This document shows, piece by piece, positions 1 through 56,848 of a stretch of DNA of 56,848 nt. A program made the translations under genes and the position numbers. Numbering within the stretch: position 1 is the first letter of the stretch; every line of letters begins with the position of its first letter. Source of the DNA: Nitrospirota bacterium (GTDB lineage Bacteria; Nitrospirota; Thermodesulfovibrionia; Thermodesulfovibrionales; Dissulfurispiraceae); NCBI GenBank assembly GCA_040754455.1, contig JBFMCP010000008.1, forward strand, positions 33,483-90,330, given 5' to 3'. The notes below the pieces were generated by a model that had not been told where the DNA came from, did not search any database, and saw only the letters and a program-made list of their open reading frames with translations.

Positions 1-40
1 CGTAGCTCCATTGGGTTTTATTTTTCGCACAGGTAGTAAT

Positions 41-56
41 ATCAAAGTATATGCCA
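41..56 (-). promoter_or_regulatory. Candidate sigma54 promoter (variant -12) for a gene starting at position 11 and running off the window
   Basis: Minus strand reads TGGCATA-TACT-TTGAT (consensus TGGCACG-N4-TTGCW); ATG on minus strand at 11..9; lies directly downstream of a sigma54 activator gene. Confidence 0.45.
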
Positions 57-244
57 GGGCGAAAAGGGAGAAAGGTGTCAATTTTCTAACGAACAAAATG
101 AGGCAGTTATGAAAAAAAATGAGGAGCGCCAGGCAGGAAGGAAGAGTGACGCCGCGATCCATGGCACAGAAGTGTGACAGCACATATGTGTGTCATGACA
201 CATGATGACACCAGAGGAAAATGCCCCGGGGAAAAGAAGTATAA

Positions 245-1942
245 TTAATTCCTGGCGAGGTTGTACTCTTTAATTTTGCGGTAAATGGTTCTTCTGCTTA
301 TGCCGAGCAGGCGGGCGGCCCCTGCCTTGTTCCATGCCGCTCTCTCGAGGGCCTGGAGAATTAACGAGGGCTCATTCACATTCCTCTCTGTCGAGAGGAG
401 CGCCTTTTGCTCGAGAGATTCCTTGAAGTCGGGAGGGAGGTCGTTCACGGTGATGGTAGCTCCCCGGCAAAGAATAAAGGCGTGCTCAAGTGTATGTTCC
501 AGCTCCCGCACATTCCCCGGCCAGTCGTGATCAACGAGCATCCTGAGCACGTCGCTCGATACTGCTCCGATGTCCTTGTTGAGCTTTTTGCTGAACTTCT
601 TCATAAAATAGTTCACCAGGAGCGGTATATCGTCACGCCGCTCTCTGAGCGGCGGCAATGAGAGCTCGACTACCTTGAGGCGGTAATAGAGGTCCTCTCT
701 GAACTCCCCCCGCTTCACTTTTTCGCGAAGATTCCTGTTGGTTGCTGCAACGACCCTGACGTCGACCTTGAAGGGCGTCGAATCACCGACCCGTTCAAAT
801 TCTCTCTCCTGCAGAACACGCAGCAGGCGCAGCTGCATGCGGGGGGAGATATCGCCGATCTCATCGAGGAAGATGGTGCCGCCGTCCGCCCTCTGGAACC
901 TGCCGACCTTATCTTTCACTGCACCGGTGAAGGCGCCCTTGACATGTCCGAAGAGCTCGCTTTCGAGCAGGCTCTCGGTGAGCGCCGAGCAATTTACCGT
1001 AACGAAGGGTTTGCTGCTCCTGCTTCCCCGGTAGTGAAGGGCCTCGGCAACGAGCTCTTTTCCTGTTCCGCTCTCACCGGTAATCAGTACCGTTGTCTGT
1101 ACGTCGGCGAGCTCTTCAATAAGCGAATAGAGCTCCTGCATTTTTTCGGATTTGCCGATGATATTGTAATACTGCTGCCGCTTCCTGAGGTCACGCTCGA
1201 GGCCGGCGAGACGGGTCTCGTCTCTGATGACCATGACGGCACCGGAGAATGCCCCCTGACCGTCCAGGAGCGGATACGTGGAGATATCGAAGACCTGCAC
1301 CGGGCCGTCTCCGTGTATGCACTCGACGCGTGACAGTTCAACAGGCTGCCGCTTGGCTATGGTCGTCTGGAGGGCTTTGCTGCAGGTCGCGGTGAGCACC
1401 TCGGATCTGAGCTTCACGACCTTTCCTATATCATTGGACGATAGACCGCAGAGCTTCTTTGCTGCTTCATTGAGGTGGGTGACCTGCAGTTCCTGGTCAA
1501 CGGTGACGATGGCATCTTTGACGCTCCTGAAGATCGCCTCGAGATGCGCACGGTACCGTTCCTTTTCATCATTCAGCATCTTATGCTGTAGGGCGAGACG
1601 GGTGACGCTCAACAGCCGGTCCTGTTTCACCGGCTTGGGGATGTAATCAAAGGCGCCGAGGCGCACCGCCTCGGAGGCGGTCTCTATGTTGGGGTATCCG
1701 GTGATGATGACGACGGCGCAGTTCAGGTTGCGCTGCTTGATCTCCCAGAGGAGATCGATGCCGTTTTTATCTCCAAGGAGAATATCGACGAAGACCAGAT
1801 CAAAGGAAGCGCTGTCGATCTTCTCGATGGCTCCCTCAAAGTGTTCGGCGGTAATGACTTCGAACCCTTCTTCCGAGAGAAAGCTCTCAAAGGTGAAACG
1901 GATGCTTTCTTCGTCGTCGATGACAAGAATCCTAGTGGTCAT
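245..1942 (-). CDS. Sigma54-dependent response regulator (REC-PAS-AAA+-Fis HTH)
   Basis: N-terminal receiver (ILVIDDE..VFVDI), PAS segment, GESGTGKE Walker A, GAFTGA, WPGNVREL, C-terminal HTH (AARLLGISRRTIYRK). Confidence 0.95.
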   Translation of the reverse strand: MTTRILVIDDEESIRFTFESFLSEEGFEVITAEHFEGAIEKIDSASFDLVFVDILLGDKNGIDLLWEIKQRNLNCAVVIITGYPNIETASEAVRLGAFDYIPKPVKQDRLLSVTRLALQHKMLNDEKERYRAHLEAIFRSVKDAIVTVDQELQVTHLNEAAKKLCGLSSNDIGKVVKLRSEVLTATCSKALQTTIAKRQPVELSRVECIHGDGPVQVFDISTYPLLDGQGAFSGAVMVIRDETRLAGLERDLRKRQQYYNIIGKSEKMQELYSLIEELADVQTTVLITGESGTGKELVAEALHYRGSRSSKPFVTVNCSALTESLLESELFGHVKGAFTGAVKDKVGRFQRADGGTIFLDEIGDISPRMQLRLLRVLQEREFERVGDSTPFKVDVRVVAATNRNLREKVKRGEFREDLYYRLKVVELSLPPLRERRDDIPLLVNYFMKKFSKKLNKDIGAVSSDVLRMLVDHDWPGNVRELEHTLEHAFILCRGATITVNDLPPDFKESLEQKALLSTERNVNEPSLILQALERAAWNKAGAARLLGISRRTIYRKIKEYNLARN

Positions 1943-4187
1943 ACTTAACCTTTCTTGCAGGCAGCTCGATAATGATCATTGTGCTTACCTGCTCAGTGCT
2001 CCTGATGAGCAATCTACCTCCGTGATCACTGATAATGCCATGACTGATGCTCAGACCCAGTCCGGTGCCGGTCGGCTTTGTCGAGAAGAAGGGGTCTTTC
2101 ACCTTATCGAGAATGTCGGCGGGAATGCCGGTCCCCCTGTCGTGAAAGGTGATGCGTACCGACGGCACCTCATTTCCTACGACCTGTTCCCCGGAAATTT
2201 CCAATATCTTTTCCTCATGCCGACCGGGGTATTTCTGGTTGAGCGCGTATCGTGCATTATTGATGATATTGAAAAAGACCTGCTGGATCTGTTGTGCATT
2301 TACCACGACCTCAGGCAACATGTCGGGAATATGCACCGTGAGTTTGATCCCTTCTTTCCTCAATTGCGCCTCGGTGAGGAAGAGCGTATCGGCAATCAGG
2401 TCTTTTATCTGTACCGGGCTCTTGAGCCCCTTGCGATCGCGGGCAAAGGAGAGGAGGCTCTTCACGATGGTCGCGATGCGGTCTCCCTCCTTGATGATCC
2501 TGCAGGCGATATCATGCTCTTTGCTTCCTCCCTCACTCCTGTTGGCAATGATCTGTGCATAGTTGATGATGCCGTTTATGGGATTGTTGATTTCATGGGC
2601 AACCCCCGCGGCCATCTTCCCGAGCGATGCGAGATGGTCGGCCCTCATCACCTCTGCCTGCAGCTCCATCTTCTCGGTAATATCGGTTGCGGTGACAATG
2701 ACATTGGTAACGACGCCTCCTTCATCTATGATGGGGAATGCACGCGTACTTAAAAACGTATCACCCACTTTCGTTGTGGCATTTTCTTCCCTGCCTGAGT
2801 TGAAGCACCGCTTGACATGGCAGTTTTCGCAGGGATCATCGCGGTGGTGCCACAGGGTATAGCAGTATTGTCCGGTAAGATCGGAGATACTCTTCCCCAA
2901 AAAGTTGGCGGCCCCCTTATTTGCCCAGAGGATCTTCAAATCAGGGGAGAGGAGCAGCAGAGTGTCGGGAATAGCATCCAGAAGGGCATTGAATTCCTGG
3001 GAGAGCCGCCTGAATTTTTTCTCGCTCTCGCGCAGTGCCGCCTCTGCCCGGCGCCGGTTGGTGATATTAACGAGATTCAGGATCACTCCCGATACGGTCC
3101 CGTCCTCTTCCTTTACCGGATTGAGGTTCCAGTCCCAGTACTCGTTTTTGCGTCGGTAACTTCTGAAGTATTTAAATGATTGGCCATAGGCGGTATACGG
3201 CTCGCCAGTAGCTACAACTCTCCTGAAGAGCTCCTGGCTTGCCATGTGGGGAAAGAGATCGAAGTGGTTTTTCCCTGCAAAGGATTCCGGATCGAGTCCC
3301 TCGGCCTCTGCATAGGAGCGGTTGACGCGGATGAAGCGGAAATCCGTGTCTAGATAGGCAATGGCGACATTGATATTGGAGAAGACCTTTTCTAGGAGGT
3401 CATTCGCCTCCTTGAGGTCTTTATCCCTCTTGACGCGCTCGAGGATCTCATGGCCGAGATAGGTGCTGGCAGTGCGTAACTCGCGCGTACGTTCTTCAAC
3501 GGCCTCTTTGAGCTGGTCGCGGTGGCTGATTAGCTCCTGCATGAGCCGCTCGAGCTCGGTCTTCTGCATTTTGAGCTGGCGGTTTGCTTCCTGCAGCTCT
3601 GAAAGAGAGGCGTTTCGCTCTTCTTCTGCCCTCTTGAGAATGGTAATATCACTCACGACCGACCAGCAGCCCGCCTCTCCCTCCGAGCTCTCAATAGGGG
3701 TGCTCTGGAGCTGGACATAGAGCGGAGCCATGTCTTCACCGCGCACCAGCCTGATCTCGCAGGTCCGGCTCTTCCGTTTCTTGATGACCTCCCGGAGATG
3801 TGTCCGGAACACCGCACGTGATTCTGTATCGATGTGTGCAGAAAAAGGCTTGTTCAATAAAAAGCGCTTGTTGGCTCCCAGCAATCGGGCACCGGTAAGG
3901 TTCACCTCTTTGATACGGCCTGAAGCGTCAAAGGTAAAATAGCCGACGGGGGCGAAGTTGTATAAATTTAAATATTTTCTCCGTGCCGCATCAAGCTCCT
4001 CTCTTGCAGCACGGAGCTGTTCGTTCTGTCGTTCCAGATTTGTCTGGTAGTTCCTGAGGTTATTAAGGGAATGCGATGCAGGATGGTCTGTCTGCTCGAT
4101 CAGGCCGGTGGGGCGGTGCGTCAGTTTTCCGAGCGTCGGCGCAGATGGATCGGCACTATTGTTCAGGTCGATTTTAGATTTTCCCAT
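1932..4187 (-). CDS. Multi-PAS cytoplasmic sensor histidine kinase
   Basis: Several PAS repeats, H-box VAHEINNP, N-box NIINNA, DRGTGI, GTGLGLS; overlaps the response regulator start. Confidence 0.93.
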   Translation of the reverse strand: MGKSKIDLNNSADPSAPTLGKLTHRPTGLIEQTDHPASHSLNNLRNYQTNLERQNEQLRAAREELDAARRKYLNLYNFAPVGYFTFDASGRIKEVNLTGARLLGANKRFLLNKPFSAHIDTESRAVFRTHLREVIKKRKSRTCEIRLVRGEDMAPLYVQLQSTPIESSEGEAGCWSVVSDITILKRAEEERNASLSELQEANRQLKMQKTELERLMQELISHRDQLKEAVEERTRELRTASTYLGHEILERVKRDKDLKEANDLLEKVFSNINVAIAYLDTDFRFIRVNRSYAEAEGLDPESFAGKNHFDLFPHMASQELFRRVVATGEPYTAYGQSFKYFRSYRRKNEYWDWNLNPVKEEDGTVSGVILNLVNITNRRRAEAALRESEKKFRRLSQEFNALLDAIPDTLLLLSPDLKILWANKGAANFLGKSISDLTGQYCYTLWHHRDDPCENCHVKRCFNSGREENATTKVGDTFLSTRAFPIIDEGGVVTNVIVTATDITEKMELQAEVMRADHLASLGKMAAGVAHEINNPINGIINYAQIIANRSEGGSKEHDIACRIIKEGDRIATIVKSLLSFARDRKGLKSPVQIKDLIADTLFLTEAQLRKEGIKLTVHIPDMLPEVVVNAQQIQQVFFNIINNARYALNQKYPGRHEEKILEISGEQVVGNEVPSVRITFHDRGTGIPADILDKVKDPFFSTKPTGTGLGLSISHGIISDHGGRLLIRSTEQVSTMIIIELPARKVKYDH

Positions 4188-4340
4188 GATCCTGTCTCTG
4201 GCCGCTGCGTCGGCATACCGGTTTCAGGCATGCGGTAGTAATCTATAATAAACGTCTGCAGGATAGTGTAAGTATACGCCCCCATTCCTCTATTATAGCA
4301 AAGGAGTCTCCTGAATGGCTTGTAGCTTTTCCGGTAGCGC

Positions 4341-5444
4341 TTACACGGAAGCGGAAGTGAGCTCGTCGAAAAGCGCTTTTACCGAAACAATTCTGTCCAC
4401 CCGTGCTGCGTTGGTGCCGACGGTATAGAGAGGCTCTTCCTTGTCGGGATTGTATCCGGCGGAGCTCAGGAGTCCGTTACAAATACAGAAATGGTGTTCA
4501 TTGCTCTCTTTTGCAGGGCATACGGTGAAGTGCCCTTCTTTGTCCTTCAACAGCACGTAGCCTTTGTCGCATTTGGGAGCCCGCGCTCTTTTTACTGCAG
4601 AAACATACATGGGAGATTGCTTGATGATCCTGAAAGGCAGCCCGCAGGGCGAGCCGGGGTCGTGTGCGACGAGGATGTCATCCTGTGTAGCACCGAGCAC
4701 TGCCTGTTTGTATGCCTCTGATGCGCTGCTTTCTTCGGTTGCGAGAAAGCGTGTGCCCATCTGGACGCCGTCTGCTCCCAGCTTCAGGAATTTGACGATG
4801 TCCTCATGAGTATAAATGCCGCCTGCGACAATGACGGGGAAGTCGCCGTACTTCTGTGCCATGTCCTTAACAGGAGGGAGGAGGTTTTCGAGCCTGTTTG
4901 AATCGAGATCGATCTGGTCCATCTTAAAGCCGAGATGCCCGCCTGCGAGCGGACCCTCAAGGACGACCGCATCAGGCCGGTACCCTAATTTCTCCCATTT
5001 CTTGCAGATGATATCGAGTGCCCGGGCTGACGAAACGATGGGAATGAGCGCGGTATCCTTTGGCGGCTGAATTGCGGGCAACGAAACCGGCAGGCCTGCC
5101 CCAGATATGATCACATCGGCCCCTGCGTCAAGGGCCCCCCGCACCGAATCGGCGTAGTCCCGCACCAAGGCGACCATGATGTTAATACCAGCAAGACCCC
5201 CTTCTGCTTTGGCACGGGAGACTTCTTCATAGGCTGCTTCATAGGTGGTGACCTTTTTTCCGGTCCTCTTTGATACGAGTCTGTCCAGGCATGCGCTTGA
5301 GACAATGCCGAGCCCTCCCTCTTTTGCAACAGCGCTGGCAAGGGGGTACAGCGAGACGCCGACGCCCATGCCGCCCTGGACGATGGGGATTCTTATATTT
5401 TTACCTTTAATAACAAGCGACGGTAACGAAAAATTTGATTCCAA
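4341..5444 (-). CDS. Nitronate monooxygenase / FabK-like flavin oxidoreductase
   Basis: PIVQGGMGVG, EGPLAGGH, VIVAGGI, GVQMGTRF motifs; start moved to TTG at 5444 behind an AAGGAG RBS. Confidence 0.85.
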   Translation of the reverse strand: MESNFSLPSLVIKGKNIRIPIVQGGMGVGVSLYPLASAVAKEGGLGIVSSACLDRLVSKRTGKKVTTYEAAYEEVSRAKAEGGLAGINIMVALVRDYADSVRGALDAGADVIISGAGLPVSLPAIQPPKDTALIPIVSSARALDIICKKWEKLGYRPDAVVLEGPLAGGHLGFKMDQIDLDSNRLENLLPPVKDMAQKYGDFPVIVAGGIYTHEDIVKFLKLGADGVQMGTRFLATEESSASEAYKQAVLGATQDDILVAHDPGSPCGLPFRIIKQSPMYVSAVKRARAPKCDKGYVLLKDKEGHFTVCPAKESNEHHFCICNGLLSSAGYNPDKEEPLYTVGTNAARVDRIVSVKALFDELTSASV

Positions 5445-5973
5445 AAGCAGCTCCTTACTCAAGTGCAGTACCGGAATTATTTTTGCTGCCATTCCTGGAT
5501 AGATGCACGGGATATCGAAAAACAGATAAGATTTATAATCGCCTATTAGGGGTATTTTAATCAAGAGAAACAATTAAGACGAGACCCGAGAGTGCTTGAG
5601 CTACTGATCTCCTCAACAAAGATGTTCCGAACCTGGGGCTCGTTTGTTGACCGGCACGTGGGAATTCCCTACAATTTAAGTAAGTTTATCAGGAATATCG
5701 ATGAAAAGCAGAGGATTGTCTTGCAGGAGTTCAGCATAATGTCCGACTACAGCAACCCCCTTTGTCCTCCACTGAGCTGAGTACGGCCACTCATAGCACC
5801 TTCGTCTTCTTCCGCTCAAATGAATGACTGCATAAAGAAATTTGCCACTGATAGAGAGCGACGTGCCCTCTGCGGTATCTGTCCCGCAGGATGAAGGACT
5901 GGTGGTGAAGCGATGGTTTACTGATCCGAAGAACTGGGTTTCTCTTATTGAGTTGCAAAAAGGATGAGTGCGT

Positions 5974-6669
5974 ATGCGGTATCGTGCTCTTGCCTGTGAC
6001 TATGACGGAACGCTCGCTACCGAAGGCAGGGTAGAGCAGGAATGCATCGCTGCTCTTGAGCGACTGAAGGTATCGGGACGAAAGCTTGTCCTGGTTACCG
6101 GGCGGCAGTTGGAGGACCTCTCCGAGATTTTTCCTGAGAGAAATCTCTTCGACCGGATTGTCGCAGAAAACGGCGCACTGATCTATTGTCCCGAAACAGC
6201 TCAAGAGCAGTTGATCGGTAAGCCGCCGCCGCCAGAATTTGTCGAGGAGCTCGAAAAACGGGGCGTTTTTCCTTCTGTCGGCCGTATCATCGTGGCGACG
6301 AGGGAGCCTCATGGCGCCACGGTGGGGCACATAATCCACGATCTGGACCTGGATGTGCAAATAATCCTTAACAAAGGCGCAGTAATGGTGCTCCCGGCGG
6401 GGGTGAACAAGGCCACAGGACTGCAACACGCGCTCTCTGATCTTGGACTATCGCCACACGATGCCGTCGGCATCGGCGATGCCGAGAACGACCTCGACTT
6501 TCTCAGCGTTTGCGCGTACGCTGTCGCTGTGGCGAATGCGCTGCCCTTCCTCAAAGAGCGCGTCGATTACGTGACCAGGGGGGAGCGCGGCGCGGGTGTT
6601 ATCGAACTGATCGATAAGATAATCGCAGGCGGTCTTCAGGAGCGCGGTTCACGTCCGATAAAAAGTTGA
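5974..6669 (+). CDS. HAD-superfamily (Cof/sucrose-phosphatase-like) hydrolase
   Basis: DYDGTL, VTGR, NKATG, GDAENDLD motifs. Confidence 0.88.
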   Translation: MRYRALACDYDGTLATEGRVEQECIAALERLKVSGRKLVLVTGRQLEDLSEIFPERNLFDRIVAENGALIYCPETAQEQLIGKPPPPEFVEELEKRGVFPSVGRIIVATREPHGATVGHIIHDLDLDVQIILNKGAVMVLPAGVNKATGLQHALSDLGLSPHDAVGIGDAENDLDFLSVCAYAVAVANALPFLKERVDYVTRGERGAGVIELIDKIIAGGLQERGSRPIKS

Positions 6670-6672
6670 CTG

Positions 6673-7167
6673 CTAATCAAGTTTGGAAAACCCTTTGGTG
6701 ATCATATAGCTTTTGATTTTCTCCATGTGAGACTCTTCGCCGGCAATGATGCTCTTCAAGTTAAGGACAACCGGATTGACGGTTTCGGGCACTTCAAAGA
6801 TAAAGCCCTCTGTTACCGACTGCTCCAACAGCAATGCTAAATGCAGCGCTTCTTTTAACGTGACCATGCGTGTCCTGATTATCGTCTTGACGTGATCGGT
6901 AAATTCCAGGGTCTTCTCAATGAAAGCGGCCGGAGGGAGTTTTATCTGGTCAGGGTCCTCTTCGATCAGTTTCAGGATCTCCGCGGAAAGATAAAAGGCG
7001 GCATGGAACTCCTCGTCGACCACCAGCTCTCCCCAGAAGTCCCGGTCTTCAGGAAACATATTCATGAATGCTTTATAAATCTCCGCGCAGGCAAACTCCA
7101 CATCGACGCAATGCAGGAGCTTTTTTTTGTCTTCGGAAAACGAACGGTGATGGAAAAGTTCTTTCAT
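6673..7167 (-). CDS. Ferritin/rubrerythrin-like protein
   Basis: Two ExxH motifs (DEEFH, EESH) in a helical protein. Confidence 0.6.
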   Translation of the reverse strand: MKELFHHRSFSEDKKKLLHCVDVEFACAEIYKAFMNMFPEDRDFWGELVVDEEFHAAFYLSAEILKLIEEDPDQIKLPPAAFIEKTLEFTDHVKTIIRTRMVTLKEALHLALLLEQSVTEGFIFEVPETVNPVVLNLKSIIAGEESHMEKIKSYMITKGFSKLD

Positions 7168-7272
7168 GCGACAATTATACTAAAAATGAAGATAACCGGG
7201 TAGGGCTCAAAGGTGTTCTGCAAAGGCGGTTCTGGAAGATGAATAGCACGTAAGGAATTGATCGTAAAAAAG

Positions 7273-7326
7273 GAAAAAACTGGTGAGCCGTGGAGGATTC
7301 GAACCTCCGACCCGCTGATTAAGAGT
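7273..7326 (+). repeat. att core, left copy (duplicated 3' half of tRNA-Lys plus 8 bp)
   Basis: GAAAAAACTGGTGAGCCGTGGAGGATTCGAACCTCCGACCCGCTGATTAAGAGT identical to 27075-27128. Confidence 0.97.
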
Positions 7327-7483
7327 AGTTTTTGGTAGACACTCACAAGAGCTTGAAAATGCTATTAAACTATTTGCTTTTTAAAGATAATAAGGCTTTC
7401 CGAATTTGCTTTTACCCAAATCCAGCGATAAGCGCTGAATCTGGGTTTTATTTATATACTTTTCCCTTCTTCTTTTCTTGCTT

Positions 7484-7502
7484 TTTTCACAATTTTGTCA
7501 CA
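7484..7502 (+). promoter_or_regulatory. Candidate integrase arm-type site pair (left end)
   Basis: TTTTCACAATTTTGTCACA closely matches TTGTCACGATTTTGTCACA near the right att. Confidence 0.65.
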
Positions 7503-7585
7503 TCCCCTCAGAGCTATACCGGCCGCACATCTGATTACCCCGAAATATTCATTGTTGTTGGCGCAGACGTTAGCAGTTCGTTTAT

Positions 7586-7685
7586 GATAGATGTATCATG
7601 ACCGCTGGCGAGCTCCGGATGCCCGATGCGATAGATGTATCACTCCTGGAGCTGCTGCAGATCCTTCTGGACCGATAGATGTATC
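7586..7685 (+). repeat. Three exact GATAGATGTATC 12-mers with a 44-bp period
   Basis: Copies at 7586, 7630 and 7674 separated by unrelated 32-bp GC-rich spacers. Confidence 0.9.
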
Positions 7686-7750
7686 TTTTGGGGCTGATCC
7701 TCTACCGGGCCGGTCCACCGGCTTCGCTCCTTTCCTAAATCTCCCCCCTG

Positions 7751-7768
7751 TGCTATAATACTTGTATC
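7751..7768 (+). promoter_or_regulatory. Extended -10 promoter of the TA operon with an overlapping operator-like site
   Basis: TGcTATAAT at 7751-7759 overlapped by AATACTTGTATC; GGAGG RBS before 7791. Confidence 0.6.
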
Positions 7769-7790
7769 GCAATTTCAAAAGGAGGGCAAT

Positions 7791-8018
7791 ATGCCTCTTT
7801 CGATAAGATTACCGGAGAAAATAGAAAAGAGACTTAATCGACTGGCCGCGAAGACTGGACGGAGTAAGACCTATTACGTTACCGAGGCTATCATTGAACA
7901 CTTGGGAGATATTGAAGACAGCTATTTAGCTGCAAAGCGCCTCGAAGACGTAATGAAAGGCAAGAGCCGGACCTATACCCTGGACGAAGCGAGGGAAAAG
8001 CTTGGCCTGGACGATTAA
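7791..8018 (+). CDS. RelB-like ribbon-helix-helix antitoxin
   Basis: LSIRLP..RLNRLAAKTGRSKTYYVTEAI RHH, acidic C-terminus, overlaps the toxin gene. Confidence 0.88.
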   Translation: MPLSIRLPEKIEKRLNRLAAKTGRSKTYYVTEAIIEHLGDIEDSYLAAKRLEDVMKGKSRTYTLDEAREKLGLDD

Positions 8019-8271
8019 AATTGAGGACTCTGCATTAAAGGATCTTAAAAAAATTGATAGGACACACGCCAGGCGCATACTCGATTTTTTAGGTCAGCGC
8101 GTGGCAAAGCTCGAAGATCCCCGCAGCATCGGACAGGCTTTAAAAGGTGCCGAGCTCGGTGATTTTTGGAAGTATCGTGTAGGAGACTATCGCATTATTT
8201 GTGATATCCAGGATAACGCTTTAGTGGTCCTCGTTTTACGCATCGGCAACCGGCGCGACATATACCGTTGA
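8002..8271 (+). CDS. RelE/StbE family toxin
   Basis: WKYRVGDYRIIC..VLVLRIGNRRDIY typical of RelE. Confidence 0.92.
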   Translation: MAWTIKIEDSALKDLKKIDRTHARRILDFLGQRVAKLEDPRSIGQALKGAELGDFWKYRVGDYRIICDIQDNALVVLVLRIGNRRDIYR

Positions 8272-8289
8272 GCTGATCGGAGAGAGCAA

Positions 8290-8748
8290 ATGAAAGCTAT
8301 CATGACTTATAAAGGCTATACCGGGTCAGCACATTTCAGCGCAGAAGATAAGGTATTTCACGGCAAGGTAGAAGGGATAAAAGATTTAATCCGCTTTGAG
8401 GGCAGGGACGTTGAAAATCTTAAAGACGCTTTCCATGAGGCCGTAGACGATTACATAGAGCATTCTAGGGCAAAAGGGAGGGAGCCCAAGAGCCCCTATA
8501 GTCTTTCAATATTTCATCCGGCAGCGGCTCAAAGAAGCTCTTATCGATCGCTATCCGTGGATTTCACCAAAATCAGCACTATAGGGTATTTCGTTGCTCC
8601 AACATTTTTGGGGGGAATTGGGACGACTACTTTACCGAAGAAGCGGCGTAATGCAGACAGAAAAAGGAGCAGAAGAGATTTTATTACTTCTGGGCAGGAT
8701 CGAGCACGGAGTATTCTCATAGCAGAATATCCCATCCTTACATCGTGA
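8290..8748 (+). CDS. HicB-like protein, N-terminal domain only with an aberrant C-terminus (possible pseudogene)
   Basis: YKGYTGS..FHGKVEGIKDLIRFEG..FHEAVDDY..PKSPYS is HicB-like, then the sequence diverges; no hicA nearby. Confidence 0.7.
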   Translation: MKAIMTYKGYTGSAHFSAEDKVFHGKVEGIKDLIRFEGRDVENLKDAFHEAVDDYIEHSRAKGREPKSPYSLSIFHPAAAQRSSYRSLSVDFTKISTIGYFVAPTFLGGIGTTTLPKKRRNADRKRSRRDFITSGQDRARSILIAEYPILTS

Positions 8749-8769
8749 GAGAATCATCAAAAATAGAAT

Positions 8770-9027
8770 ATGAAACAAAAATCAGAAGCAGATCTTGATC
8801 TGAGTAAAACAAAGCTAATCAACCAAAGCCCTCCGCGATGCAAACAGTGCTGGTTTCCCGATCAGGACGATCCGAAGCGATTTATGGTCAGCTTCATAAA
8901 TCCTGAAAATGGGAAACTGGCCTTCGCAATCAAATGTCCCAACATTCTGACCCAGTTCGGGAAAGGATGCTCATCTACTTGGGAGCCTGAAACTACCGAA
9001 GAAATAAATCTGAAGAATGGCAGTTAA
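8770..9027 (+). CDS. Small Cys-containing hypothetical protein
   Basis: 85 aa ORF with CKQC plus two further Cys. Confidence 0.5.
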   Translation: MKQKSEADLDLSKTKLINQSPPRCKQCWFPDQDDPKRFMVSFINPENGKLAFAIKCPNILTQFGKGCSSTWEPETTEEINLKNGS

Positions 9028-9060
9028 AAACGGCTGAGTTGAAAGAGCCCAGAAGAGCTG

Positions 9061-9491
9061 ATTTGTCCGCCCGGACGGACAAATGCATTTTGCGATGGTA
9101 AAACAACAGGGTGCGACCGATTATGCGCACTTTTTATGAAGCAAGAATAGCTCTACAGTAACCAGAACAACTCTGCGGTAGGGAAGGGGGAGCCGGATAC
9201 AGCCTCTTTGTTCGGATTCCGAACAGATGATAATATTACAAATGATGAAAATAAAATAATGTGTTCGGTCCCCGAACATTCTGGCCAGTGACCGCCACCC
9301 CGATCCAGCTTCAGCGTGCTGAAAAAAACTTAATAGAAGCTTTTCAAAACAATCAAGCGCGACCGATTATGCGCACTTCTCTCATGAATATACAAAATAA
9401 CAAGTGAGGAAACGACTCTCCGGAATCCATGATGGACCGTTCCGGTACATCGAGGAAAGGGAAAATTGAATGTGCGATCCACTCCGCGCAG
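9061..9491. repeat. Cluster of palindromic sites of three types
   Basis: ATTTGTCCG-N6-CGGACAAAT (9061-9084); TGTTCGG-N3-CCGAACA x2 (9209, 9262); GYGCGA-N8-GCGCA x3 (9111, 9357, 9472), two of which share an exact 20-mer. Confidence 0.8.
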
Positions 9492-9915
9492 CTCCGCTCC
9501 TCACACATACAATTTTCCCCACTATGAGACCTCGCAGGGAACACCGTTCAGGCGCTCCGGCCTTAACCGTGTTTCCCTGCTCTATCCCCCTTCCCTACGC
9601 TTCCCCTGAGTGAATGCATCCAGGGGACCAATCCCCTGCCCCCCTCCTTAAAAAGGCAAAGACAAAGGCGCGGCGCGGTACTAAAGGAGGGCGACTATCA
9701 CAGGTCGCGCCAGGTCCTTCGGCCCTGTCACGCCCTGTGCTGGCCGCCATTTTGATTTGATAAACCCTCTCGCTACGCTCAAGGCCGACACTTTCGCCGT
9801 ACATGGAAGTTAAATCCCCCGTCACCGCCCCCTCTGTTTTTGTGAAGGGGGCGGCGCCGGGGGGAACGGTTTTAGAGGGGAAGAAGACATTAGAACGACA
9901 ATCTCAAAGGAGAAA

Positions 9916-9949
9916 TATTGCAGGCACCCCTCCCCCCCTATTAATTAAG
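9916..9949 (+). promoter_or_regulatory. Element promoter-like motif class A, copy 1
   Basis: TATTGCAGGCACCCCtcCCcCCCTATTA, 25/28 identical to 25726-25753. Confidence 0.7.
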
Positions 9950-10017
9950 TAGATACATATCGAAATCCCCGGCGGGCAAGGTTAGCGGCCCGGTCCCGCC
10001 GGGGGAAGGAGGACACC

Positions 10018-10554
10018 ATGAAACAGGCAGTACCCCTCGAAAGTATTATAGCACAGGGGGGAGAGAGAGAAGAGATGTACCCAGTCATCCGGGCGGCAGC
10101 AAGAAAAAGGTATGGACGCCTAGGACCAATCTGGGAGGACGTAGCGCACGAGGCGTGGATCATTGTGAACGACCCGGAGCGGCGGCGGGTGGCGGGAACA
10201 AGGCGCAAGTGGAGCGTCAAGATCCTAGACGAAGCGGCCCGAAATCTTGGGATATACCGAATGAAATATACCGATGACAAAGTAATTCTTGCTCCGCCGC
10301 GCGAGGGCATACCTATGCCTTGCAGCTTGGGGGGGCGGAAGGATGAGCGGATCGACATATTGGGGGCGGCGAGAGATCCGCGTCTGCTCGGCGTGATCCG
10401 GGAGGTCCTCGCGGCGGCGGAACAGGGCGAAGACGTAAGGATCGTGGAGCTGGCCCGGCGGCACGGACTAAGCTACCGGCAGCTGAGGCGCGTAGGGCTG
10501 GCGGCGTGGGCTCAACGCGGACAGCTCGGTCTGTTGGAGGTGGGGGATGAGTGA
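10018..10554 (+). CDS. Putative small alternative (ECF-sized) sigma-factor-like protein
   Basis: Region-2-like segment YPVIRAAARKRY..WEDVAHEAWI and region-4-like HTH IVELARRHGLSYRQLRR; AAGGAGG RBS. Confidence 0.55.
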   Translation: MKQAVPLESIIAQGGEREEMYPVIRAAARKRYGRLGPIWEDVAHEAWIIVNDPERRRVAGTRRKWSVKILDEAARNLGIYRMKYTDDKVILAPPREGIPMPCSLGGRKDERIDILGAARDPRLLGVIREVLAAAEQGEDVRIVELARRHGLSYRQLRRVGLAAWAQRGQLGLLEVGDE

Positions 10555-11350
10555 CCTGATACCCTGTCGCATTGAGCGCAGACAGAAGTACCGATCTATT
10601 AGTCTGATTGCGGCGGAAGATCCTCGCCTGAGCTGGGCCGCGAAAGGCGTTCACACATATCTCATTACCCGTCCAGAGGACTGGAAGTTGTACTACAGTG
10701 ATCTGTTGGCGCGATCATCAAACTCCCGGACTGCACTCAAGAGCGCCATTCGGAATCTCAAACAGGCCGGTTATCTTGTCTTGGAGCCCATCCAGGGCGA
10801 GGATGGTAAGTTTAAGGGGTGGCGCTGGGTTGTGTATGAGGAGCCGCAAAATTTTGGCGAAGAGAGCCAATCCTCACCGAAAGCACGAAAACCGACTTTC
10901 GGAAAAACCGTCAGTCGGAAAAACCGACCGACGGAAAACATACAGGGCAATAATAATCATAATAATAATAATAATCATAGTAAGTATAAATCATCTCTCT
11001 CCGCTTCGCACGAGAGACTCCTTGCGGAAGCCCAAAAACTATTCCCTGATAAACCGCTATCAATAGAGTTGCCTACTCGTAATCTTGATTACTTTCTTCA
11101 GCTTTATGAGGAGGGCAGAGCAAAACTCGCAACTATTGACACCCCGATTGCGTATATCAAGGGCCTCATTGTAGCGGATGACTACATCCCATACAGGGAG
11201 CGGCAGCGGCGGCGGGTGGCGCAGGTGCGAGAGGAGATAGCGAAAAAGAGACAGCAGCGGGAGTTGGAGCAGCAGATCGAGCGGGAGCGGATGGAGGGTA
11301 TACCAGCGGAGGCGCGGGAGGCCTTAGATGTTTTATTGGGGAGGGTATAG
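10547..11350 (+). CDS. Phage-type replication initiator (N-terminal winged HTH)
   Basis: DPRLSWAAKGVHTYLITRPEDW..AIRNLKQAGY..WVVYEEP resembles phage replisome-organiser N-termini; internal iterons. Confidence 0.75.
   Translation: MSDLIPCRIERRQKYRSISLIAAEDPRLSWAAKGVHTYLITRPEDWKLYYSDLLARSSNSRTALKSAIRNLKQAGYLVLEPIQGEDGKFKGWRWVVYEEPQNFGEESQSSPKARKPTFGKTVSRKNRPTENIQGNNNHNNNNNHSKYKSSLSASHERLLAEAQKLFPDKPLSIELPTRNLDYFLQLYEEGRAKLATIDTPIAYIKGLIVADDYIPYRERQRRRVAQVREEIAKKRQQRELEQQIERERMEGIPAEAREALDVLLGRV
10877..10990 (+). other. Putative intragenic replication origin (iterons plus AT-rich region)
   Basis: CCG-N5-CGG-An units at 10892, 10908, 10924 (16-bp period) plus a degenerate one at 10877, followed by an (AAT)n tract. 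Confidence 0.7.
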
Positions 11351-11355
11351 TCGCC

Positions 11356-11385
11356 GCAAAAATATTTTGGCTTAGTGCACATATA
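11356..11385 (+). promoter_or_regulatory. Element promoter-like motif class B, copy 1
   Basis: GCAAAAA-N13-TGCACATATA upstream of the xis-relaxase operon. Confidence 0.6.
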
Positions 11386-11430
11386 TGTAGGGATGTTGAT
11401 TTTCACTATATCAAAAAAGGAGGTAGTTGT

Positions 11431-11739
11431 ATGAGTGAAAAATTGTTGAGGGTCGAGGAGCTGGCAGAGATGCTTAACCTTAAGCCTTCAAGTATTTACC
11501 AGCTCGTTTTTAAGCGGAAGATACCTTGTATCAAGATTAGCCGCCGAGCGGTCCGGTTCGAGCTTAACCAGATATTGAAGTGGCTGGAGTCAAAGGCACA
11601 GCAGCCAGGAGCAGAGCCGGTGCCGGTGCCCAAGCCTGTCCGCCGAAGTACTAGGCGGAAAAGGTCCGGCCGAGTAACGGAGGAAAGCATCCGTTCAATG
11701 ATTGAAAACATAAAAAAGGAGGTATTGTCACATGAGTAG
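11431..11739 (+). CDS. Excisionase / AlpA-like HTH protein
   Basis: LLRVEELAEMLNLKPSSIYQLV..IPCIKI..VRFE..ILKWLE typical of HTH_17 excisionases. Confidence 0.85.
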   Translation: MSEKLLRVEELAEMLNLKPSSIYQLVFKRKIPCIKISRRAVRFELNQILKWLESKAQQPGAEPVPVPKPVRRSTRRKRSGRVTEESIRSMIENIKKEVLSHE

Positions 11740-12067
11740 TCTTGTTAAAATTCTGCTTTTCACCAGCCCGATATTAGCCATTGTGTTTTACTGGAATGTA
11801 AGCCAGCAACGTGCATTGGACGTTCAAATGCAGCGTGAGGATGCAGCTTTCGATCGAAGCTGGAATGAGCTCGCGGGGGAATTATCGAGTAGCAAAGCAT
11901 TAAAGAAGAAGTACGCCGAACGAGCAAGGGAGGCGGATACCCAGCTAAAGGAGCTTGAGGCGAAAGAAAAGGTGAGCGAGAAAAGACCGGATGATTTTCT
12001 GAAAGAATTCGATAACGCTTTAGAAGACAAGGACGTGCAGAAAGAGCTCGAAAGGAGGCTTCAATGA
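11732..12067 (+). CDS. Membrane-anchored coiled-coil hypothetical protein
   Basis: N-terminal hydrophobic helix, charged helical remainder; AGGAGG RBS; overlaps xis. Confidence 0.7.
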   Translation: MSSLVKILLFTSPILAIVFYWNVSQQRALDVQMQREDAAFDRSWNELAGELSSSKALKKKYAERAREADTQLKELEAKEKVSEKRPDDFLKEFDNALEDKDVQKELERRLQ

Positions 12068-12351
12068 GCATGAAAAAAAGACTGTCTGAAATATATAAGA
12101 AGTACGTTAACGATTCCAGCAAAATATTCAGTCAGAGGAGGAATCAGATCATGGCTTTCATTTTCCTGTTACTGATAGCTGCATTTGTTGTACGGTTTGT
12201 GGATTTTGGAGATATCCATTCTCTCATTTGGCTAATCTGTAACACCTCTATCTCATCTGTTTTTATAGTCCGAAAGATAAAAGTAGGGAAGTGGAATCCT
12301 TATGATTTCCTTGGGCTGCTCGATGTGCAAGGGCCAAAAGCAGGAGGATAG
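12064..12351 (+). CDS. Small membrane protein (about 2 TM)
   Basis: Two hydrophobic stretches; ATGA coupling with the upstream gene. Confidence 0.6.
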   Translation: MSMKKRLSEIYKKYVNDSSKIFSQRRNQIMAFIFLLLIAAFVVRFVDFGDIHSLIWLICNTSISSVFIVRKIKVGKWNPYDFLGLLDVQGPKAGG

Positions 12352-12355
12352 AGTA

Positions 12356-15300
12356 GTGGTCACAATCGGAAAAATTTATGAGAAGTTGAAGGAATATGAA
12401 AAGGATAATTACTATCTCTCAGATGAGCAGGGTAACACCCTTGCCCCTGAAAAAATTGGGGAGGGATGGGAAAAGCTCGGGTTCAAGGGAGAAATTAACG
12501 AGACCGTCTATAAGGCGCTCAAAGAGGGTAAAGACCCGTCCACAGGTGAGCAGCTTGTCCAATCAGGCGTTAATGGCGATAGGCGCAGCGGCTACAACTT
12601 TACCCTTTCTCCAGATAAGAGCTGGACTGTGTATGCTCACTCTTCTCCTTCGGCGGCAAAGATCGTGTTGGACATACACAGCAAATCTGTTGCCGATGCA
12701 ATGCGCTATCTGGAAAGCGACCTTGCACAGGTCCGCCAGGGCGCAGGCGTTCAGGGTAAGTCTGAGCCGGTGAAGACCGGTAATATTCTCGCCATGCGAG
12801 TAGATCACCAGGTCAACCGCGAGGGGGATATTCAGCTTCACTCGCATATAGTCGCCTTCAATCAAACCTACAACCCTGAAACTGGCAAATGGCAGGCCCT
12901 TCATAGTGATGCTTTCCACTCTGACGTTTTAACTAAGCTGTACGAAAATCAGCTTGCCTACTATGCGCAAGAGGCCGGGCTTGCTGTCGAGTGGAAATTA
13001 AGCGATAGCGGCAGGACTCAATATGCCGCGCTTGCAGGGGTCCCGGACAAGGCTGTTGAAGTGACCAGTGAGCGGGCACGCCAGGTGGATGAGTACGTCA
13101 AAGAGCATTATGCCGAGCTCAAAGCGAAATATCCCCATGCCTCAGACGGCGAGCTAAAACAAATAGCCGCCCTGGAGACCCGTAAAGATAAGGTCAGCAT
13201 GACTCCGGAGCAGATCGACAAACAGTTCACCGATAAGCTGGGCTCGGTAGGATTAACCAGGGAGGATATAGTTTCAGGCGTAGAGGCAAAGGCGAAGGAA
13301 TACCAGGAACAGCGCCTTGATACCATCAGGATGAACGAATACGAGGTGCTACAGCAGGCAGCTAAATCGCTTACTGATTATTCCTCTACTTTTTCCAAGC
13401 AAGAGCTCCTTAAAGCAGCGACCGATATTAGCAAGGGCGATGTCTCCATAACCCAGCTACAGGATAGCATCAAGGACCTGGATAAAGAGATCGTTAAGCT
13501 CAGCAGTAGTCACACCATCTCCGACCGAGGCAGAGCCTACAATGATGCTGTTTATACCTCTCCTGAAGTCCTACAGGCCGAAAAACAGGCTTTCCGGATG
13601 GTGGAGCAGGGCAAAGGTCAAATCCAGGCAATTATGAGCCAGGAAGAGGCTCAGAAAGCGATAGCTGCATGGGAGCAGAAAAATAGCTTTAACATGACTG
13701 AGAGCCAGCGCAACGCCGTCCAGTTCTTCCTTACCAGTACCGATCGGTATACCGCTGTGCAAGGGTATGCAGGGACCGGAAAGACCACCGTGATGAAATC
13801 TATCTCAGAGCTTGCAAAGGAGAAAGGGTACAGGATAGTGGGTATCTCAGAGACAAATGTTGCAGTCCAGGAGATGAAAGCCGCCGGCATGGAGGCCATG
13901 ACAGCGACAAAATTCCTGCATGACCATAAGCTGCACCAAAGCATGGACGATAAGACTATCGTTATTTCCGATGAGAGCAGTTTCATGGGTGCAAAGAATT
14001 TCAAAGCTGTCCAGAGCGTGATTGAGAAGTCCGGGGCGCGGACTTCTTTCTGGGGAGATAAAGAGCAGTTGCCGCCGATCAGCGCCGGGTACCCCTTTAA
14101 GGAGTTGATCGACAGAGGCGTAATCAACCATGTCGAGGTGAAAGATATCATTCGTCAAAAAGATGAGGCGTACTTGCAGGCCGTTAAAGATGTCGTAAGC
14201 AAAAAAATTGATTCGGCCTTCTCAAAGCTACACGTGGTTGAGGATAAGTATGGCGACCTCCACCAGCGAGCAGCGGAGATTTATAAAGAGCGGGGTGGTT
14301 ATAAAGATTATATTATTTCCACCTATACCAATTCAGATAAAGATAGGCTTAATACTATGATCCGAGCGGATCTCCAGACTGAAAGCAAGGTAAGCAAGGA
14401 AGGACAGACGCTCCAGGTCTGGGAGAACAAAAATCTCTCCGGTACGGACCGGTTTAACACTCATAACTACCAGTCAGGGGACAAACTTGTTGTCATGCAG
14501 GCCGGGAGCGGAGCCGGAAAGGTAGGGGCGGAGTTAACTGTTAAAAGTATCGACCCGCTCACTCACACCGTTATAGCCGAGGGTGTGGACCGCAAGGGGC
14601 AGGCATTTACCAGAGAGATCGACATCAGGAGACACGGCGACAAGTTCAATACGTATTCACCCGTGGAGAGGGAGTTTGCCAAAGGTGACAAAATCATCTT
14701 CAGCAAGACTGATAAAGAGACAGGTATTGCAAACTCCGAAGTCGCTTATATAAAAAGCATCAACCAGGACGGCAGCATAACCTTTGATATGGGTGGCAAA
14801 GAGGTTACGACCCACAGCAGGTATTTCGAGTACGGCTATGCATCTACAACACATAAATCCCAGGGCAAGACTTCTCAGGGAACAATATATTTTGCGCCGG
14901 TACAGGTCCGCACAGGCAAGGATGGCAACACACTTGAACGGGGGCAAGCCGACCGCTTCCAGGACTTTTACGTAGGAATAAGCCGGGGAAGGGCGGCGGG
15001 GATTGTCATAACCAACGAACAGGGCATTCTCAAAGAACAGGTTTCTCGGCTCGCTGAAAAGGATAGCACCTTTAATTACAGTGGCTCTTTAAAACGCGAA
15101 ATCGCCAAGGCCGAAAAAGAGATTGCCGGTGACCACAATCCCGACTCCCGGAAACTGGAAAAGCTGAATGCTTTGCGCGACGATTTCAACCGGCTCAAGG
15201 CGGCGGAAAGGGAAAGACAGCCAGTAGAAAACAGGGGCTCTCAAACCGGTAATCAGTTTATCCGGCACTACGAGGGAGGAAGGAACGGCTCAGGCAAAGG

Positions 15301-16087
15301 GCCGACATGGGAGCTCGCAAAGATCGGAAGAGCGAAGCTCACTTACAGTGCAGACCACGGCCTTGAGTTTTCAACCGTCAAGAGGGGCATATGGACGCAC
15401 CAGAAAAAGGGAAAAGTCCTTGCGGGGGCGGATAAGGGAGAGAGATCCTTTAGCTCCACTAAGAAGAAAATGAGCTTGCACGGAGGCCGCTACTCCGGGG
15501 TAACTGTCAGGTCAAAAAACGGCGTTGTGTCTATTACGAAATGGGAAGGTCGCCAAACCATAGGCTTATTTAAACCTGGCCTCAAGATCGACAATTCCCA
15601 TACAACCCAGATTGATGTTAAGGGAATGGTCAAACACTTAAATACTCAAAAAGAGGCTTTGTCGAAGGGCAGTAAAGCAGTCAAACATATCGACAACGCG
15701 ATCAAGCATTTGGAGAAGCTTGAGCGCACCTGTAAGCCCGAGAGATACGAAAAGGGCATGCAGGAAATATCCAGATTTGAGCGCGAGCTTTCCACAATGA
15801 GGATGCAGGAGAGGCAGGCGGCTAAGAATGAGAAAATGATGAGATCCGAACGCGGAGGGAAACGCGAACAAGGCAAAGCCTCTACGTTCGGGTTCGACAA
15901 AACCAGACAGCCGGAAACCTACAAATCGCAGGGTGGCGGACAGAACAAAACTCACGATTCCGGGGCCGGGGTATCTCATAAAACCGGCAATCGGGACAAC
16001 GGGAAGTCCAAAGCCGACAACTCGAAATCTAAGGATTCCGGGAAATCAAAATCCGATAATTCACGGAGCATGGAAAAGTCGAGATAG
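12356..16087 (+). CDS. MOBF (TrwC/TraI-like) relaxase-helicase
   Basis: GTG start behind AGGAGG; DNYY, HQVNREGDIQLHSH (3H motif), QGYAGTGKTT, ISDESS, YGYASTTHKSQG helicase motifs. Confidence 0.93.
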   Translation: MVTIGKIYEKLKEYEKDNYYLSDEQGNTLAPEKIGEGWEKLGFKGEINETVYKALKEGKDPSTGEQLVQSGVNGDRRSGYNFTLSPDKSWTVYAHSSPSAAKIVLDIHSKSVADAMRYLESDLAQVRQGAGVQGKSEPVKTGNILAMRVDHQVNREGDIQLHSHIVAFNQTYNPETGKWQALHSDAFHSDVLTKLYENQLAYYAQEAGLAVEWKLSDSGRTQYAALAGVPDKAVEVTSERARQVDEYVKEHYAELKAKYPHASDGELKQIAALETRKDKVSMTPEQIDKQFTDKLGSVGLTREDIVSGVEAKAKEYQEQRLDTIRMNEYEVLQQAAKSLTDYSSTFSKQELLKAATDISKGDVSITQLQDSIKDLDKEIVKLSSSHTISDRGRAYNDAVYTSPEVLQAEKQAFRMVEQGKGQIQAIMSQEEAQKAIAAWEQKNSFNMTESQRNAVQFFLTSTDRYTAVQGYAGTGKTTVMKSISELAKEKGYRIVGISETNVAVQEMKAAGMEAMTATKFLHDHKLHQSMDDKTIVISDESSFMGAKNFKAVQSVIEKSGARTSFWGDKEQLPPISAGYPFKELIDRGVINHVEVKDIIRQKDEAYLQAVKDVVSKKIDSAFSKLHVVEDKYGDLHQRAAEIYKERGGYKDYIISTYTNSDKDRLNTMIRADLQTESKVSKEGQTLQVWENKNLSGTDRFNTHNYQSGDKLVVMQAGSGAGKVGAELTVKSIDPLTHTVIAEGVDRKGQAFTREIDIRRHGDKFNTYSPVEREFAKGDKIIFSKTDKETGIANSEVAYIKSINQDGSITFDMGGKEVTTHSRYFEYGYASTTHKSQGKTSQGTIYFAPVQVRTGKDGNTLERGQADRFQDFYVGISRGRAAGIVITNEQGILKEQVSRLAEKDSTFNYSGSLKREIAKAEKEIAGDHNPDSRKLEKLNALRDDFNRLKAAERERQPVENRGSQTGNQFIRHYEGGRNGSGKGPTWELAKIGRAKLTYSADHGLEFSTVKRGIWTHQKKGKVLAGADKGERSFSSTKKKMSLHGGRYSGVTVRSKNGVVSITKWEGRQTIGLFKPGLKIDNSHTTQIDVKGMVKHLNTQKEALSKGSKAVKHIDNAIKHLEKLERTCKPERYEKGMQEISRFERELSTMRMQERQAAKNEKMMRSERGGKREQGKASTFGFDKTRQPETYKSQGGGQNKTHDSGAGVSHKTGNRDNGKSKADNSKSKDSGKSKSDNSRSMEKSR

Positions 16088-16136
16088 AAGAGGGAAGAAG
16101 GCACAGACGTCGAAGTTGAATAATTTTACACATCAG

Positions 16137-16172
16137 GGCGGTAACTTTTTATAGGTTACCGCCTTTCTTTTT
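16137..16172 (+). terminator. Intrinsic terminator after the relaxase gene
   Basis: GGCGGTAAC-N9-GTTACCGCC followed by a T-run. Confidence 0.8.
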
Positions 16173-16243
16173 CACGCTTTTGCTGAAAGAAAAGGCATGC
16201 TTACGCTGAGGATGGGGGTATCCCCCATAGCCCCCACTTTTTT

Positions 16244-16272
16244 TAAGACACCCAACGCAACTTGCCGTTGCA
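16244..16272 (-). other. MOBF oriT core; predicted nic between 16248 and 16247
   Basis: Minus strand GCAAC-GGCAA-GTTGC-GTTGGGTGT^CTT: hairpin plus TGCGTnnGGTGT, like F-type (TTTGCGTGGGGTGT^) and IncN nic sites. Confidence 0.8.
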
Positions 16273-16310
16273 ATAAATTCCAAAAAACATCCATAAATCA
16301 ATCTGTCACA

Positions 16311-16421
16311 TGTGGGACATTTGTGCAATCGTAGCAACAAGTATCCCGCTCAAAGCCTTATCGCTCTAGTGATTCCTTCTATTTTTAGTTGTGGTACATG
16401 ATTGTGCCCACATGTCCCACA
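16311..16421. repeat. Imperfect inverted repeats next to oriT (candidate RHH accessory-protein sites)
   Basis: TGTGGGACAT at 16311-16320 and ATGTCCCACA at 16412-16421, with further partial copies. Confidence 0.6.
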
Positions 16422-16451
16422 GCAAAAAAAGCAATCCTCGATGCATATATA
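16422..16451 (+). promoter_or_regulatory. Element promoter-like motif class B, copy 2
   Basis: GCAAAAA-N13-TGCATATATA. Confidence 0.6.
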
Positions 16452-16498
16452 TAGCAGGATCGGAGCGTTCTTAATTAATGAGACAAGGAGGTAAAAGA

Positions 16499-17017
16499 GT
16501 GAAAAGTACAGTCCTGAAAGTGAGGATTTCGGAGCAGATGTCGAAGCAGATCAAGAGCGCTGCTAGTGGTGGTAACGTCAGCGATTATGTGCGGGAGGCC
16601 ATCAAAAAAAGTCTCGATGACGGGAAGGAGGAAGCCGCTCAATTTCTCGAACTGGTGCAGAAGCTGGATGCATCGAGCTTGCCCGAAATCTCTGAAAAGG
16701 TGGACATGATTTTGCACGAGATCAATGAATTGAGGGAGGCTCAACAGGAACGGATTTCTCCGCAGCGCCAAACAAAGGTGGAGCCCTCTGCCAAGGAAGA
16801 GAAGTTAAAGGCCGAGGTGCTGAAAATCGCCAAGATCATGGCGATTAATGCCAAGATGTTACCCGCTGAAAATAGTGTTTTCGGGCCGCTCATCAACGAT
16901 AACTTCGAGGTGGAACGACCCTTAAAATTCATCTATGATTACCTGCGTCATATGAGCAAGGACAGGTTAGCGGTCAAGCAGAAAATAAGCGAGCTCTTCC
17001 CTGATTTCCTCAAATAG
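16499..17017 (+). CDS. RHH protein, probable relaxosome accessory factor (TrwA-like position)
   Basis: VLKVRIS..NVSDYVREAI RHH; GTG behind AAGGAGG; adjacent to oriT. Confidence 0.7.
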   Translation: MKSTVLKVRISEQMSKQIKSAASGGNVSDYVREAIKKSLDDGKEEAAQFLELVQKLDASSLPEISEKVDMILHEINELREAQQERISPQRQTKVEPSAKEEKLKAEVLKIAKIMAINAKMLPAENSVFGPLINDNFEVERPLKFIYDYLRHMSKDRLAVKQKISELFPDFLK

Positions 17018-17148
17018 TCTGGGCTGAGGAGAGAGCTGCTAAACAGCAAAATGCTTGAAGGGAGGAGGGCGGCTTACCGCTGCTCTCTTCCTGTCGGAAT
17101 TCAGATTTTAGCTTCTTGGATTTTTAATTTTCCTCATTTCCCATATCC

Positions 17149-17257
17149 AGACACCTGTAATCCTACCGTCTTTCTTATTAGGTGCCTCATAATGCCCCTC
17201 ACAAGACACCTGCTTTACCTCTGACTACTTATTTTCTACAAAACAGGTGTCTCATAA
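17149..17257. repeat. Two AGACACCT/AGGTGYCT inverted pairs (candidate centromere or operator)
   Basis: AGACACCT at 17149 and 17204; AGGTGCCTCATAA at 17180; AGGTGTCTCATAA at 17245. Confidence 0.7.
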
Positions 17258-17319
17258 GCAACTTTCCTGCATATCGCAAAGAAAATTTATCGCTGCATGA
17301 CACTTTTCTGCATATTTTC

Positions 17320-17349
17320 GGAAAAAAGTTCCGTTCTGATGCATATAGG
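17320..17349 (+). promoter_or_regulatory. Element promoter-like motif class B, copy 3
   Basis: GGAAAAA-N13-TGCATATAGG. Confidence 0.6.
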
Positions 17350-17370
17350 TAATGGAAAGGAGGGCGTCAC

Positions 17371-17589
17371 ATGATGACAAAACGGAATCTTAAATGCAAA
17401 AGGTGCTATCAAAGCGCAGCGTGCCTAATGACGGAAAGGATGCGCGAAAAGTGCAACGGACCATATCAGTCCCGTGCAGAACACATCAAATCCCTTAAGG
17501 GTTTGTTGGGCAGAAAGGAGGTGATTTCCGATGCCGAAGGACCCGAAAAAATTGCGGGAGCAGGCAAAAAAACTGCTGGCCGAAGCTGA
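17371..17589 (+). CDS. Small Cys-rich protein (CxxC-x5-C-x9-C)
   Basis: AAGGAGG RBS; CKRCYQSAAC..C. Confidence 0.6.
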   Translation: MMTKRNLKCKRCYQSAACLMTERMREKCNGPYQSRAEHIKSLKGLLGRKEVISDAEGPEKIAGAGKKTAGRS

Positions 17590-17707
17590 CAAGATCGAGC
17601 AGGCCAAGTACGTAGAAATCGGGAAGGCAGTACTCAAGTTTCTCGAACAGGAAGCACCCGGCAGCCTCGATGATTTGAAGGCTGTCATTGAAAAAATCAA
17701 CGGCTAA
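17531..17707 (+). CDS. 58-aa helical hypothetical protein (absent from the ORF track)
   Basis: AAGGAGGTG RBS; MPKDPKKLREQAKKLLAEADKIEQ..EKING*; stop codon abuts the parM RBS. Confidence 0.75.
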   Translation: MPKDPKKLREQAKKLLAEADKIEQAKYVEIGKAVLKFLEQEAPGSLDDLKAVIEKING

Positions 17708-17719
17708 AGGAGGATCGTA

Positions 17720-18691
17720 ATGCAGCACAAAGTAGTAGGAATCGATGTTGGCTACGGCTATACCAAAATCATCACGGAAGCGGGTAACGGAATGGTTATC
17801 CCGCTGTCTTTCCCAAGTATAGTTGCCACCTATCAGGGTGGTGAAATCGAGATCGATGGGCTCAGGCAGAGCGACCGCCAAGTGGTGCGCGTTGATGGGC
17901 AGATGCTCCTCGTAGGAGAGGCGGCTTTGAAGCATGGCGGGCGCGTGCTGAACGGCAGGGAAAAGGGCTGGATCAGCACAACAGCGTACAAAGCGCTGAT
18001 GCTTCGTGCTCTTTCCATGGCCGAGGCAAATAGCCTCAGCCTGACCATCGTTACGGGGCTCCCGGTGAACTTTTACCGGTCAGACAAGGACAAGCTCGTA
18101 AATATCGTAAGGGAGCTTATAAAGGACTACTGCCTTAACCTCACTGTCAAGGTTATCCCCCAGCCTTTGGGGAGCTTCTTTTCCCTCTTATTCGATGATA
18201 GCGGGAATGTCAAAGAGCCTCACATGGCGGATCAGAAGATCGGCGTCCTGGACATCGGATTCTATACGACAGACCTGCTCACTATCGACGCCCTGGAGGT
18301 TGCCGAAAAGCAGATCGGAAGCTTCGAAAACGGTGTCTCTACGGCTCTGGAGGCGATTGCTAAAGATATCGCGAATATCTATGAGATAAGACCTGACCTC
18401 CACAAAACAGAAGAAGCAGTCAAGAAAGGATTCATCAAGGTGTTCGGCAGCGAGAAAAGCATAAAGGAAATTGCCGAACAGAGATTGCAGGAGCTTGAGC
18501 AGGAGATCGAGGCTCAGGCAAAGACCATCTGGAAGTCCGGCGTGGACCTTGACAGGCTGTTATTGACAGGAGGAGGAGCGGAGCTGCTGAAGCCTTACCT
18601 GAACCTGTACCAGCACGCCACGGTGATCCCCGAAGCACAGAGCGCCAATGCCCTAGGATATTACCGCTACGGACGGAGGGCCGCACAGTGA
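17720..18691 (+). CDS. ParM/StbA family actin-like ATPase
   Basis: GIDVGYGYTK, VTGLP, IPQP, LDIGFYTTD, LTGGGA, ANALG actin-fold motifs. Confidence 0.92.
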   Translation: MQHKVVGIDVGYGYTKIITEAGNGMVIPLSFPSIVATYQGGEIEIDGLRQSDRQVVRVDGQMLLVGEAALKHGGRVLNGREKGWISTTAYKALMLRALSMAEANSLSLTIVTGLPVNFYRSDKDKLVNIVRELIKDYCLNLTVKVIPQPLGSFFSLLFDDSGNVKEPHMADQKIGVLDIGFYTTDLLTIDALEVAEKQIGSFENGVSTALEAIAKDIANIYEIRPDLHKTEEAVKKGFIKVFGSEKSIKEIAEQRLQELEQEIEAQAKTIWKSGVDLDRLLLTGGGAELLKPYLNLYQHATVIPEAQSANALGYYRYGRRAAQ

Positions 18692-19017
18692 GGACGGCGA
18701 TAAAGATCACCCTTAATAGTAGTGTCCCGTTTGATGCGGTGATTCTCGATTATCTGAAAGGCAAAAAGAACAAAGCAGGCCAGCTCAAAATGCTGGCCTA
18801 CAATCAGATCGTATTGACAAAGGTGCAGGCAATTGAGTCGTCTCTTACAAACCCCGACCGTCTCTCTACAGTTCAGGGCTCTGTCGTGGCAGGGAAAAGC
18901 ACTGTGCAAACTGAGGAAGTAAACACACCATCGAAGGATGCAGTACAGCCATCTGAAAAAATGCCCTCAGAGAGAGCGGAAATAACAGCCAAACTGAACA
19001 AGCTACTCAACTTTTAA
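18688..19017 (+). CDS. Putative ParR-like adaptor/DNA-binding protein
   Basis: GTGA-coupled to parM; RHH-like N-terminus, disordered middle, amphipathic C-terminal helix. Confidence 0.6.
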   Translation: MRTAIKITLNSSVPFDAVILDYLKGKKNKAGQLKMLAYNQIVLTKVQAIESSLTNPDRLSTVQGSVVAGKSTVQTEEVNTPSKDAVQPSEKMPSERAEITAKLNKLLNF

Positions 19018-19031
19018 AGGAGAACTACAAT

Positions 19032-20864
19032 ATGAAAAACGATTTAAAGGACCTTCATGAGGTAACCCGCAAGGACCAGGCGTACAAGGGGTTCGAAAGC
19101 GCTAAGATTGCCGGAAAAATGGCGGCAAAAATGCACCTGTACCTCGGCCTTTTCTTTTTCTTTGTGCAGATGTTTATTGCCTTCATTCTCAGTGTGATCA
19201 GCTACGGCAGGGCGTGGAGCGCTGTTTTCCGGTACGTATATAGTGCCATTGTGAGCCTCTCATGGCCGGACGCGCTGAGCATTGGTATGAAATGGCTGGC
19301 ATGGCGCTCAATCGGCCTCTTTCTCGTGTCCTCTCTCATTTGGCTCCTCTATCCATCCGCACTGCGGTATTTCCGCAAGAGAGCGGCCAAACAGAGCGAG
19401 CCTCAGTACGTGCGAGGTGCGAAATTAATCACTATTGAGGAGCTGAGCAGGGAAATTACCAAATCCGGCGAGCAGGCGGATCTTCCTCTCGGGGAAATTA
19501 GAATGCCCGTGAGCGCAGAACCGAAGCATGGTTTCATCGTGGGTAGGCCGGGAGTAGGCAAGACCGTGGCCCTGTCTCAGATTATCGGCAGATTGTCCGA
19601 GCGGAGGGCAAAGGGCGTGATCTATGATTTCAAGGGTGATTTTGTCAGCAAGTTCTACAACCCGGACCGGGATATTCTTTTTAATCCCCTCGATACCAGG
19701 TGCCAGGGCTGGACACTTTTCAACGAGCTATCTAATTTTATGGATGTGGATGCCGTTGCACATTCGCTGATTCCGCCGGCTTATCAGGCCGACCCTTTCT
19801 TCAATGATGCGGCCAGAGATGTGTTCAGCGGCATTCTCCACTATCTCTATCAGCAGGGAGCAAGAAGTAACGCTGATATCTGGCGTGCAGTAACGGCAGA
19901 CAAAGAGGATATTGCCAAGTGGCTGTCCCAAACCAAGGGCGGGGAGCGGGGCCATAGCTATATCTCCGATGCAAGCTCCAAGCAGGCATTAGGAGTAATA
20001 GCAACTATGATGCAGTACACCAAGGCATTCGAGTATATGAGTAAAAGCGATGGTGACTTCTCGGTCAAGCGCTGGCTTGATAACCCGGAGCCTGGCTTTA
20101 TCTTTGTCACCAATTATTCGGATGTGAAGGATACCCTGAAGCCCATCTTATCCTTGTTTATCGACCTTATGGGCAGAAAGCTTCTTTCTATGAAAGACGA
20201 CCATAACCGGCGTGTCTTTTTCATGCTCGATGAGTTCGGTACCTTACAGCGGTTGTCGACCATTGTGCAACTCCTTACCTTATCGCGCTCGAAGGGAGGG
20301 TCCGTCTGGATCGGCATCCAGGACATCGGACAGATCGACAAGATATACACGCCGCAGCTCCGTCAGTCGATTGTAAATGCATGCGGGAGCAATCTCATTT
20401 TTTCTGTGGCCGATCCTGATACCGCAAAATTCCTGAGCGACAAAATCGGCGATACGGAATATATCGATGTAGAAGAGACCCAGACCATGGGACCAGAGGA
20501 GAACAGGGACGGTATCTCCCTGGTTCGCAGAAAGCGGACGGAGAAACTTGTTCTTCCCAGCGATATTGCCGGCTTGCCGGACCTGACGGCTTACTTGAAG
20601 ATACCGAACTATCACATTGCGCAAACCCGCTTCGAGTACCGCTCCTTCACGGACCGCCATGAGCCTTTCATTATGCGCCCGGACCTCTCCCTCGATGCAA
20701 TCATGGCAGAACAGGCCGCAATCATAGCACAGGCGGCGGCGTTCACTGACGGAGGGAAACAGCAGTCAGGGCAGGTAAAGGCTGACAGGAACGTAGAGAG
20801 AGAGGAAGAACGCGATGAAGGCCGCGAGGCGGAAGATGACCTGTTTTTCGGGAGCGGGAGCTAA
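19032..20864 (+). CDS. Type IV coupling protein (TrwB/TraD-like)
   Basis: N-terminal TM helices, GRPGVGKT Walker A, IYDFKG, FNPLDTR, FMLDEFG Walker B, acidic tail. Confidence 0.93.
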   Translation: MKNDLKDLHEVTRKDQAYKGFESAKIAGKMAAKMHLYLGLFFFFVQMFIAFILSVISYGRAWSAVFRYVYSAIVSLSWPDALSIGMKWLAWRSIGLFLVSSLIWLLYPSALRYFRKRAAKQSEPQYVRGAKLITIEELSREITKSGEQADLPLGEIRMPVSAEPKHGFIVGRPGVGKTVALSQIIGRLSERRAKGVIYDFKGDFVSKFYNPDRDILFNPLDTRCQGWTLFNELSNFMDVDAVAHSLIPPAYQADPFFNDAARDVFSGILHYLYQQGARSNADIWRAVTADKEDIAKWLSQTKGGERGHSYISDASSKQALGVIATMMQYTKAFEYMSKSDGDFSVKRWLDNPEPGFIFVTNYSDVKDTLKPILSLFIDLMGRKLLSMKDDHNRRVFFMLDEFGTLQRLSTIVQLLTLSRSKGGSVWIGIQDIGQIDKIYTPQLRQSIVNACGSNLIFSVADPDTAKFLSDKIGDTEYIDVEETQTMGPEENRDGISLVRRKRTEKLVLPSDIAGLPDLTAYLKIPNYHIAQTRFEYRSFTDRHEPFIMRPDLSLDAIMAEQAAIIAQAAAFTDGGKQQSGQVKADRNVEREEERDEGREAEDDLFFGSGS

Positions 20865-20893
20865 AAAAGTTTTCTCTCTCCTCCCTGAAAAGG

Positions 20894-20923
20894 AAAAAAA
20901 AGGTCGTTGCCAGTGCAAATAAG
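20894..20923 (+). promoter_or_regulatory. Element promoter-like motif class B, copy 4 (degenerate)
   Basis: AAAAAAA-N13-TGCAAATAAG upstream of the cargo genes. Confidence 0.5.
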
Positions 20924-20948
20924 AAATAGGAAATAGAAAGGAGGCTGT

Positions 20949-21305
20949 ATGGACATAATGACGAAATTGGGGAAAGAGCTTTTGGACAAGGGGGCGACGG
21001 CATGCCTCCCGAGAAACTTAACGGACTACTGGCTTGATGTGCTGCTGAGGGATGCTGAGGCCATGGACGCCGGAGAAGTGGGGGAATTGATATTGGCCGT
21101 CGTTATAAGGATTTGCGAGGCGAAGTTTGCGGTAGAAAAAGAGGTGATGATCCCTTACGACGATCTTTTCGAGTACTGCGACTCCTACAAGATAGAGCTC
21201 GCTCTCGAAAAAATCAGCCGGGCCACCGACATCAAATACGAGAAAGCGTCTCTCAATACAATCCTCACCAAGCGTGATGTCAGGGTTTGGAAAGAGAATG
21301 AATAA
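20949..21305 (+). CDS. Hypothetical protein
   Basis: 118 aa ORF with AAGGAGG RBS. Confidence 0.65.
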   Translation: MDIMTKLGKELLDKGATACLPRNLTDYWLDVLLRDAEAMDAGEVGELILAVVIRICEAKFAVEKEVMIPYDDLFEYCDSYKIELALEKISRATDIKYEKASLNTILTKRDVRVWKENE

Positions 21306-21528
21306 CGGAGAATACAAGGAGAGCTTGCGTTGCCCGCGCTGCGAGGGGTTCCTGTTCGACGCATGGTATGCAGCCTTCGGCAGAGACATGGAATTTTATA
21401 AGAATCTGCGTATGAAGAAGTGCATCAACTGTAGTCGCATCTGGCGTATGGTGAAGGATGAAATTCAGGAGTTTCCTGACCGGGAATTCGACGAAAGAAT
21501 AAAGCTGCTGCAAGCAGGAAGGAGGTGA
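21298..21528 (+). CDS. Zinc-ribbon-like small protein
   Basis: CPRC..CINC pair; overlaps the upstream stop. Confidence 0.65.
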   Translation: MNNGEYKESLRCPRCEGFLFDAWYAAFGRDMEFYKNLRMKKCINCSRIWRMVKDEIQEFPDREFDERIKLLQAGRR

Positions 21529-21654
21529 ACAGTAAGGCATGGGAAAGTGCAGGAGCGCAGGACACAGCCCCCGCCAGGGCAGACCTCTTGGAGGTCTGAT
21601 AAGCCGCGCCCTGCACATTTAACATTAACCACTTTATTTAAAAGGAGAATAAAC

Positions 21655-22137
21655 ATGAAAGCAGTAAGCCATATTTTTGAAAGCAACAAAAGTAAAGGAT
21701 GGACCGTAAGAAAGCTCGTACTAGCCCTAATTCTCGCACTGGCTGTGGTCATCGGTGCTCTTACAGCGGCAAATGCAGCAACGGAAGCTGCAACGGAACC
21801 GGACCAAAAAGAAATAAAGTATGCTGCACAGCTGTTACTGCCCGCGAACGTTCCCCCGGCAAAAGCTGCCCGGACTGACTGCGATCTTACCATCGGCTAC
21901 AAGGGAAAGAACCTTCTGGGCCTCGGCAAGGAAAGAGTGGTCAGTGGTAAGGCAATCATATATGCCAATTTGAAAAGCATATCAATTTCCGAAATCGGGG
22001 AAGTCCGGAAAGAGCTCGACAATGCAAGGTACGAGGTAGAAGGCGTTGATCCCGATAGTAATGAAAATTTCCGGTCAATCACAATTTCCTGCCCGCTTAA
22101 GGATGGGCGCCTTTACATGACCGTTGTCAAAAACTAA
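21655..22137 (+). CDS. Exported hypothetical protein
   Basis: AAGGAG RBS; signal peptide ending ANA; two Cys. Confidence 0.7.
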   Translation: MKAVSHIFESNKSKGWTVRKLVLALILALAVVIGALTAANAATEAATEPDQKEIKYAAQLLLPANVPPAKAARTDCDLTIGYKGKNLLGLGKERVVSGKAIIYANLKSISISEIGEVRKELDNARYEVEGVDPDSNENFRSITISCPLKDGRLYMTVVKN

Positions 22138-22143
22138 GAGAAA

Positions 22144-22163
22144 GGGGAGCTTAGGCTCCCCCC
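22144..22163 (+). terminator. GC-rich hairpin between cargo genes
   Basis: GGGGAGC-TTAG-GCTCCCC. Confidence 0.5.
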
Positions 22164-22190
22164 CCAACTAAAACTTACAGGAGATCAAAA

Positions 22191-22550
22191 ATGAAAACAA
22201 ATACTAAATGTGAGAGAAAGGACCGGAGCGGGGCTTTGATAGCAACGGTAGCGTTAGGAGTAATGCTCTTTGTGATGCTGATTGCATTCAGGACATTTGC
22301 CGTTTCAGTCGGGAAGGTGATTTCCTGGTCAACACCGAAGGGCAAAGTTTTTTTCGAAGGCAGTACGCATGACCGGAAAAAGGGTCTTCAATGTCGTGAC
22401 TGCCACTCAAACGTTTTCACGATGAAGAAAGGTATGAATAAAATGACAATGCAAGACATTAACGACGGTAAATTTTGCGGGGCGTGTCACAATGGCAGCA
22501 GAGCCTTTAAAGCAAGTGATCCTGCCAACTGTAGCAGGTGCCATGCTTAA
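22191..22550 (+). CDS. Triheme c7-type cytochrome
   Basis: Signal or TM segment; CRDCH, CGACH, CSRCH; GKFCGACHNG..AF signature. Confidence 0.92.
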   Translation: MKTNTKCERKDRSGALIATVALGVMLFVMLIAFRTFAVSVGKVISWSTPKGKVFFEGSTHDRKKGLQCRDCHSNVFTMKKGMNKMTMQDINDGKFCGACHNGSRAFKASDPANCSRCHA

Positions 22551-22575
22551 GGCCGGAAAGGAGGAATGCAGGATA

Positions 22576-23241
22576 ATGAGAAAGTTCACTGTATTATTGT
22601 TCATAGCTATTTTGCCCTTAATTGTCTCTTGCGCCGGCGTGCCCACCGCGAGAGAGGTCTACGATAGAGTCAATGTAATACAGCCTCTCGTGCATACAAA
22701 TAGTGAAGCGAGGAAAATCATAGGAGGCAGAGAGAAGCTGGAATATGTAAGAAGCCCATATAACTCTGCTGACGACTACCTTCCCAACCACATGAAAATG
22801 CTTAAGATGGATTTCAAATGCGTAAAAACAGGCTCCAGGGAGGGGTGGGAAAGAGAATGGGCCATGAAAAGGGAATGGGCAGAAAAAGGATACAGTCCTA
22901 CCCGCTTATATTCCAGCTTGGACTTAAAGCACGAAATGTTTGTCGAACGTCTCAGCCCTCGTAACTGCTACGCGGACACTTTCGTAAAAAAGGAAACTTA
23001 CTACTTTGGCCCGGACTATACGCCACCCGTAATACAGGTAGAATATATTTTTGATAAACCGGATGACACTAAAAACAGAAAACTGGTGGTGCTCAGGATA
23101 TCAAACTTCATGGGGGAGGCTGTCGATATAAAAGAATCAGAGGAAAAGCTGAAGGCTATGGAGGGGAAGGTCCCCAATGATTTATATGAGAGAGCCTTAA
23201 AGCTTTTATATTTGCCCGATGGCACCTCTACCGCCTACTAA
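22576..23241 (+). CDS. Putative lipoprotein
   Basis: MRK plus hydrophobic core plus IVSC lipobox; AAGGAGG RBS. Confidence 0.75.
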   Translation: MRKFTVLLFIAILPLIVSCAGVPTAREVYDRVNVIQPLVHTNSEARKIIGGREKLEYVRSPYNSADDYLPNHMKMLKMDFKCVKTGSREGWEREWAMKREWAEKGYSPTRLYSSLDLKHEMFVERLSPRNCYADTFVKKETYYFGPDYTPPVIQVEYIFDKPDDTKNRKLVVLRISNFMGEAVDIKESEEKLKAMEGKVPNDLYERALKLLYLPDGTSTAY

Positions 23242-23290
23242 ACATCGGCACCCTCTCCTTGAGAGGGTAACAATCTGCTGACAGAGGAGA

Positions 23291-23974
23291 ATGATGAATA
23301 TTCTTGTTTTCATTCTAATCATATTCGGCTTTACGAGTACTGCTTGTGCTGATGGCTATGACGAAACCATTGCCCAGATAAAGTATATTATCACCGAAAA
23401 GAAAAGCGTTGAAGCTTATGTATCGCAAAGATGCGCATTCGTCAAAGGGGGCCCGCTCTATAATAAGCAAGAAGTCGAGTGGCAAGAGGCTTTCAGCCGC
23501 TCAACGAACTCAAACTTCTCATGTTTCATTGGGAATGGGACCTTCATGGCAGAGGGGAATAAGAGGCTTGATTTCAACAACTGGAAAATTTACAAGTATA
23601 CTTATAATCTTCCGATAGGGCTTGTCCATGAGATTTTCTTTTATGGAGATGAACCCTCAACGTGGAGAATTTCAGACCTGTCAGGTAACTATATAACTCT
23701 TTCCGTCAACAGTCTCATACCCCAAGCATTGTTATTTATTGATGCTAAGTTGCCCATAGTCGCTCAGACAGCACTGAGCCTACTGGGACAAAGAGCTGTC
23801 CAGTTTCAAGGCAACGAACTGATACAGCTCCTCAATGACACCTATAAATTGAGATTTGCCGAGGGGGGAGACTCCATGTTTGCTATCGCTAATTCCCTTT
23901 TGCTTGACCTTAGAGTAAGGGAGATTTTTGTTGAAACAGCTGTAGAAATAATTACAGCTAAAGCAAAACGCTAG
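23291..23974 (+). CDS. Exported hypothetical protein
   Basis: Signal peptide ending ACA; GAGGAG RBS. Confidence 0.7.
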   Translation: MMNILVFILIIFGFTSTACADGYDETIAQIKYIITEKKSVEAYVSQRCAFVKGGPLYNKQEVEWQEAFSRSTNSNFSCFIGNGTFMAEGNKRLDFNNWKIYKYTYNLPIGLVHEIFFYGDEPSTWRISDLSGNYITLSVNSLIPQALLFIDAKLPIVAQTALSLLGQRAVQFQGNELIQLLNDTYKLRFAEGGDSMFAIANSLLLDLRVREIFVETAVEIITAKAKR

Positions 23975-24016
23975 CTGCGTGACAGATGCAGCTCGATTGA
24001 GAAAAGGAGGTAGTGA

Positions 24017-25105
24017 ATGAGCAGGAAATTCCTTATCGCTCTCATCGTGACTTTATTGTTTCCCCATACTATTCCTGTTTACGCCCTGGACACGAGCTTT
24101 GAAACGGGAAAGTCTTCAAAGGAGGACAAGGAAAACAGCCTTTCGATAAAAGGCAATTACGAGAAGAAAGGCAGTAAAGGGAAAAAGACGGGCGAGACCA
24201 CAAGCAAGGGTATAGATAAACAGGATCAGGAGGCGATCAAGTCTATCGGCCAGGCTATGAGTCAGAGCGGAGCAGATGTGACATTGCCGCTTGAGGCTGT
24301 GTTTATGAGCAAAATTGCCGAGCTTGAACGAAATACCGAGCCCTTCTTATCGTGCAGGATCGCTACGAATCCAAAGCTAGGCAGAGACTTTGGCCTATCG
24401 GCAGAGATTCAGCCAGGAGTAATAGAACCCTATAAAGCGGATTACTTGACTAAGGCCGCTCAGAGCAATAACTATATCCGCGACATAGCCGATGAGCAGG
24501 CAATCCGCGCTTACCGCAATTGTCTCGCAAGTTACGGCGCCGTTATCGCTCAATCCTACCTTTACCTTGCCCAGGACCTGGACGATTTAAAGGCCAGTGT
24601 TGGCAGGGATAAGGAGGGCGCTATTACCGTTAACGGCATAGGGTATGATGATTTTATCATCCTTGCCGATGCCGCCCTGAAAAGGGCGTTGAGGGGCCTC
24701 ACGAATGCGACGGTCAAAGGTACTTATGAAAGGGTTATCAATGATAATGCTCCTTGCCAGTTCGACCGCTCTTTGGAAAACATAAAGTGTGGATCGTCTC
24801 TCGTTACATTAGGCTCAATCCCGCAGCTTACTGCATCAGGCGTCAAGATTTATGGTGGTAGTTTCATGGGCTTTCAGGGGAGTTATAAGCTCTCTAAAAG
24901 CTGGTCCTATCAAGATGCCATTGAGAAGCTGAAAACGACCTCTAAATATGCCAAGTTTGCTCAGGAGGTTGCGAAATACACTGAGGCATTAGAGAGTAAG
25001 GGCTTAGCTGCAGATGCAACCTTTGTCAGAAAAAAAGCCTGGGAGATTGCGAAGAGCGGCAAACAGACACTATCACCGGCCAAGCTGATGCCAGGGACGC
25101 ATTGA
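24017..25105 (+). CDS. Exported hypothetical protein with a K/S/E-rich N-terminal region
   Basis: Signal peptide ending VYA; AAGGAGG RBS; four Cys. Confidence 0.75.
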   Translation: MSRKFLIALIVTLLFPHTIPVYALDTSFETGKSSKEDKENSLSIKGNYEKKGSKGKKTGETTSKGIDKQDQEAIKSIGQAMSQSGADVTLPLEAVFMSKIAELERNTEPFLSCRIATNPKLGRDFGLSAEIQPGVIEPYKADYLTKAAQSNNYIRDIADEQAIRAYRNCLASYGAVIAQSYLYLAQDLDDLKASVGRDKEGAITVNGIGYDDFIILADAALKRALRGLTNATVKGTYERVINDNAPCQFDRSLENIKCGSSLVTLGSIPQLTASGVKIYGGSFMGFQGSYKLSKSWSYQDAIEKLKTTSKYAKFAQEVAKYTEALESKGLAADATFVRKKAWEIAKSGKQTLSPAKLMPGTH

Positions 25106-25116
25106 GACGACGAAAC

Positions 25117-25287
25117 ATGATCGATTGTGTAGACATGCTTACAAAGGCACGCATGAAACGGGCCCTTATCAGCGATTATCTCGCCCAAGACCGGGAAAAT
25201 TGCTGCACGCAGGGCATGTTTCTGATCGTCGAGGAGGTTGTGCAAGAGCTGTACGACGTTGAGCGTGTAATAAAAGAAAGATCTTAA
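25117..25287 (+). CDS. Small hypothetical protein
   Basis: 56 aa ORF ending the cargo block, followed by a long hairpin (25312-25366). Confidence 0.45.
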   Translation: MIDCVDMLTKARMKRALISDYLAQDRENCCTQGMFLIVEEVVQELYDVERVIKERS

Positions 25288-25425
25288 TTCAATCTGTGCT
25301 AAATTAAAGAGGCCCTGTGTAGGCCGTAGTCCAATCTGTGGACTCGGTTTCTTGCACAGGGCTTTTGTATAAAGGGCGATATAGGCTATTATAACCCGAT
25401 CTGATCTTGAGCAATCATATATAAT

Positions 25426-25659
25426 CTATACATGACCACGACTAATTGGATAATTGTACTCTTTCCGGTTTTCGCGGCCCCGCTGGTGGTATCGATCCCG
25501 TACCTCTGGCAAATATCTTGTTAAGGTCTCTTCTAAAGCTGCCCTTTTGGACTCTTTACGAGTGGGCAGCCAGGCCGGAGGAGGGCTGCTTGGTCTCGGT
25601 GTAGTGGCCGGAGGCTTTGATAGGCTCTTTGTGGATCCTTCTGTTAAAGCGTTAGCCAT
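25426..25659 (-). CDS. Small ORF divergent from the integrase
   Basis: AGGGAG RBS and TTTACC-N16-TATAAT (extended -10) upstream on the minus strand. Confidence 0.45.
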   Translation of the reverse strand: MANALTEGSTKSLSKPPATTPRPSSPPPAWLPTRKESKRAALEETLTRYLPEVRDRYHQRGRENRKEYNYPISRGHV

Positions 25660-25725
25660 TCTGTTTTCTCCCTGAATTGTTTGCTGTTTTTATTATAGCA
25701 AATAGCGGTCGACGGTAAACAATTT

Positions 25726-25759
25726 TATTGCAGGCACCCCCACCTCCCTATTACATATA
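25726..25759 (+). promoter_or_regulatory. Element promoter-like motif class A, copy 2 (upstream of integrase)
   Basis: TATTGCAGGCACCCCcaCCtCCCTATTAcatata. Confidence 0.7.
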
Positions 25760-25832
25760 TAGGGAGCGAGGCTTGTGTGCTAATATGAAAATAGCATTTT
25801 CAAGCCTTGTGGGTCCCAGGAAAGGAGGTTAA

Positions 25833-26993
25833 TTGAAGATGGGACAAAGCAAGGTTGGAAGAAAAGAGAAATACGATGGCCTATTTCAGCGAGGCAAAAT
25901 TTGGTGGATGTCCGTCTCAGAAAATGGAAAGGCCTACAGGATAAGCACCGGGACAGAAAATAGGAAGCAGGCTGAAGCAATTCTGGCGAAAACGAGAACC
26001 GAAATCATTGAGGGCAGATGGTTTGAGTTTTATGAAGCTCGGAAGCGCACTTTCGACGAAATGATGGTTCGATTCATGAGAGAGCATGCACCAACAGTAA
26101 GCGTAAAAATGCAGAAGAGTTACAAGAACTCTCTTGCTCATCTCGAGGAGTTTTTCTCGGGGCTGACACTGAATAAGATCAACCCGGATTTGATTATGCA
26201 GTATGTTGTGCACCGGAGGGAGCAGACTTGTACCCCTCATTCGGAAGACTGCCAGAAATGCAAGCAGAAGCCCGAAACGGATGACTGCCAAGCTCTCAGG
26301 GAGAAGAGAAAGTGCAGGCCGGGGACTCGCAACCGTGAGCTTGCCATGCTGTCGAAGGCTTTTAACCTGGCCCGGCTCTGGAAGTGGACCAAGGAAAATC
26401 CCTGTGAGCTTGTAAAACGCGAAAACGAGGACAACGAACATATCGGCCAGTGTCTACCGGAGGACAAGGAAAAGGCCCTCCTGGAGCTTTGTAGACCTCT
26501 CTGTAACGGGCAGCTCATTGAGATGGTTATTGTTGCCGTGCATACCGGCTTGCGGGGAAGCGAGGTGCTTGGCATGCGATGGGAAAAGGTCGATTTCAAG
26601 GCGAGATCCATTACTGTCATTCAGAAGGGTAATCGCGTTAAGGTCTGCGCTATGAATGATACTGTCCACAATCTCTTGTCGGAAAAGTCGAAGGTACAGA
26701 GCATATCAGGGTATGTATTTGTGACCTCGAATGGTACGCCCTATATTGCCCGCAACATGTACAGGGAGTTTAAGAAGGTGTGCCGCAAAATTGGAATGCC
26801 CAATTTCCGCTTCCACGATCTCAGGCATACGGTCGGGACAAGGCTGGCACAGGCCGGACACGATCTCTACGCGATAGCCAGCGTGCTTGGTCATAGTCAG
26901 CTTTCGACTGCCAAAAGGTATGCTAAGCATAACGTGGAGAGCCTTCATAGGGTCGTTAAGACGCTTGACAAGAAGGATGGTACTAATGGGTGA
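25833..26993 (+). CDS. Tyrosine recombinase (integrase) with a Cys-rich insertion
   Basis: Arm-binding N-terminus (LFQRGKIWWM..RISTGT), HTGLR, QKG, FHDLRH, LGH, RY catalytic residues; adjacent to att. Confidence 0.95.
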   Translation: MKMGQSKVGRKEKYDGLFQRGKIWWMSVSENGKAYRISTGTENRKQAEAILAKTRTEIIEGRWFEFYEARKRTFDEMMVRFMREHAPTVSVKMQKSYKNSLAHLEEFFSGLTLNKINPDLIMQYVVHRREQTCTPHSEDCQKCKQKPETDDCQALREKRKCRPGTRNRELAMLSKAFNLARLWKWTKENPCELVKRENEDNEHIGQCLPEDKEKALLELCRPLCNGQLIEMVIVAVHTGLRGSEVLGMRWEKVDFKARSITVIQKGNRVKVCAMNDTVHNLLSEKSKVQSISGYVFVTSNGTPYIARNMYREFKKVCRKIGMPNFRFHDLRHTVGTRLAQAGHDLYAIASVLGHSQLSTAKRYAKHNVESLHRVVKTLDKKDGTNG

Positions 26994-27004
26994 TCTCAGG
27001 TTGA

Positions 27005-27024
27005 TTTGTCACGATTTTGTCACA
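27005..27024 (+). promoter_or_regulatory. Candidate integrase arm-type site pair (right end)
   Basis: TTTGTCACGATTTTGTCACA tandem repeat 50 bp inside att. Confidence 0.65.
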
Positions 27025-27074
27025 ATGCGTTTTTTAAGAGGGTATGAAGTGGAATCTTACGGTTACAACTTGTT

Positions 27075-27158
<84 letters not shown>

Positions 27159-27354
27159 ACACCAGAGTGATAAACTGAATATTTACAATACAAAAAAAGT
27201 CTCTTCAGCGTCAAGTTCTTTTGCCTTCATCACCTACACAGGGCTTTACTCAAGCAGACTGAAGGGAATAGAGCGCAGCAACTTTTTTTCGGGTTGCCAA
27301 AAAGCTATACTTGAATTATCATATAAAATTCCCTTTGTCCAAAGGAGCTTTGCT

Positions 27355-28563
27355 ATGCAAAAGATCATTACGCCGCTCATTCAGAAGAACGATACGAAAA
27401 TAGCGCTCATTGTCCTCGACGGAGTCGGCGGACTCCCGGTCAATGGTACTACCGAGCTTGAGGCTGCCAAAACGCCGAACCTCGACGCCCTGGCGCGTGA
27501 GTCGGCTTGTGGTCTGCATATTCCGGTTGCGCCTGGCATTACTCCCGGCAGCGGGCCGGGGCACCTCGGTCTCTTCGGCTACGACCCTCTCGAGTGCCAG
27601 ATCGGCAGGGGTATTCTGGAGGCGCTTGGTCTTGACATGGAAGTGAGGAAGACGGATGTGGCGGTCAGGTGCAATTACGCAACCATAAAGGACGGCATTA
27701 TCATCGACCGGCGGGCAGGGAGGATTCCTACTGACCAGAGCAGGAAGCTTACTGAGAAGCTGCAGAAGAATATAACCAGGATCGGCGATGTAGAGGTCAC
27801 TTTTGCTGCCGGCATGGAACATAGGTTTGCGGTGGTGCTGCGCTTCCCCGAACCGCTTGCGCCTGATGCGGCGATGATTCCTGATACGGACCCGCAGAAA
27901 GAGGGCAAAACTCCGTTAAAACCGGTTGGAAAGACAAAGAATGCCGAGAAGGTGGCAGCGATAGCTGACACGCTGATAAGCATGGCGCACGAATTGTTGA
28001 AGAGCGAGGAAAGGGCTAACTTCATTCTTACCAGAGGTTTTTCTGGCTTGCCGCAAATTCCGAACTTCGACGAGGCCTTCGGCCTTAATGCGCTGGCTAT
28101 CGCTACCTATCCCATGTACCGCGGCCTGGCAAAGCTTGTAGGTATGCACGCGCCGGCGCTTGAAGGGAGCGTGGAGGATGAAATCCGATTCCTTAAAGAG
28201 AACTATAACAAGTACGACTTTTTCTTCCTGCATGTCAAGAAGATCGACTCCTATGGCGAAGACGGCAATTTCGAAGGTAAGGCAGCGCGGATCGAGGAGT
28301 TTGATAAGCTGCTGCCGGAGATCCTCGCTATGAAATTCGATGTCATCATGATTACCGGCGACCATTCGACGCCTGCGGTAATGAAAGGCCACAGCTGGCA
28401 TCCGGTGCCGGTGCTCTTGAAATCACCCTACGTGCTCGGTGGTATTTGCGCGGCCTTTTCGGAACGTGAGTGCGTCAAAGGTGAACTCGGCATATTCCCT
28501 ACGGTAAATCTCATGTCTCTCGCGCTCGCCAACGCACTGAGGCTGAAGAAGTTCGGAGCATGA
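27355..28563 (+). CDS. apgM: 2,3-BPG-independent phosphoglycerate mutase (ApgM type)
   Basis: LIVLDGVG, TPGSGPGH, ITGDHSTP, HSWHPVP. Confidence 0.9.
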   Translation: MQKIITPLIQKNDTKIALIVLDGVGGLPVNGTTELEAAKTPNLDALARESACGLHIPVAPGITPGSGPGHLGLFGYDPLECQIGRGILEALGLDMEVRKTDVAVRCNYATIKDGIIIDRRAGRIPTDQSRKLTEKLQKNITRIGDVEVTFAAGMEHRFAVVLRFPEPLAPDAAMIPDTDPQKEGKTPLKPVGKTKNAEKVAAIADTLISMAHELLKSEERANFILTRGFSGLPQIPNFDEAFGLNALAIATYPMYRGLAKLVGMHAPALEGSVEDEIRFLKENYNKYDFFFLHVKKIDSYGEDGNFEGKAARIEEFDKLLPEILAMKFDVIMITGDHSTPAVMKGHSWHPVPVLLKSPYVLGGICAAFSERECVKGELGIFPTVNLMSLALANALRLKKFGA

Positions 28564-29915
28564 TCGATACCCATTGTCATCTTGAGATGGATGCTTTTGA
28601 CCATGACCGCGAAGAGGTCATTAAAAAGGCGAAGGAAGCAGGATTAGAGGCGCTTATCACCATCGGTTCTGATTTCGAGGGCTGCAAAGGCGCGGTCGAG
28701 CTGGCAGAGAAGCATGACTTCATCTATGCTGCGGTCGGCATGCACCCCCACGATGCAAAGGATTTCAACGAGGACATCTTCAATCAGATAAAGACATGGA
28801 CCAAGCGCAATAAGGTCGTCGCCGTTGGCGAGATAGGCCTCGATTACCACTATGATCATTCACCGCGGGAGGTCCAGCGGGAAGTTTTTATCAAGCAGCT
28901 CCAGTATGCGAAAGAAGCAGATCTGCCAGTCGTTGTTCATAGCAGGGAGGCGAAGGAAGATACGCTCAGAATCATCGAAGCATCAGGGATCAGAAAGGGG
29001 GTCATGCACTGCTTCTCGGGAGACCGGGAGATGGCTGAGCGGGTGCTGATGATGGGCCTGCACATCTCCATTGCCGGACCGGTGACCTTCAAGAAGGCGA
29101 TGCAGCTTCAGGAAATTGCAAAGATCATTCCGGATGAATACCTGCTCCTCGAGACCGATGCCCCCTATCTTGCCCCTGAGCCGCACCGCGGCAAAAGGAA
29201 CGAGCCCGCCTTTGTGATCGATACGGCGCGCTTCATTGCGCAACTGCGAGGCGTCTCTTCCGAAGACATTGACCGGATCACCACGGTGAACGCAAAGCGG
29301 CTCTTCGGTATCGGCGATTTGCGCAGGGGCGAGATCGCTTATAAAATACGGGACAGCCTTTATTTGAATGTGACGAACCGTTGCACGAGCAAATGTGTCT
29401 TCTGCGTCCGGTTCAGTTCCGACTTCGTCAAAGGCCATAACCTGCGGCTTGAGAAAGAGCCGACGGAAGAAGAACTGAAGCAGGCCATCGGTGATCCCCG
29501 CCGGTACAAAGAGGTCGTCTTCTGCGGCTACGGCGAGCCCCTGCTCAGGCTCGATCTGATTAAATCACTTGCTTCATGGATCAAGGAAAAGGGTGGCCGG
29601 GTGAGAATCAACACTAATGGCCATGGCAACATTATTCACAAGAGAAATGTTCTTCCCGAATTGCAGGGCCTCGTCGATTCCTTATCAGTGAGCCTCGATG
29701 CACAGGATGAGGGGACGTACAACAAGGTCTGCAAACCGGTCTTTGCAAACGCCTTTACGGAGGTTGTCAATTTTATCCGCGAAGCAACGAAGTATATCCC
29801 TGATGTCCAGGCAACAGTGGTGGCAATGGACGGCGTTGATATTGAGAAGTGCAGGGCATTGACTGACGAGCTCGGGGTGAAGCTGCGGGTGAGAAAGCTG
29901 GATATTGTCGGCTAG
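28560..29915 (+). CDS. TatD DNase fused to a radical SAM domain
   Basis: IDTHCHL, GEIGLDY, ETDAPYL followed by NRCTSKCVFC and FCGYGEP. Confidence 0.9.
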   Translation: MIDTHCHLEMDAFDHDREEVIKKAKEAGLEALITIGSDFEGCKGAVELAEKHDFIYAAVGMHPHDAKDFNEDIFNQIKTWTKRNKVVAVGEIGLDYHYDHSPREVQREVFIKQLQYAKEADLPVVVHSREAKEDTLRIIEASGIRKGVMHCFSGDREMAERVLMMGLHISIAGPVTFKKAMQLQEIAKIIPDEYLLLETDAPYLAPEPHRGKRNEPAFVIDTARFIAQLRGVSSEDIDRITTVNAKRLFGIGDLRRGEIAYKIRDSLYLNVTNRCTSKCVFCVRFSSDFVKGHNLRLEKEPTEEELKQAIGDPRRYKEVVFCGYGEPLLRLDLIKSLASWIKEKGGRVRINTNGHGNIIHKRNVLPELQGLVDSLSVSLDAQDEGTYNKVCKPVFANAFTEVVNFIREATKYIPDVQATVVAMDGVDIEKCRALTDELGVKLRVRKLDIVG

Positions 29916-31156
29916 CTGAGAATTGATGCTGCTTTGCTGATCTCGACCTCCCCCTGCTCTTTCGTCTTGAGGTTCTTCCATTGCACCTTTCCTGCTTTCA
30001 GTTCATTTTCACCGATGATCAGCGCGAATTCGGCACCTAGTCGGTCCGCCTTTCGCAGCTGGCTTTTGAGCGATGCTCCTCCATAATTCGGCTCGACCCA
30101 GAATCCCTTGTTCCGTATCTCCTCGGCAACTTTGAGCCCTTCGATCTCCGCCTCTTTGCCGAGGGTGGCGATGAAGACCTCGGGCGTTGGAATTTTCACT
30201 TCGGTACGCTCTTTCAAGAGCGTTGCAAGTCGCTCCATGCCTATGGCGAATCCAATGGCAGGGGTCGGGGAGCCGCCGAATTCTTCAACGAGTTTGTCAT
30301 ACCTTCCTCCTGCGGCAACCGCCTTTTGCGCACCGAGGTGCTCGCTGGTTACTTCGAAGGTCGTCCTCGTGTAGTAGTCCAGGCCGCGCACAAGATTGGG
30401 ATTCAGCGTATAGCGGACTCCCAGCATGTTCAGCAATGAGATAAGTTCGTTGAAGTGCTCTCTGCATGCACTGCAGAGATAATCGGTCACTACCGGCGCG
30501 CCTTTTCGTGCCTCGATGCAGCGGTCAACCTTGCAGTCGAGGATGCGAAGCGGATTGGTCTGGTATCTCCGCTGGCAATCAGGGCAGAGGTCATTAAGCT
30601 TGCCTTCAAAGAATTTCAGGAGCGCGTTGCGGTAGTCGGGCCGGCAGGCCTCGCAGCCGATGGAGTTCAGCTCGAAATTGAGCTCCTGCAGGCCGATCTC
30701 CTGAAGAAAGTTTCTCAGCATGACGACGATCTCTGCATCGAGCGAGGGCTGCGCACCGCCGAATGCCTCGGCGCCGATCTGGTGGAACTGTCTGAACCTC
30801 CCCTTCTGCGGACGCTCGTACCGGAACATCGGGCCCGCGTAGTAGAATTTCTGGGGGGCGGGCAGTTGGGAGAGGTTGTTCTCTACATAGCACCGCACTG
30901 CCGGCGCCGTCCCTTCGGGCCTTAGGGTAATGCTCCGGTTCCCCTTGTCGGTGAACGTATACATCTCCTTTTCGACGATGTCCGTTGTCTCGCCGATGCT
31001 TCTGATGAAGATATCGGTAGACTCGAAAATGGGGAGGCGGATTTCCTGGAAACCGTAGCGATGAAAGATCAACCGTGCGGTGGCTTCGATGTGCTGCCAG
31101 ATGTGGCTGTCAGGCGGCAGGATGTCCTGGACGCCTTTCGGAGCGCTATACTTCAC
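29912..31156 (-). CDS. hisS: Histidyl-tRNA synthetase
   Basis: LRPEGTA, FRYERPQKGR, RGLDYY, GGRYD. Confidence 0.97.
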   Translation of the reverse strand: MKYSAPKGVQDILPPDSHIWQHIEATARLIFHRYGFQEIRLPIFESTDIFIRSIGETTDIVEKEMYTFTDKGNRSITLRPEGTAPAVRCYVENNLSQLPAPQKFYYAGPMFRYERPQKGRFRQFHQIGAEAFGGAQPSLDAEIVVMLRNFLQEIGLQELNFELNSIGCEACRPDYRNALLKFFEGKLNDLCPDCQRRYQTNPLRILDCKVDRCIEARKGAPVVTDYLCSACREHFNELISLLNMLGVRYTLNPNLVRGLDYYTRTTFEVTSEHLGAQKAVAAGGRYDKLVEEFGGSPTPAIGFAIGMERLATLLKERTEVKIPTPEVFIATLGKEAEIEGLKVAEEIRNKGFWVEPNYGGASLKSQLRKADRLGAEFALIIGENELKAGKVQWKNLKTKEQGEVEISKAASILS

Positions 31157-31619
31157 CAGAATCTTCTCCCTCGCGCTCCTTGTCGAATTCGAGCATCCTC
31201 ATGTGACTCTCGATGAGTCTCTTGATCTCTTCTTTGAAATGGCGCCTGATACCCTTGAGGTCGACGATGTCTTCGTGGATCTTCACGACCTTCTCCTGGG
31301 CCTCTTTCGTCATGTTTTCGGCCTTCAGCTCGGCCTCCTTGATGATGAGCTCGGCTTCCTTCCGCGCGTTGCTCTTGTACTCTTCCACCATCTGCTGCGC
31401 GGTCATCAGGGTCTCGCGGAGAGTGGTTTCCATATTCTTGAATTCCTGGAGCTGCTCATCGGCCCTGCTCAGCTGCTCCTTGACCGAGGCGTTCTCCCTG
31501 AGGAGCTCCTCCAGCTCCTCCCGCACCAGCTCAAGGAATGAATAGACCTCATCGACATCGAATCCCCTGAACCGCATGGGGAACTGCTTCTGCTGAATAT
31601 CGAGCGGCGTAAGTCTCAT
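31146..31619 (-). CDS. divIVA: DivIVA domain protein
   Basis: LTPLDIQQKQF..RGFDVDEV plus coiled coil. Confidence 0.9.
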   Translation of the reverse strand: MRLTPLDIQQKQFPMRFRGFDVDEVYSFLELVREELEELLRENASVKEQLSRADEQLQEFKNMETTLRETLMTAQQMVEEYKSNARKEAELIIKEAELKAENMTKEAQEKVVKIHEDIVDLKGIRRHFKEEIKRLIESHMRMLEFDKEREGEDSGEV

Positions 31620-31622
31620 GAT

Positions 31623-31928
31623 TTAGCCTCCTCCTAATTTATAGCCGATCTTAATAAGTGTCGTGATCAAAAAGCTCTGCACGAACATAATAGCAAGAAA
31701 CACAATGATAGGGGAAATATCTATCGGCCCCAGCCGGTAGCCGATCACCCGACGTATAGGTCTGAGTACCGGCTCGGTGACCGCGTAGAGGAACCGGACG
31801 ATCGGGTTATAGGGGTCGGGGTTCACCCAGCTCAGCAGCACGGCGATCAGGAGAACGATTTTATAGATATCCAGAACGTAATCGAGCACTTTGGCAATCG
31901 CCACAATGAAGTCGCCCAGAACAAACAT
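31623..31928 (-). CDS. yggT: YggT family membrane protein
   Basis: SWVNPDPYNP..TEPVLRPIRR..IDISP. Confidence 0.92.
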   Translation of the reverse strand: MFVLGDFIVAIAKVLDYVLDIYKIVLLIAVLLSWVNPDPYNPIVRFLYAVTEPVLRPIRRVIGYRLGPIDISPIIVFLAIMFVQSFLITTLIKIGYKLGGG

Positions 31929-32011
31929 TGCTCCCCTCCTTTATTCCACGAGAGATTCGGGTGATATACCCTAAAGAGCTACACCACAACAAGGTTTTAT
32001 TTTATCTTATT

Positions 32012-32794
32012 TCAGCTGCCTAATTCCTCCGCCCTTTGCTTGGCAGCGAGCAGCGCTTCGGCAATGATCGCTTTGAGATCGTGCCGTTCGAACTCTTTGA
32101 GTCCTGCGGCGGTCGTCCCTCCCGGGGAAGTCACCATTACCCTGAGCTTCTCGGGAGACATGCCGGTGTCGAGGAGCCGGGCAGTGCCGAGGAGCGTCTG
32201 CTGGGCAAGCTCCGCAGCATCCTCTCGGTTCAATCCCATCTTCACCCCGGCATCGATCATCCCTTCAACGAAGAGGGCTATGAATGCAGGACCGCTGCCG
32301 GAGAGGGCAGTTACCGCATTGATATGCCGCTCGGGCAGGGTGAGCACTTTGCCGACGGACATGAAGATATCCCGTACCGCGGCGACCTCTTTATCGGAAA
32401 AGCACTCGCATAGGGACAAGACCGACATTCCTTCCTGGACGATTGCAGGCGTATTGGGCATGACCCGGACGAGTCTTTTCGTCTTCAGTTTTGATTGTAG
32501 AAAGGCAATGGAGATGCCCGCGGCGATCGATACAACGGTCTTGTCATCGGTAACCGCTCCTGCGATTTCATCAAGAACAGCCGCCATGTTCTGGGGCTTG
32601 ACCGCAAGGACGATGATAGCGGCTGCGGCGGCAACCTCCTTGTTCGAAGGGGTTGTTGCTACGCCGTAGGTCTGCTGCAGGTACGTTCTTCTCTCTTCTC
32701 TCGGCTCAGATACGATGATGCCTTTTTTCCCCTGCGTGGCCATCCCTTTGATGAGCGCCTCTGCCATATTGCCGCCGCCGATGAACCCTATCAT
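32012..32794 (-). CDS. proC: Pyrroline-5-carboxylate reductase
   Basis: [36 protein letters not shown]. Confidence 0.96.
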
Positions 32795-32807
32795 TGTTGC
32801 TCCTTTC

Positions 32808-33509
32808 TCAATGGACGGGCCGTTTTCCAAAAATCCTTGTGCCGATTCGTACCATGGTCGCTCCCTCTCCAATAGCAACTTCGAAATCATCGGACATCCC
32901 CATGGAGAGTTCGGGAAGACGAAAGCCCTTTTGCTCCGCTGCATCTCTCAGTTCGCGCAATCTCCTGAAATAGGGGCGTGCCCTCTCAGGATCATCGAAA
33001 AAGGGAGGCATGGTCATCAGACCCCGGACATCGAGATTGCGCAGCGCCGCTGTCCTCTCCAGAAGAGGGAGGAGTTCCTGTTCCGCTGCTCCGTGTTTGG
33101 TTGTTTCGGCGGAAAGCTTTACCTGAACGAGGATGCGCTGGAGCTTCCCGGTCCGTTCCGCCTGCCTGTTGAGCTCCTCTGCCAGTTCGATTGAATCAAC
33201 GGAATGGATCAGATCAAAGAGCTGTACCGCGTATTTTGCCTTGTTCTTCTGCAAGTGTCCGATGAGGTGCCACTCTATGTTTAGAGCGTGTTCTCCGAGA
33301 AGACCCTTCAATTGCCCTATTTTCTCCCGCGCTTCCTGGACTTTGTTCTCGCCAAACACCCTGAGGCCGATATCGACTGCCTCGCGGAGCACTTCGACCT
33401 CGACGGTCTTGGTCACTGCGATGAGCCTTATTTCTTCGGGACTCCTCCCGGCGCGCATTGCTGCATGGCTTATCTTTTTGAAGGTGTCCGACACACTAAC
33501 TATAAGCAT
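32808..33509 (-). CDS. yggS: PLP homeostasis protein YggS
   Basis: [34 protein letters not shown]. Confidence 0.95.
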
Positions 33510-33618
33510 TTGTAGTTTATAGTAGTATCTATTTGTAATAAAAGCAAGACGCTCCGGAAAGGGAGAGCGTGCCTCCGCAACGGCCATTTACCAGGGGGTC
33601 TTATGGTATTATTTAAGT

Positions 33619-35055
33619 ATGTTTGGTGATGCTTCGTTTAATTTTTCCCTGCACAAGAAGCTTATCGTTATCATGCTGTTCCTGAGCTTTATCCTCATCT
33701 CGATCCTGCTCTTTTTCTACTCCCGTTCCGAACAGGCCCTGTTCCGCGAAATCGAGCGACAGACCATGGAGCTCACCAAGGCGATCCAGATCGGCGTTGA
33801 AGAGGTCACCGGCTCGGGGAGCACCGATGAAGCACGGCTGTCCAAATACCTCAAGAGCCAGAACGCCAAAGGGGTCAAGGAAATCTCCATTATCAGCAAT
33901 GCCGATGAAATTGTGGCGAGCACCAATCTGTCGAAGATCGGCCAGCCGATGACGCACAAGAGAAAGGAACTCATTATTAAAGCCGAATTGGGCGAGCCTG
34001 TCTCCGAGGAGGGACAGACCTATAATGTCATTGTGCCGGTCGTCGCGGGCAACACCCAATACGGCTATATTCACCTGAAGGTCAACAAGGACGATTTCTC
34101 CGAAATCCTCAAGGCGAACGCCATCCAGAGAATCCTCGCCACGATCTTTGTCTTCGGCATCGGTATTATCATGACCGTCGTCCTCGCGCGAAGGTATACA
34201 CAGCCCATACAGCAAGTGGTGGATGCCTCGATGAGGGTCGCTGCCGGCGACTTTAATCAGAGCATTCCGGTCAAGGGCAGAGACGAGATCGGACAGCTTT
34301 CAGAGACCTTCAATTTCATGGTGGCGAAATTGAGAGAGAACCGGGTGCTGGAAGAGCGCTTGCGGGAGGCTGAACATCTCTCGGGGGTGGGACAGCTCTC
34401 GAGGAACATGGCGCATGAAATAAGGAATCCCCTCAATTTCATCAATTTGAGCATCGATCACATCAGCGAGAAGTACAAGCCCGAAGAGGCGGAGAAGCTG
34501 GAAAAGTTTGAGCATCTCATCAGCGGCATCAAACAGGAGATCCAGCGGCTCAATAAGCTGGTGAACGACTACCTTGATTACAGCAGGCCCCTCAAGCTCA
34601 ATATCCAGAAGATACGGATAGATACGCTCCTCGAAGATGTGATGGCGTTGGTCTGGGCAAAAGCAGAGGCTGACGGGATTTCAATAGTACGGGAAAAATC
34701 GACGGCTACCGAGCTCAGCGTTGATCCCGATCTCTTTAAATCCTGCATACTGAACATTGTCACCAATGCCTTCCATGCCATGGGGGCTCGAGGAAGAAAA
34801 GGAGTGCTGACCATCAAGGAAGAGGTCAGTGAGAGAGAGTTCATTCTTACTATTGCCGATAACGGTGCAGGGGTTTCGGAGGAACATATGGAGCGTATCT
34901 TCGAGCCCTTCTTTTCGACGAGACAGAACGGGCTGGGCCTCGGCCTTCCTATGACAAAGAGGGTCATGGAGGAGCACGGCGGGAGAGTGGCGTTCTCCAG
35001 CGTTCAGGGCGAGGGCAGCGAGGTCAGGCTGATCCTCCCCATAAAGGACAAGTAA
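33619..35055 (+). CDS. Membrane HAMP sensor histidine kinase
   Basis: Two TM helices, HAMP, AHEIRNPL, GLGLGL. Confidence 0.92.
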   Translation: MFGDASFNFSLHKKLIVIMLFLSFILISILLFFYSRSEQALFREIERQTMELTKAIQIGVEEVTGSGSTDEARLSKYLKSQNAKGVKEISIISNADEIVASTNLSKIGQPMTHKRKELIIKAELGEPVSEEGQTYNVIVPVVAGNTQYGYIHLKVNKDDFSEILKANAIQRILATIFVFGIGIIMTVVLARRYTQPIQQVVDASMRVAAGDFNQSIPVKGRDEIGQLSETFNFMVAKLRENRVLEERLREAEHLSGVGQLSRNMAHEIRNPLNFINLSIDHISEKYKPEEAEKLEKFEHLISGIKQEIQRLNKLVNDYLDYSRPLKLNIQKIRIDTLLEDVMALVWAKAEADGISIVREKSTATELSVDPDLFKSCILNIVTNAFHAMGARGRKGVLTIKEEVSEREFILTIADNGAGVSEEHMERIFEPFFSTRQNGLGLGLPMTKRVMEEHGGRVAFSSVQGEGSEVRLILPIKDK

Positions 35056-35137
35056 GAAGCGAGAGGTAAAGACCAACTTAATCTTCCTCTATACTTCCTA
35101 CTTTGTTTTTACTTCTTACTTATTTTAGTGAGGTGTT

Positions 35138-36532
35138 ATGGCAGTTATAATCGTTATCGATGATGAGTACCGTCAGAGGGATATCCTCAAGACTATCCTG
35201 GAGGATGAGGGCTATGAGGTGCACACAGCATCCTCTGCAGAAGAGGGCCTGAAGCATATAGAGACGCTGCGTCCTGATGTGGTCATTACCGACCTCAAGA
35301 TGGGCGGCATGAGCGGCGTACAGCTTCTGGAGGCGTTGCCTGAGGATGCGGTCAAACCGGCGGTAATCATCATGACGGCGTATGGTACCATCTTCTCTGC
35401 GGTTGAGGCGATGAAGAAGGGGGCTTTCGATTATCTTACCAAGCCTCTTGAGAAAGACAGCATTGTCCTCATTGTAAAAAAAGCAGTGGAGCGGATGCAG
35501 CTCGTCAAGGAAAACATCCGTCTCCAGGATGCCCTCTACCAGAAATTCAAAATGGAGGGCATTGTCGGCGGCTCAAAGCGGATGCAAGAGGTGGTCGAGC
35601 TCGCCAAAAAGGTGACGCCTGCTTCAGTGACTGTCCTGATCTACGGTGAGAGCGGCACGGGAAAAGAGCTCATTGCACGGGCAATTCACTACAACAGCCC
35701 CCGGAAGACCGCACCCTTCGTCGCCATCAACTGCGCTGCGATCCCGGACAACCTGATCGAGAGCGAGCTCTTCGGCTACGAGCCCGGCGCCTTTACCGGA
35801 GCGACCCACAGGAAGCCAGGACTCTTTGAGTCGAGCGACAAGGGAACGATATTCCTTGATGAGATCGGTGATCTTCCCCAGCTTACCCAGACGAAGATAT
35901 TGAGGGTTCTGCAGGACAAAGAGGTCCGGAGGCTCGGCGGTAAAGGCAGCATCAAAGTGGATGTGCGGATCATTGCTGCGACGAATAAAGATCTCGAAAA
36001 GGAAGTGGCAGCAGGGCGATTCAGGGAGGACCTCTACTACCGCCTCAAGGTGGTGACCCTCGAGATCCCTCCCCTGCGGGAGAGAAAAGAGGACATCCCC
36101 GGCCTGGTCAACTTCTTCATCGAGAAATATAACAAGGAATTCGGAAAGAGGATCAGGGGAGCCAGCGACAGTGTCCTGAAAGCACTTCTTGAATATCATT
36201 GGCCGGGCAATATCAGGCAGCTCGAATCGATCATCGAAAGGGCGGTACTGATAAGCGATACTCCGGTTATCGCGCTGAACGACATCAGGAGCGAACTGAG
36301 GCTGTCTCAGGACAAGGGCGTTCTTGATCTCGAAATCCCTGACGAGGGAATAAACTTTGAAGAGCTTGAGAAGGAATTGATCAAAAAGGCGATGCACAAA
36401 GCCAATAATGTGGCGGCAAAGGCTGCACGCCTTTTAGGGATGACCTACAAGACCTTCTGGTACCGCCTGGAGAAGTTCGGTTTGCAGAATATATCCTCAA
36501 AAGAGGATATCGCCCCCGAAAAGAGGAGCTGA
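35138..36532 (+). CDS. Sigma54-dependent response regulator (NtrC family)
   Basis: REC domain, GESGTGKE, GAFTGA, WPGNIRQL, HTH. Confidence 0.95.
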   Translation: MAVIIVIDDEYRQRDILKTILEDEGYEVHTASSAEEGLKHIETLRPDVVITDLKMGGMSGVQLLEALPEDAVKPAVIIMTAYGTIFSAVEAMKKGAFDYLTKPLEKDSIVLIVKKAVERMQLVKENIRLQDALYQKFKMEGIVGGSKRMQEVVELAKKVTPASVTVLIYGESGTGKELIARAIHYNSPRKTAPFVAINCAAIPDNLIESELFGYEPGAFTGATHRKPGLFESSDKGTIFLDEIGDLPQLTQTKILRVLQDKEVRRLGGKGSIKVDVRIIAATNKDLEKEVAAGRFREDLYYRLKVVTLEIPPLRERKEDIPGLVNFFIEKYNKEFGKRIRGASDSVLKALLEYHWPGNIRQLESIIERAVLISDTPVIALNDIRSELRLSQDKGVLDLEIPDEGINFEELEKELIKKAMHKANNVAAKAARLLGMTYKTFWYRLEKFGLQNISSKEDIAPEKRS

Positions 36533-36626
36533 GAGGCTCCGGGATCCAATGAATTTTCTTTAAGCCGCTATTAGTTTTTCAAATATTAGCCTCTTGACCG
36601 GCCTTCCTTTGAAAAAAACTTCAAAA

Positions 36627-36642
36627 TGGCATGAAAGTTGCT
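36627..36642 (+). promoter_or_regulatory. Sigma54 promoter
   Basis: TGGCATG-AAAG-TTGCT, near-perfect -24/-12 match. Confidence 0.85.
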
Positions 36643-36691
36643 TTATGGAAGGTGCCAAAAATTGGGGAAAACACAAAGGAGGTGATTCATA

Positions 36692-36952
36692 ATGAAGAAA
36701 TTCATGGCATTGTTGGTAGCACTTCTTTTTGCATTCGCAATGACCACCGTTGCTTTTGCAGCTGACAAGGCAGCTGATAAGGCCGCTGCTCCGAAGATGG
36801 AGGAGAAGAAGGACGCAAAGGCTGACGAAAAGAAAGCTGACGAAAAGAAAGCTGAGAAGAAGAAGGCTAAAAAGAAGGCTAAGAAAGACGAGAAGAAGGC
36901 TGACGAGGCTGCAGCTCCGAAGGCTGAAGAGAAGAAGGCTGAGAAGAAATAA
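36692..36952 (+). CDS. Small exported Lys/Ala/Glu-rich low-complexity protein
   Basis: AGGAGGTG RBS, signal peptide ending AFA, KADEKK repeats. Confidence 0.85.
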   Translation: MKKFMALLVALLFAFAMTTVAFAADKAADKAAAPKMEEKKDAKADEKKADEKKAEKKKAKKKAKKDEKKADEAAAPKAEEKKAEKK

Positions 36953-36969
36953 TTATTCTTCTTACTATC

Positions 36970-37003
36970 AAGGGCAGGTGGTTCTCTCACCTGCCCTTAT
37001 TTA
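36970..37003 (+). terminator. Hairpin terminator
   Basis: AAGGGCAGGTG-N7-CACCTGCCCTT. Confidence 0.65.
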
Positions 37004-37032
37004 TGCGCAGCTCATACTGTGAAGGGGGTATC

Positions 37033-37458
37033 ATGAGAAAGGTATTTTACATTATCATGGCAATGTTCCTCGTTGTTGCCGTTGCAGGGATTGCCGGCGC
37101 TGCCGAGAAGGTGAAGATAAAGCAGTATACGGGAGAGGTGGTTACCATTGATGCGACGGCCAAGTCACTTACGGTGAAAGGCAAAAAGGCGGAGATCGTC
37201 TTTACGGCCGATGAGAAGACAACAGTGAAAGTAGGCAAAGAAAAGAAATCTCTCACCGATGTAAAGATCGGCGATAAGGTGGTCGTAAAATATTCCGAAG
37301 TTGACGGCAAAAATCTCGTACGCAGCATAGAGGTAAAGCCAGAAAAGACCGAAAAGAAAGGCCCGGAGTCTGCTAAACCCGCAGAACCTGCAAAGCCTGC
37401 AGCAAAGCCGGCTGAGCCTGCAAAACCTGTAGCAAAGCCGAAAACCGGCGGTTACTAA
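37033..37458 (+). CDS. Exported OB-fold-like protein with a Pro/Ala/Lys tail
   Basis: Signal peptide, beta-rich domain (GEVVTID..DVKIGDKVVVKY), PAEPAK repeats. Confidence 0.75.
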   Translation: MRKVFYIIMAMFLVVAVAGIAGAAEKVKIKQYTGEVVTIDATAKSLTVKGKKAEIVFTADEKTTVKVGKEKKSLTDVKIGDKVVVKYSEVDGKNLVRSIEVKPEKTEKKGPESAKPAEPAKPAAKPAEPAKPVAKPKTGGY

Positions 37459-37614
37459 AAGGGATCAATACAGTAGGGAAGAGAGGCCTCCTGAAAAGGC
37501 GTGCCTCTCTTTTTTTGACCTTTCCTGCGATGCTGCGATAAAATAACACCTCTTTCGTTAGCACGATATTCATACATATATAAGAATAATATACCTATAT
37601 TCGGAGGCTTGTTG

Positions 37615-38781
37615 ATGATTACCATCCAGATGGCAGACCGCGTCAAGAGTTTACCACCCTACCTCTTCGCATCGATCGACAAAATGAAGCAGGAGGCGCT
37701 TGCAAAAGGAGTTGATCTGATCGATTTGAGTATCGGCGACCCCGATCTCCCCACGCCGGCACACATTGTTGAAGCCATGAAAGAGGCTGTTGAAAAGCCG
37801 GTGCACCATCGCTATCCCTCGTATGAGGGCATGCTCTCCTATCGTGAAGCAGTCGCTCAATGGTATACGCAGCGGTTCAATGTATCCCTCGACCCCAGAA
37901 CTGAAGTGCTCTCGCTCATCGGCTCAAAAGAAGGCATCGGACATATACCGCTCGCCTTTGTGAATCCCGGAGATGTGGTGCTCGTTCCCTCCCCCGGGTA
38001 CCCGGTCTATCCTGTCGGGACGCTCTTTGCAGGCGGTGAATCGCACATCATGCCCCTCAGGGAGGAGAACGGATTTCTTCCTGACTTCAAGGCGATCCCC
38101 GAGGATATCCTGAAAAGGGCCAAGCTGATGTTCCTTAATTATCCTAATAATCCTACTGCGGCGATTGCAGGCGAGAAATTCTTCAGGGAAGCCATAGCCC
38201 TTGCTGTAAAGTACAACATCATTATCTGCCACGACGCAGCGTATTCCGAAGTGTACTATGATGGTGAACGGCCTATGAGCTTTCTGCAGGTCGATGGTGC
38301 AAAAGAGGTCGGCATCGAGTTTCACTCACTCTCCAAAACCTATAATATGACCGGCTGGAGGATCGGATTCGCCGTAGGAAATAAGGACGTTATTGCCGGG
38401 CTCGGAAAGATCAAGTCAAATCTTGACTCGGGAGTCTTCCAGGCGATTCAGGAGGCAAGCATTGTCGCCCTCCAGACCGAGGAGCCGGTCCTCTCGGAGA
38501 TCAGGAATGTATATCAGAAACGCAGAGATACCCTTTACGAGGGGCTTACCGGGCTCGGCATCAAGGTGAACAGGCCAAAGGCAACATTCTATCTCTGGGC
38601 GCATGTGCCGTCGGGCTTTGATTCGACGACATTCGTGAGCCATCTCCTGAACAAGGCGGGGGTCCTCGGTACGCCGGGGGTCGGCTTCGGTGCACCCGGT
38701 GAGGGATATATACGTTTTGCCCTGACCCAGTCTGCGGAGCGCATTCAGGAGGCAGTGGAGAGGATAAAGAAAACGCTATAA
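37615..38781 (+). CDS. dapL: LL-diaminopimelate aminotransferase (class I/II)
   Basis: LPPYLFA, LIGSKEG, NYPNNPT, SLSKTYNMTGWRIG. Confidence 0.85.
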   Translation: MITIQMADRVKSLPPYLFASIDKMKQEALAKGVDLIDLSIGDPDLPTPAHIVEAMKEAVEKPVHHRYPSYEGMLSYREAVAQWYTQRFNVSLDPRTEVLSLIGSKEGIGHIPLAFVNPGDVVLVPSPGYPVYPVGTLFAGGESHIMPLREENGFLPDFKAIPEDILKRAKLMFLNYPNNPTAAIAGEKFFREAIALAVKYNIIICHDAAYSEVYYDGERPMSFLQVDGAKEVGIEFHSLSKTYNMTGWRIGFAVGNKDVIAGLGKIKSNLDSGVFQAIQEASIVALQTEEPVLSEIRNVYQKRRDTLYEGLTGLGIKVNRPKATFYLWAHVPSGFDSTTFVSHLLNKAGVLGTPGVGFGAPGEGYIRFALTQSAERIQEAVERIKKTL

Positions 38782-38795
38782 CACTGCACGCATCT

Positions 38796-39257
38796 ATGGC
38801 AATTGTCCATATCGGCATCGGTTCGAACCTCGGGAATCGGGAAGCTCACTGCATGAGCGCTGTAGAGCGGCTCAAGGAAAAAGGCTTCGCGGTTAAGAGG
38901 GTTTCCTCCTTCTATGAGACAAAGCCGTGGGGCGTAGTGGACCAGCCCGATTTTATCAATATGGCAGTGGAGGCGGAGACATCACTGCTGGCTGATGAGG
39001 TGCTGACCGCACTGAAAGGTATCGAACGGGAGATGGGCAGGGAGGCGACGGTCAAATGGGGCCCCCGCCTCATCGATCTTGACATCCTCTTTTATAATGA
39101 CGAAGTTATTAATAGGGAACATCTCCGTGTACCCCATCCTTTAATGCAGGAAAGAGATTTCGTGTTGCTTCCACTCGCAGAGATTGCTCCGGATAAGGTG
39201 CACCCGGTGCTGAAGAAAACCGTCAAACAGCTCAAGGAGGAGTTGCAGAATGGTTAA
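38796..39257 (+). CDS. folK: HPPK (folate synthesis)
   Basis: IGIGSNLG, WGPRLIDLDIL, PHP. Confidence 0.96.
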   Translation: MAIVHIGIGSNLGNREAHCMSAVERLKEKGFAVKRVSSFYETKPWGVVDQPDFINMAVEAETSLLADEVLTALKGIEREMGREATVKWGPRLIDLDILFYNDEVINREHLRVPHPLMQERDFVLLPLAEIAPDKVHPVLKKTVKQLKEELQNG

Positions 39258-39642
39258 GACGCTGAACATTAAGAGCAGGTCCAAGACCGAATTTATCGAT
39301 ATCACGGATGAGGTGCGCGAGCTCATCACCGAGGCAGGGGTGAGGAGCGGCATCTGCTATGTGTATGTGCCCCACACTACTGCAGGAGTAACCATCAACG
39401 AGGGAGCGGACCCCTCGGTAAAAAGGGACATCCTTACCACGCTGAACAGATTGATCCCCTTTGAAGGCGACTACCAGCATATGGAGGGAAATTCTGCTGC
39501 CCATATCAAATCCACGCTGGTCGGTGTCACCCAATCCGTGCTGATCGAGGAGGGCAAGCCCCTGCTCGGCACCTGGCAATCCATCTATTTCTGCGAATTC
39601 GATGGCCCGAGACACCGGAGAGTCCTAGTCAAAATCATCTGA
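39250..39642 (+). CDS. YjbQ (UPF0047) family protein
   Basis: PHTTAG..NE, HMEGNSAAHIK, LGTWQ..EFDGPR. Confidence 0.92.
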   Translation: MVKTLNIKSRSKTEFIDITDEVRELITEAGVRSGICYVYVPHTTAGVTINEGADPSVKRDILTTLNRLIPFEGDYQHMEGNSAAHIKSTLVGVTQSVLIEEGKPLLGTWQSIYFCEFDGPRHRRVLVKII

Positions 39643-39933
39643 TCCCTCATTTTGGATTTCAAATATCATTTTTTCTCTTTTCTGGACATAGGCGACGCAG
39701 ACAGGAAGGGGCGCTCCGAGGAGCTTTCTCATGCGCATTGATTCTATAATAATAGATATGCCTCTCTTGTCTGTAGAACAGGTGGTATCAAGGATGTGAG
39801 ATATTAGTGGAAGTATAAGGAATCGCGAGAAAACTCTTTTCCGTCCCCTTCCCCGCCAGCTAAACATGTCCAAGCGTATAGCCATGACCTCTCTGCGATT
39901 GTCAAAGGAAAGATAAAGATATAAGATAGAGAA

Positions 39934-40785
39934 ATGACAGCAGAGGATACCCGGGAGATCGAATTTCTGCGGTCGGAGGTCAAACGGCTCAGGGCTGCTT
40001 TGAATGAGCTGACCCCCTCCTTGCCGTCACTGCTCAAGCGGAGAGGATTCAGGATCTACAAAAAGGAGCCGCAGGATGATCTCCTGCTGCCCGAAAGTAC
40101 ATTTATCGACAGTTACTATGCGATGCTCAAAAAATATTCCTTCAGGCTCTTTCTCAGGGATGTCATAAAGCACCAACCGGTGTTCACCCTCGCACAGGTG
40201 ACACGGTATGCTACAAAAGAAGTCACCGAAGAGTATATCGCGTATCTCGCAACAATCCGCCTCGTTGCCCGTGATAATAACTCATATATATTGGAGAGAG
40301 GGCCTATTAAGAGCTTCGGAGCAACGCTCGAGTGGTTTGTGGCCGAGATCTTCAAGCGGGAGTTTGCCGCCGAGGCGGTATGGGGAGTGAAGATGAAGCG
40401 GCCGCTGGTGGGCGGGGATTACGATCTGCTCGCAAAGCTCGACGGATCAATTCTCTATATGGAGGTCAAATCCTCGCCGCCGAAGCAGATTTTTCAAAAA
40501 GAAATCAGCTCATTTTTCGGAAGGGTCCAGGATCTCATGCCGGGTCTCGCGGTATTTTTTATCGATACCGAGCTGAGGATGAAAGACAAGATGGTCCCTA
40601 TGTTCGAGGATGAGTTGAGGGCCCGGTTCATTACCCCTTCGGCGGTGAAGCGGATGGAAAAAGAGCTGTTTGAGATAAAGGGTAGTGGGATAAATATGCC
40701 CGATCTGTTTATAATAAATGCTAAGGACAGCATCGAGAGCAATATCGAAAAGGTGCTGGCGAGGTATTACAGGAGGAACCAATGA
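39934..40785 (+). CDS. Hypothetical protein with a PD-(D/E)XK-like motif
   Basis: GDYDLLA..YMEVKS. Confidence 0.6.
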   Translation: MTAEDTREIEFLRSEVKRLRAALNELTPSLPSLLKRRGFRIYKKEPQDDLLLPESTFIDSYYAMLKKYSFRLFLRDVIKHQPVFTLAQVTRYATKEVTEEYIAYLATIRLVARDNNSYILERGPIKSFGATLEWFVAEIFKREFAAEAVWGVKMKRPLVGGDYDLLAKLDGSILYMEVKSSPPKQIFQKEISSFFGRVQDLMPGLAVFFIDTELRMKDKMVPMFEDELRARFITPSAVKRMEKELFEIKGSGINMPDLFIINAKDSIESNIEKVLARYYRRNQ

Positions 40786-40931
40786 GTGATAAGAAGGAAT
40801 TATGCATTGTGTGCGCATGGAGGGCTACCTGCCAGAAGCAGTTTGCCATGAAGGCAGGCCAGCGCTGCCCTGACTATGCAAAAGATCTCACCATAAAAGA
40901 AGAGAAGGAAGCGACGGAGAAAAAGTCGTAG
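40782..40931 (+). CDS. 49-aa Cys-rich protein (absent from the ORF track)
   Basis: AGGAGG RBS, ATGA overlap; CIVCAWRATC-x11-C. Confidence 0.7.
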   Translation: MSDKKELCIVCAWRATCQKQFAMKAGQRCPDYAKDLTIKEEKEATEKKS

Positions 40932-40999
40932 GCATATCAAAAGAGACGTTTCTCACCAGTAGTAATCCACTTTGAAGAGCTCACCAGGAAGGTTTTTTT

Positions 41000-41986
41000 G
41001 TGAAAAAAGCAATAATCAGAACAATAGTTTTTCTTGCAGGAATCGTAAGCGCCCTTTTTATTCTGAGAGGGCAGGGTTTGGCAATAGTGAAATCAGATAC
41101 GCCACAGCCGGTTACCTATTCCGGGCCCACGGAGATCAACGCATCAAAAAATTACTTTATTATCATCGGCGATATCAAACAGAAAAGCACTCTGGAGTTC
41201 TTGCGTGAGGGCAATAAGAGAGGGCGAAAGCTCGTTCTTGCTGAAATCGTCAAACGCGGGCCTGCCTTCGTTGTCAATCTCGGTGATCTGGTCAGCAGGG
41301 GGAGCTCGGACAAGCGCTGGAGGAGGTTCGACGAGCTGCATAAGGAGTTTCGCGAGAGGCGTATCCCCTATTTCCCGATACTGGGCAACCATGAACTGTA
41401 CGGGAACGATAATAAGGCGCTTGGAAACTTTTTCATGCGCTTCCCCTATCTCAATCAGCAGCGCTGGTACAGCTTTACCTGGGAGGGCACGGCGTTTATC
41501 ATGCTCGATTCCAATTTCTCTACATTGACGGCGGAACAGAACACCCAGCAACTCAGGTGGTATATCGAGGAACTGGAGCGGTTTGAAAGGGATGAGCAGG
41601 TGCGGCATGTTATTGTTGTTTCTCATCAGCCTCCGTTTACCAATAACTGGTCAGGCGGACCCAGCCGTAGCGTTCAAAAGTATTTTGCCGAACCGTTCCT
41701 CCGGTTCAGGAAGACGGCGCTTTTTCTGAGCGGCCATGTGCATACCTATGAGCGGTTCGAAAAGGGAGGGAAGCATTTCGTCGTCTCCGGCGGCGGTGGT
41801 GCGCCGCGGAGCAGCGTGATTACTGATCTTGCTCTGCAGCGCTACGAGGACCTGTTCTCAGGGCCCGAGCGCCGGGCCCTTCATTTCTGTCAGATAGAAA
41901 GACGGGACAAGGCCCTTTTATTCAGTATGCTGCGGCTTGAACCGGATGGAAGCTTTTCTTTAGCGGATGCGTTGACTATTCAATAA
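41000..41986 (+). CDS. Exported metallophosphoesterase
   Basis: IGD, GDLV, GNHE, SHQP, GHVH motifs. Confidence 0.88.
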   Translation: MKKAIIRTIVFLAGIVSALFILRGQGLAIVKSDTPQPVTYSGPTEINASKNYFIIIGDIKQKSTLEFLREGNKRGRKLVLAEIVKRGPAFVVNLGDLVSRGSSDKRWRRFDELHKEFRERRIPYFPILGNHELYGNDNKALGNFFMRFPYLNQQRWYSFTWEGTAFIMLDSNFSTLTAEQNTQQLRWYIEELERFERDEQVRHVIVVSHQPPFTNNWSGGPSRSVQKYFAEPFLRFRKTALFLSGHVHTYERFEKGGKHFVVSGGGGAPRSSVITDLALQRYEDLFSGPERRALHFCQIERRDKALLFSMLRLEPDGSFSLADALTIQ

Positions 41987-42017
41987 CAGGCAGGGCTTAT
42001 GTTAAGCGGGAAGGGGC

Positions 42018-43391
42018 CTACCAGCCGTCGATGCTTTTTACCGATTGCTCCACCGATTGTTTGTCGGAGGTCATTCCGAGATTATCGTATGCTTTGATGG
42101 CGACAGAATATGCTTTTTTAGCTTTGGCGATATTCTCTTTGCGATTATGCAGCCTCGAGAGGACGACGTACAGATCACCTACAATCGAGTGGACCAGTGC
42201 AAAATCGAGCGAGGCTTCGGCAGTATGGCCGAGCGCTTTCTGATAGAGGGCTATCCCCTCTTCCAGGAGCGTATCTTCATATTTTAAATAGTAAAGCTTT
42301 GTCTTAATACTGCCAAGGCGCTTATAGATAGATGCCACTTCGTTGTTCGTCAGGAAGAGATCCTTTTCATGGTAGAGCTGGAGCATGCGTTCGTAGTGCC
42401 CTGCTGCATCGAGCAGCATGGCATAGAGCGCCTCTTTGTCCTGATCGCCCTCTGACGCAGTGTCGAGATGTTCGATAATGAGCATGGTGGAATCCCCCAA
42501 GTCCTGGAGCACCGCGAAAAGCTCGAGGGGCTGGCCGCTTTTCCCGACGTGGTCAGCAAGGGTTTTGAGTACATTGAGCGCACTATCCATATAGGGGATC
42601 TCTTTTGTGAGGTAGAAAAGCTTCTTAAGGGCAGCGGTTTTGGCTTTAAGGATGGTTGTGTGCTCAAGGGGATATTCTTCGATGGTGTAGGTTTGCAGCG
42701 CTGCATCATAGATGTCCACTGCCTTTGTCAGAGACCGCACGGCATTCGAACGGGTTTCGGTATCTGCAAGTTCTACGTATACCGTACCCAGCGCCTGCTG
42801 CACTGCAGCATAGCCCGCAGCAGAAAAAAGCTCTCGATACGCGGACCCTTTAAGAGGACTCCCCTGTGTCTTGACAACATCTATGTCGGTAAGGGCTGAA
42901 GAGAGCAGCGTTTCCGCTCTCTTCAGATAAGCTGCCTGGTCCTTTGTTTTTACCTCCTTGGCAAAGGCAGTGTAGAGTGTGCCGAGACTGCAGTACGTCT
43001 CGATCTTTTTCAACCTTTTTTCCATGTCGCCGTCTGCAGGAGGCAGGCAGCGCAAGAACTCTTCATAGTTCTGAATTGCCCTGTTATAGAACTCAGCGTT
43101 TTCGATGGATTTTCTCTGGAAGCATTTCCCTTTCCCGTACTTGCAGAGGGCGTAGATATCCCGGAAGGAGTCTTGCCTGCTGTTCCTCGTTATCGTTGCC
43201 GCAATTTCTTCATAGATCTTCAGGGCGTCATCGTACATACTATTTTGTTGCAAGGCCAGAGCGTTATCAATGCGGGACAAAAACTTCTGCCGGGTCTTTT
43301 TCAAGGACTGTTCGACGGCATAGCTGTACAGATAGAATGCCGATGACAGTGTGAAGAACCCTATTATGCTACCTAAAACGATACCTGTCAT
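42018..43391 (-). CDS. Membrane-anchored TPR-like protein
   Basis: N-terminal TM, repeated helical LG..Y..A..Y motifs. Confidence 0.7.
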   Translation of the reverse strand: MTGIVLGSIIGFFTLSSAFYLYSYAVEQSLKKTRQKFLSRIDNALALQQNSMYDDALKIYEEIAATITRNSRQDSFRDIYALCKYGKGKCFQRKSIENAEFYNRAIQNYEEFLRCLPPADGDMEKRLKKIETYCSLGTLYTAFAKEVKTKDQAAYLKRAETLLSSALTDIDVVKTQGSPLKGSAYRELFSAAGYAAVQQALGTVYVELADTETRSNAVRSLTKAVDIYDAALQTYTIEEYPLEHTTILKAKTAALKKLFYLTKEIPYMDSALNVLKTLADHVGKSGQPLELFAVLQDLGDSTMLIIEHLDTASEGDQDKEALYAMLLDAAGHYERMLQLYHEKDLFLTNNEVASIYKRLGSIKTKLYYLKYEDTLLEEGIALYQKALGHTAEASLDFALVHSIVGDLYVVLSRLHNRKENIAKAKKAYSVAIKAYDNLGMTSDKQSVEQSVKSIDGW

Positions 43392-43615
43392 CGCAGCATT
43401 TCACCAATGCCCGGAGTAATGAAAAGAGGCATTCTTATCATACGAAGGGAATTGTATGCTCTTCGCAGCACGAAACGGCTCCCCGTGTGAGTAAATTTTC
43501 ATACATATGCGGTATGCCTATACTGATTAATCGTGTAATTTGCTGCTTTCTTAAGTACTTTTCCGGGAGAAATTCTTTGAGCAGGACGGGACAGGACGAA
43601 AATGATCGGACTCTT

Positions 43616-45343
43616 TTATTTTCTGCGTTTACGGGGCTTAAGGTGTTGCAGTAATTTTGCGGCATCCCGTGTATTCACTATATCATCCTTTTCCAGCCAT
43701 CCTCTCCGCGCAATGGATACCCCGTAGCTCATATATTCGAACTGATTGGTGACATGGGTATCGGTGTTTATGGCGATGAGGATGCCCATTCCTTTCGCCT
43801 TTTTCACATACATATCGGTGAGGTCGAGGCGGAACGGTGATGCGTTGATTTCGATGGCGGTGCCGGTCTCTTTTGCGACACTGAAGATTTCATCAATATC
43901 AAGCTCATAGGCATCGCGTTCCCCGATAAGTCTGCCGGTGGGATGGGCGATAATGCTTACGTAGGGGTTTTTCATTGCAGAAACGATGCGATAGGTGAGC
44001 TGCTCCTTGGACTGATTGAATCCCGAATGGATCGAGGCGACGACGATATCGAGATCTTTCAGCGCCTCATCCGGGAGGTCCAGGCTTCCGTTGCTCCTGA
44101 TGTCCACTTCCGTGCCTTTGAGTATCTTGAAGCCCCTCATTTTCTTATTGAGTGCATCGAGTTCTTTCCCCTGCTCACGAAGCCTCTCGACGGTTAAGCC
44201 ATGCGCGACGCCGAGCCCTTTGGAGTGGTCGGTAATGGCGATATAAGCATACCCCCGCTTCCGCGCCGCCTCCGCCACTTGCTCGAATGTGTGGGCCCCG
44301 TCGCTCCACTTCGAATGCACATGGAGGTCGCCCCGTATATCCTTGAGGGTAACAAGATTCGGAAGCTTTCCTTTCATCGCAGCTTCTACTTCCCCCTGAT
44401 CCTCTCTCAACTCAGGCGGGATATAGGGAAGACCGAGAACGCGGTAAACATCTTCTTCTCTCTCCCCCCCCACTTTTTTATTATCCTTCTCCCGAAAGAT
44501 GCCGTATTCGTTCAGCTTGAGTCCCTTTCTGATCGCTATCTCTCTGAGCTTTATATTGTGCTCCTTGCTTCCGGTGAAATAGGCGAGCGCTGCACCATAG
44601 GCCTCTTTCTCGACCACCCGCAGATCAACCTGAAGCCCCTCGTTAATAATAACGCTGGACTTCGTCGGTCCATGTGCCAGCACCTCTTTTACGCGAGGGA
44701 GATTAACGAAGATATTCATCACTTCATCCGGATTATTCGAGGTCGCAAGGAGATCGATGTCCTTGATGGTGTCTTTCCATCTCCTGATACTTCCCGCGAT
44801 GTCAAGATTGGCAACAGGGGCCTTCTTTTTGAGCTGTTCGTAAATATCATTGGCAATCGGCAGGACTTTTCCAATGGGCTGACGCTCCTTGCCCCGTTTG
44901 ATCATCTGGATGCCTTTCAGAATATTTTCTTCTGTTTTTGCCCGTATGTTCGGCAGCTCTCTGAGCTTATGCTCCACCGCAAGCCTCTCCAGCTCATCAA
45001 GGCTCTTCACATGTAATTGCTCATAGAGCTGCTTCGCGGTCTTCGGCCCGAGGCTCGGCACGGTGAGGAGGGTCAGCAGTCCGGCAGGGAGCTCGGCCTT
45101 CAGGTCCTCATAGGCCTTTATCTTTCCGGTGGTGAGATACTCTTCGATCTTGTCCGCTAGGTCCTTGCCAATGCCGGGTATTTCCATAAGCTCTTTTTTG
45201 GGAATATCCTCAACACGTTTCGAAAGGCTTTCAATATTCAGCGCAGCCCTGCGATAGGCACGGATGCGAAAGGGATTTTCGTCCTTGAGCTCGAGACGGT
45301 CGGCGATTTCGTTGAATATTCGTGCGATCTCCTGGTTTTTCAT
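43616..45343 (-). CDS. polX: DNA polymerase X with PHP domain
   Basis: AGSIRR..DIDL, VDLR, FTGSKEHN, DLHVHS, TDHS, DTH. Confidence 0.95.
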   Translation of the reverse strand: MKNQEIARIFNEIADRLELKDENPFRIRAYRRAALNIESLSKRVEDIPKKELMEIPGIGKDLADKIEEYLTTGKIKAYEDLKAELPAGLLTLLTVPSLGPKTAKQLYEQLHVKSLDELERLAVEHKLRELPNIRAKTEENILKGIQMIKRGKERQPIGKVLPIANDIYEQLKKKAPVANLDIAGSIRRWKDTIKDIDLLATSNNPDEVMNIFVNLPRVKEVLAHGPTKSSVIINEGLQVDLRVVEKEAYGAALAYFTGSKEHNIKLREIAIRKGLKLNEYGIFREKDNKKVGGEREEDVYRVLGLPYIPPELREDQGEVEAAMKGKLPNLVTLKDIRGDLHVHSKWSDGAHTFEQVAEAARKRGYAYIAITDHSKGLGVAHGLTVERLREQGKELDALNKKMRGFKILKGTEVDIRSNGSLDLPDEALKDLDIVVASIHSGFNQSKEQLTYRIVSAMKNPYVSIIAHPTGRLIGERDAYELDIDEIFSVAKETGTAIEINASPFRLDLTDMYVKKAKGMGILIAINTDTHVTNQFEYMSYGVSIARRGWLEKDDIVNTRDAAKLLQHLKPRKRRK

Positions 45344-46077
45344 GTCACCGGCTCCATCTGCATAATCTCCATAAGCAGCCGGGCATTTTTGGGCGCATAG
45401 CCATAGGCATCGTTATTGAAGTATATGAAAACATCTTTGCCCTTTCTCATGTATTCGTTTATCCTCTCGGCATCGCTCTCCAGAAACTTTTTTGTGTAGT
45501 CACCGTTGATCCCTTTTGCACCGTGTCTTCTGATATAGACAAAATCGGCAGTGACCGGAAGATCATAGACAAACTCCGGGGCATCGGCCATGCAAAGGCT
45601 TACCTTGTTCTTTTTGCAGAGATTGACGATGTCATCGGTGATCCAGCTTTCATGCCGGAATTCAAAGGTGTGTCGGACAGGATAGCTCTTGAGGAGCTTA
45701 ATAAACTTGTACAATCTCTCGATATCAACATGAAAGTTCGGCGGGAGCTGCCAGAGAACGACCTTCAATTTTTCTTTGAGCAGCTCTGCACGCTCGAAAA
45801 AGAGCTCTAACGGTTCTTTGGGGTCCAGGAGTCTCTTTATATGGGTAATGTACCTGCTCCCTTTGATGGAGAACACGAAATCAGCGGGAGTCTCGTGGTA
45901 CCAGCGGTTAAACGAGCTGGCAAGGGGGAGGCGGTAGAAGGTGACATTCAATTCTACAGTGGAAAAGATGGAGCGATAATGTTCAAGCCAGCGCTTCTGA
46001 GGAAGGCCGTGAGGGTAGAAGGTATCCTTCCAGTGAGGGTAATTGAATCCGCTGCAACCGATAAAGAGCTTTGGCAT
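45340..46077 (-). CDS. DUF72 family protein
   Basis: IGCSGF..W..FYP, TVELNVTFY, ITHIKRL, FEFRH, YFNND. Confidence 0.92.
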   Translation of the reverse strand: MPKLFIGCSGFNYPHWKDTFYPHGLPQKRWLEHYRSIFSTVELNVTFYRLPLASSFNRWYHETPADFVFSIKGSRYITHIKRLLDPKEPLELFFERAELLKEKLKVVLWQLPPNFHVDIERLYKFIKLLKSYPVRHTFEFRHESWITDDIVNLCKKNKVSLCMADAPEFVYDLPVTADFVYIRRHGAKGINGDYTKKFLESDAERINEYMRKGKDVFIYFNNDAYGYAPKNARLLMEIMQMEPVT

Positions 46078-46182
46078 AACTAAATTGTATCACAGCGGAA
46101 AACGGCTGAAAAATTGTGGGTGTTCGGCGGTATGTGGGATACGGAGCAGATGGACTGATGCGGGGAATGGTTTTGTTCATTT

Positions 46183-47148
46183 TCATGATAGAGGGATTGC
46201 TTCCTTTATCTTCTGAAATATTTCATGAGCATCATGAATGCCGGTGACATCGATCCAGGCAATCCCTTCCTCTTTCCGAAACCACGTAAACTGCCGCTTT
46301 GCATAATTTCTCGATCGCTTTTTTATCAATGTGACTGCTTCTTCAAGGCTGATTTCACCAGCTAAATGCAGGGCTAACTCTTTATATCCTATCGCTTGCA
46401 TGGAGCTAAACCGAAGAACCGGTGAATCGGTGTCGCTTTCACCCCATCCCTGTTTCACTGCGTCGTTCAATAACGATATGATATTTTTTACCTCTTCGAG
46501 CAATCCCTGCTCCATCATTGTATCAACTCGTTGATCAATCATCTTGTAAAGCTCTTTCCGGTCTCTGGTAAGCCCTATCTTGAGAAAGTCGTAGGGCAGG
46601 GGTCTGGTAAATTCCTGGTGCAGTTCCGATATCTTCCTGCTGCTCTTGAGACATACCTCCAACGCTCTGATGATCCGTCTTGTATCGGCTGGCATTATCC
46701 CGGAGGCAGCATCGGCATCGAACTCTCTCAAATAGCTATAGAGGAACCCAGGTTCTTCACTCTCTTTCCGGAGCAATTCCCCCCTCAGCTCCCAATCTGC
46801 AGAAGGGCCGGTGAAGATGCCCCGCGTCATCGCTTTGATATACAGGCCTGTACCACCGACGAAGAGAGGTGTTTTGCGCTGCGCAAAGAGGGTTTCGATG
46901 ATCGGCTGGACGGTTTTGACGTATTCGCCCGTGCTGTATGACTCCCAGGGCTCGACAATGTCGATCATGTGGTGCTTCACCTCCCGCTGCTCTTCGGGGG
47001 TCGGCTTGGCGGTTCCGATGTCCATATGCCGGTAGATCTGCATGGAATCGGCGCTTATGATCTCCGTATTCAGCGCTTTGGCAAGGAGAAGGGAGGCCGC
47101 GGTCTTGCCAACGCCGGTAGGGCCGAGGAGGATGATTGTTTTTCCCAT
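46183..47148 (-). CDS. miaA: tRNA dimethylallyltransferase
   Basis: GPTGVGKT, DSMQIY, GTAKP, VGGTGLY, AKRQFTWF. Confidence 0.97.
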   Translation of the reverse strand: MGKTIILLGPTGVGKTAASLLLAKALNTEIISADSMQIYRHMDIGTAKPTPEEQREVKHHMIDIVEPWESYSTGEYVKTVQPIIETLFAQRKTPLFVGGTGLYIKAMTRGIFTGPSADWELRGELLRKESEEPGFLYSYLREFDADAASGIMPADTRRIIRALEVCLKSSRKISELHQEFTRPLPYDFLKIGLTRDRKELYKMIDQRVDTMMEQGLLEEVKNIISLLNDAVKQGWGESDTDSPVLRFSSMQAIGYKELALHLAGEISLEEAVTLIKKRSRNYAKRQFTWFRKEEGIAWIDVTGIHDAHEIFQKIKEAIPLS

Positions 47149-47227
47149 AGAAATTTGCTGTATATCAATGTATAATAGAAAGTTTATTATAATAGATTTA
47201 CTATAGCTATTTCCTAGGAGGGTCACG

Positions 47228-47731
47228 ATGCTGCTAAAGGGCAAAGTCTGGAGATTCGGCGATGATATCGACACCGACGCCATCATTCCCGCACGTTATC
47301 TTAATACGTCTGATCCGAAAGAGCTTGCGCGCCATGTCATGGAAGACGCGGACAAGGATTTCCCGGGCAAGGTTAAGGCGGGCGATCTTATTGTTGCAGG
47401 AAAGAACTTCGGCTGCGGCTCATCCCGCGAGCATGCGCCGATCGCCATAAAAGCCGCCGGTATCCAGGCGGTCGTTGCGAAGAGTTTCGCACGGATTTTC
47501 TACCGGAACGCCTTCAATATCGGGCTCCCCATCTTTGAGTCTGAAGAGGCCTCGGAAAAGATCAAAGAGGGAGATACTATCGAGGTCGATGCTGACAGGG
47601 GAATCATAAAGAACATTACCACCGGCGAGCGGTATACCGCGAAGCCGATTCCTCCCTTCATGCAGGAGCTGATCGCTTCCGGAGGCTTGATCGAGTGGAC
47701 AAAGAAGAGACTGAAGGGAGCGGCGGCATGA
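47228..47731 (+). CDS. leuD: 3-isopropylmalate dehydratase small subunit
   Basis: [26 protein letters not shown]. Confidence 0.93.
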
Positions 47732-48804
47732 GCAAAACATACAACATTGCGGTAATCCCCGGTGACGGAACGGGACCGGAAGTCGTAGCAGAGGGCATTA
47801 AAGTCCTCAACGCCGCTTCGACAAAGTTCGGGTTTAAGCTCGAGTACACAAAGTTCGACTTCGGCGGCGAGCGCTACTTAAAGACTGGTGAGACGCTCCC
47901 CGACAGTGCGATCGAAGAATTCAGGAAGTTCGATTCGATCTTCCTTGGCGCCATTGGCCACCCTGACGTAAAACCCGGCATTCTCGAAACAGGAATTCTT
48001 CTCAAGATACGTTTTGCCCTCGACCAGTACATCAATCTCAGGCCGGTGAAGCTCTACCCCAATGTGGAGACCCCGCTCAAGGACAAGGGCCCGGAGCATA
48101 TTGATTTCGTTGTCATTCGCGAGAATACGGGCGGCATCTATACGGGTCACGGCGGGGCGACGCGCGTGGGCACTCCTGATGAAATCGCCACGCAGTTGAT
48201 GATTTACGACCGCCGCACTGTAGACCGCTGCCTGAAATATGCATTTGAACTGAAGAAAAAACGCAACGCAAAGGACAAAAAGTACGCTGAAAAGCCGATT
48301 ACGCTCATCCACAAACGGAATGTCCTTACCCATGCCGGCGACCTCTGGTACCGCGCGTTTGAAGAAATGGGCTCGAAGCAGTATCCTGATCTCAAGCGTG
48401 ACTACAACCACGTCGACGCGGCGAATATGTGGTTTGTGAAGAACCCCGAATGGTTCGACGTAACGGTTACGGAAAACCTCTTCGGCGATATTATTACCGA
48501 CCTCGGGGCTATGATCCAGGGCGGGCTTGGTGTAGCAGCCGGCGGGAATATCAACCCCGAAGGGGTTTCGATGTTCGAGCCGATGGGCGGCAGCGCGCCG
48601 AAGTATACCGGCCAGAACATCATTAACCCCATGGCAGCGATCGGCGCTGCGATGATGATGCTCGACACCCTTGGCGAGGCAAAGGCCGCACAGGCGATCG
48701 AGACAGCCATGATGGAAGTAATGAAGAAGATGAAAAGCCAGGCTGCCGGGAAGATGGGCTATTCGACCACCGAAATCGGAGACCTGGTGGCAGGTTTGGT
48801 TTAA
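47728..48804 (+). CDS. leuB: 3-isopropylmalate dehydrogenase
   Basis: [31 protein letters not shown]. Confidence 0.9.
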
Positions 48805-48868
48805 TGTCATTCCCGCGAAAGCGGGAATCCAGAAAGCCTCTGGATTCCGGACCAAGTCCGGAATGACA
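48805..48868. repeat. REP-like palindromic element
   Basis: TGTCATTCCCGCGAAAGCGGGAATCCAG..CTGGATTCCGGACCAAGTCCGGAATGACA. Confidence 0.85.
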
Positions 48869-48930
48869 GGTTCAGATCAAATAAAATTATTGGACGAACA
48901 GAATCTTTTCCAAAGGTAGGGAGTAGAATA

Positions 48931-50043
48931 ATGATGCGAGTAGGTTTTGTAGGATGGCGCGGCATGGTGGGCTCAGTGCTCATGGGCCGCATGCGCGAGG
49001 AAAAGGATTTCGATTTCGTCGAGCCGGTGTTTTTTACGACCTCGAATGTGGGCGGAAAGGCTCCGGAGGTCGGCAAAAGCGCTCCGGCGCTCAAGGATGC
49101 GAAGAGCATCGACGAGCTCAAAGCAATGGACGCTGTTGTTTCCTGCCAGGGCGGCGACTACACGAACGATGTATATCCCAAGCTGCGTGCCGCGGGATGG
49201 AAAGGCTACTGGATCGATGCTGCCTCGACCCTTCGCATGGAAAAAGATGCCATTATTGTCCTTGACCCGGTTAACCTGAAGGTCATTAAAGATGGCTTGG
49301 CAAAAGGCATCAGGAACTACATCGGCGGCAATTGCACCGTGTCCCTGATGCTCATGGCACTGGGTGGTCTGTATGAGCGGGGACTTGTTGAATGGATGAG
49401 CGCCATGACCTATCAGGCTGCTTCGGGAGCAGGCGCGAACAACATGCGCGAGCTGCTCAAGCAGATGGGCTCTGCTCACAACTCGGTGAAAAGCCTTCTT
49501 GAAGACCCATCAAGCGCTATTCTCGAGATTGACCGCACGGTAGCCGAACATGTCCGCTCCGATGCATATCCAAAGGAGTTCTTCGGCGTGCCGCTGGCCT
49601 GCTCGATTATTCCCTGGATCGACAAGCAGCTTGAAAACGGCCAGAGCAGAGAGGAGTGGAAAGGCCAGGCCGAGACGAATAAAATTCTGGGCCGTGAGGG
49701 CAATCCTATTCCCATTGACGGCACCTGCGTCCGCGTCGGTGCAATGCGCTGCCATAGCCAGGCACTCACGATTAAGCTCACGCAGGACGTACCGCTGGAT
49801 GAAATTACCGACATTATTTCTCAACACAATAAATGGGTGAAAGTAGTTCCGAATCAGCGCGAGGTTACGATCAGAGAACTGACGCCGGCGGCTATTACTG
49901 GAACGCTTACTGTGCCTGTCGGCCGCTTGCGCAAGATGAACATGGGGCCGACATTCCTCAATGCATTCACCTGCGGCGACCAGCTCCTGTGGGGTGCTGC
50001 GGAGCCACTCAGGCGCATGCTCCGCATTCTGGTAGAACAATAA
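48931..50043 (+). CDS. asd: Aspartate-semialdehyde dehydrogenase (E. coli-like type)
   Basis: [29 protein letters not shown]. Confidence 0.95.
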
Positions 50044-50046
50044 GGA

Positions 50047-51069
50047 ATGCTCAAAAAGAAAGACACATATGTCATTGCTGTAGTAGGTGCTACCGGAGCA
50101 GTCGGGAACGAAATAATCTCGATCCTCGAAGAGCGGGAGTTCCCGGTCGAAAAACTGAGGCTCTTTGCATCCGAGCGGTCCGAGGGGAAGACGCTCGAGT
50201 TCGAGGGCAGCGAGATACCGGTGGAAACCCTTCAGGAGGACTCTTTTCGAGGAATTGATATTGCGCTGTTCTCAGCCGGTGCGGAGCGGTCGAGGATATG
50301 GTCGCCTGTTGCGGCACAATCTGGCTGTGTTGTCGTGGACAATTCGAGCCAGTGGAGAATGGACCCCGAGGTCCCTCTCGTTGTCCCCGAGGTGAACCCC
50401 GATGACCTGAGATGGCATAAAGGAATCATCGCCAATCCCAACTGCTCGACGATTCAGATGGTGGTGGCACTGAAGCCGATCCATGATGCGGCAAAGATAA
50501 AGAGAGTTGTGGTGACCACATTCCAGGCGGTATCCGGCACCGGGAAAAGGGCGATGGATGAGCTCCTGCAGCAGACAACTGACCTTCTGAACTTCAAAGA
50601 GATCAAATGCAACGTCTACCCCCATCAGATCGCTTTCAATGTGCTGCCGCACATTGATAAATTCCTCGAGAACGGCTACACCAAAGAAGAGATGAAGATG
50701 GTGCACGAGACAAAAAAGATCATGGGCGATACTACCATAAAGGTCACTGCCACGGCGGTCAGGGTGCCCGTATTCAGGGGACATTCGGAATCGGTTAATA
50801 TAGAGACCGGGAAGAAACTTACGTCCAATGAAGTGCGAGAGCTCCTTTCGAAAGCTCCCGGCATTACCATCTACGATGCGCCGGAGAAGAATGCCTATCC
50901 TCTCCCTGTTGATGTCGCGGGCAAAGACGATATCTACGTGGGGAGGATCAGGGAGGACGAATCCATTGAAAATGGCATCACTATGTGGATTGTCGCTGAT
51001 AATCTGCGGAAAGGCGCAGCACTGAATGCGGTGCAGATCGCCGAAGAATTGATAAAACAGGCAATATAA
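50047..51069 (+). CDS. asd: Aspartate-semialdehyde dehydrogenase (second, short type)
   Basis: GATGAVG, ANPNCSTIQ, RVPVFRGH, DNLRKGAA. Confidence 0.92.
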   Translation: MLKKKDTYVIAVVGATGAVGNEIISILEEREFPVEKLRLFASERSEGKTLEFEGSEIPVETLQEDSFRGIDIALFSAGAERSRIWSPVAAQSGCVVVDNSSQWRMDPEVPLVVPEVNPDDLRWHKGIIANPNCSTIQMVVALKPIHDAAKIKRVVVTTFQAVSGTGKRAMDELLQQTTDLLNFKEIKCNVYPHQIAFNVLPHIDKFLENGYTKEEMKMVHETKKIMGDTTIKVTATAVRVPVFRGHSESVNIETGKKLTSNEVRELLSKAPGITIYDAPEKNAYPLPVDVAGKDDIYVGRIREDESIENGITMWIVADNLRKGAALNAVQIAEELIKQAI

Positions 51070-51133
51070 TTTAAGCTTTAAAGATGTGAGTACATAGATT
51101 AATTTTCCTAAAAGAGGACAGCGGAGGGAAGTC

Positions 51134-52297
51134 ATGGCAAATGGAAGAAACAACAGGAATTATTTATTTACATCTGAATCGGTGACCGAAGGGCATCCTG
51201 ACAAGATCGCCGACCAGATATCGGACGCCGTACTTGACGCAATCATCGGGCAGGACCCTATGGCACGGGTTGCCTGTGAATGTCTTGTGACTACAGGAAT
51301 GGCGTTTGTTGCGGGAGAGATTACCACAAACTGCTATGTCCATATCCCCGACATCGTACGGGAGACCATCAAGGACATCGGATATACACGGGCGAAATAC
51401 GGCTTCGACTATGAAACGTGTGCAGTCATTACGTCCATTGATAAACAATCTGCGGATATTGCAATGGGTGTTGATGTCGGCGGCGCCGGAGACCAGGGGT
51501 TGATGTTCGGCTTTGCCTGCGATGAAACCCCCGAGATGATGCCCATGACCATCATGCTTGCGCACAAGCTCACCAGGAAGCTGACCGAGGTGAGGAAGAA
51601 AGATGTACTCGGCTATCTCCGTCCTGACGGGAAGTCGCAGGTCTCCATCGAATACAAGGACGGTAAGCCGCATAAGGTTAGGACCGTTGTCATTTCCTCC
51701 CAGCACAGCCCTGACGTCACTCTTAAAGAGCTGAGGGAGGATATCATTGAGAAGGTCATCAAGCCGATCATTCCCAAAGAACTGCTCGATGAGGAGGCCG
51801 TTACGTATCATATCAACCCTACCGGCAGATTCGTTATCGGCGGCCCTCAGGGAGACACCGGACTGACCGGAAGAAAGATCATCGTCGACACCTATGGCGG
51901 CGTCGGCAGTCACGGCGGAGGAGCTTTTTCCGGCAAGGACCCCTCAAAGGTCGACCGGTCCGCTTCATATATGGCGCGGTATATTGCAAAGAACATCGTT
52001 GCAGCAGGCATTGCAGCGCGCTGTGAAATCCAGCTTGCCTACGCAATCGGCGTGCCCGAGCCGGTTTCGGTCTTTGTCGACACCTTCGGCACCGGCAAGA
52101 TAGACGAAAATGAAATATCAAAGATCATCGTAAAGAACTTCGATATGACCCCGAAAGGCATTATTGAAAAACTCCAGTTGAGGAGACCGATCTACAAAAA
52201 GACCGCCGCATACGGTCACTTCGGAAGGAACGAAGAAGGATTCACCTGGGAAGCGACCGATATGGCAGCATCACTGAAGAAGGCAGCAGGACTATAA
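51134..52297 (+). CDS. metK: S-adenosylmethionine synthetase
   Basis: [28 protein letters not shown]. Confidence 0.98.
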
Positions 52298-52299
52298 TA

Positions 52300-52360
52300 A
52301 AATTCTAAATCCTAATATCTAAACTCTAAACAATATGGTTTAAGATTTCGGATTTAGCAT
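52300..52360. repeat. Heptamer-repeat hairpin element
   Basis: AAATTCT AAATCCT AATATCT AAACTCT followed by complementary AAGATTT CGGATTT. Confidence 0.6.
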
Positions 52361-52376
52361 TATAATCGGAGGATGA

Positions 52377-53636
<1,260 letters not shown>

Positions 53637-53662
53637 TACAGAGGAAGAACAGATTGCCGCGG

Positions 53663-53690
53663 AAAAGGGGAGCGTGTGCTCCCCTTTTTT
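53663..53690 (+). terminator. Intrinsic (bidirectional) terminator
   Basis: AAAAGGGGAGC-GTGT-GCTCCCCTTTTTT. Confidence 0.85.
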
Positions 53691-53834
53691 AACCTCACTC
53701 TACTATCAACAGGAATCACCGCAGTCACTTCGTGGCAACTTTCAGGGGTACCGCCTTGCGAATCGGTTCTTTTTATTCGCTCAAGTATAGCAAATTTCTC
53801 CTCTGGTATAATAATCAGATAGAGCGATGCATTC

Positions 53835-54896
53835 ATGAAAAAGACCAATCTCAAGGCCCTTACCAAACAGGAACTGGAATCTTTTGTCAATGGATCCGGC
53901 CTGCCTGCCTACCGGACGAAACAGATCCTACACTGGATCTATGAGAAATATGCCCGATCGGTTCAGGATATTACCGAACTCTCGAAAGACCTGAGAGAGG
54001 GCCTTTCAGCGCACGCATATATAAGCAATCTCGAGCTGATCAACAGACAGATATCGGACGACGGCACTGAGAAGTTCCTCTTCGGCCTCGAAGACGGAGA
54101 GAGCATCGAAAGCGTGCTCATCCCCGATGAGGCCCGCCTGACGCTCTGCATCTCGTCACAGGTAGGCTGTGCGATGTGCTGCCGGTTCTGCCTGACCGGC
54201 ACCATGGGGTTGAAGCGGAACCTCGAGGCCCATGAAATCGTTGATCAGGTTATATCGGTAAACAGAACCATCGCGCCGAGGAGAGTCACCAATATCGTTC
54301 TGATGGGCATGGGAGAGCCGCTTGCCAACTTTGATAACGTTGTCGAGGCCCTCTGGAGAATCTCGGAGCTGGTGAAGATCTCTTCGAAGAGGATTACCCT
54401 CTCCACCTCGGGTCTTGCGCCGAAGATTCTCGAACTTGCAAAGAAAGGGCCGAAGGTGAAGCTTGCCGTATCGCTTAACGCCACAACCGATGAGGTGCGG
54501 AACTATATAATGCCGGTAAACCGGACCCATCCGCTCGAGGTGCTGCTCGATGCCTGTCGCAAGTTCCCGCTTCCGGCAGGGAGAAGAATCACGTTCGAAT
54601 ACGTTCTTCTCAAAGGAGTAAACGACTCATTGGAGGATGCGAGAAGGCTCATACAGCTTTTGAAAGGGATACCCTCGAAGATAAACCTCATACCCTTCAA
54701 CCCTTATCCCGGCTCTGAATTCCAGCGGCCGGACGAGCGACGTGTCCTCGAATTCCAGAAGGTCCTCATCAATGCTCATATGACTGCTATTATTCGCAAG
54801 AGCAAAGGTCAGGACATCCTTGCCGCCTGCGGACAGCTGAAAGCGAAATACAGCGCCGAAGACAGGAACGGTCCGGCGACCGGCGCTCCTCGATAA
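53835..54896 (+). CDS. rlmN: 23S rRNA/tRNA m2A methyltransferase
   Basis: CISSQVGC..CRFC, MGMGEP, AACGQL. Confidence 0.95.
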   Translation: MKKTNLKALTKQELESFVNGSGLPAYRTKQILHWIYEKYARSVQDITELSKDLREGLSAHAYISNLELINRQISDDGTEKFLFGLEDGESIESVLIPDEARLTLCISSQVGCAMCCRFCLTGTMGLKRNLEAHEIVDQVISVNRTIAPRRVTNIVLMGMGEPLANFDNVVEALWRISELVKISSKRITLSTSGLAPKILELAKKGPKVKLAVSLNATTDEVRNYIMPVNRTHPLEVLLDACRKFPLPAGRRITFEYVLLKGVNDSLEDARRLIQLLKGIPSKINLIPFNPYPGSEFQRPDERRVLEFQKVLINAHMTAIIRKSKGQDILAACGQLKAKYSAEDRNGPATGAPR

Positions 54897-54940
54897 AGAG
54901 TTGCCCCTTTCAGTAAAAAGTTGCTAATATATTAGTTGCT

Positions 54941-55423
54941 ATGAGAACACTCGACCAGTCTACAGATATTTTAGTTAAAGATGTGATGACGGCGAATGTC
55001 GTCTGTGTCCGGAAATACGATGCAATAAGCCAGGTCATTCAAACGCTCTCGGAACTCAACATAGGCGGATTGCCTGTTGTTGATAACGAGAACCGTGTTG
55101 TCGGCATTATCTCCGAAGCCGATATCCTCTCCGCAATGGGTATCGAGAAAGAACCTACCTTCAGGAATATCCTGAAACATATGTTCGGAGAGAAGTTGCC
55201 GGAGCGGAAACTCGGGGATATCGTCGGAGATATCATGACCTCTCCTGCAGTGACGGTGCGGGCCGATGCCGACCTGAGCGTGGCAGCACAGGCGATGCAC
55301 GAGAAACGGATCAGAAGGCTTCCCGTGGTTGATGCAGAGAACAGGTTGGTCGGTATTGTTTCGAGGAGAGACATCATAAGGGCGATCAGCAGGAAGCAGA
55401 TCGACCTTTGGAAAAGGCACTAA
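54941..55423 (+). CDS. CBS-pair protein
   Basis: Two LPVVD..VGI.S..D repeats. Confidence 0.9.
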   Translation: MRTLDQSTDILVKDVMTANVVCVRKYDAISQVIQTLSELNIGGLPVVDNENRVVGIISEADILSAMGIEKEPTFRNILKHMFGEKLPERKLGDIVGDIMTSPAVTVRADADLSVAAQAMHEKRIRRLPVVDAENRLVGIVSRRDIIRAISRKQIDLWKRH

Positions 55424-55560
55424 GAGGGCTGTTTCAGCTCTCACCCTCTCTCGGGAACGGTCGTTATACCATCGGTTACAGTCGGCCGCGTAGGGACAGG
55501 GGAGTTGTCAGATCAAGTCTTGACAAGTACAAATTATATCATAGCCTGAAATGTTCTATA

Positions 55561-55590
55561 AAAAAGCCTGCGAGATGGCCGCAGGCTTTT
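55561..55590. terminator. Bidirectional terminator
   Basis: AAAAAGCCTGCG..CGCAGGCTTTT. Confidence 0.8.
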
Positions 55591-55712
55591 GAATTCTTTG
55601 CTTCCGCACTCCTGATCTTTCGGTTTGCTCAGCTGAGAGCCTTGGTGTTGCCGTTCTTTTTTCCTTTGCTCCTATTTACACATTCACCGATTTACCTGAT
55701 GCCTGTTCCGTG

Positions 55713-56486
55713 TTATTTCGCTTCTTTACGCTTCAGTGTCTGCTCCATCATAAGAATGAATTTGGCGTAATCGAAGCCGAATTTCATCATTTCGGTATCG
55801 TCCTTTTTCATCTTCTCCAGGCGTTCGGGTTCGATATCGAAATGCTCGAGGAACGTGCTCTCGAAGACAAAGTCCCTTAAACGGTCGACATCGTAGCAGG
55901 CCATATAGAACGCCTTCTGCTTCTTCTCATCGAGCGAGTGGCCGGGGAGGTTTCTCCTGAAGAGGATATCCTTCCATCCCCTGTTCATGTCGTCATAGAT
56001 ATCGACACCCTGATCGTCTCTCCAACTCCTGATGGTCCATTCCTGATCTTCGTTGAAGCCAAGGCAGTGTTCCTCTTTAACGAGGAAGTAGAACTCCTCG
56101 GTGATCGGCTGATTGAGCTTCTCGTCCATCTTCTTCAACGATGCCTGGCCTACCGGATAGTACCTGCAGTTCGCCGGACGGTCAGTGTAAATGGTGCATC
56201 CTTCGGAAGTGACAAAGGGACACTTCTTCTCGGCATCCTCATTCATTTTAAGAAATACGAACGGGTGGGAGGTCTTCTCATCGATATCAATGTACGTATA
56301 GTTGAGCAGGAACTGACCCGATAGGATGCCCAACCTGTTTTTCAACCTGACGATATCATAGGGGGTGAGCATGATCGCAATGCTGCTGCAGCATTTAGTG
56401 AAGCAGCCGATTCCTTTATGACATCTGAATTTGAACCGCGAATCTGGCGAGAGCCGCACCGGTTCTACATTCTTCATGCTTAACAT
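55713..56486 (-). CDS. YkgJ-family Cys-cluster protein
   Basis: C-x5-C-x3-CC, CPF..GCTIY..RP..CR.YP; GGAGG RBS before 56486. Confidence 0.88.
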   Translation of the reverse strand: MLSMKNVEPVRLSPDSRFKFRCHKGIGCFTKCCSSIAIMLTPYDIVRLKNRLGILSGQFLLNYTYIDIDEKTSHPFVFLKMNEDAEKKCPFVTSEGCTIYTDRPANCRYYPVGQASLKKMDEKLNQPITEEFYFLVKEEHCLGFNEDQEWTIRSWRDDQGVDIYDDMNRGWKDILFRRNLPGHSLDEKKQKAFYMACYDVDRLRDFVFESTFLEHFDIEPERLEKMKKDDTEMMKFGFDYAKFILMMEQTLKRKEAK

Positions 56487-56601
56487 AGTTGCCTCCAAAA
56501 GAAATAATTTCATTATTGTACCATGCGGAAAGCGCAAAGAGGGCATCCGAAAGATTTATACGAGTATAAGATATTGATTTCAAAAAGTACGACGATCACC
56601 C

Positions 56602-56630
56602 TTGACACGCTTTCGTGGATATGTTAAGTT
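56602..56630 (+). promoter_or_regulatory. rRNA operon sigma70 promoter
   Basis: TTGACA-N17-TAAGTT with extended TG. Confidence 0.8.
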
Positions 56631-56651
56631 AATACTCGTCGTTTGACGAAG

Positions 56652-56663
56652 TGTTCTTTGATA
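56652..56663 (+). promoter_or_regulatory. boxA antitermination signal
   Basis: TGTTCTTTGATA between the promoter and 16S. Confidence 0.75.
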
Positions 56664-56732
56664 ACTGCTAAATACGTGCGAGCGAGCCAACGTACATTCA
56701 GAAAAGTTTCGATTTGAAAGCTTCAGGAAAAG

Positions 56733-56848
56733 ACATTTGAGAGTTTGATCCTGGCTCAGAACGAACGCTGGCGGCGTGCTTAACACATGCAAGTCGGACG
56801 GAGTTAGACGGCAGCACTCAGCAGTTAGCATTCAGCGATCAGCAAAGA
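56733..56848 (+). rRNA. rrs: 16S rRNA 5' end (partial; start approximate)
   Basis: AGAGTTTGATCCTGGCTCAG at 56740, then GCTGGCGGCGTGCTTAACACATGCAAGTC. Confidence 0.97.

Follow-up and report, generated by a model that had tools for sequence, protein, structure and literature searches.

Background

In the Sig7-8/Psig7 system of the integrative element Tn916, a sigma factor encoded by the element acts as a positive regulator of xis and the transfer genes; it is split into two proteins and drives one major, autoactivated promoter (bioRxiv 10.64898/2026.10.01.756105). SigN (ZpdN), an ECF-like sigma factor with its own regulon of replication and nucleotide genes, is encoded by pBS32, a plasmid/prophage-like element of Bacillus, where it is under LexA control; its initial synthesis depends on a host-sigma promoter subject to repression, after which it amplifies itself (PMC6751061). 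The gp55/gp33/gp45 system of phage T4 includes a factor of sigma2 type that carries a clamp-binding motif at its C-terminus, together with the phage's own clamp and the separate gp33, and its late promoters are defined mainly by the -10 box (PMC7892883, PMC9690074); the motif of beta-clamp partners is C-terminal and QL[SD]LF-like (PMC9690074). QxxLF motifs of Mu C/Mor recruit the host beta-clamp at the late promoters of that lytic phage (PMC12867686). The SetCD regulon of SXT/R391 ICEs and MGIs is marked by copies of an element-specific motif that precede xis and transfer operons at which no canonical promoter is seen; the SetCD boxes overlap or precede the -35 and rely on host sigma (PMC4344509).

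The window analysed here is a stretch of 56,848 nucleotides from a Nitrospirota bacterium (contig JBFMCP010000008.1). To our knowledge, few promoters have been mapped in this phylum.

Organisation of the island

The window holds a predicted mobilisable island of about 20 kb (19.8 kb) located in tRNA-Lys(CTT) (27083..27158, minus strand). Its left end, attL (7281..7326), repeats 46 bp of the 3' end of tRNA-Lys in direct orientation, the attR repeat being at 27083-27128. The att repeats, an integrase, a relaxase and a coupling protein are all present, as in integrative mobilisable elements. The genes and motifs described below are on the plus strand unless otherwise mentioned.

An ECF-sized sigma-like protein of 178 amino acids is encoded at 10018..10554, preceded by a 'class A' motif (TGCAGGCACCCC-N8-CCTATTA, 9919..9946) of which a second copy was found at 25729, ahead of the tyrosine integrase gene (25839..26993); no copy of this motif was detected in relatives. 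The end of the sigma-like gene is overlapped by the gene for a phage-type replication initiator (Rep, 10547..11350), itself containing AAAACCG[AT]C repeats at about 10888-10928. Further downstream are encoded an excisionase-like HTH_17/AlpA protein (xis, 11431..11739), a membrane-anchored coiled-coil protein conserved in this island family and without Pfam match (11732..12067), and a TrwC (MOBF) relaxase-helicase (12356..16087), whose start codon appears to be a GTG judging from homologues and the Shine-Dalgarno sequence. The interval between the relaxase and ribbon-helix-helix (RHH) genes, a non-coding stretch with inverted repeats (16088..16420), is likely an oriT, and the RHH-like gene (16499..17017), which has homologues in relatives, would from its sequence and position specify a relaxosome accessory protein. 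They are followed by an actin-like ParM with a small partner (parM-parR, 17720..19017), a TrwB/TraD-type coupling protein (T4CP, 19032..20864) and a block (20949..25287), conserved in part among relatives, whose products are mostly exported and lack Pfam families and which also holds a cytochrome c7 gene (22191). This block, called cargo in the initial annotation, is not plain cargo, since homologues of 21277, 21655, 23291 and 24017 occur in related islands; by sequence comparison, it is in part conserved island core.

No VirB4-type mating-pore ATPase was detected among the island ORFs, nor were PF03135 and TIGR00929 found in the host genome (G000, 100% complete), so that transfer would need a helper. 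The circle junction was not seen in contigs of four DNA sequencing runs, a type of data that cannot show absence.

Distribution of the motif

Four exact copies of AAAAA-N13-TGCANATA were found in the window, all on the plus strand and with the same 13-nt spacer, for 0.03 expected (mean of 100 dinucleotide shuffles of the window, none of which reached four), and all of them head operons of the island. Copy 1 (11358..11383) heads the xis-11732-12064-relaxase operon, copy 2 (16424..16449) the RHH gene and copy 3 (17322..17347) the 17371-17531-parM-parR-T4CP operon, while copy 4 (20896..20921) lies 3' of the T4CP gene, where relatives carry a site. The copies reported by the initial annotation are thus real, with starts at 11358, 16424, 17322 and 20896, the positions first given having included two flanking bases. 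Their placement some 20-50 nt before start codons was confirmed, the distances being 47, 28 or 49 (ATG16478 or GTG16499), 23 and 27 nt for copies 1 to 4, as was the lack of a good TTGACA/TATAAT promoter: none of the 16 sigma70-like matches (TTGACA-N16/18-TATAAT-like; 20.2 expected) in the island falls at the four sites. Allowing one mismatch revealed no further copy in the window. Five exact matches exist in the whole 3.27-Mb genome, and the fifth (C8:21073, minus strand), inside a 636-codon host ORF, was discarded as coding chance; there is no exact intergenic copy outside the island.

The four copies are not equal. With a matrix built from 29 sites of relatives, themselves chosen with a pattern derived from the window's own motif, and scanned over 6.54 million genome positions, copies 2, 1 and 3 ranked first to third (33.8, 23.2 and 17.7 bits), whereas copy 4 ranked only 123rd (6.9 bits), yet its position is conserved. 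A copy usually follows the coupling-protein gene in related islands. A 13.8-bit minus-strand match near attL was left uncounted, as it overlaps a 15-bp repeat recurring before the integrase.

Among relatives, the fuller motif AAAAAA-N12/13-(T)GCATATATA was found at equivalent places and preceding the same operons. Upstream of 88 GCAT[AT]TA occurrences, taken from 10 motif-bearing islands and not pre-filtered for an A-tract, AAAA peaked at -19/-18 (27 and 28 occurrences; 0-8 outside -21..-16). Of 39 sites scoring at least 15 bits, 36 had a co-oriented Shine-Dalgarno sequence and ORF within 200 nt, with a loose pattern and no control; with the same kind of loose pattern, the Shine-Dalgarno sequence started 12-16 nt after the motif's G in nine cases and earlier in two. 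In the 5' flank, the spacer and the -10 tail, sites from one island resembled each other more than sites from different islands did (permutation p 0.001), and flanking controls displayed no such within-island excess (p 0.10 and 0.65). This likeness could stem from promoter duplication. A metagenome scan with the T4CP yielded six short contigs, without promoter regions.

The distribution of the motif paralleled that of the sigma-like gene. Among 22 T4CP islands, nine had both, ten neither, two the sigma gene only and one the motif only (Fisher p 0.002; 0.005 once near-copies were collapsed), bearing in mind that several 'neither' islands are short contigs or remnants, that such calls may include misses because the sigma search missed the degenerate copy of G162, and that, in the cases of G044 and G100, only membership of one genome links the contig carrying sigma to that carrying T4CP. 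These labels were scattered over the T4CP tree (six changes), and both sigma-only islands carry -10-only variants before genes. Individual cases include G291 (89% complete), with three strong sites and no sigma gene found; G173, with a sigma gene, no motif site and no transfer genes in the stretch seen; and G144, with a sigma gene, a 30.9-bit site and no relaxase or T4CP match in its 10.7-kb contig.

Additionally, the A-tract tended to be lacking where the factor has lost region 4. At gene-leading -10 sites, an A-tract was present in 17 of 18 cases with intact region 4, against seven of 15 where region 4 is lost (p 0.004, or 0.02 when the borderline G203 was moved, in a post hoc test). The region-4-less members are G163, G224b, G162 and G164; about half of the sites in their islands have kept the A-tract, and many others keep only the -10 box.

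Features of the sigma-like protein

The model of the 10018 protein consists of two helical domains, a sigma2-like N-terminal half and a region-4-like HTH, joined by a low-confidence linker, which corresponds to the ECF-like size (only regions 2 and 4). Searched on its own, the window protein had no match to sigma families of Pfam, PHROGs or NCBIfam. The model predicted from its single sequence was of low quality (pLDDT 54), and neither model gave a Foldseek match at E 0.001 or better. The protein's Atlas features were at 0.95-0.96 to phage sigma70 clusters. Homologue searches with the single sequence retrieved only 10018 itself; a representative library added four members and an alignment search two. 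Scans with the sigma alignment identified two loci in genomes, none in viral contigs and none in PLSDB plasmids. The family profile matched ECF sigmas over positions 32-157 (E 0.002-0.01), and eight of the nine top rows of a VIA structural comparison were ECF sigmas (Z 5.1-5.9, all below 8), residues 9-88 aligning with an ECF sigma2 over 75 positions (Z 5.9, rmsd 3.7). Pfam Sigma70_r2 matched none of the 16 family members at E 0.01, while Pfam region 4 was found in four of them and TIGR02937 in six. Comparison of the family profile with region 4 of the host ECF gave a probability of 90.9, and the window member scored 22.8 bits for region 4 by leave-one-out, used instead of a profile from four close members that failed to discriminate. 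The family thus has the region-4 HTH of ECF-like sigmas, lost in four relatives, and the sigma2-like half is its best-kept part, even in those.

The codons at 10522..10536 specify QLGLL (residues 169-173), a predicted beta-clamp-binding motif that departs from the consensus QL[SD]LF. The pattern QxxL[FLW] occurs within the last 15 amino acids of 11 of the 16 family members, against 0.45% of 2649 host ORFs; two members have an exact QLxLF, and the strict motif is missing in five, one of which is without any tail. Host LigA ends in QHSLF. Such tails suggest replication-coupled transcription resembling that of T4 and Mu. Since no clamp family was represented among the island ORFs, host DnaN (G000:C9) would be used.

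Regarding its own expression, no motif site was found upstream of the 10018 gene in the window, and G038 and G163 have sites upstream of the sigma-containing operon. TTGACA was found upstream of six of 13 sigma-like genes, some adjoining a divergent repressor.

Proposed promoter recognition and alternative explanations

What the sequences show is the motif, with its positions, its preservation among relatives and its joint occurrence with the sigma-like gene, as well as a protein family that is sigma-like in sequence and in predicted fold. The initial annotation had proposed a bipartite promoter of the element's own sigma-like factor; conserved positions, sigma co-occurrence, the pairing of A-tract and region 4 and the lack of fit of host sigma patterns all argue for it. 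On these sequence grounds, the motif is probably a private promoter read by the host RNA polymerase only when loaded with the 10018 protein, its likely reader. The A-tract would be the -35 box, read by region 4, and GCATATAT the -10 box, melted by region 2, with a transcript start about 12-14 nt after its G, which for copies 1 to 4 would fall near 11389-11391, 16455-16457, 17353-17355 and 20927-20929. The sigma-rep operon would be made first, from a different promoter; the loaded polymerase would then co-activate the excision-relaxase, RHH, partition-coupling and exported-protein operons. Positive feedback may exist in the two islands with the motif upstream of the sigma operon, where the window has an unrelated motif instead.

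By analogy with T4 and Mu late transcription, it is conceivable, with a chance that we put slightly short of even, that the QxxL[FLW] tail attaches to the host beta-clamp and enhances these promoters after Rep starts replication. A wider proposal is more tentative and somewhat doubtful: conjugative mobilisation would follow a phage-style late programme run by a one-chain sigma tethered to the host clamp through its tail, the transfer, partition and excision promoters would fire efficiently only on DNA that Rep has begun replicating, the family would be moving in the direction of T4 gp55 (losing region 4 together with the A-tract at -35, while region 2, the clamp tail and the -10 box persist), and the sigma-less G291 could be switched on in trans.

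It is also possible, though unlikely, that the sites are promoters for host sigma70 holoenzyme that work only with an activator: 10018 itself, as a clamp-binding protein of the MuC kind and not a true sigma, or a helper-borne factor comparable to SetCD. The need of a helper for transfer and the sites of G291 agree with this; SetCD activates other islands in trans from promoters without good -35/-10 boxes (PMC4344509) and MuC, which has clamp motifs, works with sigma70 (PMC12867686). However, the conserved box itself occupies the -10 position, T-A-x-x-x-T occurring in at most three of 46 sites at offsets 0-6 and in 10 of 46 at offset 7; a sigma70-like promoter overlaps one of the 46; the best-kept half of the family is the sigma2-like one, even without region 4; and ten helper-requiring islands are without the motif.

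Reading of the motif by a host alternative sigma (FliA, the ECF or one of four RpoD-like paralogues), which would leave the island under host control, seems very improbable. The host encodes six sigma70-family proteins, a looser pattern has matches in 156 out of 301 genomes from the order, and the spacing of AAAA-N15-GCANATA equals that of the sigma28 (FliA) consensus TAAA-N15-GCCGATA. Nevertheless, no host regulon was apparent, in agreement with the absence of exact intergenic copies outside the island; when 21 pattern sites from other genomes were inspected, 15 proved to be within ORFs, and three of the remaining six in integrase-bearing islands. None of the patterns of host sigma70, sigma28, sigma32 and sigma54 fitted the motif sites: the host flagellin promoter is TAAAG-N14-CCGATAA, and CCGAT, CCCAT and GG-N10-GC occur in none of the 46 sites. 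Moreover, the two islands of G224 use different motif variants in one host.

Least probable of all is that the copies, rather than being promoters, serve as operators or relaxosome sites recognised by RHH, Xis or Rep, or are leftovers of a duplicated upstream sequence. Spacers are closely similar within some islands (0.82 identity in G224b), and DNA-binding RHH and Xis are encoded just downstream; but the motif has an asymmetric, two-part structure with constant spacing and points the same way as the genes that follow, it is missing from islands that possess xis, a relaxase and T4CP without a sigma gene, and G144 combines a sigma gene and a site with no relaxase or T4CP match.

A candidate sigma factor, its promoter consensus and its regulon can be defined from sequence alone in a little-studied Nitrospirota island family. 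The joint change of protein region 4 and promoter -35 box offers a natural series for studying the evolution of sigma-promoter pairs, and the pair is a compact candidate for orthogonal use. This reading is open to direct testing in a laboratory host through its predicted start sites and single-residue mutants. Should the clamp tail act as it does in T4 and Mu, the coupling of transcription to replication would extend beyond phage late genes and into conjugative mobilisation, where the host clamp would be used by a sigma-fold protein; no such case was found in the literature searched, which covered few subscription journals.

Comparison with known systems

The SetCD motif and that of the island are alike in being repeated before xis and transfer operons, the former placed around the -35 and the latter most conserved at -10. 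MuC shares the recruitment of the host clamp and differs in being a sigma70-dependent activator without sigma fold (PMC12867686). The factors of G163, G224b, G162 and G164 resemble gp55 in layout; unlike gp55, the window protein keeps a region-4-like HTH, its sites are bipartite, and, where T4 has its own clamp, no clamp gene was seen in the island. The island may therefore work like the gp55-type late system, but is not a member of it. Unlike Tn916 Sig7-8, one chain here apparently serves four to nine dispersed promoters; it is encoded ahead of Rep and has a clamp-type motif at its end, in an island without T4SS ATPase. No clamp link is described for SigN in the available part of its report (PMC6751061), and its two-step expression has a counterpart here only in sequence patterns of some relatives. 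The candidate sigma-promoter pair of the island nonetheless resembles the kind known from Tn916 Sig7-8 and SigN.

Island organization

The island (7281-27128) was bounded by a 46-bp repeat of the tRNA-Lys 3' end. Its first part carried a ParE-type toxin-antitoxin pair, the 178-aa ORF 10018 (10018..10554, plus strand) and a phage-type replication initiator (Rep) with internal repeats; its second part, xis, a TrwC relaxase, an RHH-like gene, ParM with its partner and a TrwB-type coupling protein; and its last part, a block of mostly exported proteins followed by the integrase. VirB4, sought in the genome with two families, was not found, and the island was therefore classified as mobilisable.

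Several minor features were also observed. A HicB-like gene (8290-8748), whose match covers just the N-terminal 71 residues of the family, adjoined an intact-looking RHH/ParE pair. The 15-bp repeat ATAGCATTTTCAAGC, present near both island ends (7351-7365, minus strand; 25791-25805, plus strand), is possibly an integrase arm-type site. ATAGATGTATC was present three times, with 44-bp spacing, close to attL (7587-7685), and CCGATTATGCGCAC twice, upstream of the 10018 gene (9117-9130 and 9363-9376); neither repeat was found in other loci. A second, unrelated motif (class A), TGCAGGCACCCC-N8-CCTATTA, preceded the 10018-rep operon (9919-9946) and the integrase (25729-25756); relatives yielded no copy of this motif, and its surroundings showed no repressor gene. 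Sequencing runs X1-X3 contained a second, diverged integrase allele (26108-26666), indicating that a related island co-occurs in those samples.

The initial annotation had regarded the exported-protein block as cargo. The cytochrome c7 gene does look like true cargo, but the proteins of ORFs 21277, 21655, 23291 and 24017 (named by start coordinate) have homologues in related islands; part of the block is thus island core, and its probable role lies in transfer or at the cell surface. Among 21 exported-type relatives scanned at E 0.001, 20 matched no Pfam family and one gave a weak TPR match. Two conserved proteins, membrane or exported, are characteristic of this island family and match no Pfam family (products of 11732-12067 and 24017-25105); they could belong to a mating or surface apparatus not described so far.

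A conserved island-specific motif

An exact pattern search of the window recovered the four claimed copies of the two-part motif (an A-tract as putative -35 part, a GCAT-type box as putative -10 part), starting at 11358, 16424, 17322 and 20896, all on the plus strand, with 0.03 expected; allowing one mismatch yielded no further copy. Behind the 10018-rep pair, each of four operons was headed by one copy, ending 23-49 nt before the start codon. The reported lack of a good TTGACA/TATAAT promoter was confirmed, no sigma70-like promoter being called at these copies, and comparison with the host background also favoured the annotation: the whole 3.27-Mb genome held 5 exact copies, the only one outside the island lying within a host ORF.

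Of the 301 genomes of the class, 23 had a match to the coupling protein, and the surroundings of 21 other coupling-protein islands and of two sigma-bearing islands without coupling protein were fetched; the relatives named by searches were Nitrospirota. Their motif, AAAAAA-N12/13-(T)GCATATATA, stood upstream of xis, of RHH and of the small genes preceding par, immediately downstream of the coupling protein, and occasionally in front of the integrase or sigma operon. A matrix built from 29 of these sites placed three window copies at ranks 1, 2 and 3 of 6.54 million positions, a ranking not fully independent since the training sites were picked with a pattern derived from the window motif. The fourth copy (20896) reached 6.9 bits and rank 123; it is supported by relatives carrying a site just 3' of the coupling gene (G038, G044, G224a, G203, G224b and G032, with weaker ones in G100 and G291).

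Spacing was fixed, AAAA peaking at -19/-18 among 88 unfiltered GCAT[AT]TA occurrences in ten motif-bearing islands. In an uncontrolled count, 36 of the 39 sites of at least 15 bits faced a Shine-Dalgarno-like sequence and an ORF; the distance from the G to the start of this sequence was 12-16 nt in nine cases and shorter in two, a placement that would fit a -10 box with transcript start near +12 to +14. Similarity of the sites within an island exceeded that between islands (46 sites, p 0.001), as with AAACAAAA in G100, and the two islands of one host differed; duplication could also produce such likeness. In the integrase leaders of six loci (L032, L044, L065, L086, L029, L036), a TATAAT-like hexamer was followed some 10 nt later by a conserved CTTTGA[CA]AA box, which resembles boxA antitermination sites.

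Association with a sigma-like factor

Searched alone, 10018 matched no sigma family, and Foldseek with its models returned nothing significant. Its language-model features scored 0.95-0.96 against phage sigma70 clusters, and divergent homologues occupied the same place in related islands, before a Rep or AAA helicase gene. The 16-member family profile hit ECF sigmas across both domains (E 0.002-0.01); Pfam region 4 was detected in 4/16 members and TIGR02937 in 6/16, while Pfam Sigma70_r2 matched none of the 16. With an alignment-based model (pLDDT 76.5), ECF sigmas accounted for 8 of the 9 best VIA rows, with modest Z values (5.1-5.9). The protein is thus sigma-like, and we infer a sigma activity.

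Among 22 coupling-protein islands, nine had both motif and factor, ten neither, two (G162, G164) the factor only and one (G291, 89% complete with a cut contig) the motif only (Fisher p 0.002; p 0.005 with near-copies collapsed); in this count G026 and G112 were left out of the by-handle search, G044 and G100 were split over contigs, several 'neither' loci were short and the degenerate G162 factor was missed by the genome-wide sigma search. G162 and G164 each carried two -10-only variants before genes and are therefore not true exceptions. On the coupling-protein tree the label changed six times and clustered no more than shuffled labels; G222, with a coupling protein about 60% identical to that of the window, nevertheless lacks both motif and factor, and it has a divergent Xre repressor. 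G144 combined factor and site, and neither a relaxase nor a coupling protein was hit there. In the stretch seen of G173, factor, Rep, xis and integrase were present, with no site or transfer genes; this minimal island (L089:9484-13475) reads divergent repressor, sigma-like gene, Rep, xis, integrase, tRNA-Ala. In G291, an HTH_3-SpoU methyltransferase fusion (L027:5857-6663) lay between tRNA-Lys and the first motif copy.

By leave-one-out scoring, G163, G224b, G164 and G162 had lost region 4 (at most 1.5 bits), G203 was borderline (4.0) and the remaining 12 retained it (9-52 bits). Region 2 survived in G163, G224b and G164, and in part in G162. The A-tract tended to follow: in a post hoc scan by the -10 box alone, filtered of sites in long ORFs or without Shine-Dalgarno sequence, it accompanied 17/18 gene-leading sites in islands with region 4 versus 7/15 in those without (p 0.004; 0.02 with G203 moved).

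Two variants of these proteins were observed. In the G162 factor (L037:2665-3051, minus strand), a Cys-rich zinc-ribbon-like segment replaces region 4 and a QLALLF tail is kept. In G224a, a stand-alone region-4-only gene (L033:2261-2530, minus strand), between a motif copy and xis, resembles the C-terminal half of that island's sigma and is a possible anti-activator or helper.

Overall, the motif is real, island-specific and family-conserved, and its very likely role is that of a promoter served by the sigma-like factor of the island. The main alternative is an activator of SetCD or MuC type working with sigma70 (for SetCD, see PMC4344509); a sigma70-like promoter was called in 1/46 family sites. 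A host regulon read by an alternative sigma (the host encodes four RpoD-like proteins, one ECF and one FliA-like, and its flagellin promoter reads TAAAG-N14-CCGATAA) is unlikely: a looser pattern did match in 156/301 genomes of the order, but 15 of 21 such sites inspected lay in ORFs and 3 of the remaining 6 in integrase-bearing islands, and sigma28, sigma32 and sigma54 cores occurred in 0/46 family sites.

Putative clamp-type tail and comparison with known systems

QxxL[FLW] occurred in the last 15 residues of 11/16 family members versus 0.45% of 2649 host ORFs, a contrast whose p value is overstated as members are related. It is the best-kept C-terminal feature of the family, outlasts region 4 loss, and was found at the C-terminus of no other island protein. 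The clamp is reportedly also bound by transposases (PMC4549789), and the tail could instead serve localisation or turnover. As a clamp-type tail, with Rep as the next gene, it would make replication-coupled activation of the candidate promoters a reasonable step. The host NAD-dependent ligase ends QHSLF, and ligase is listed as a clamp partner with consensus QL[SD]LF in PMC9690074. T4 gp55 combines a sigma2 domain with a clamp motif (PMC7892883); recruitment of the E. coli clamp by MuC depends on QxxLF motifs (PMC12867686). An element-encoded sigma is itself not new, given Sig7-8 of Tn916 (bioRxiv 10.64898/2026.10.01.756105) and SigN (PMC6751061); the novelty here lies in a regulon of several promoters within a Gram-negative mobilisable island, in region 4 and the -35 box varying together, and in the clamp-type tail.
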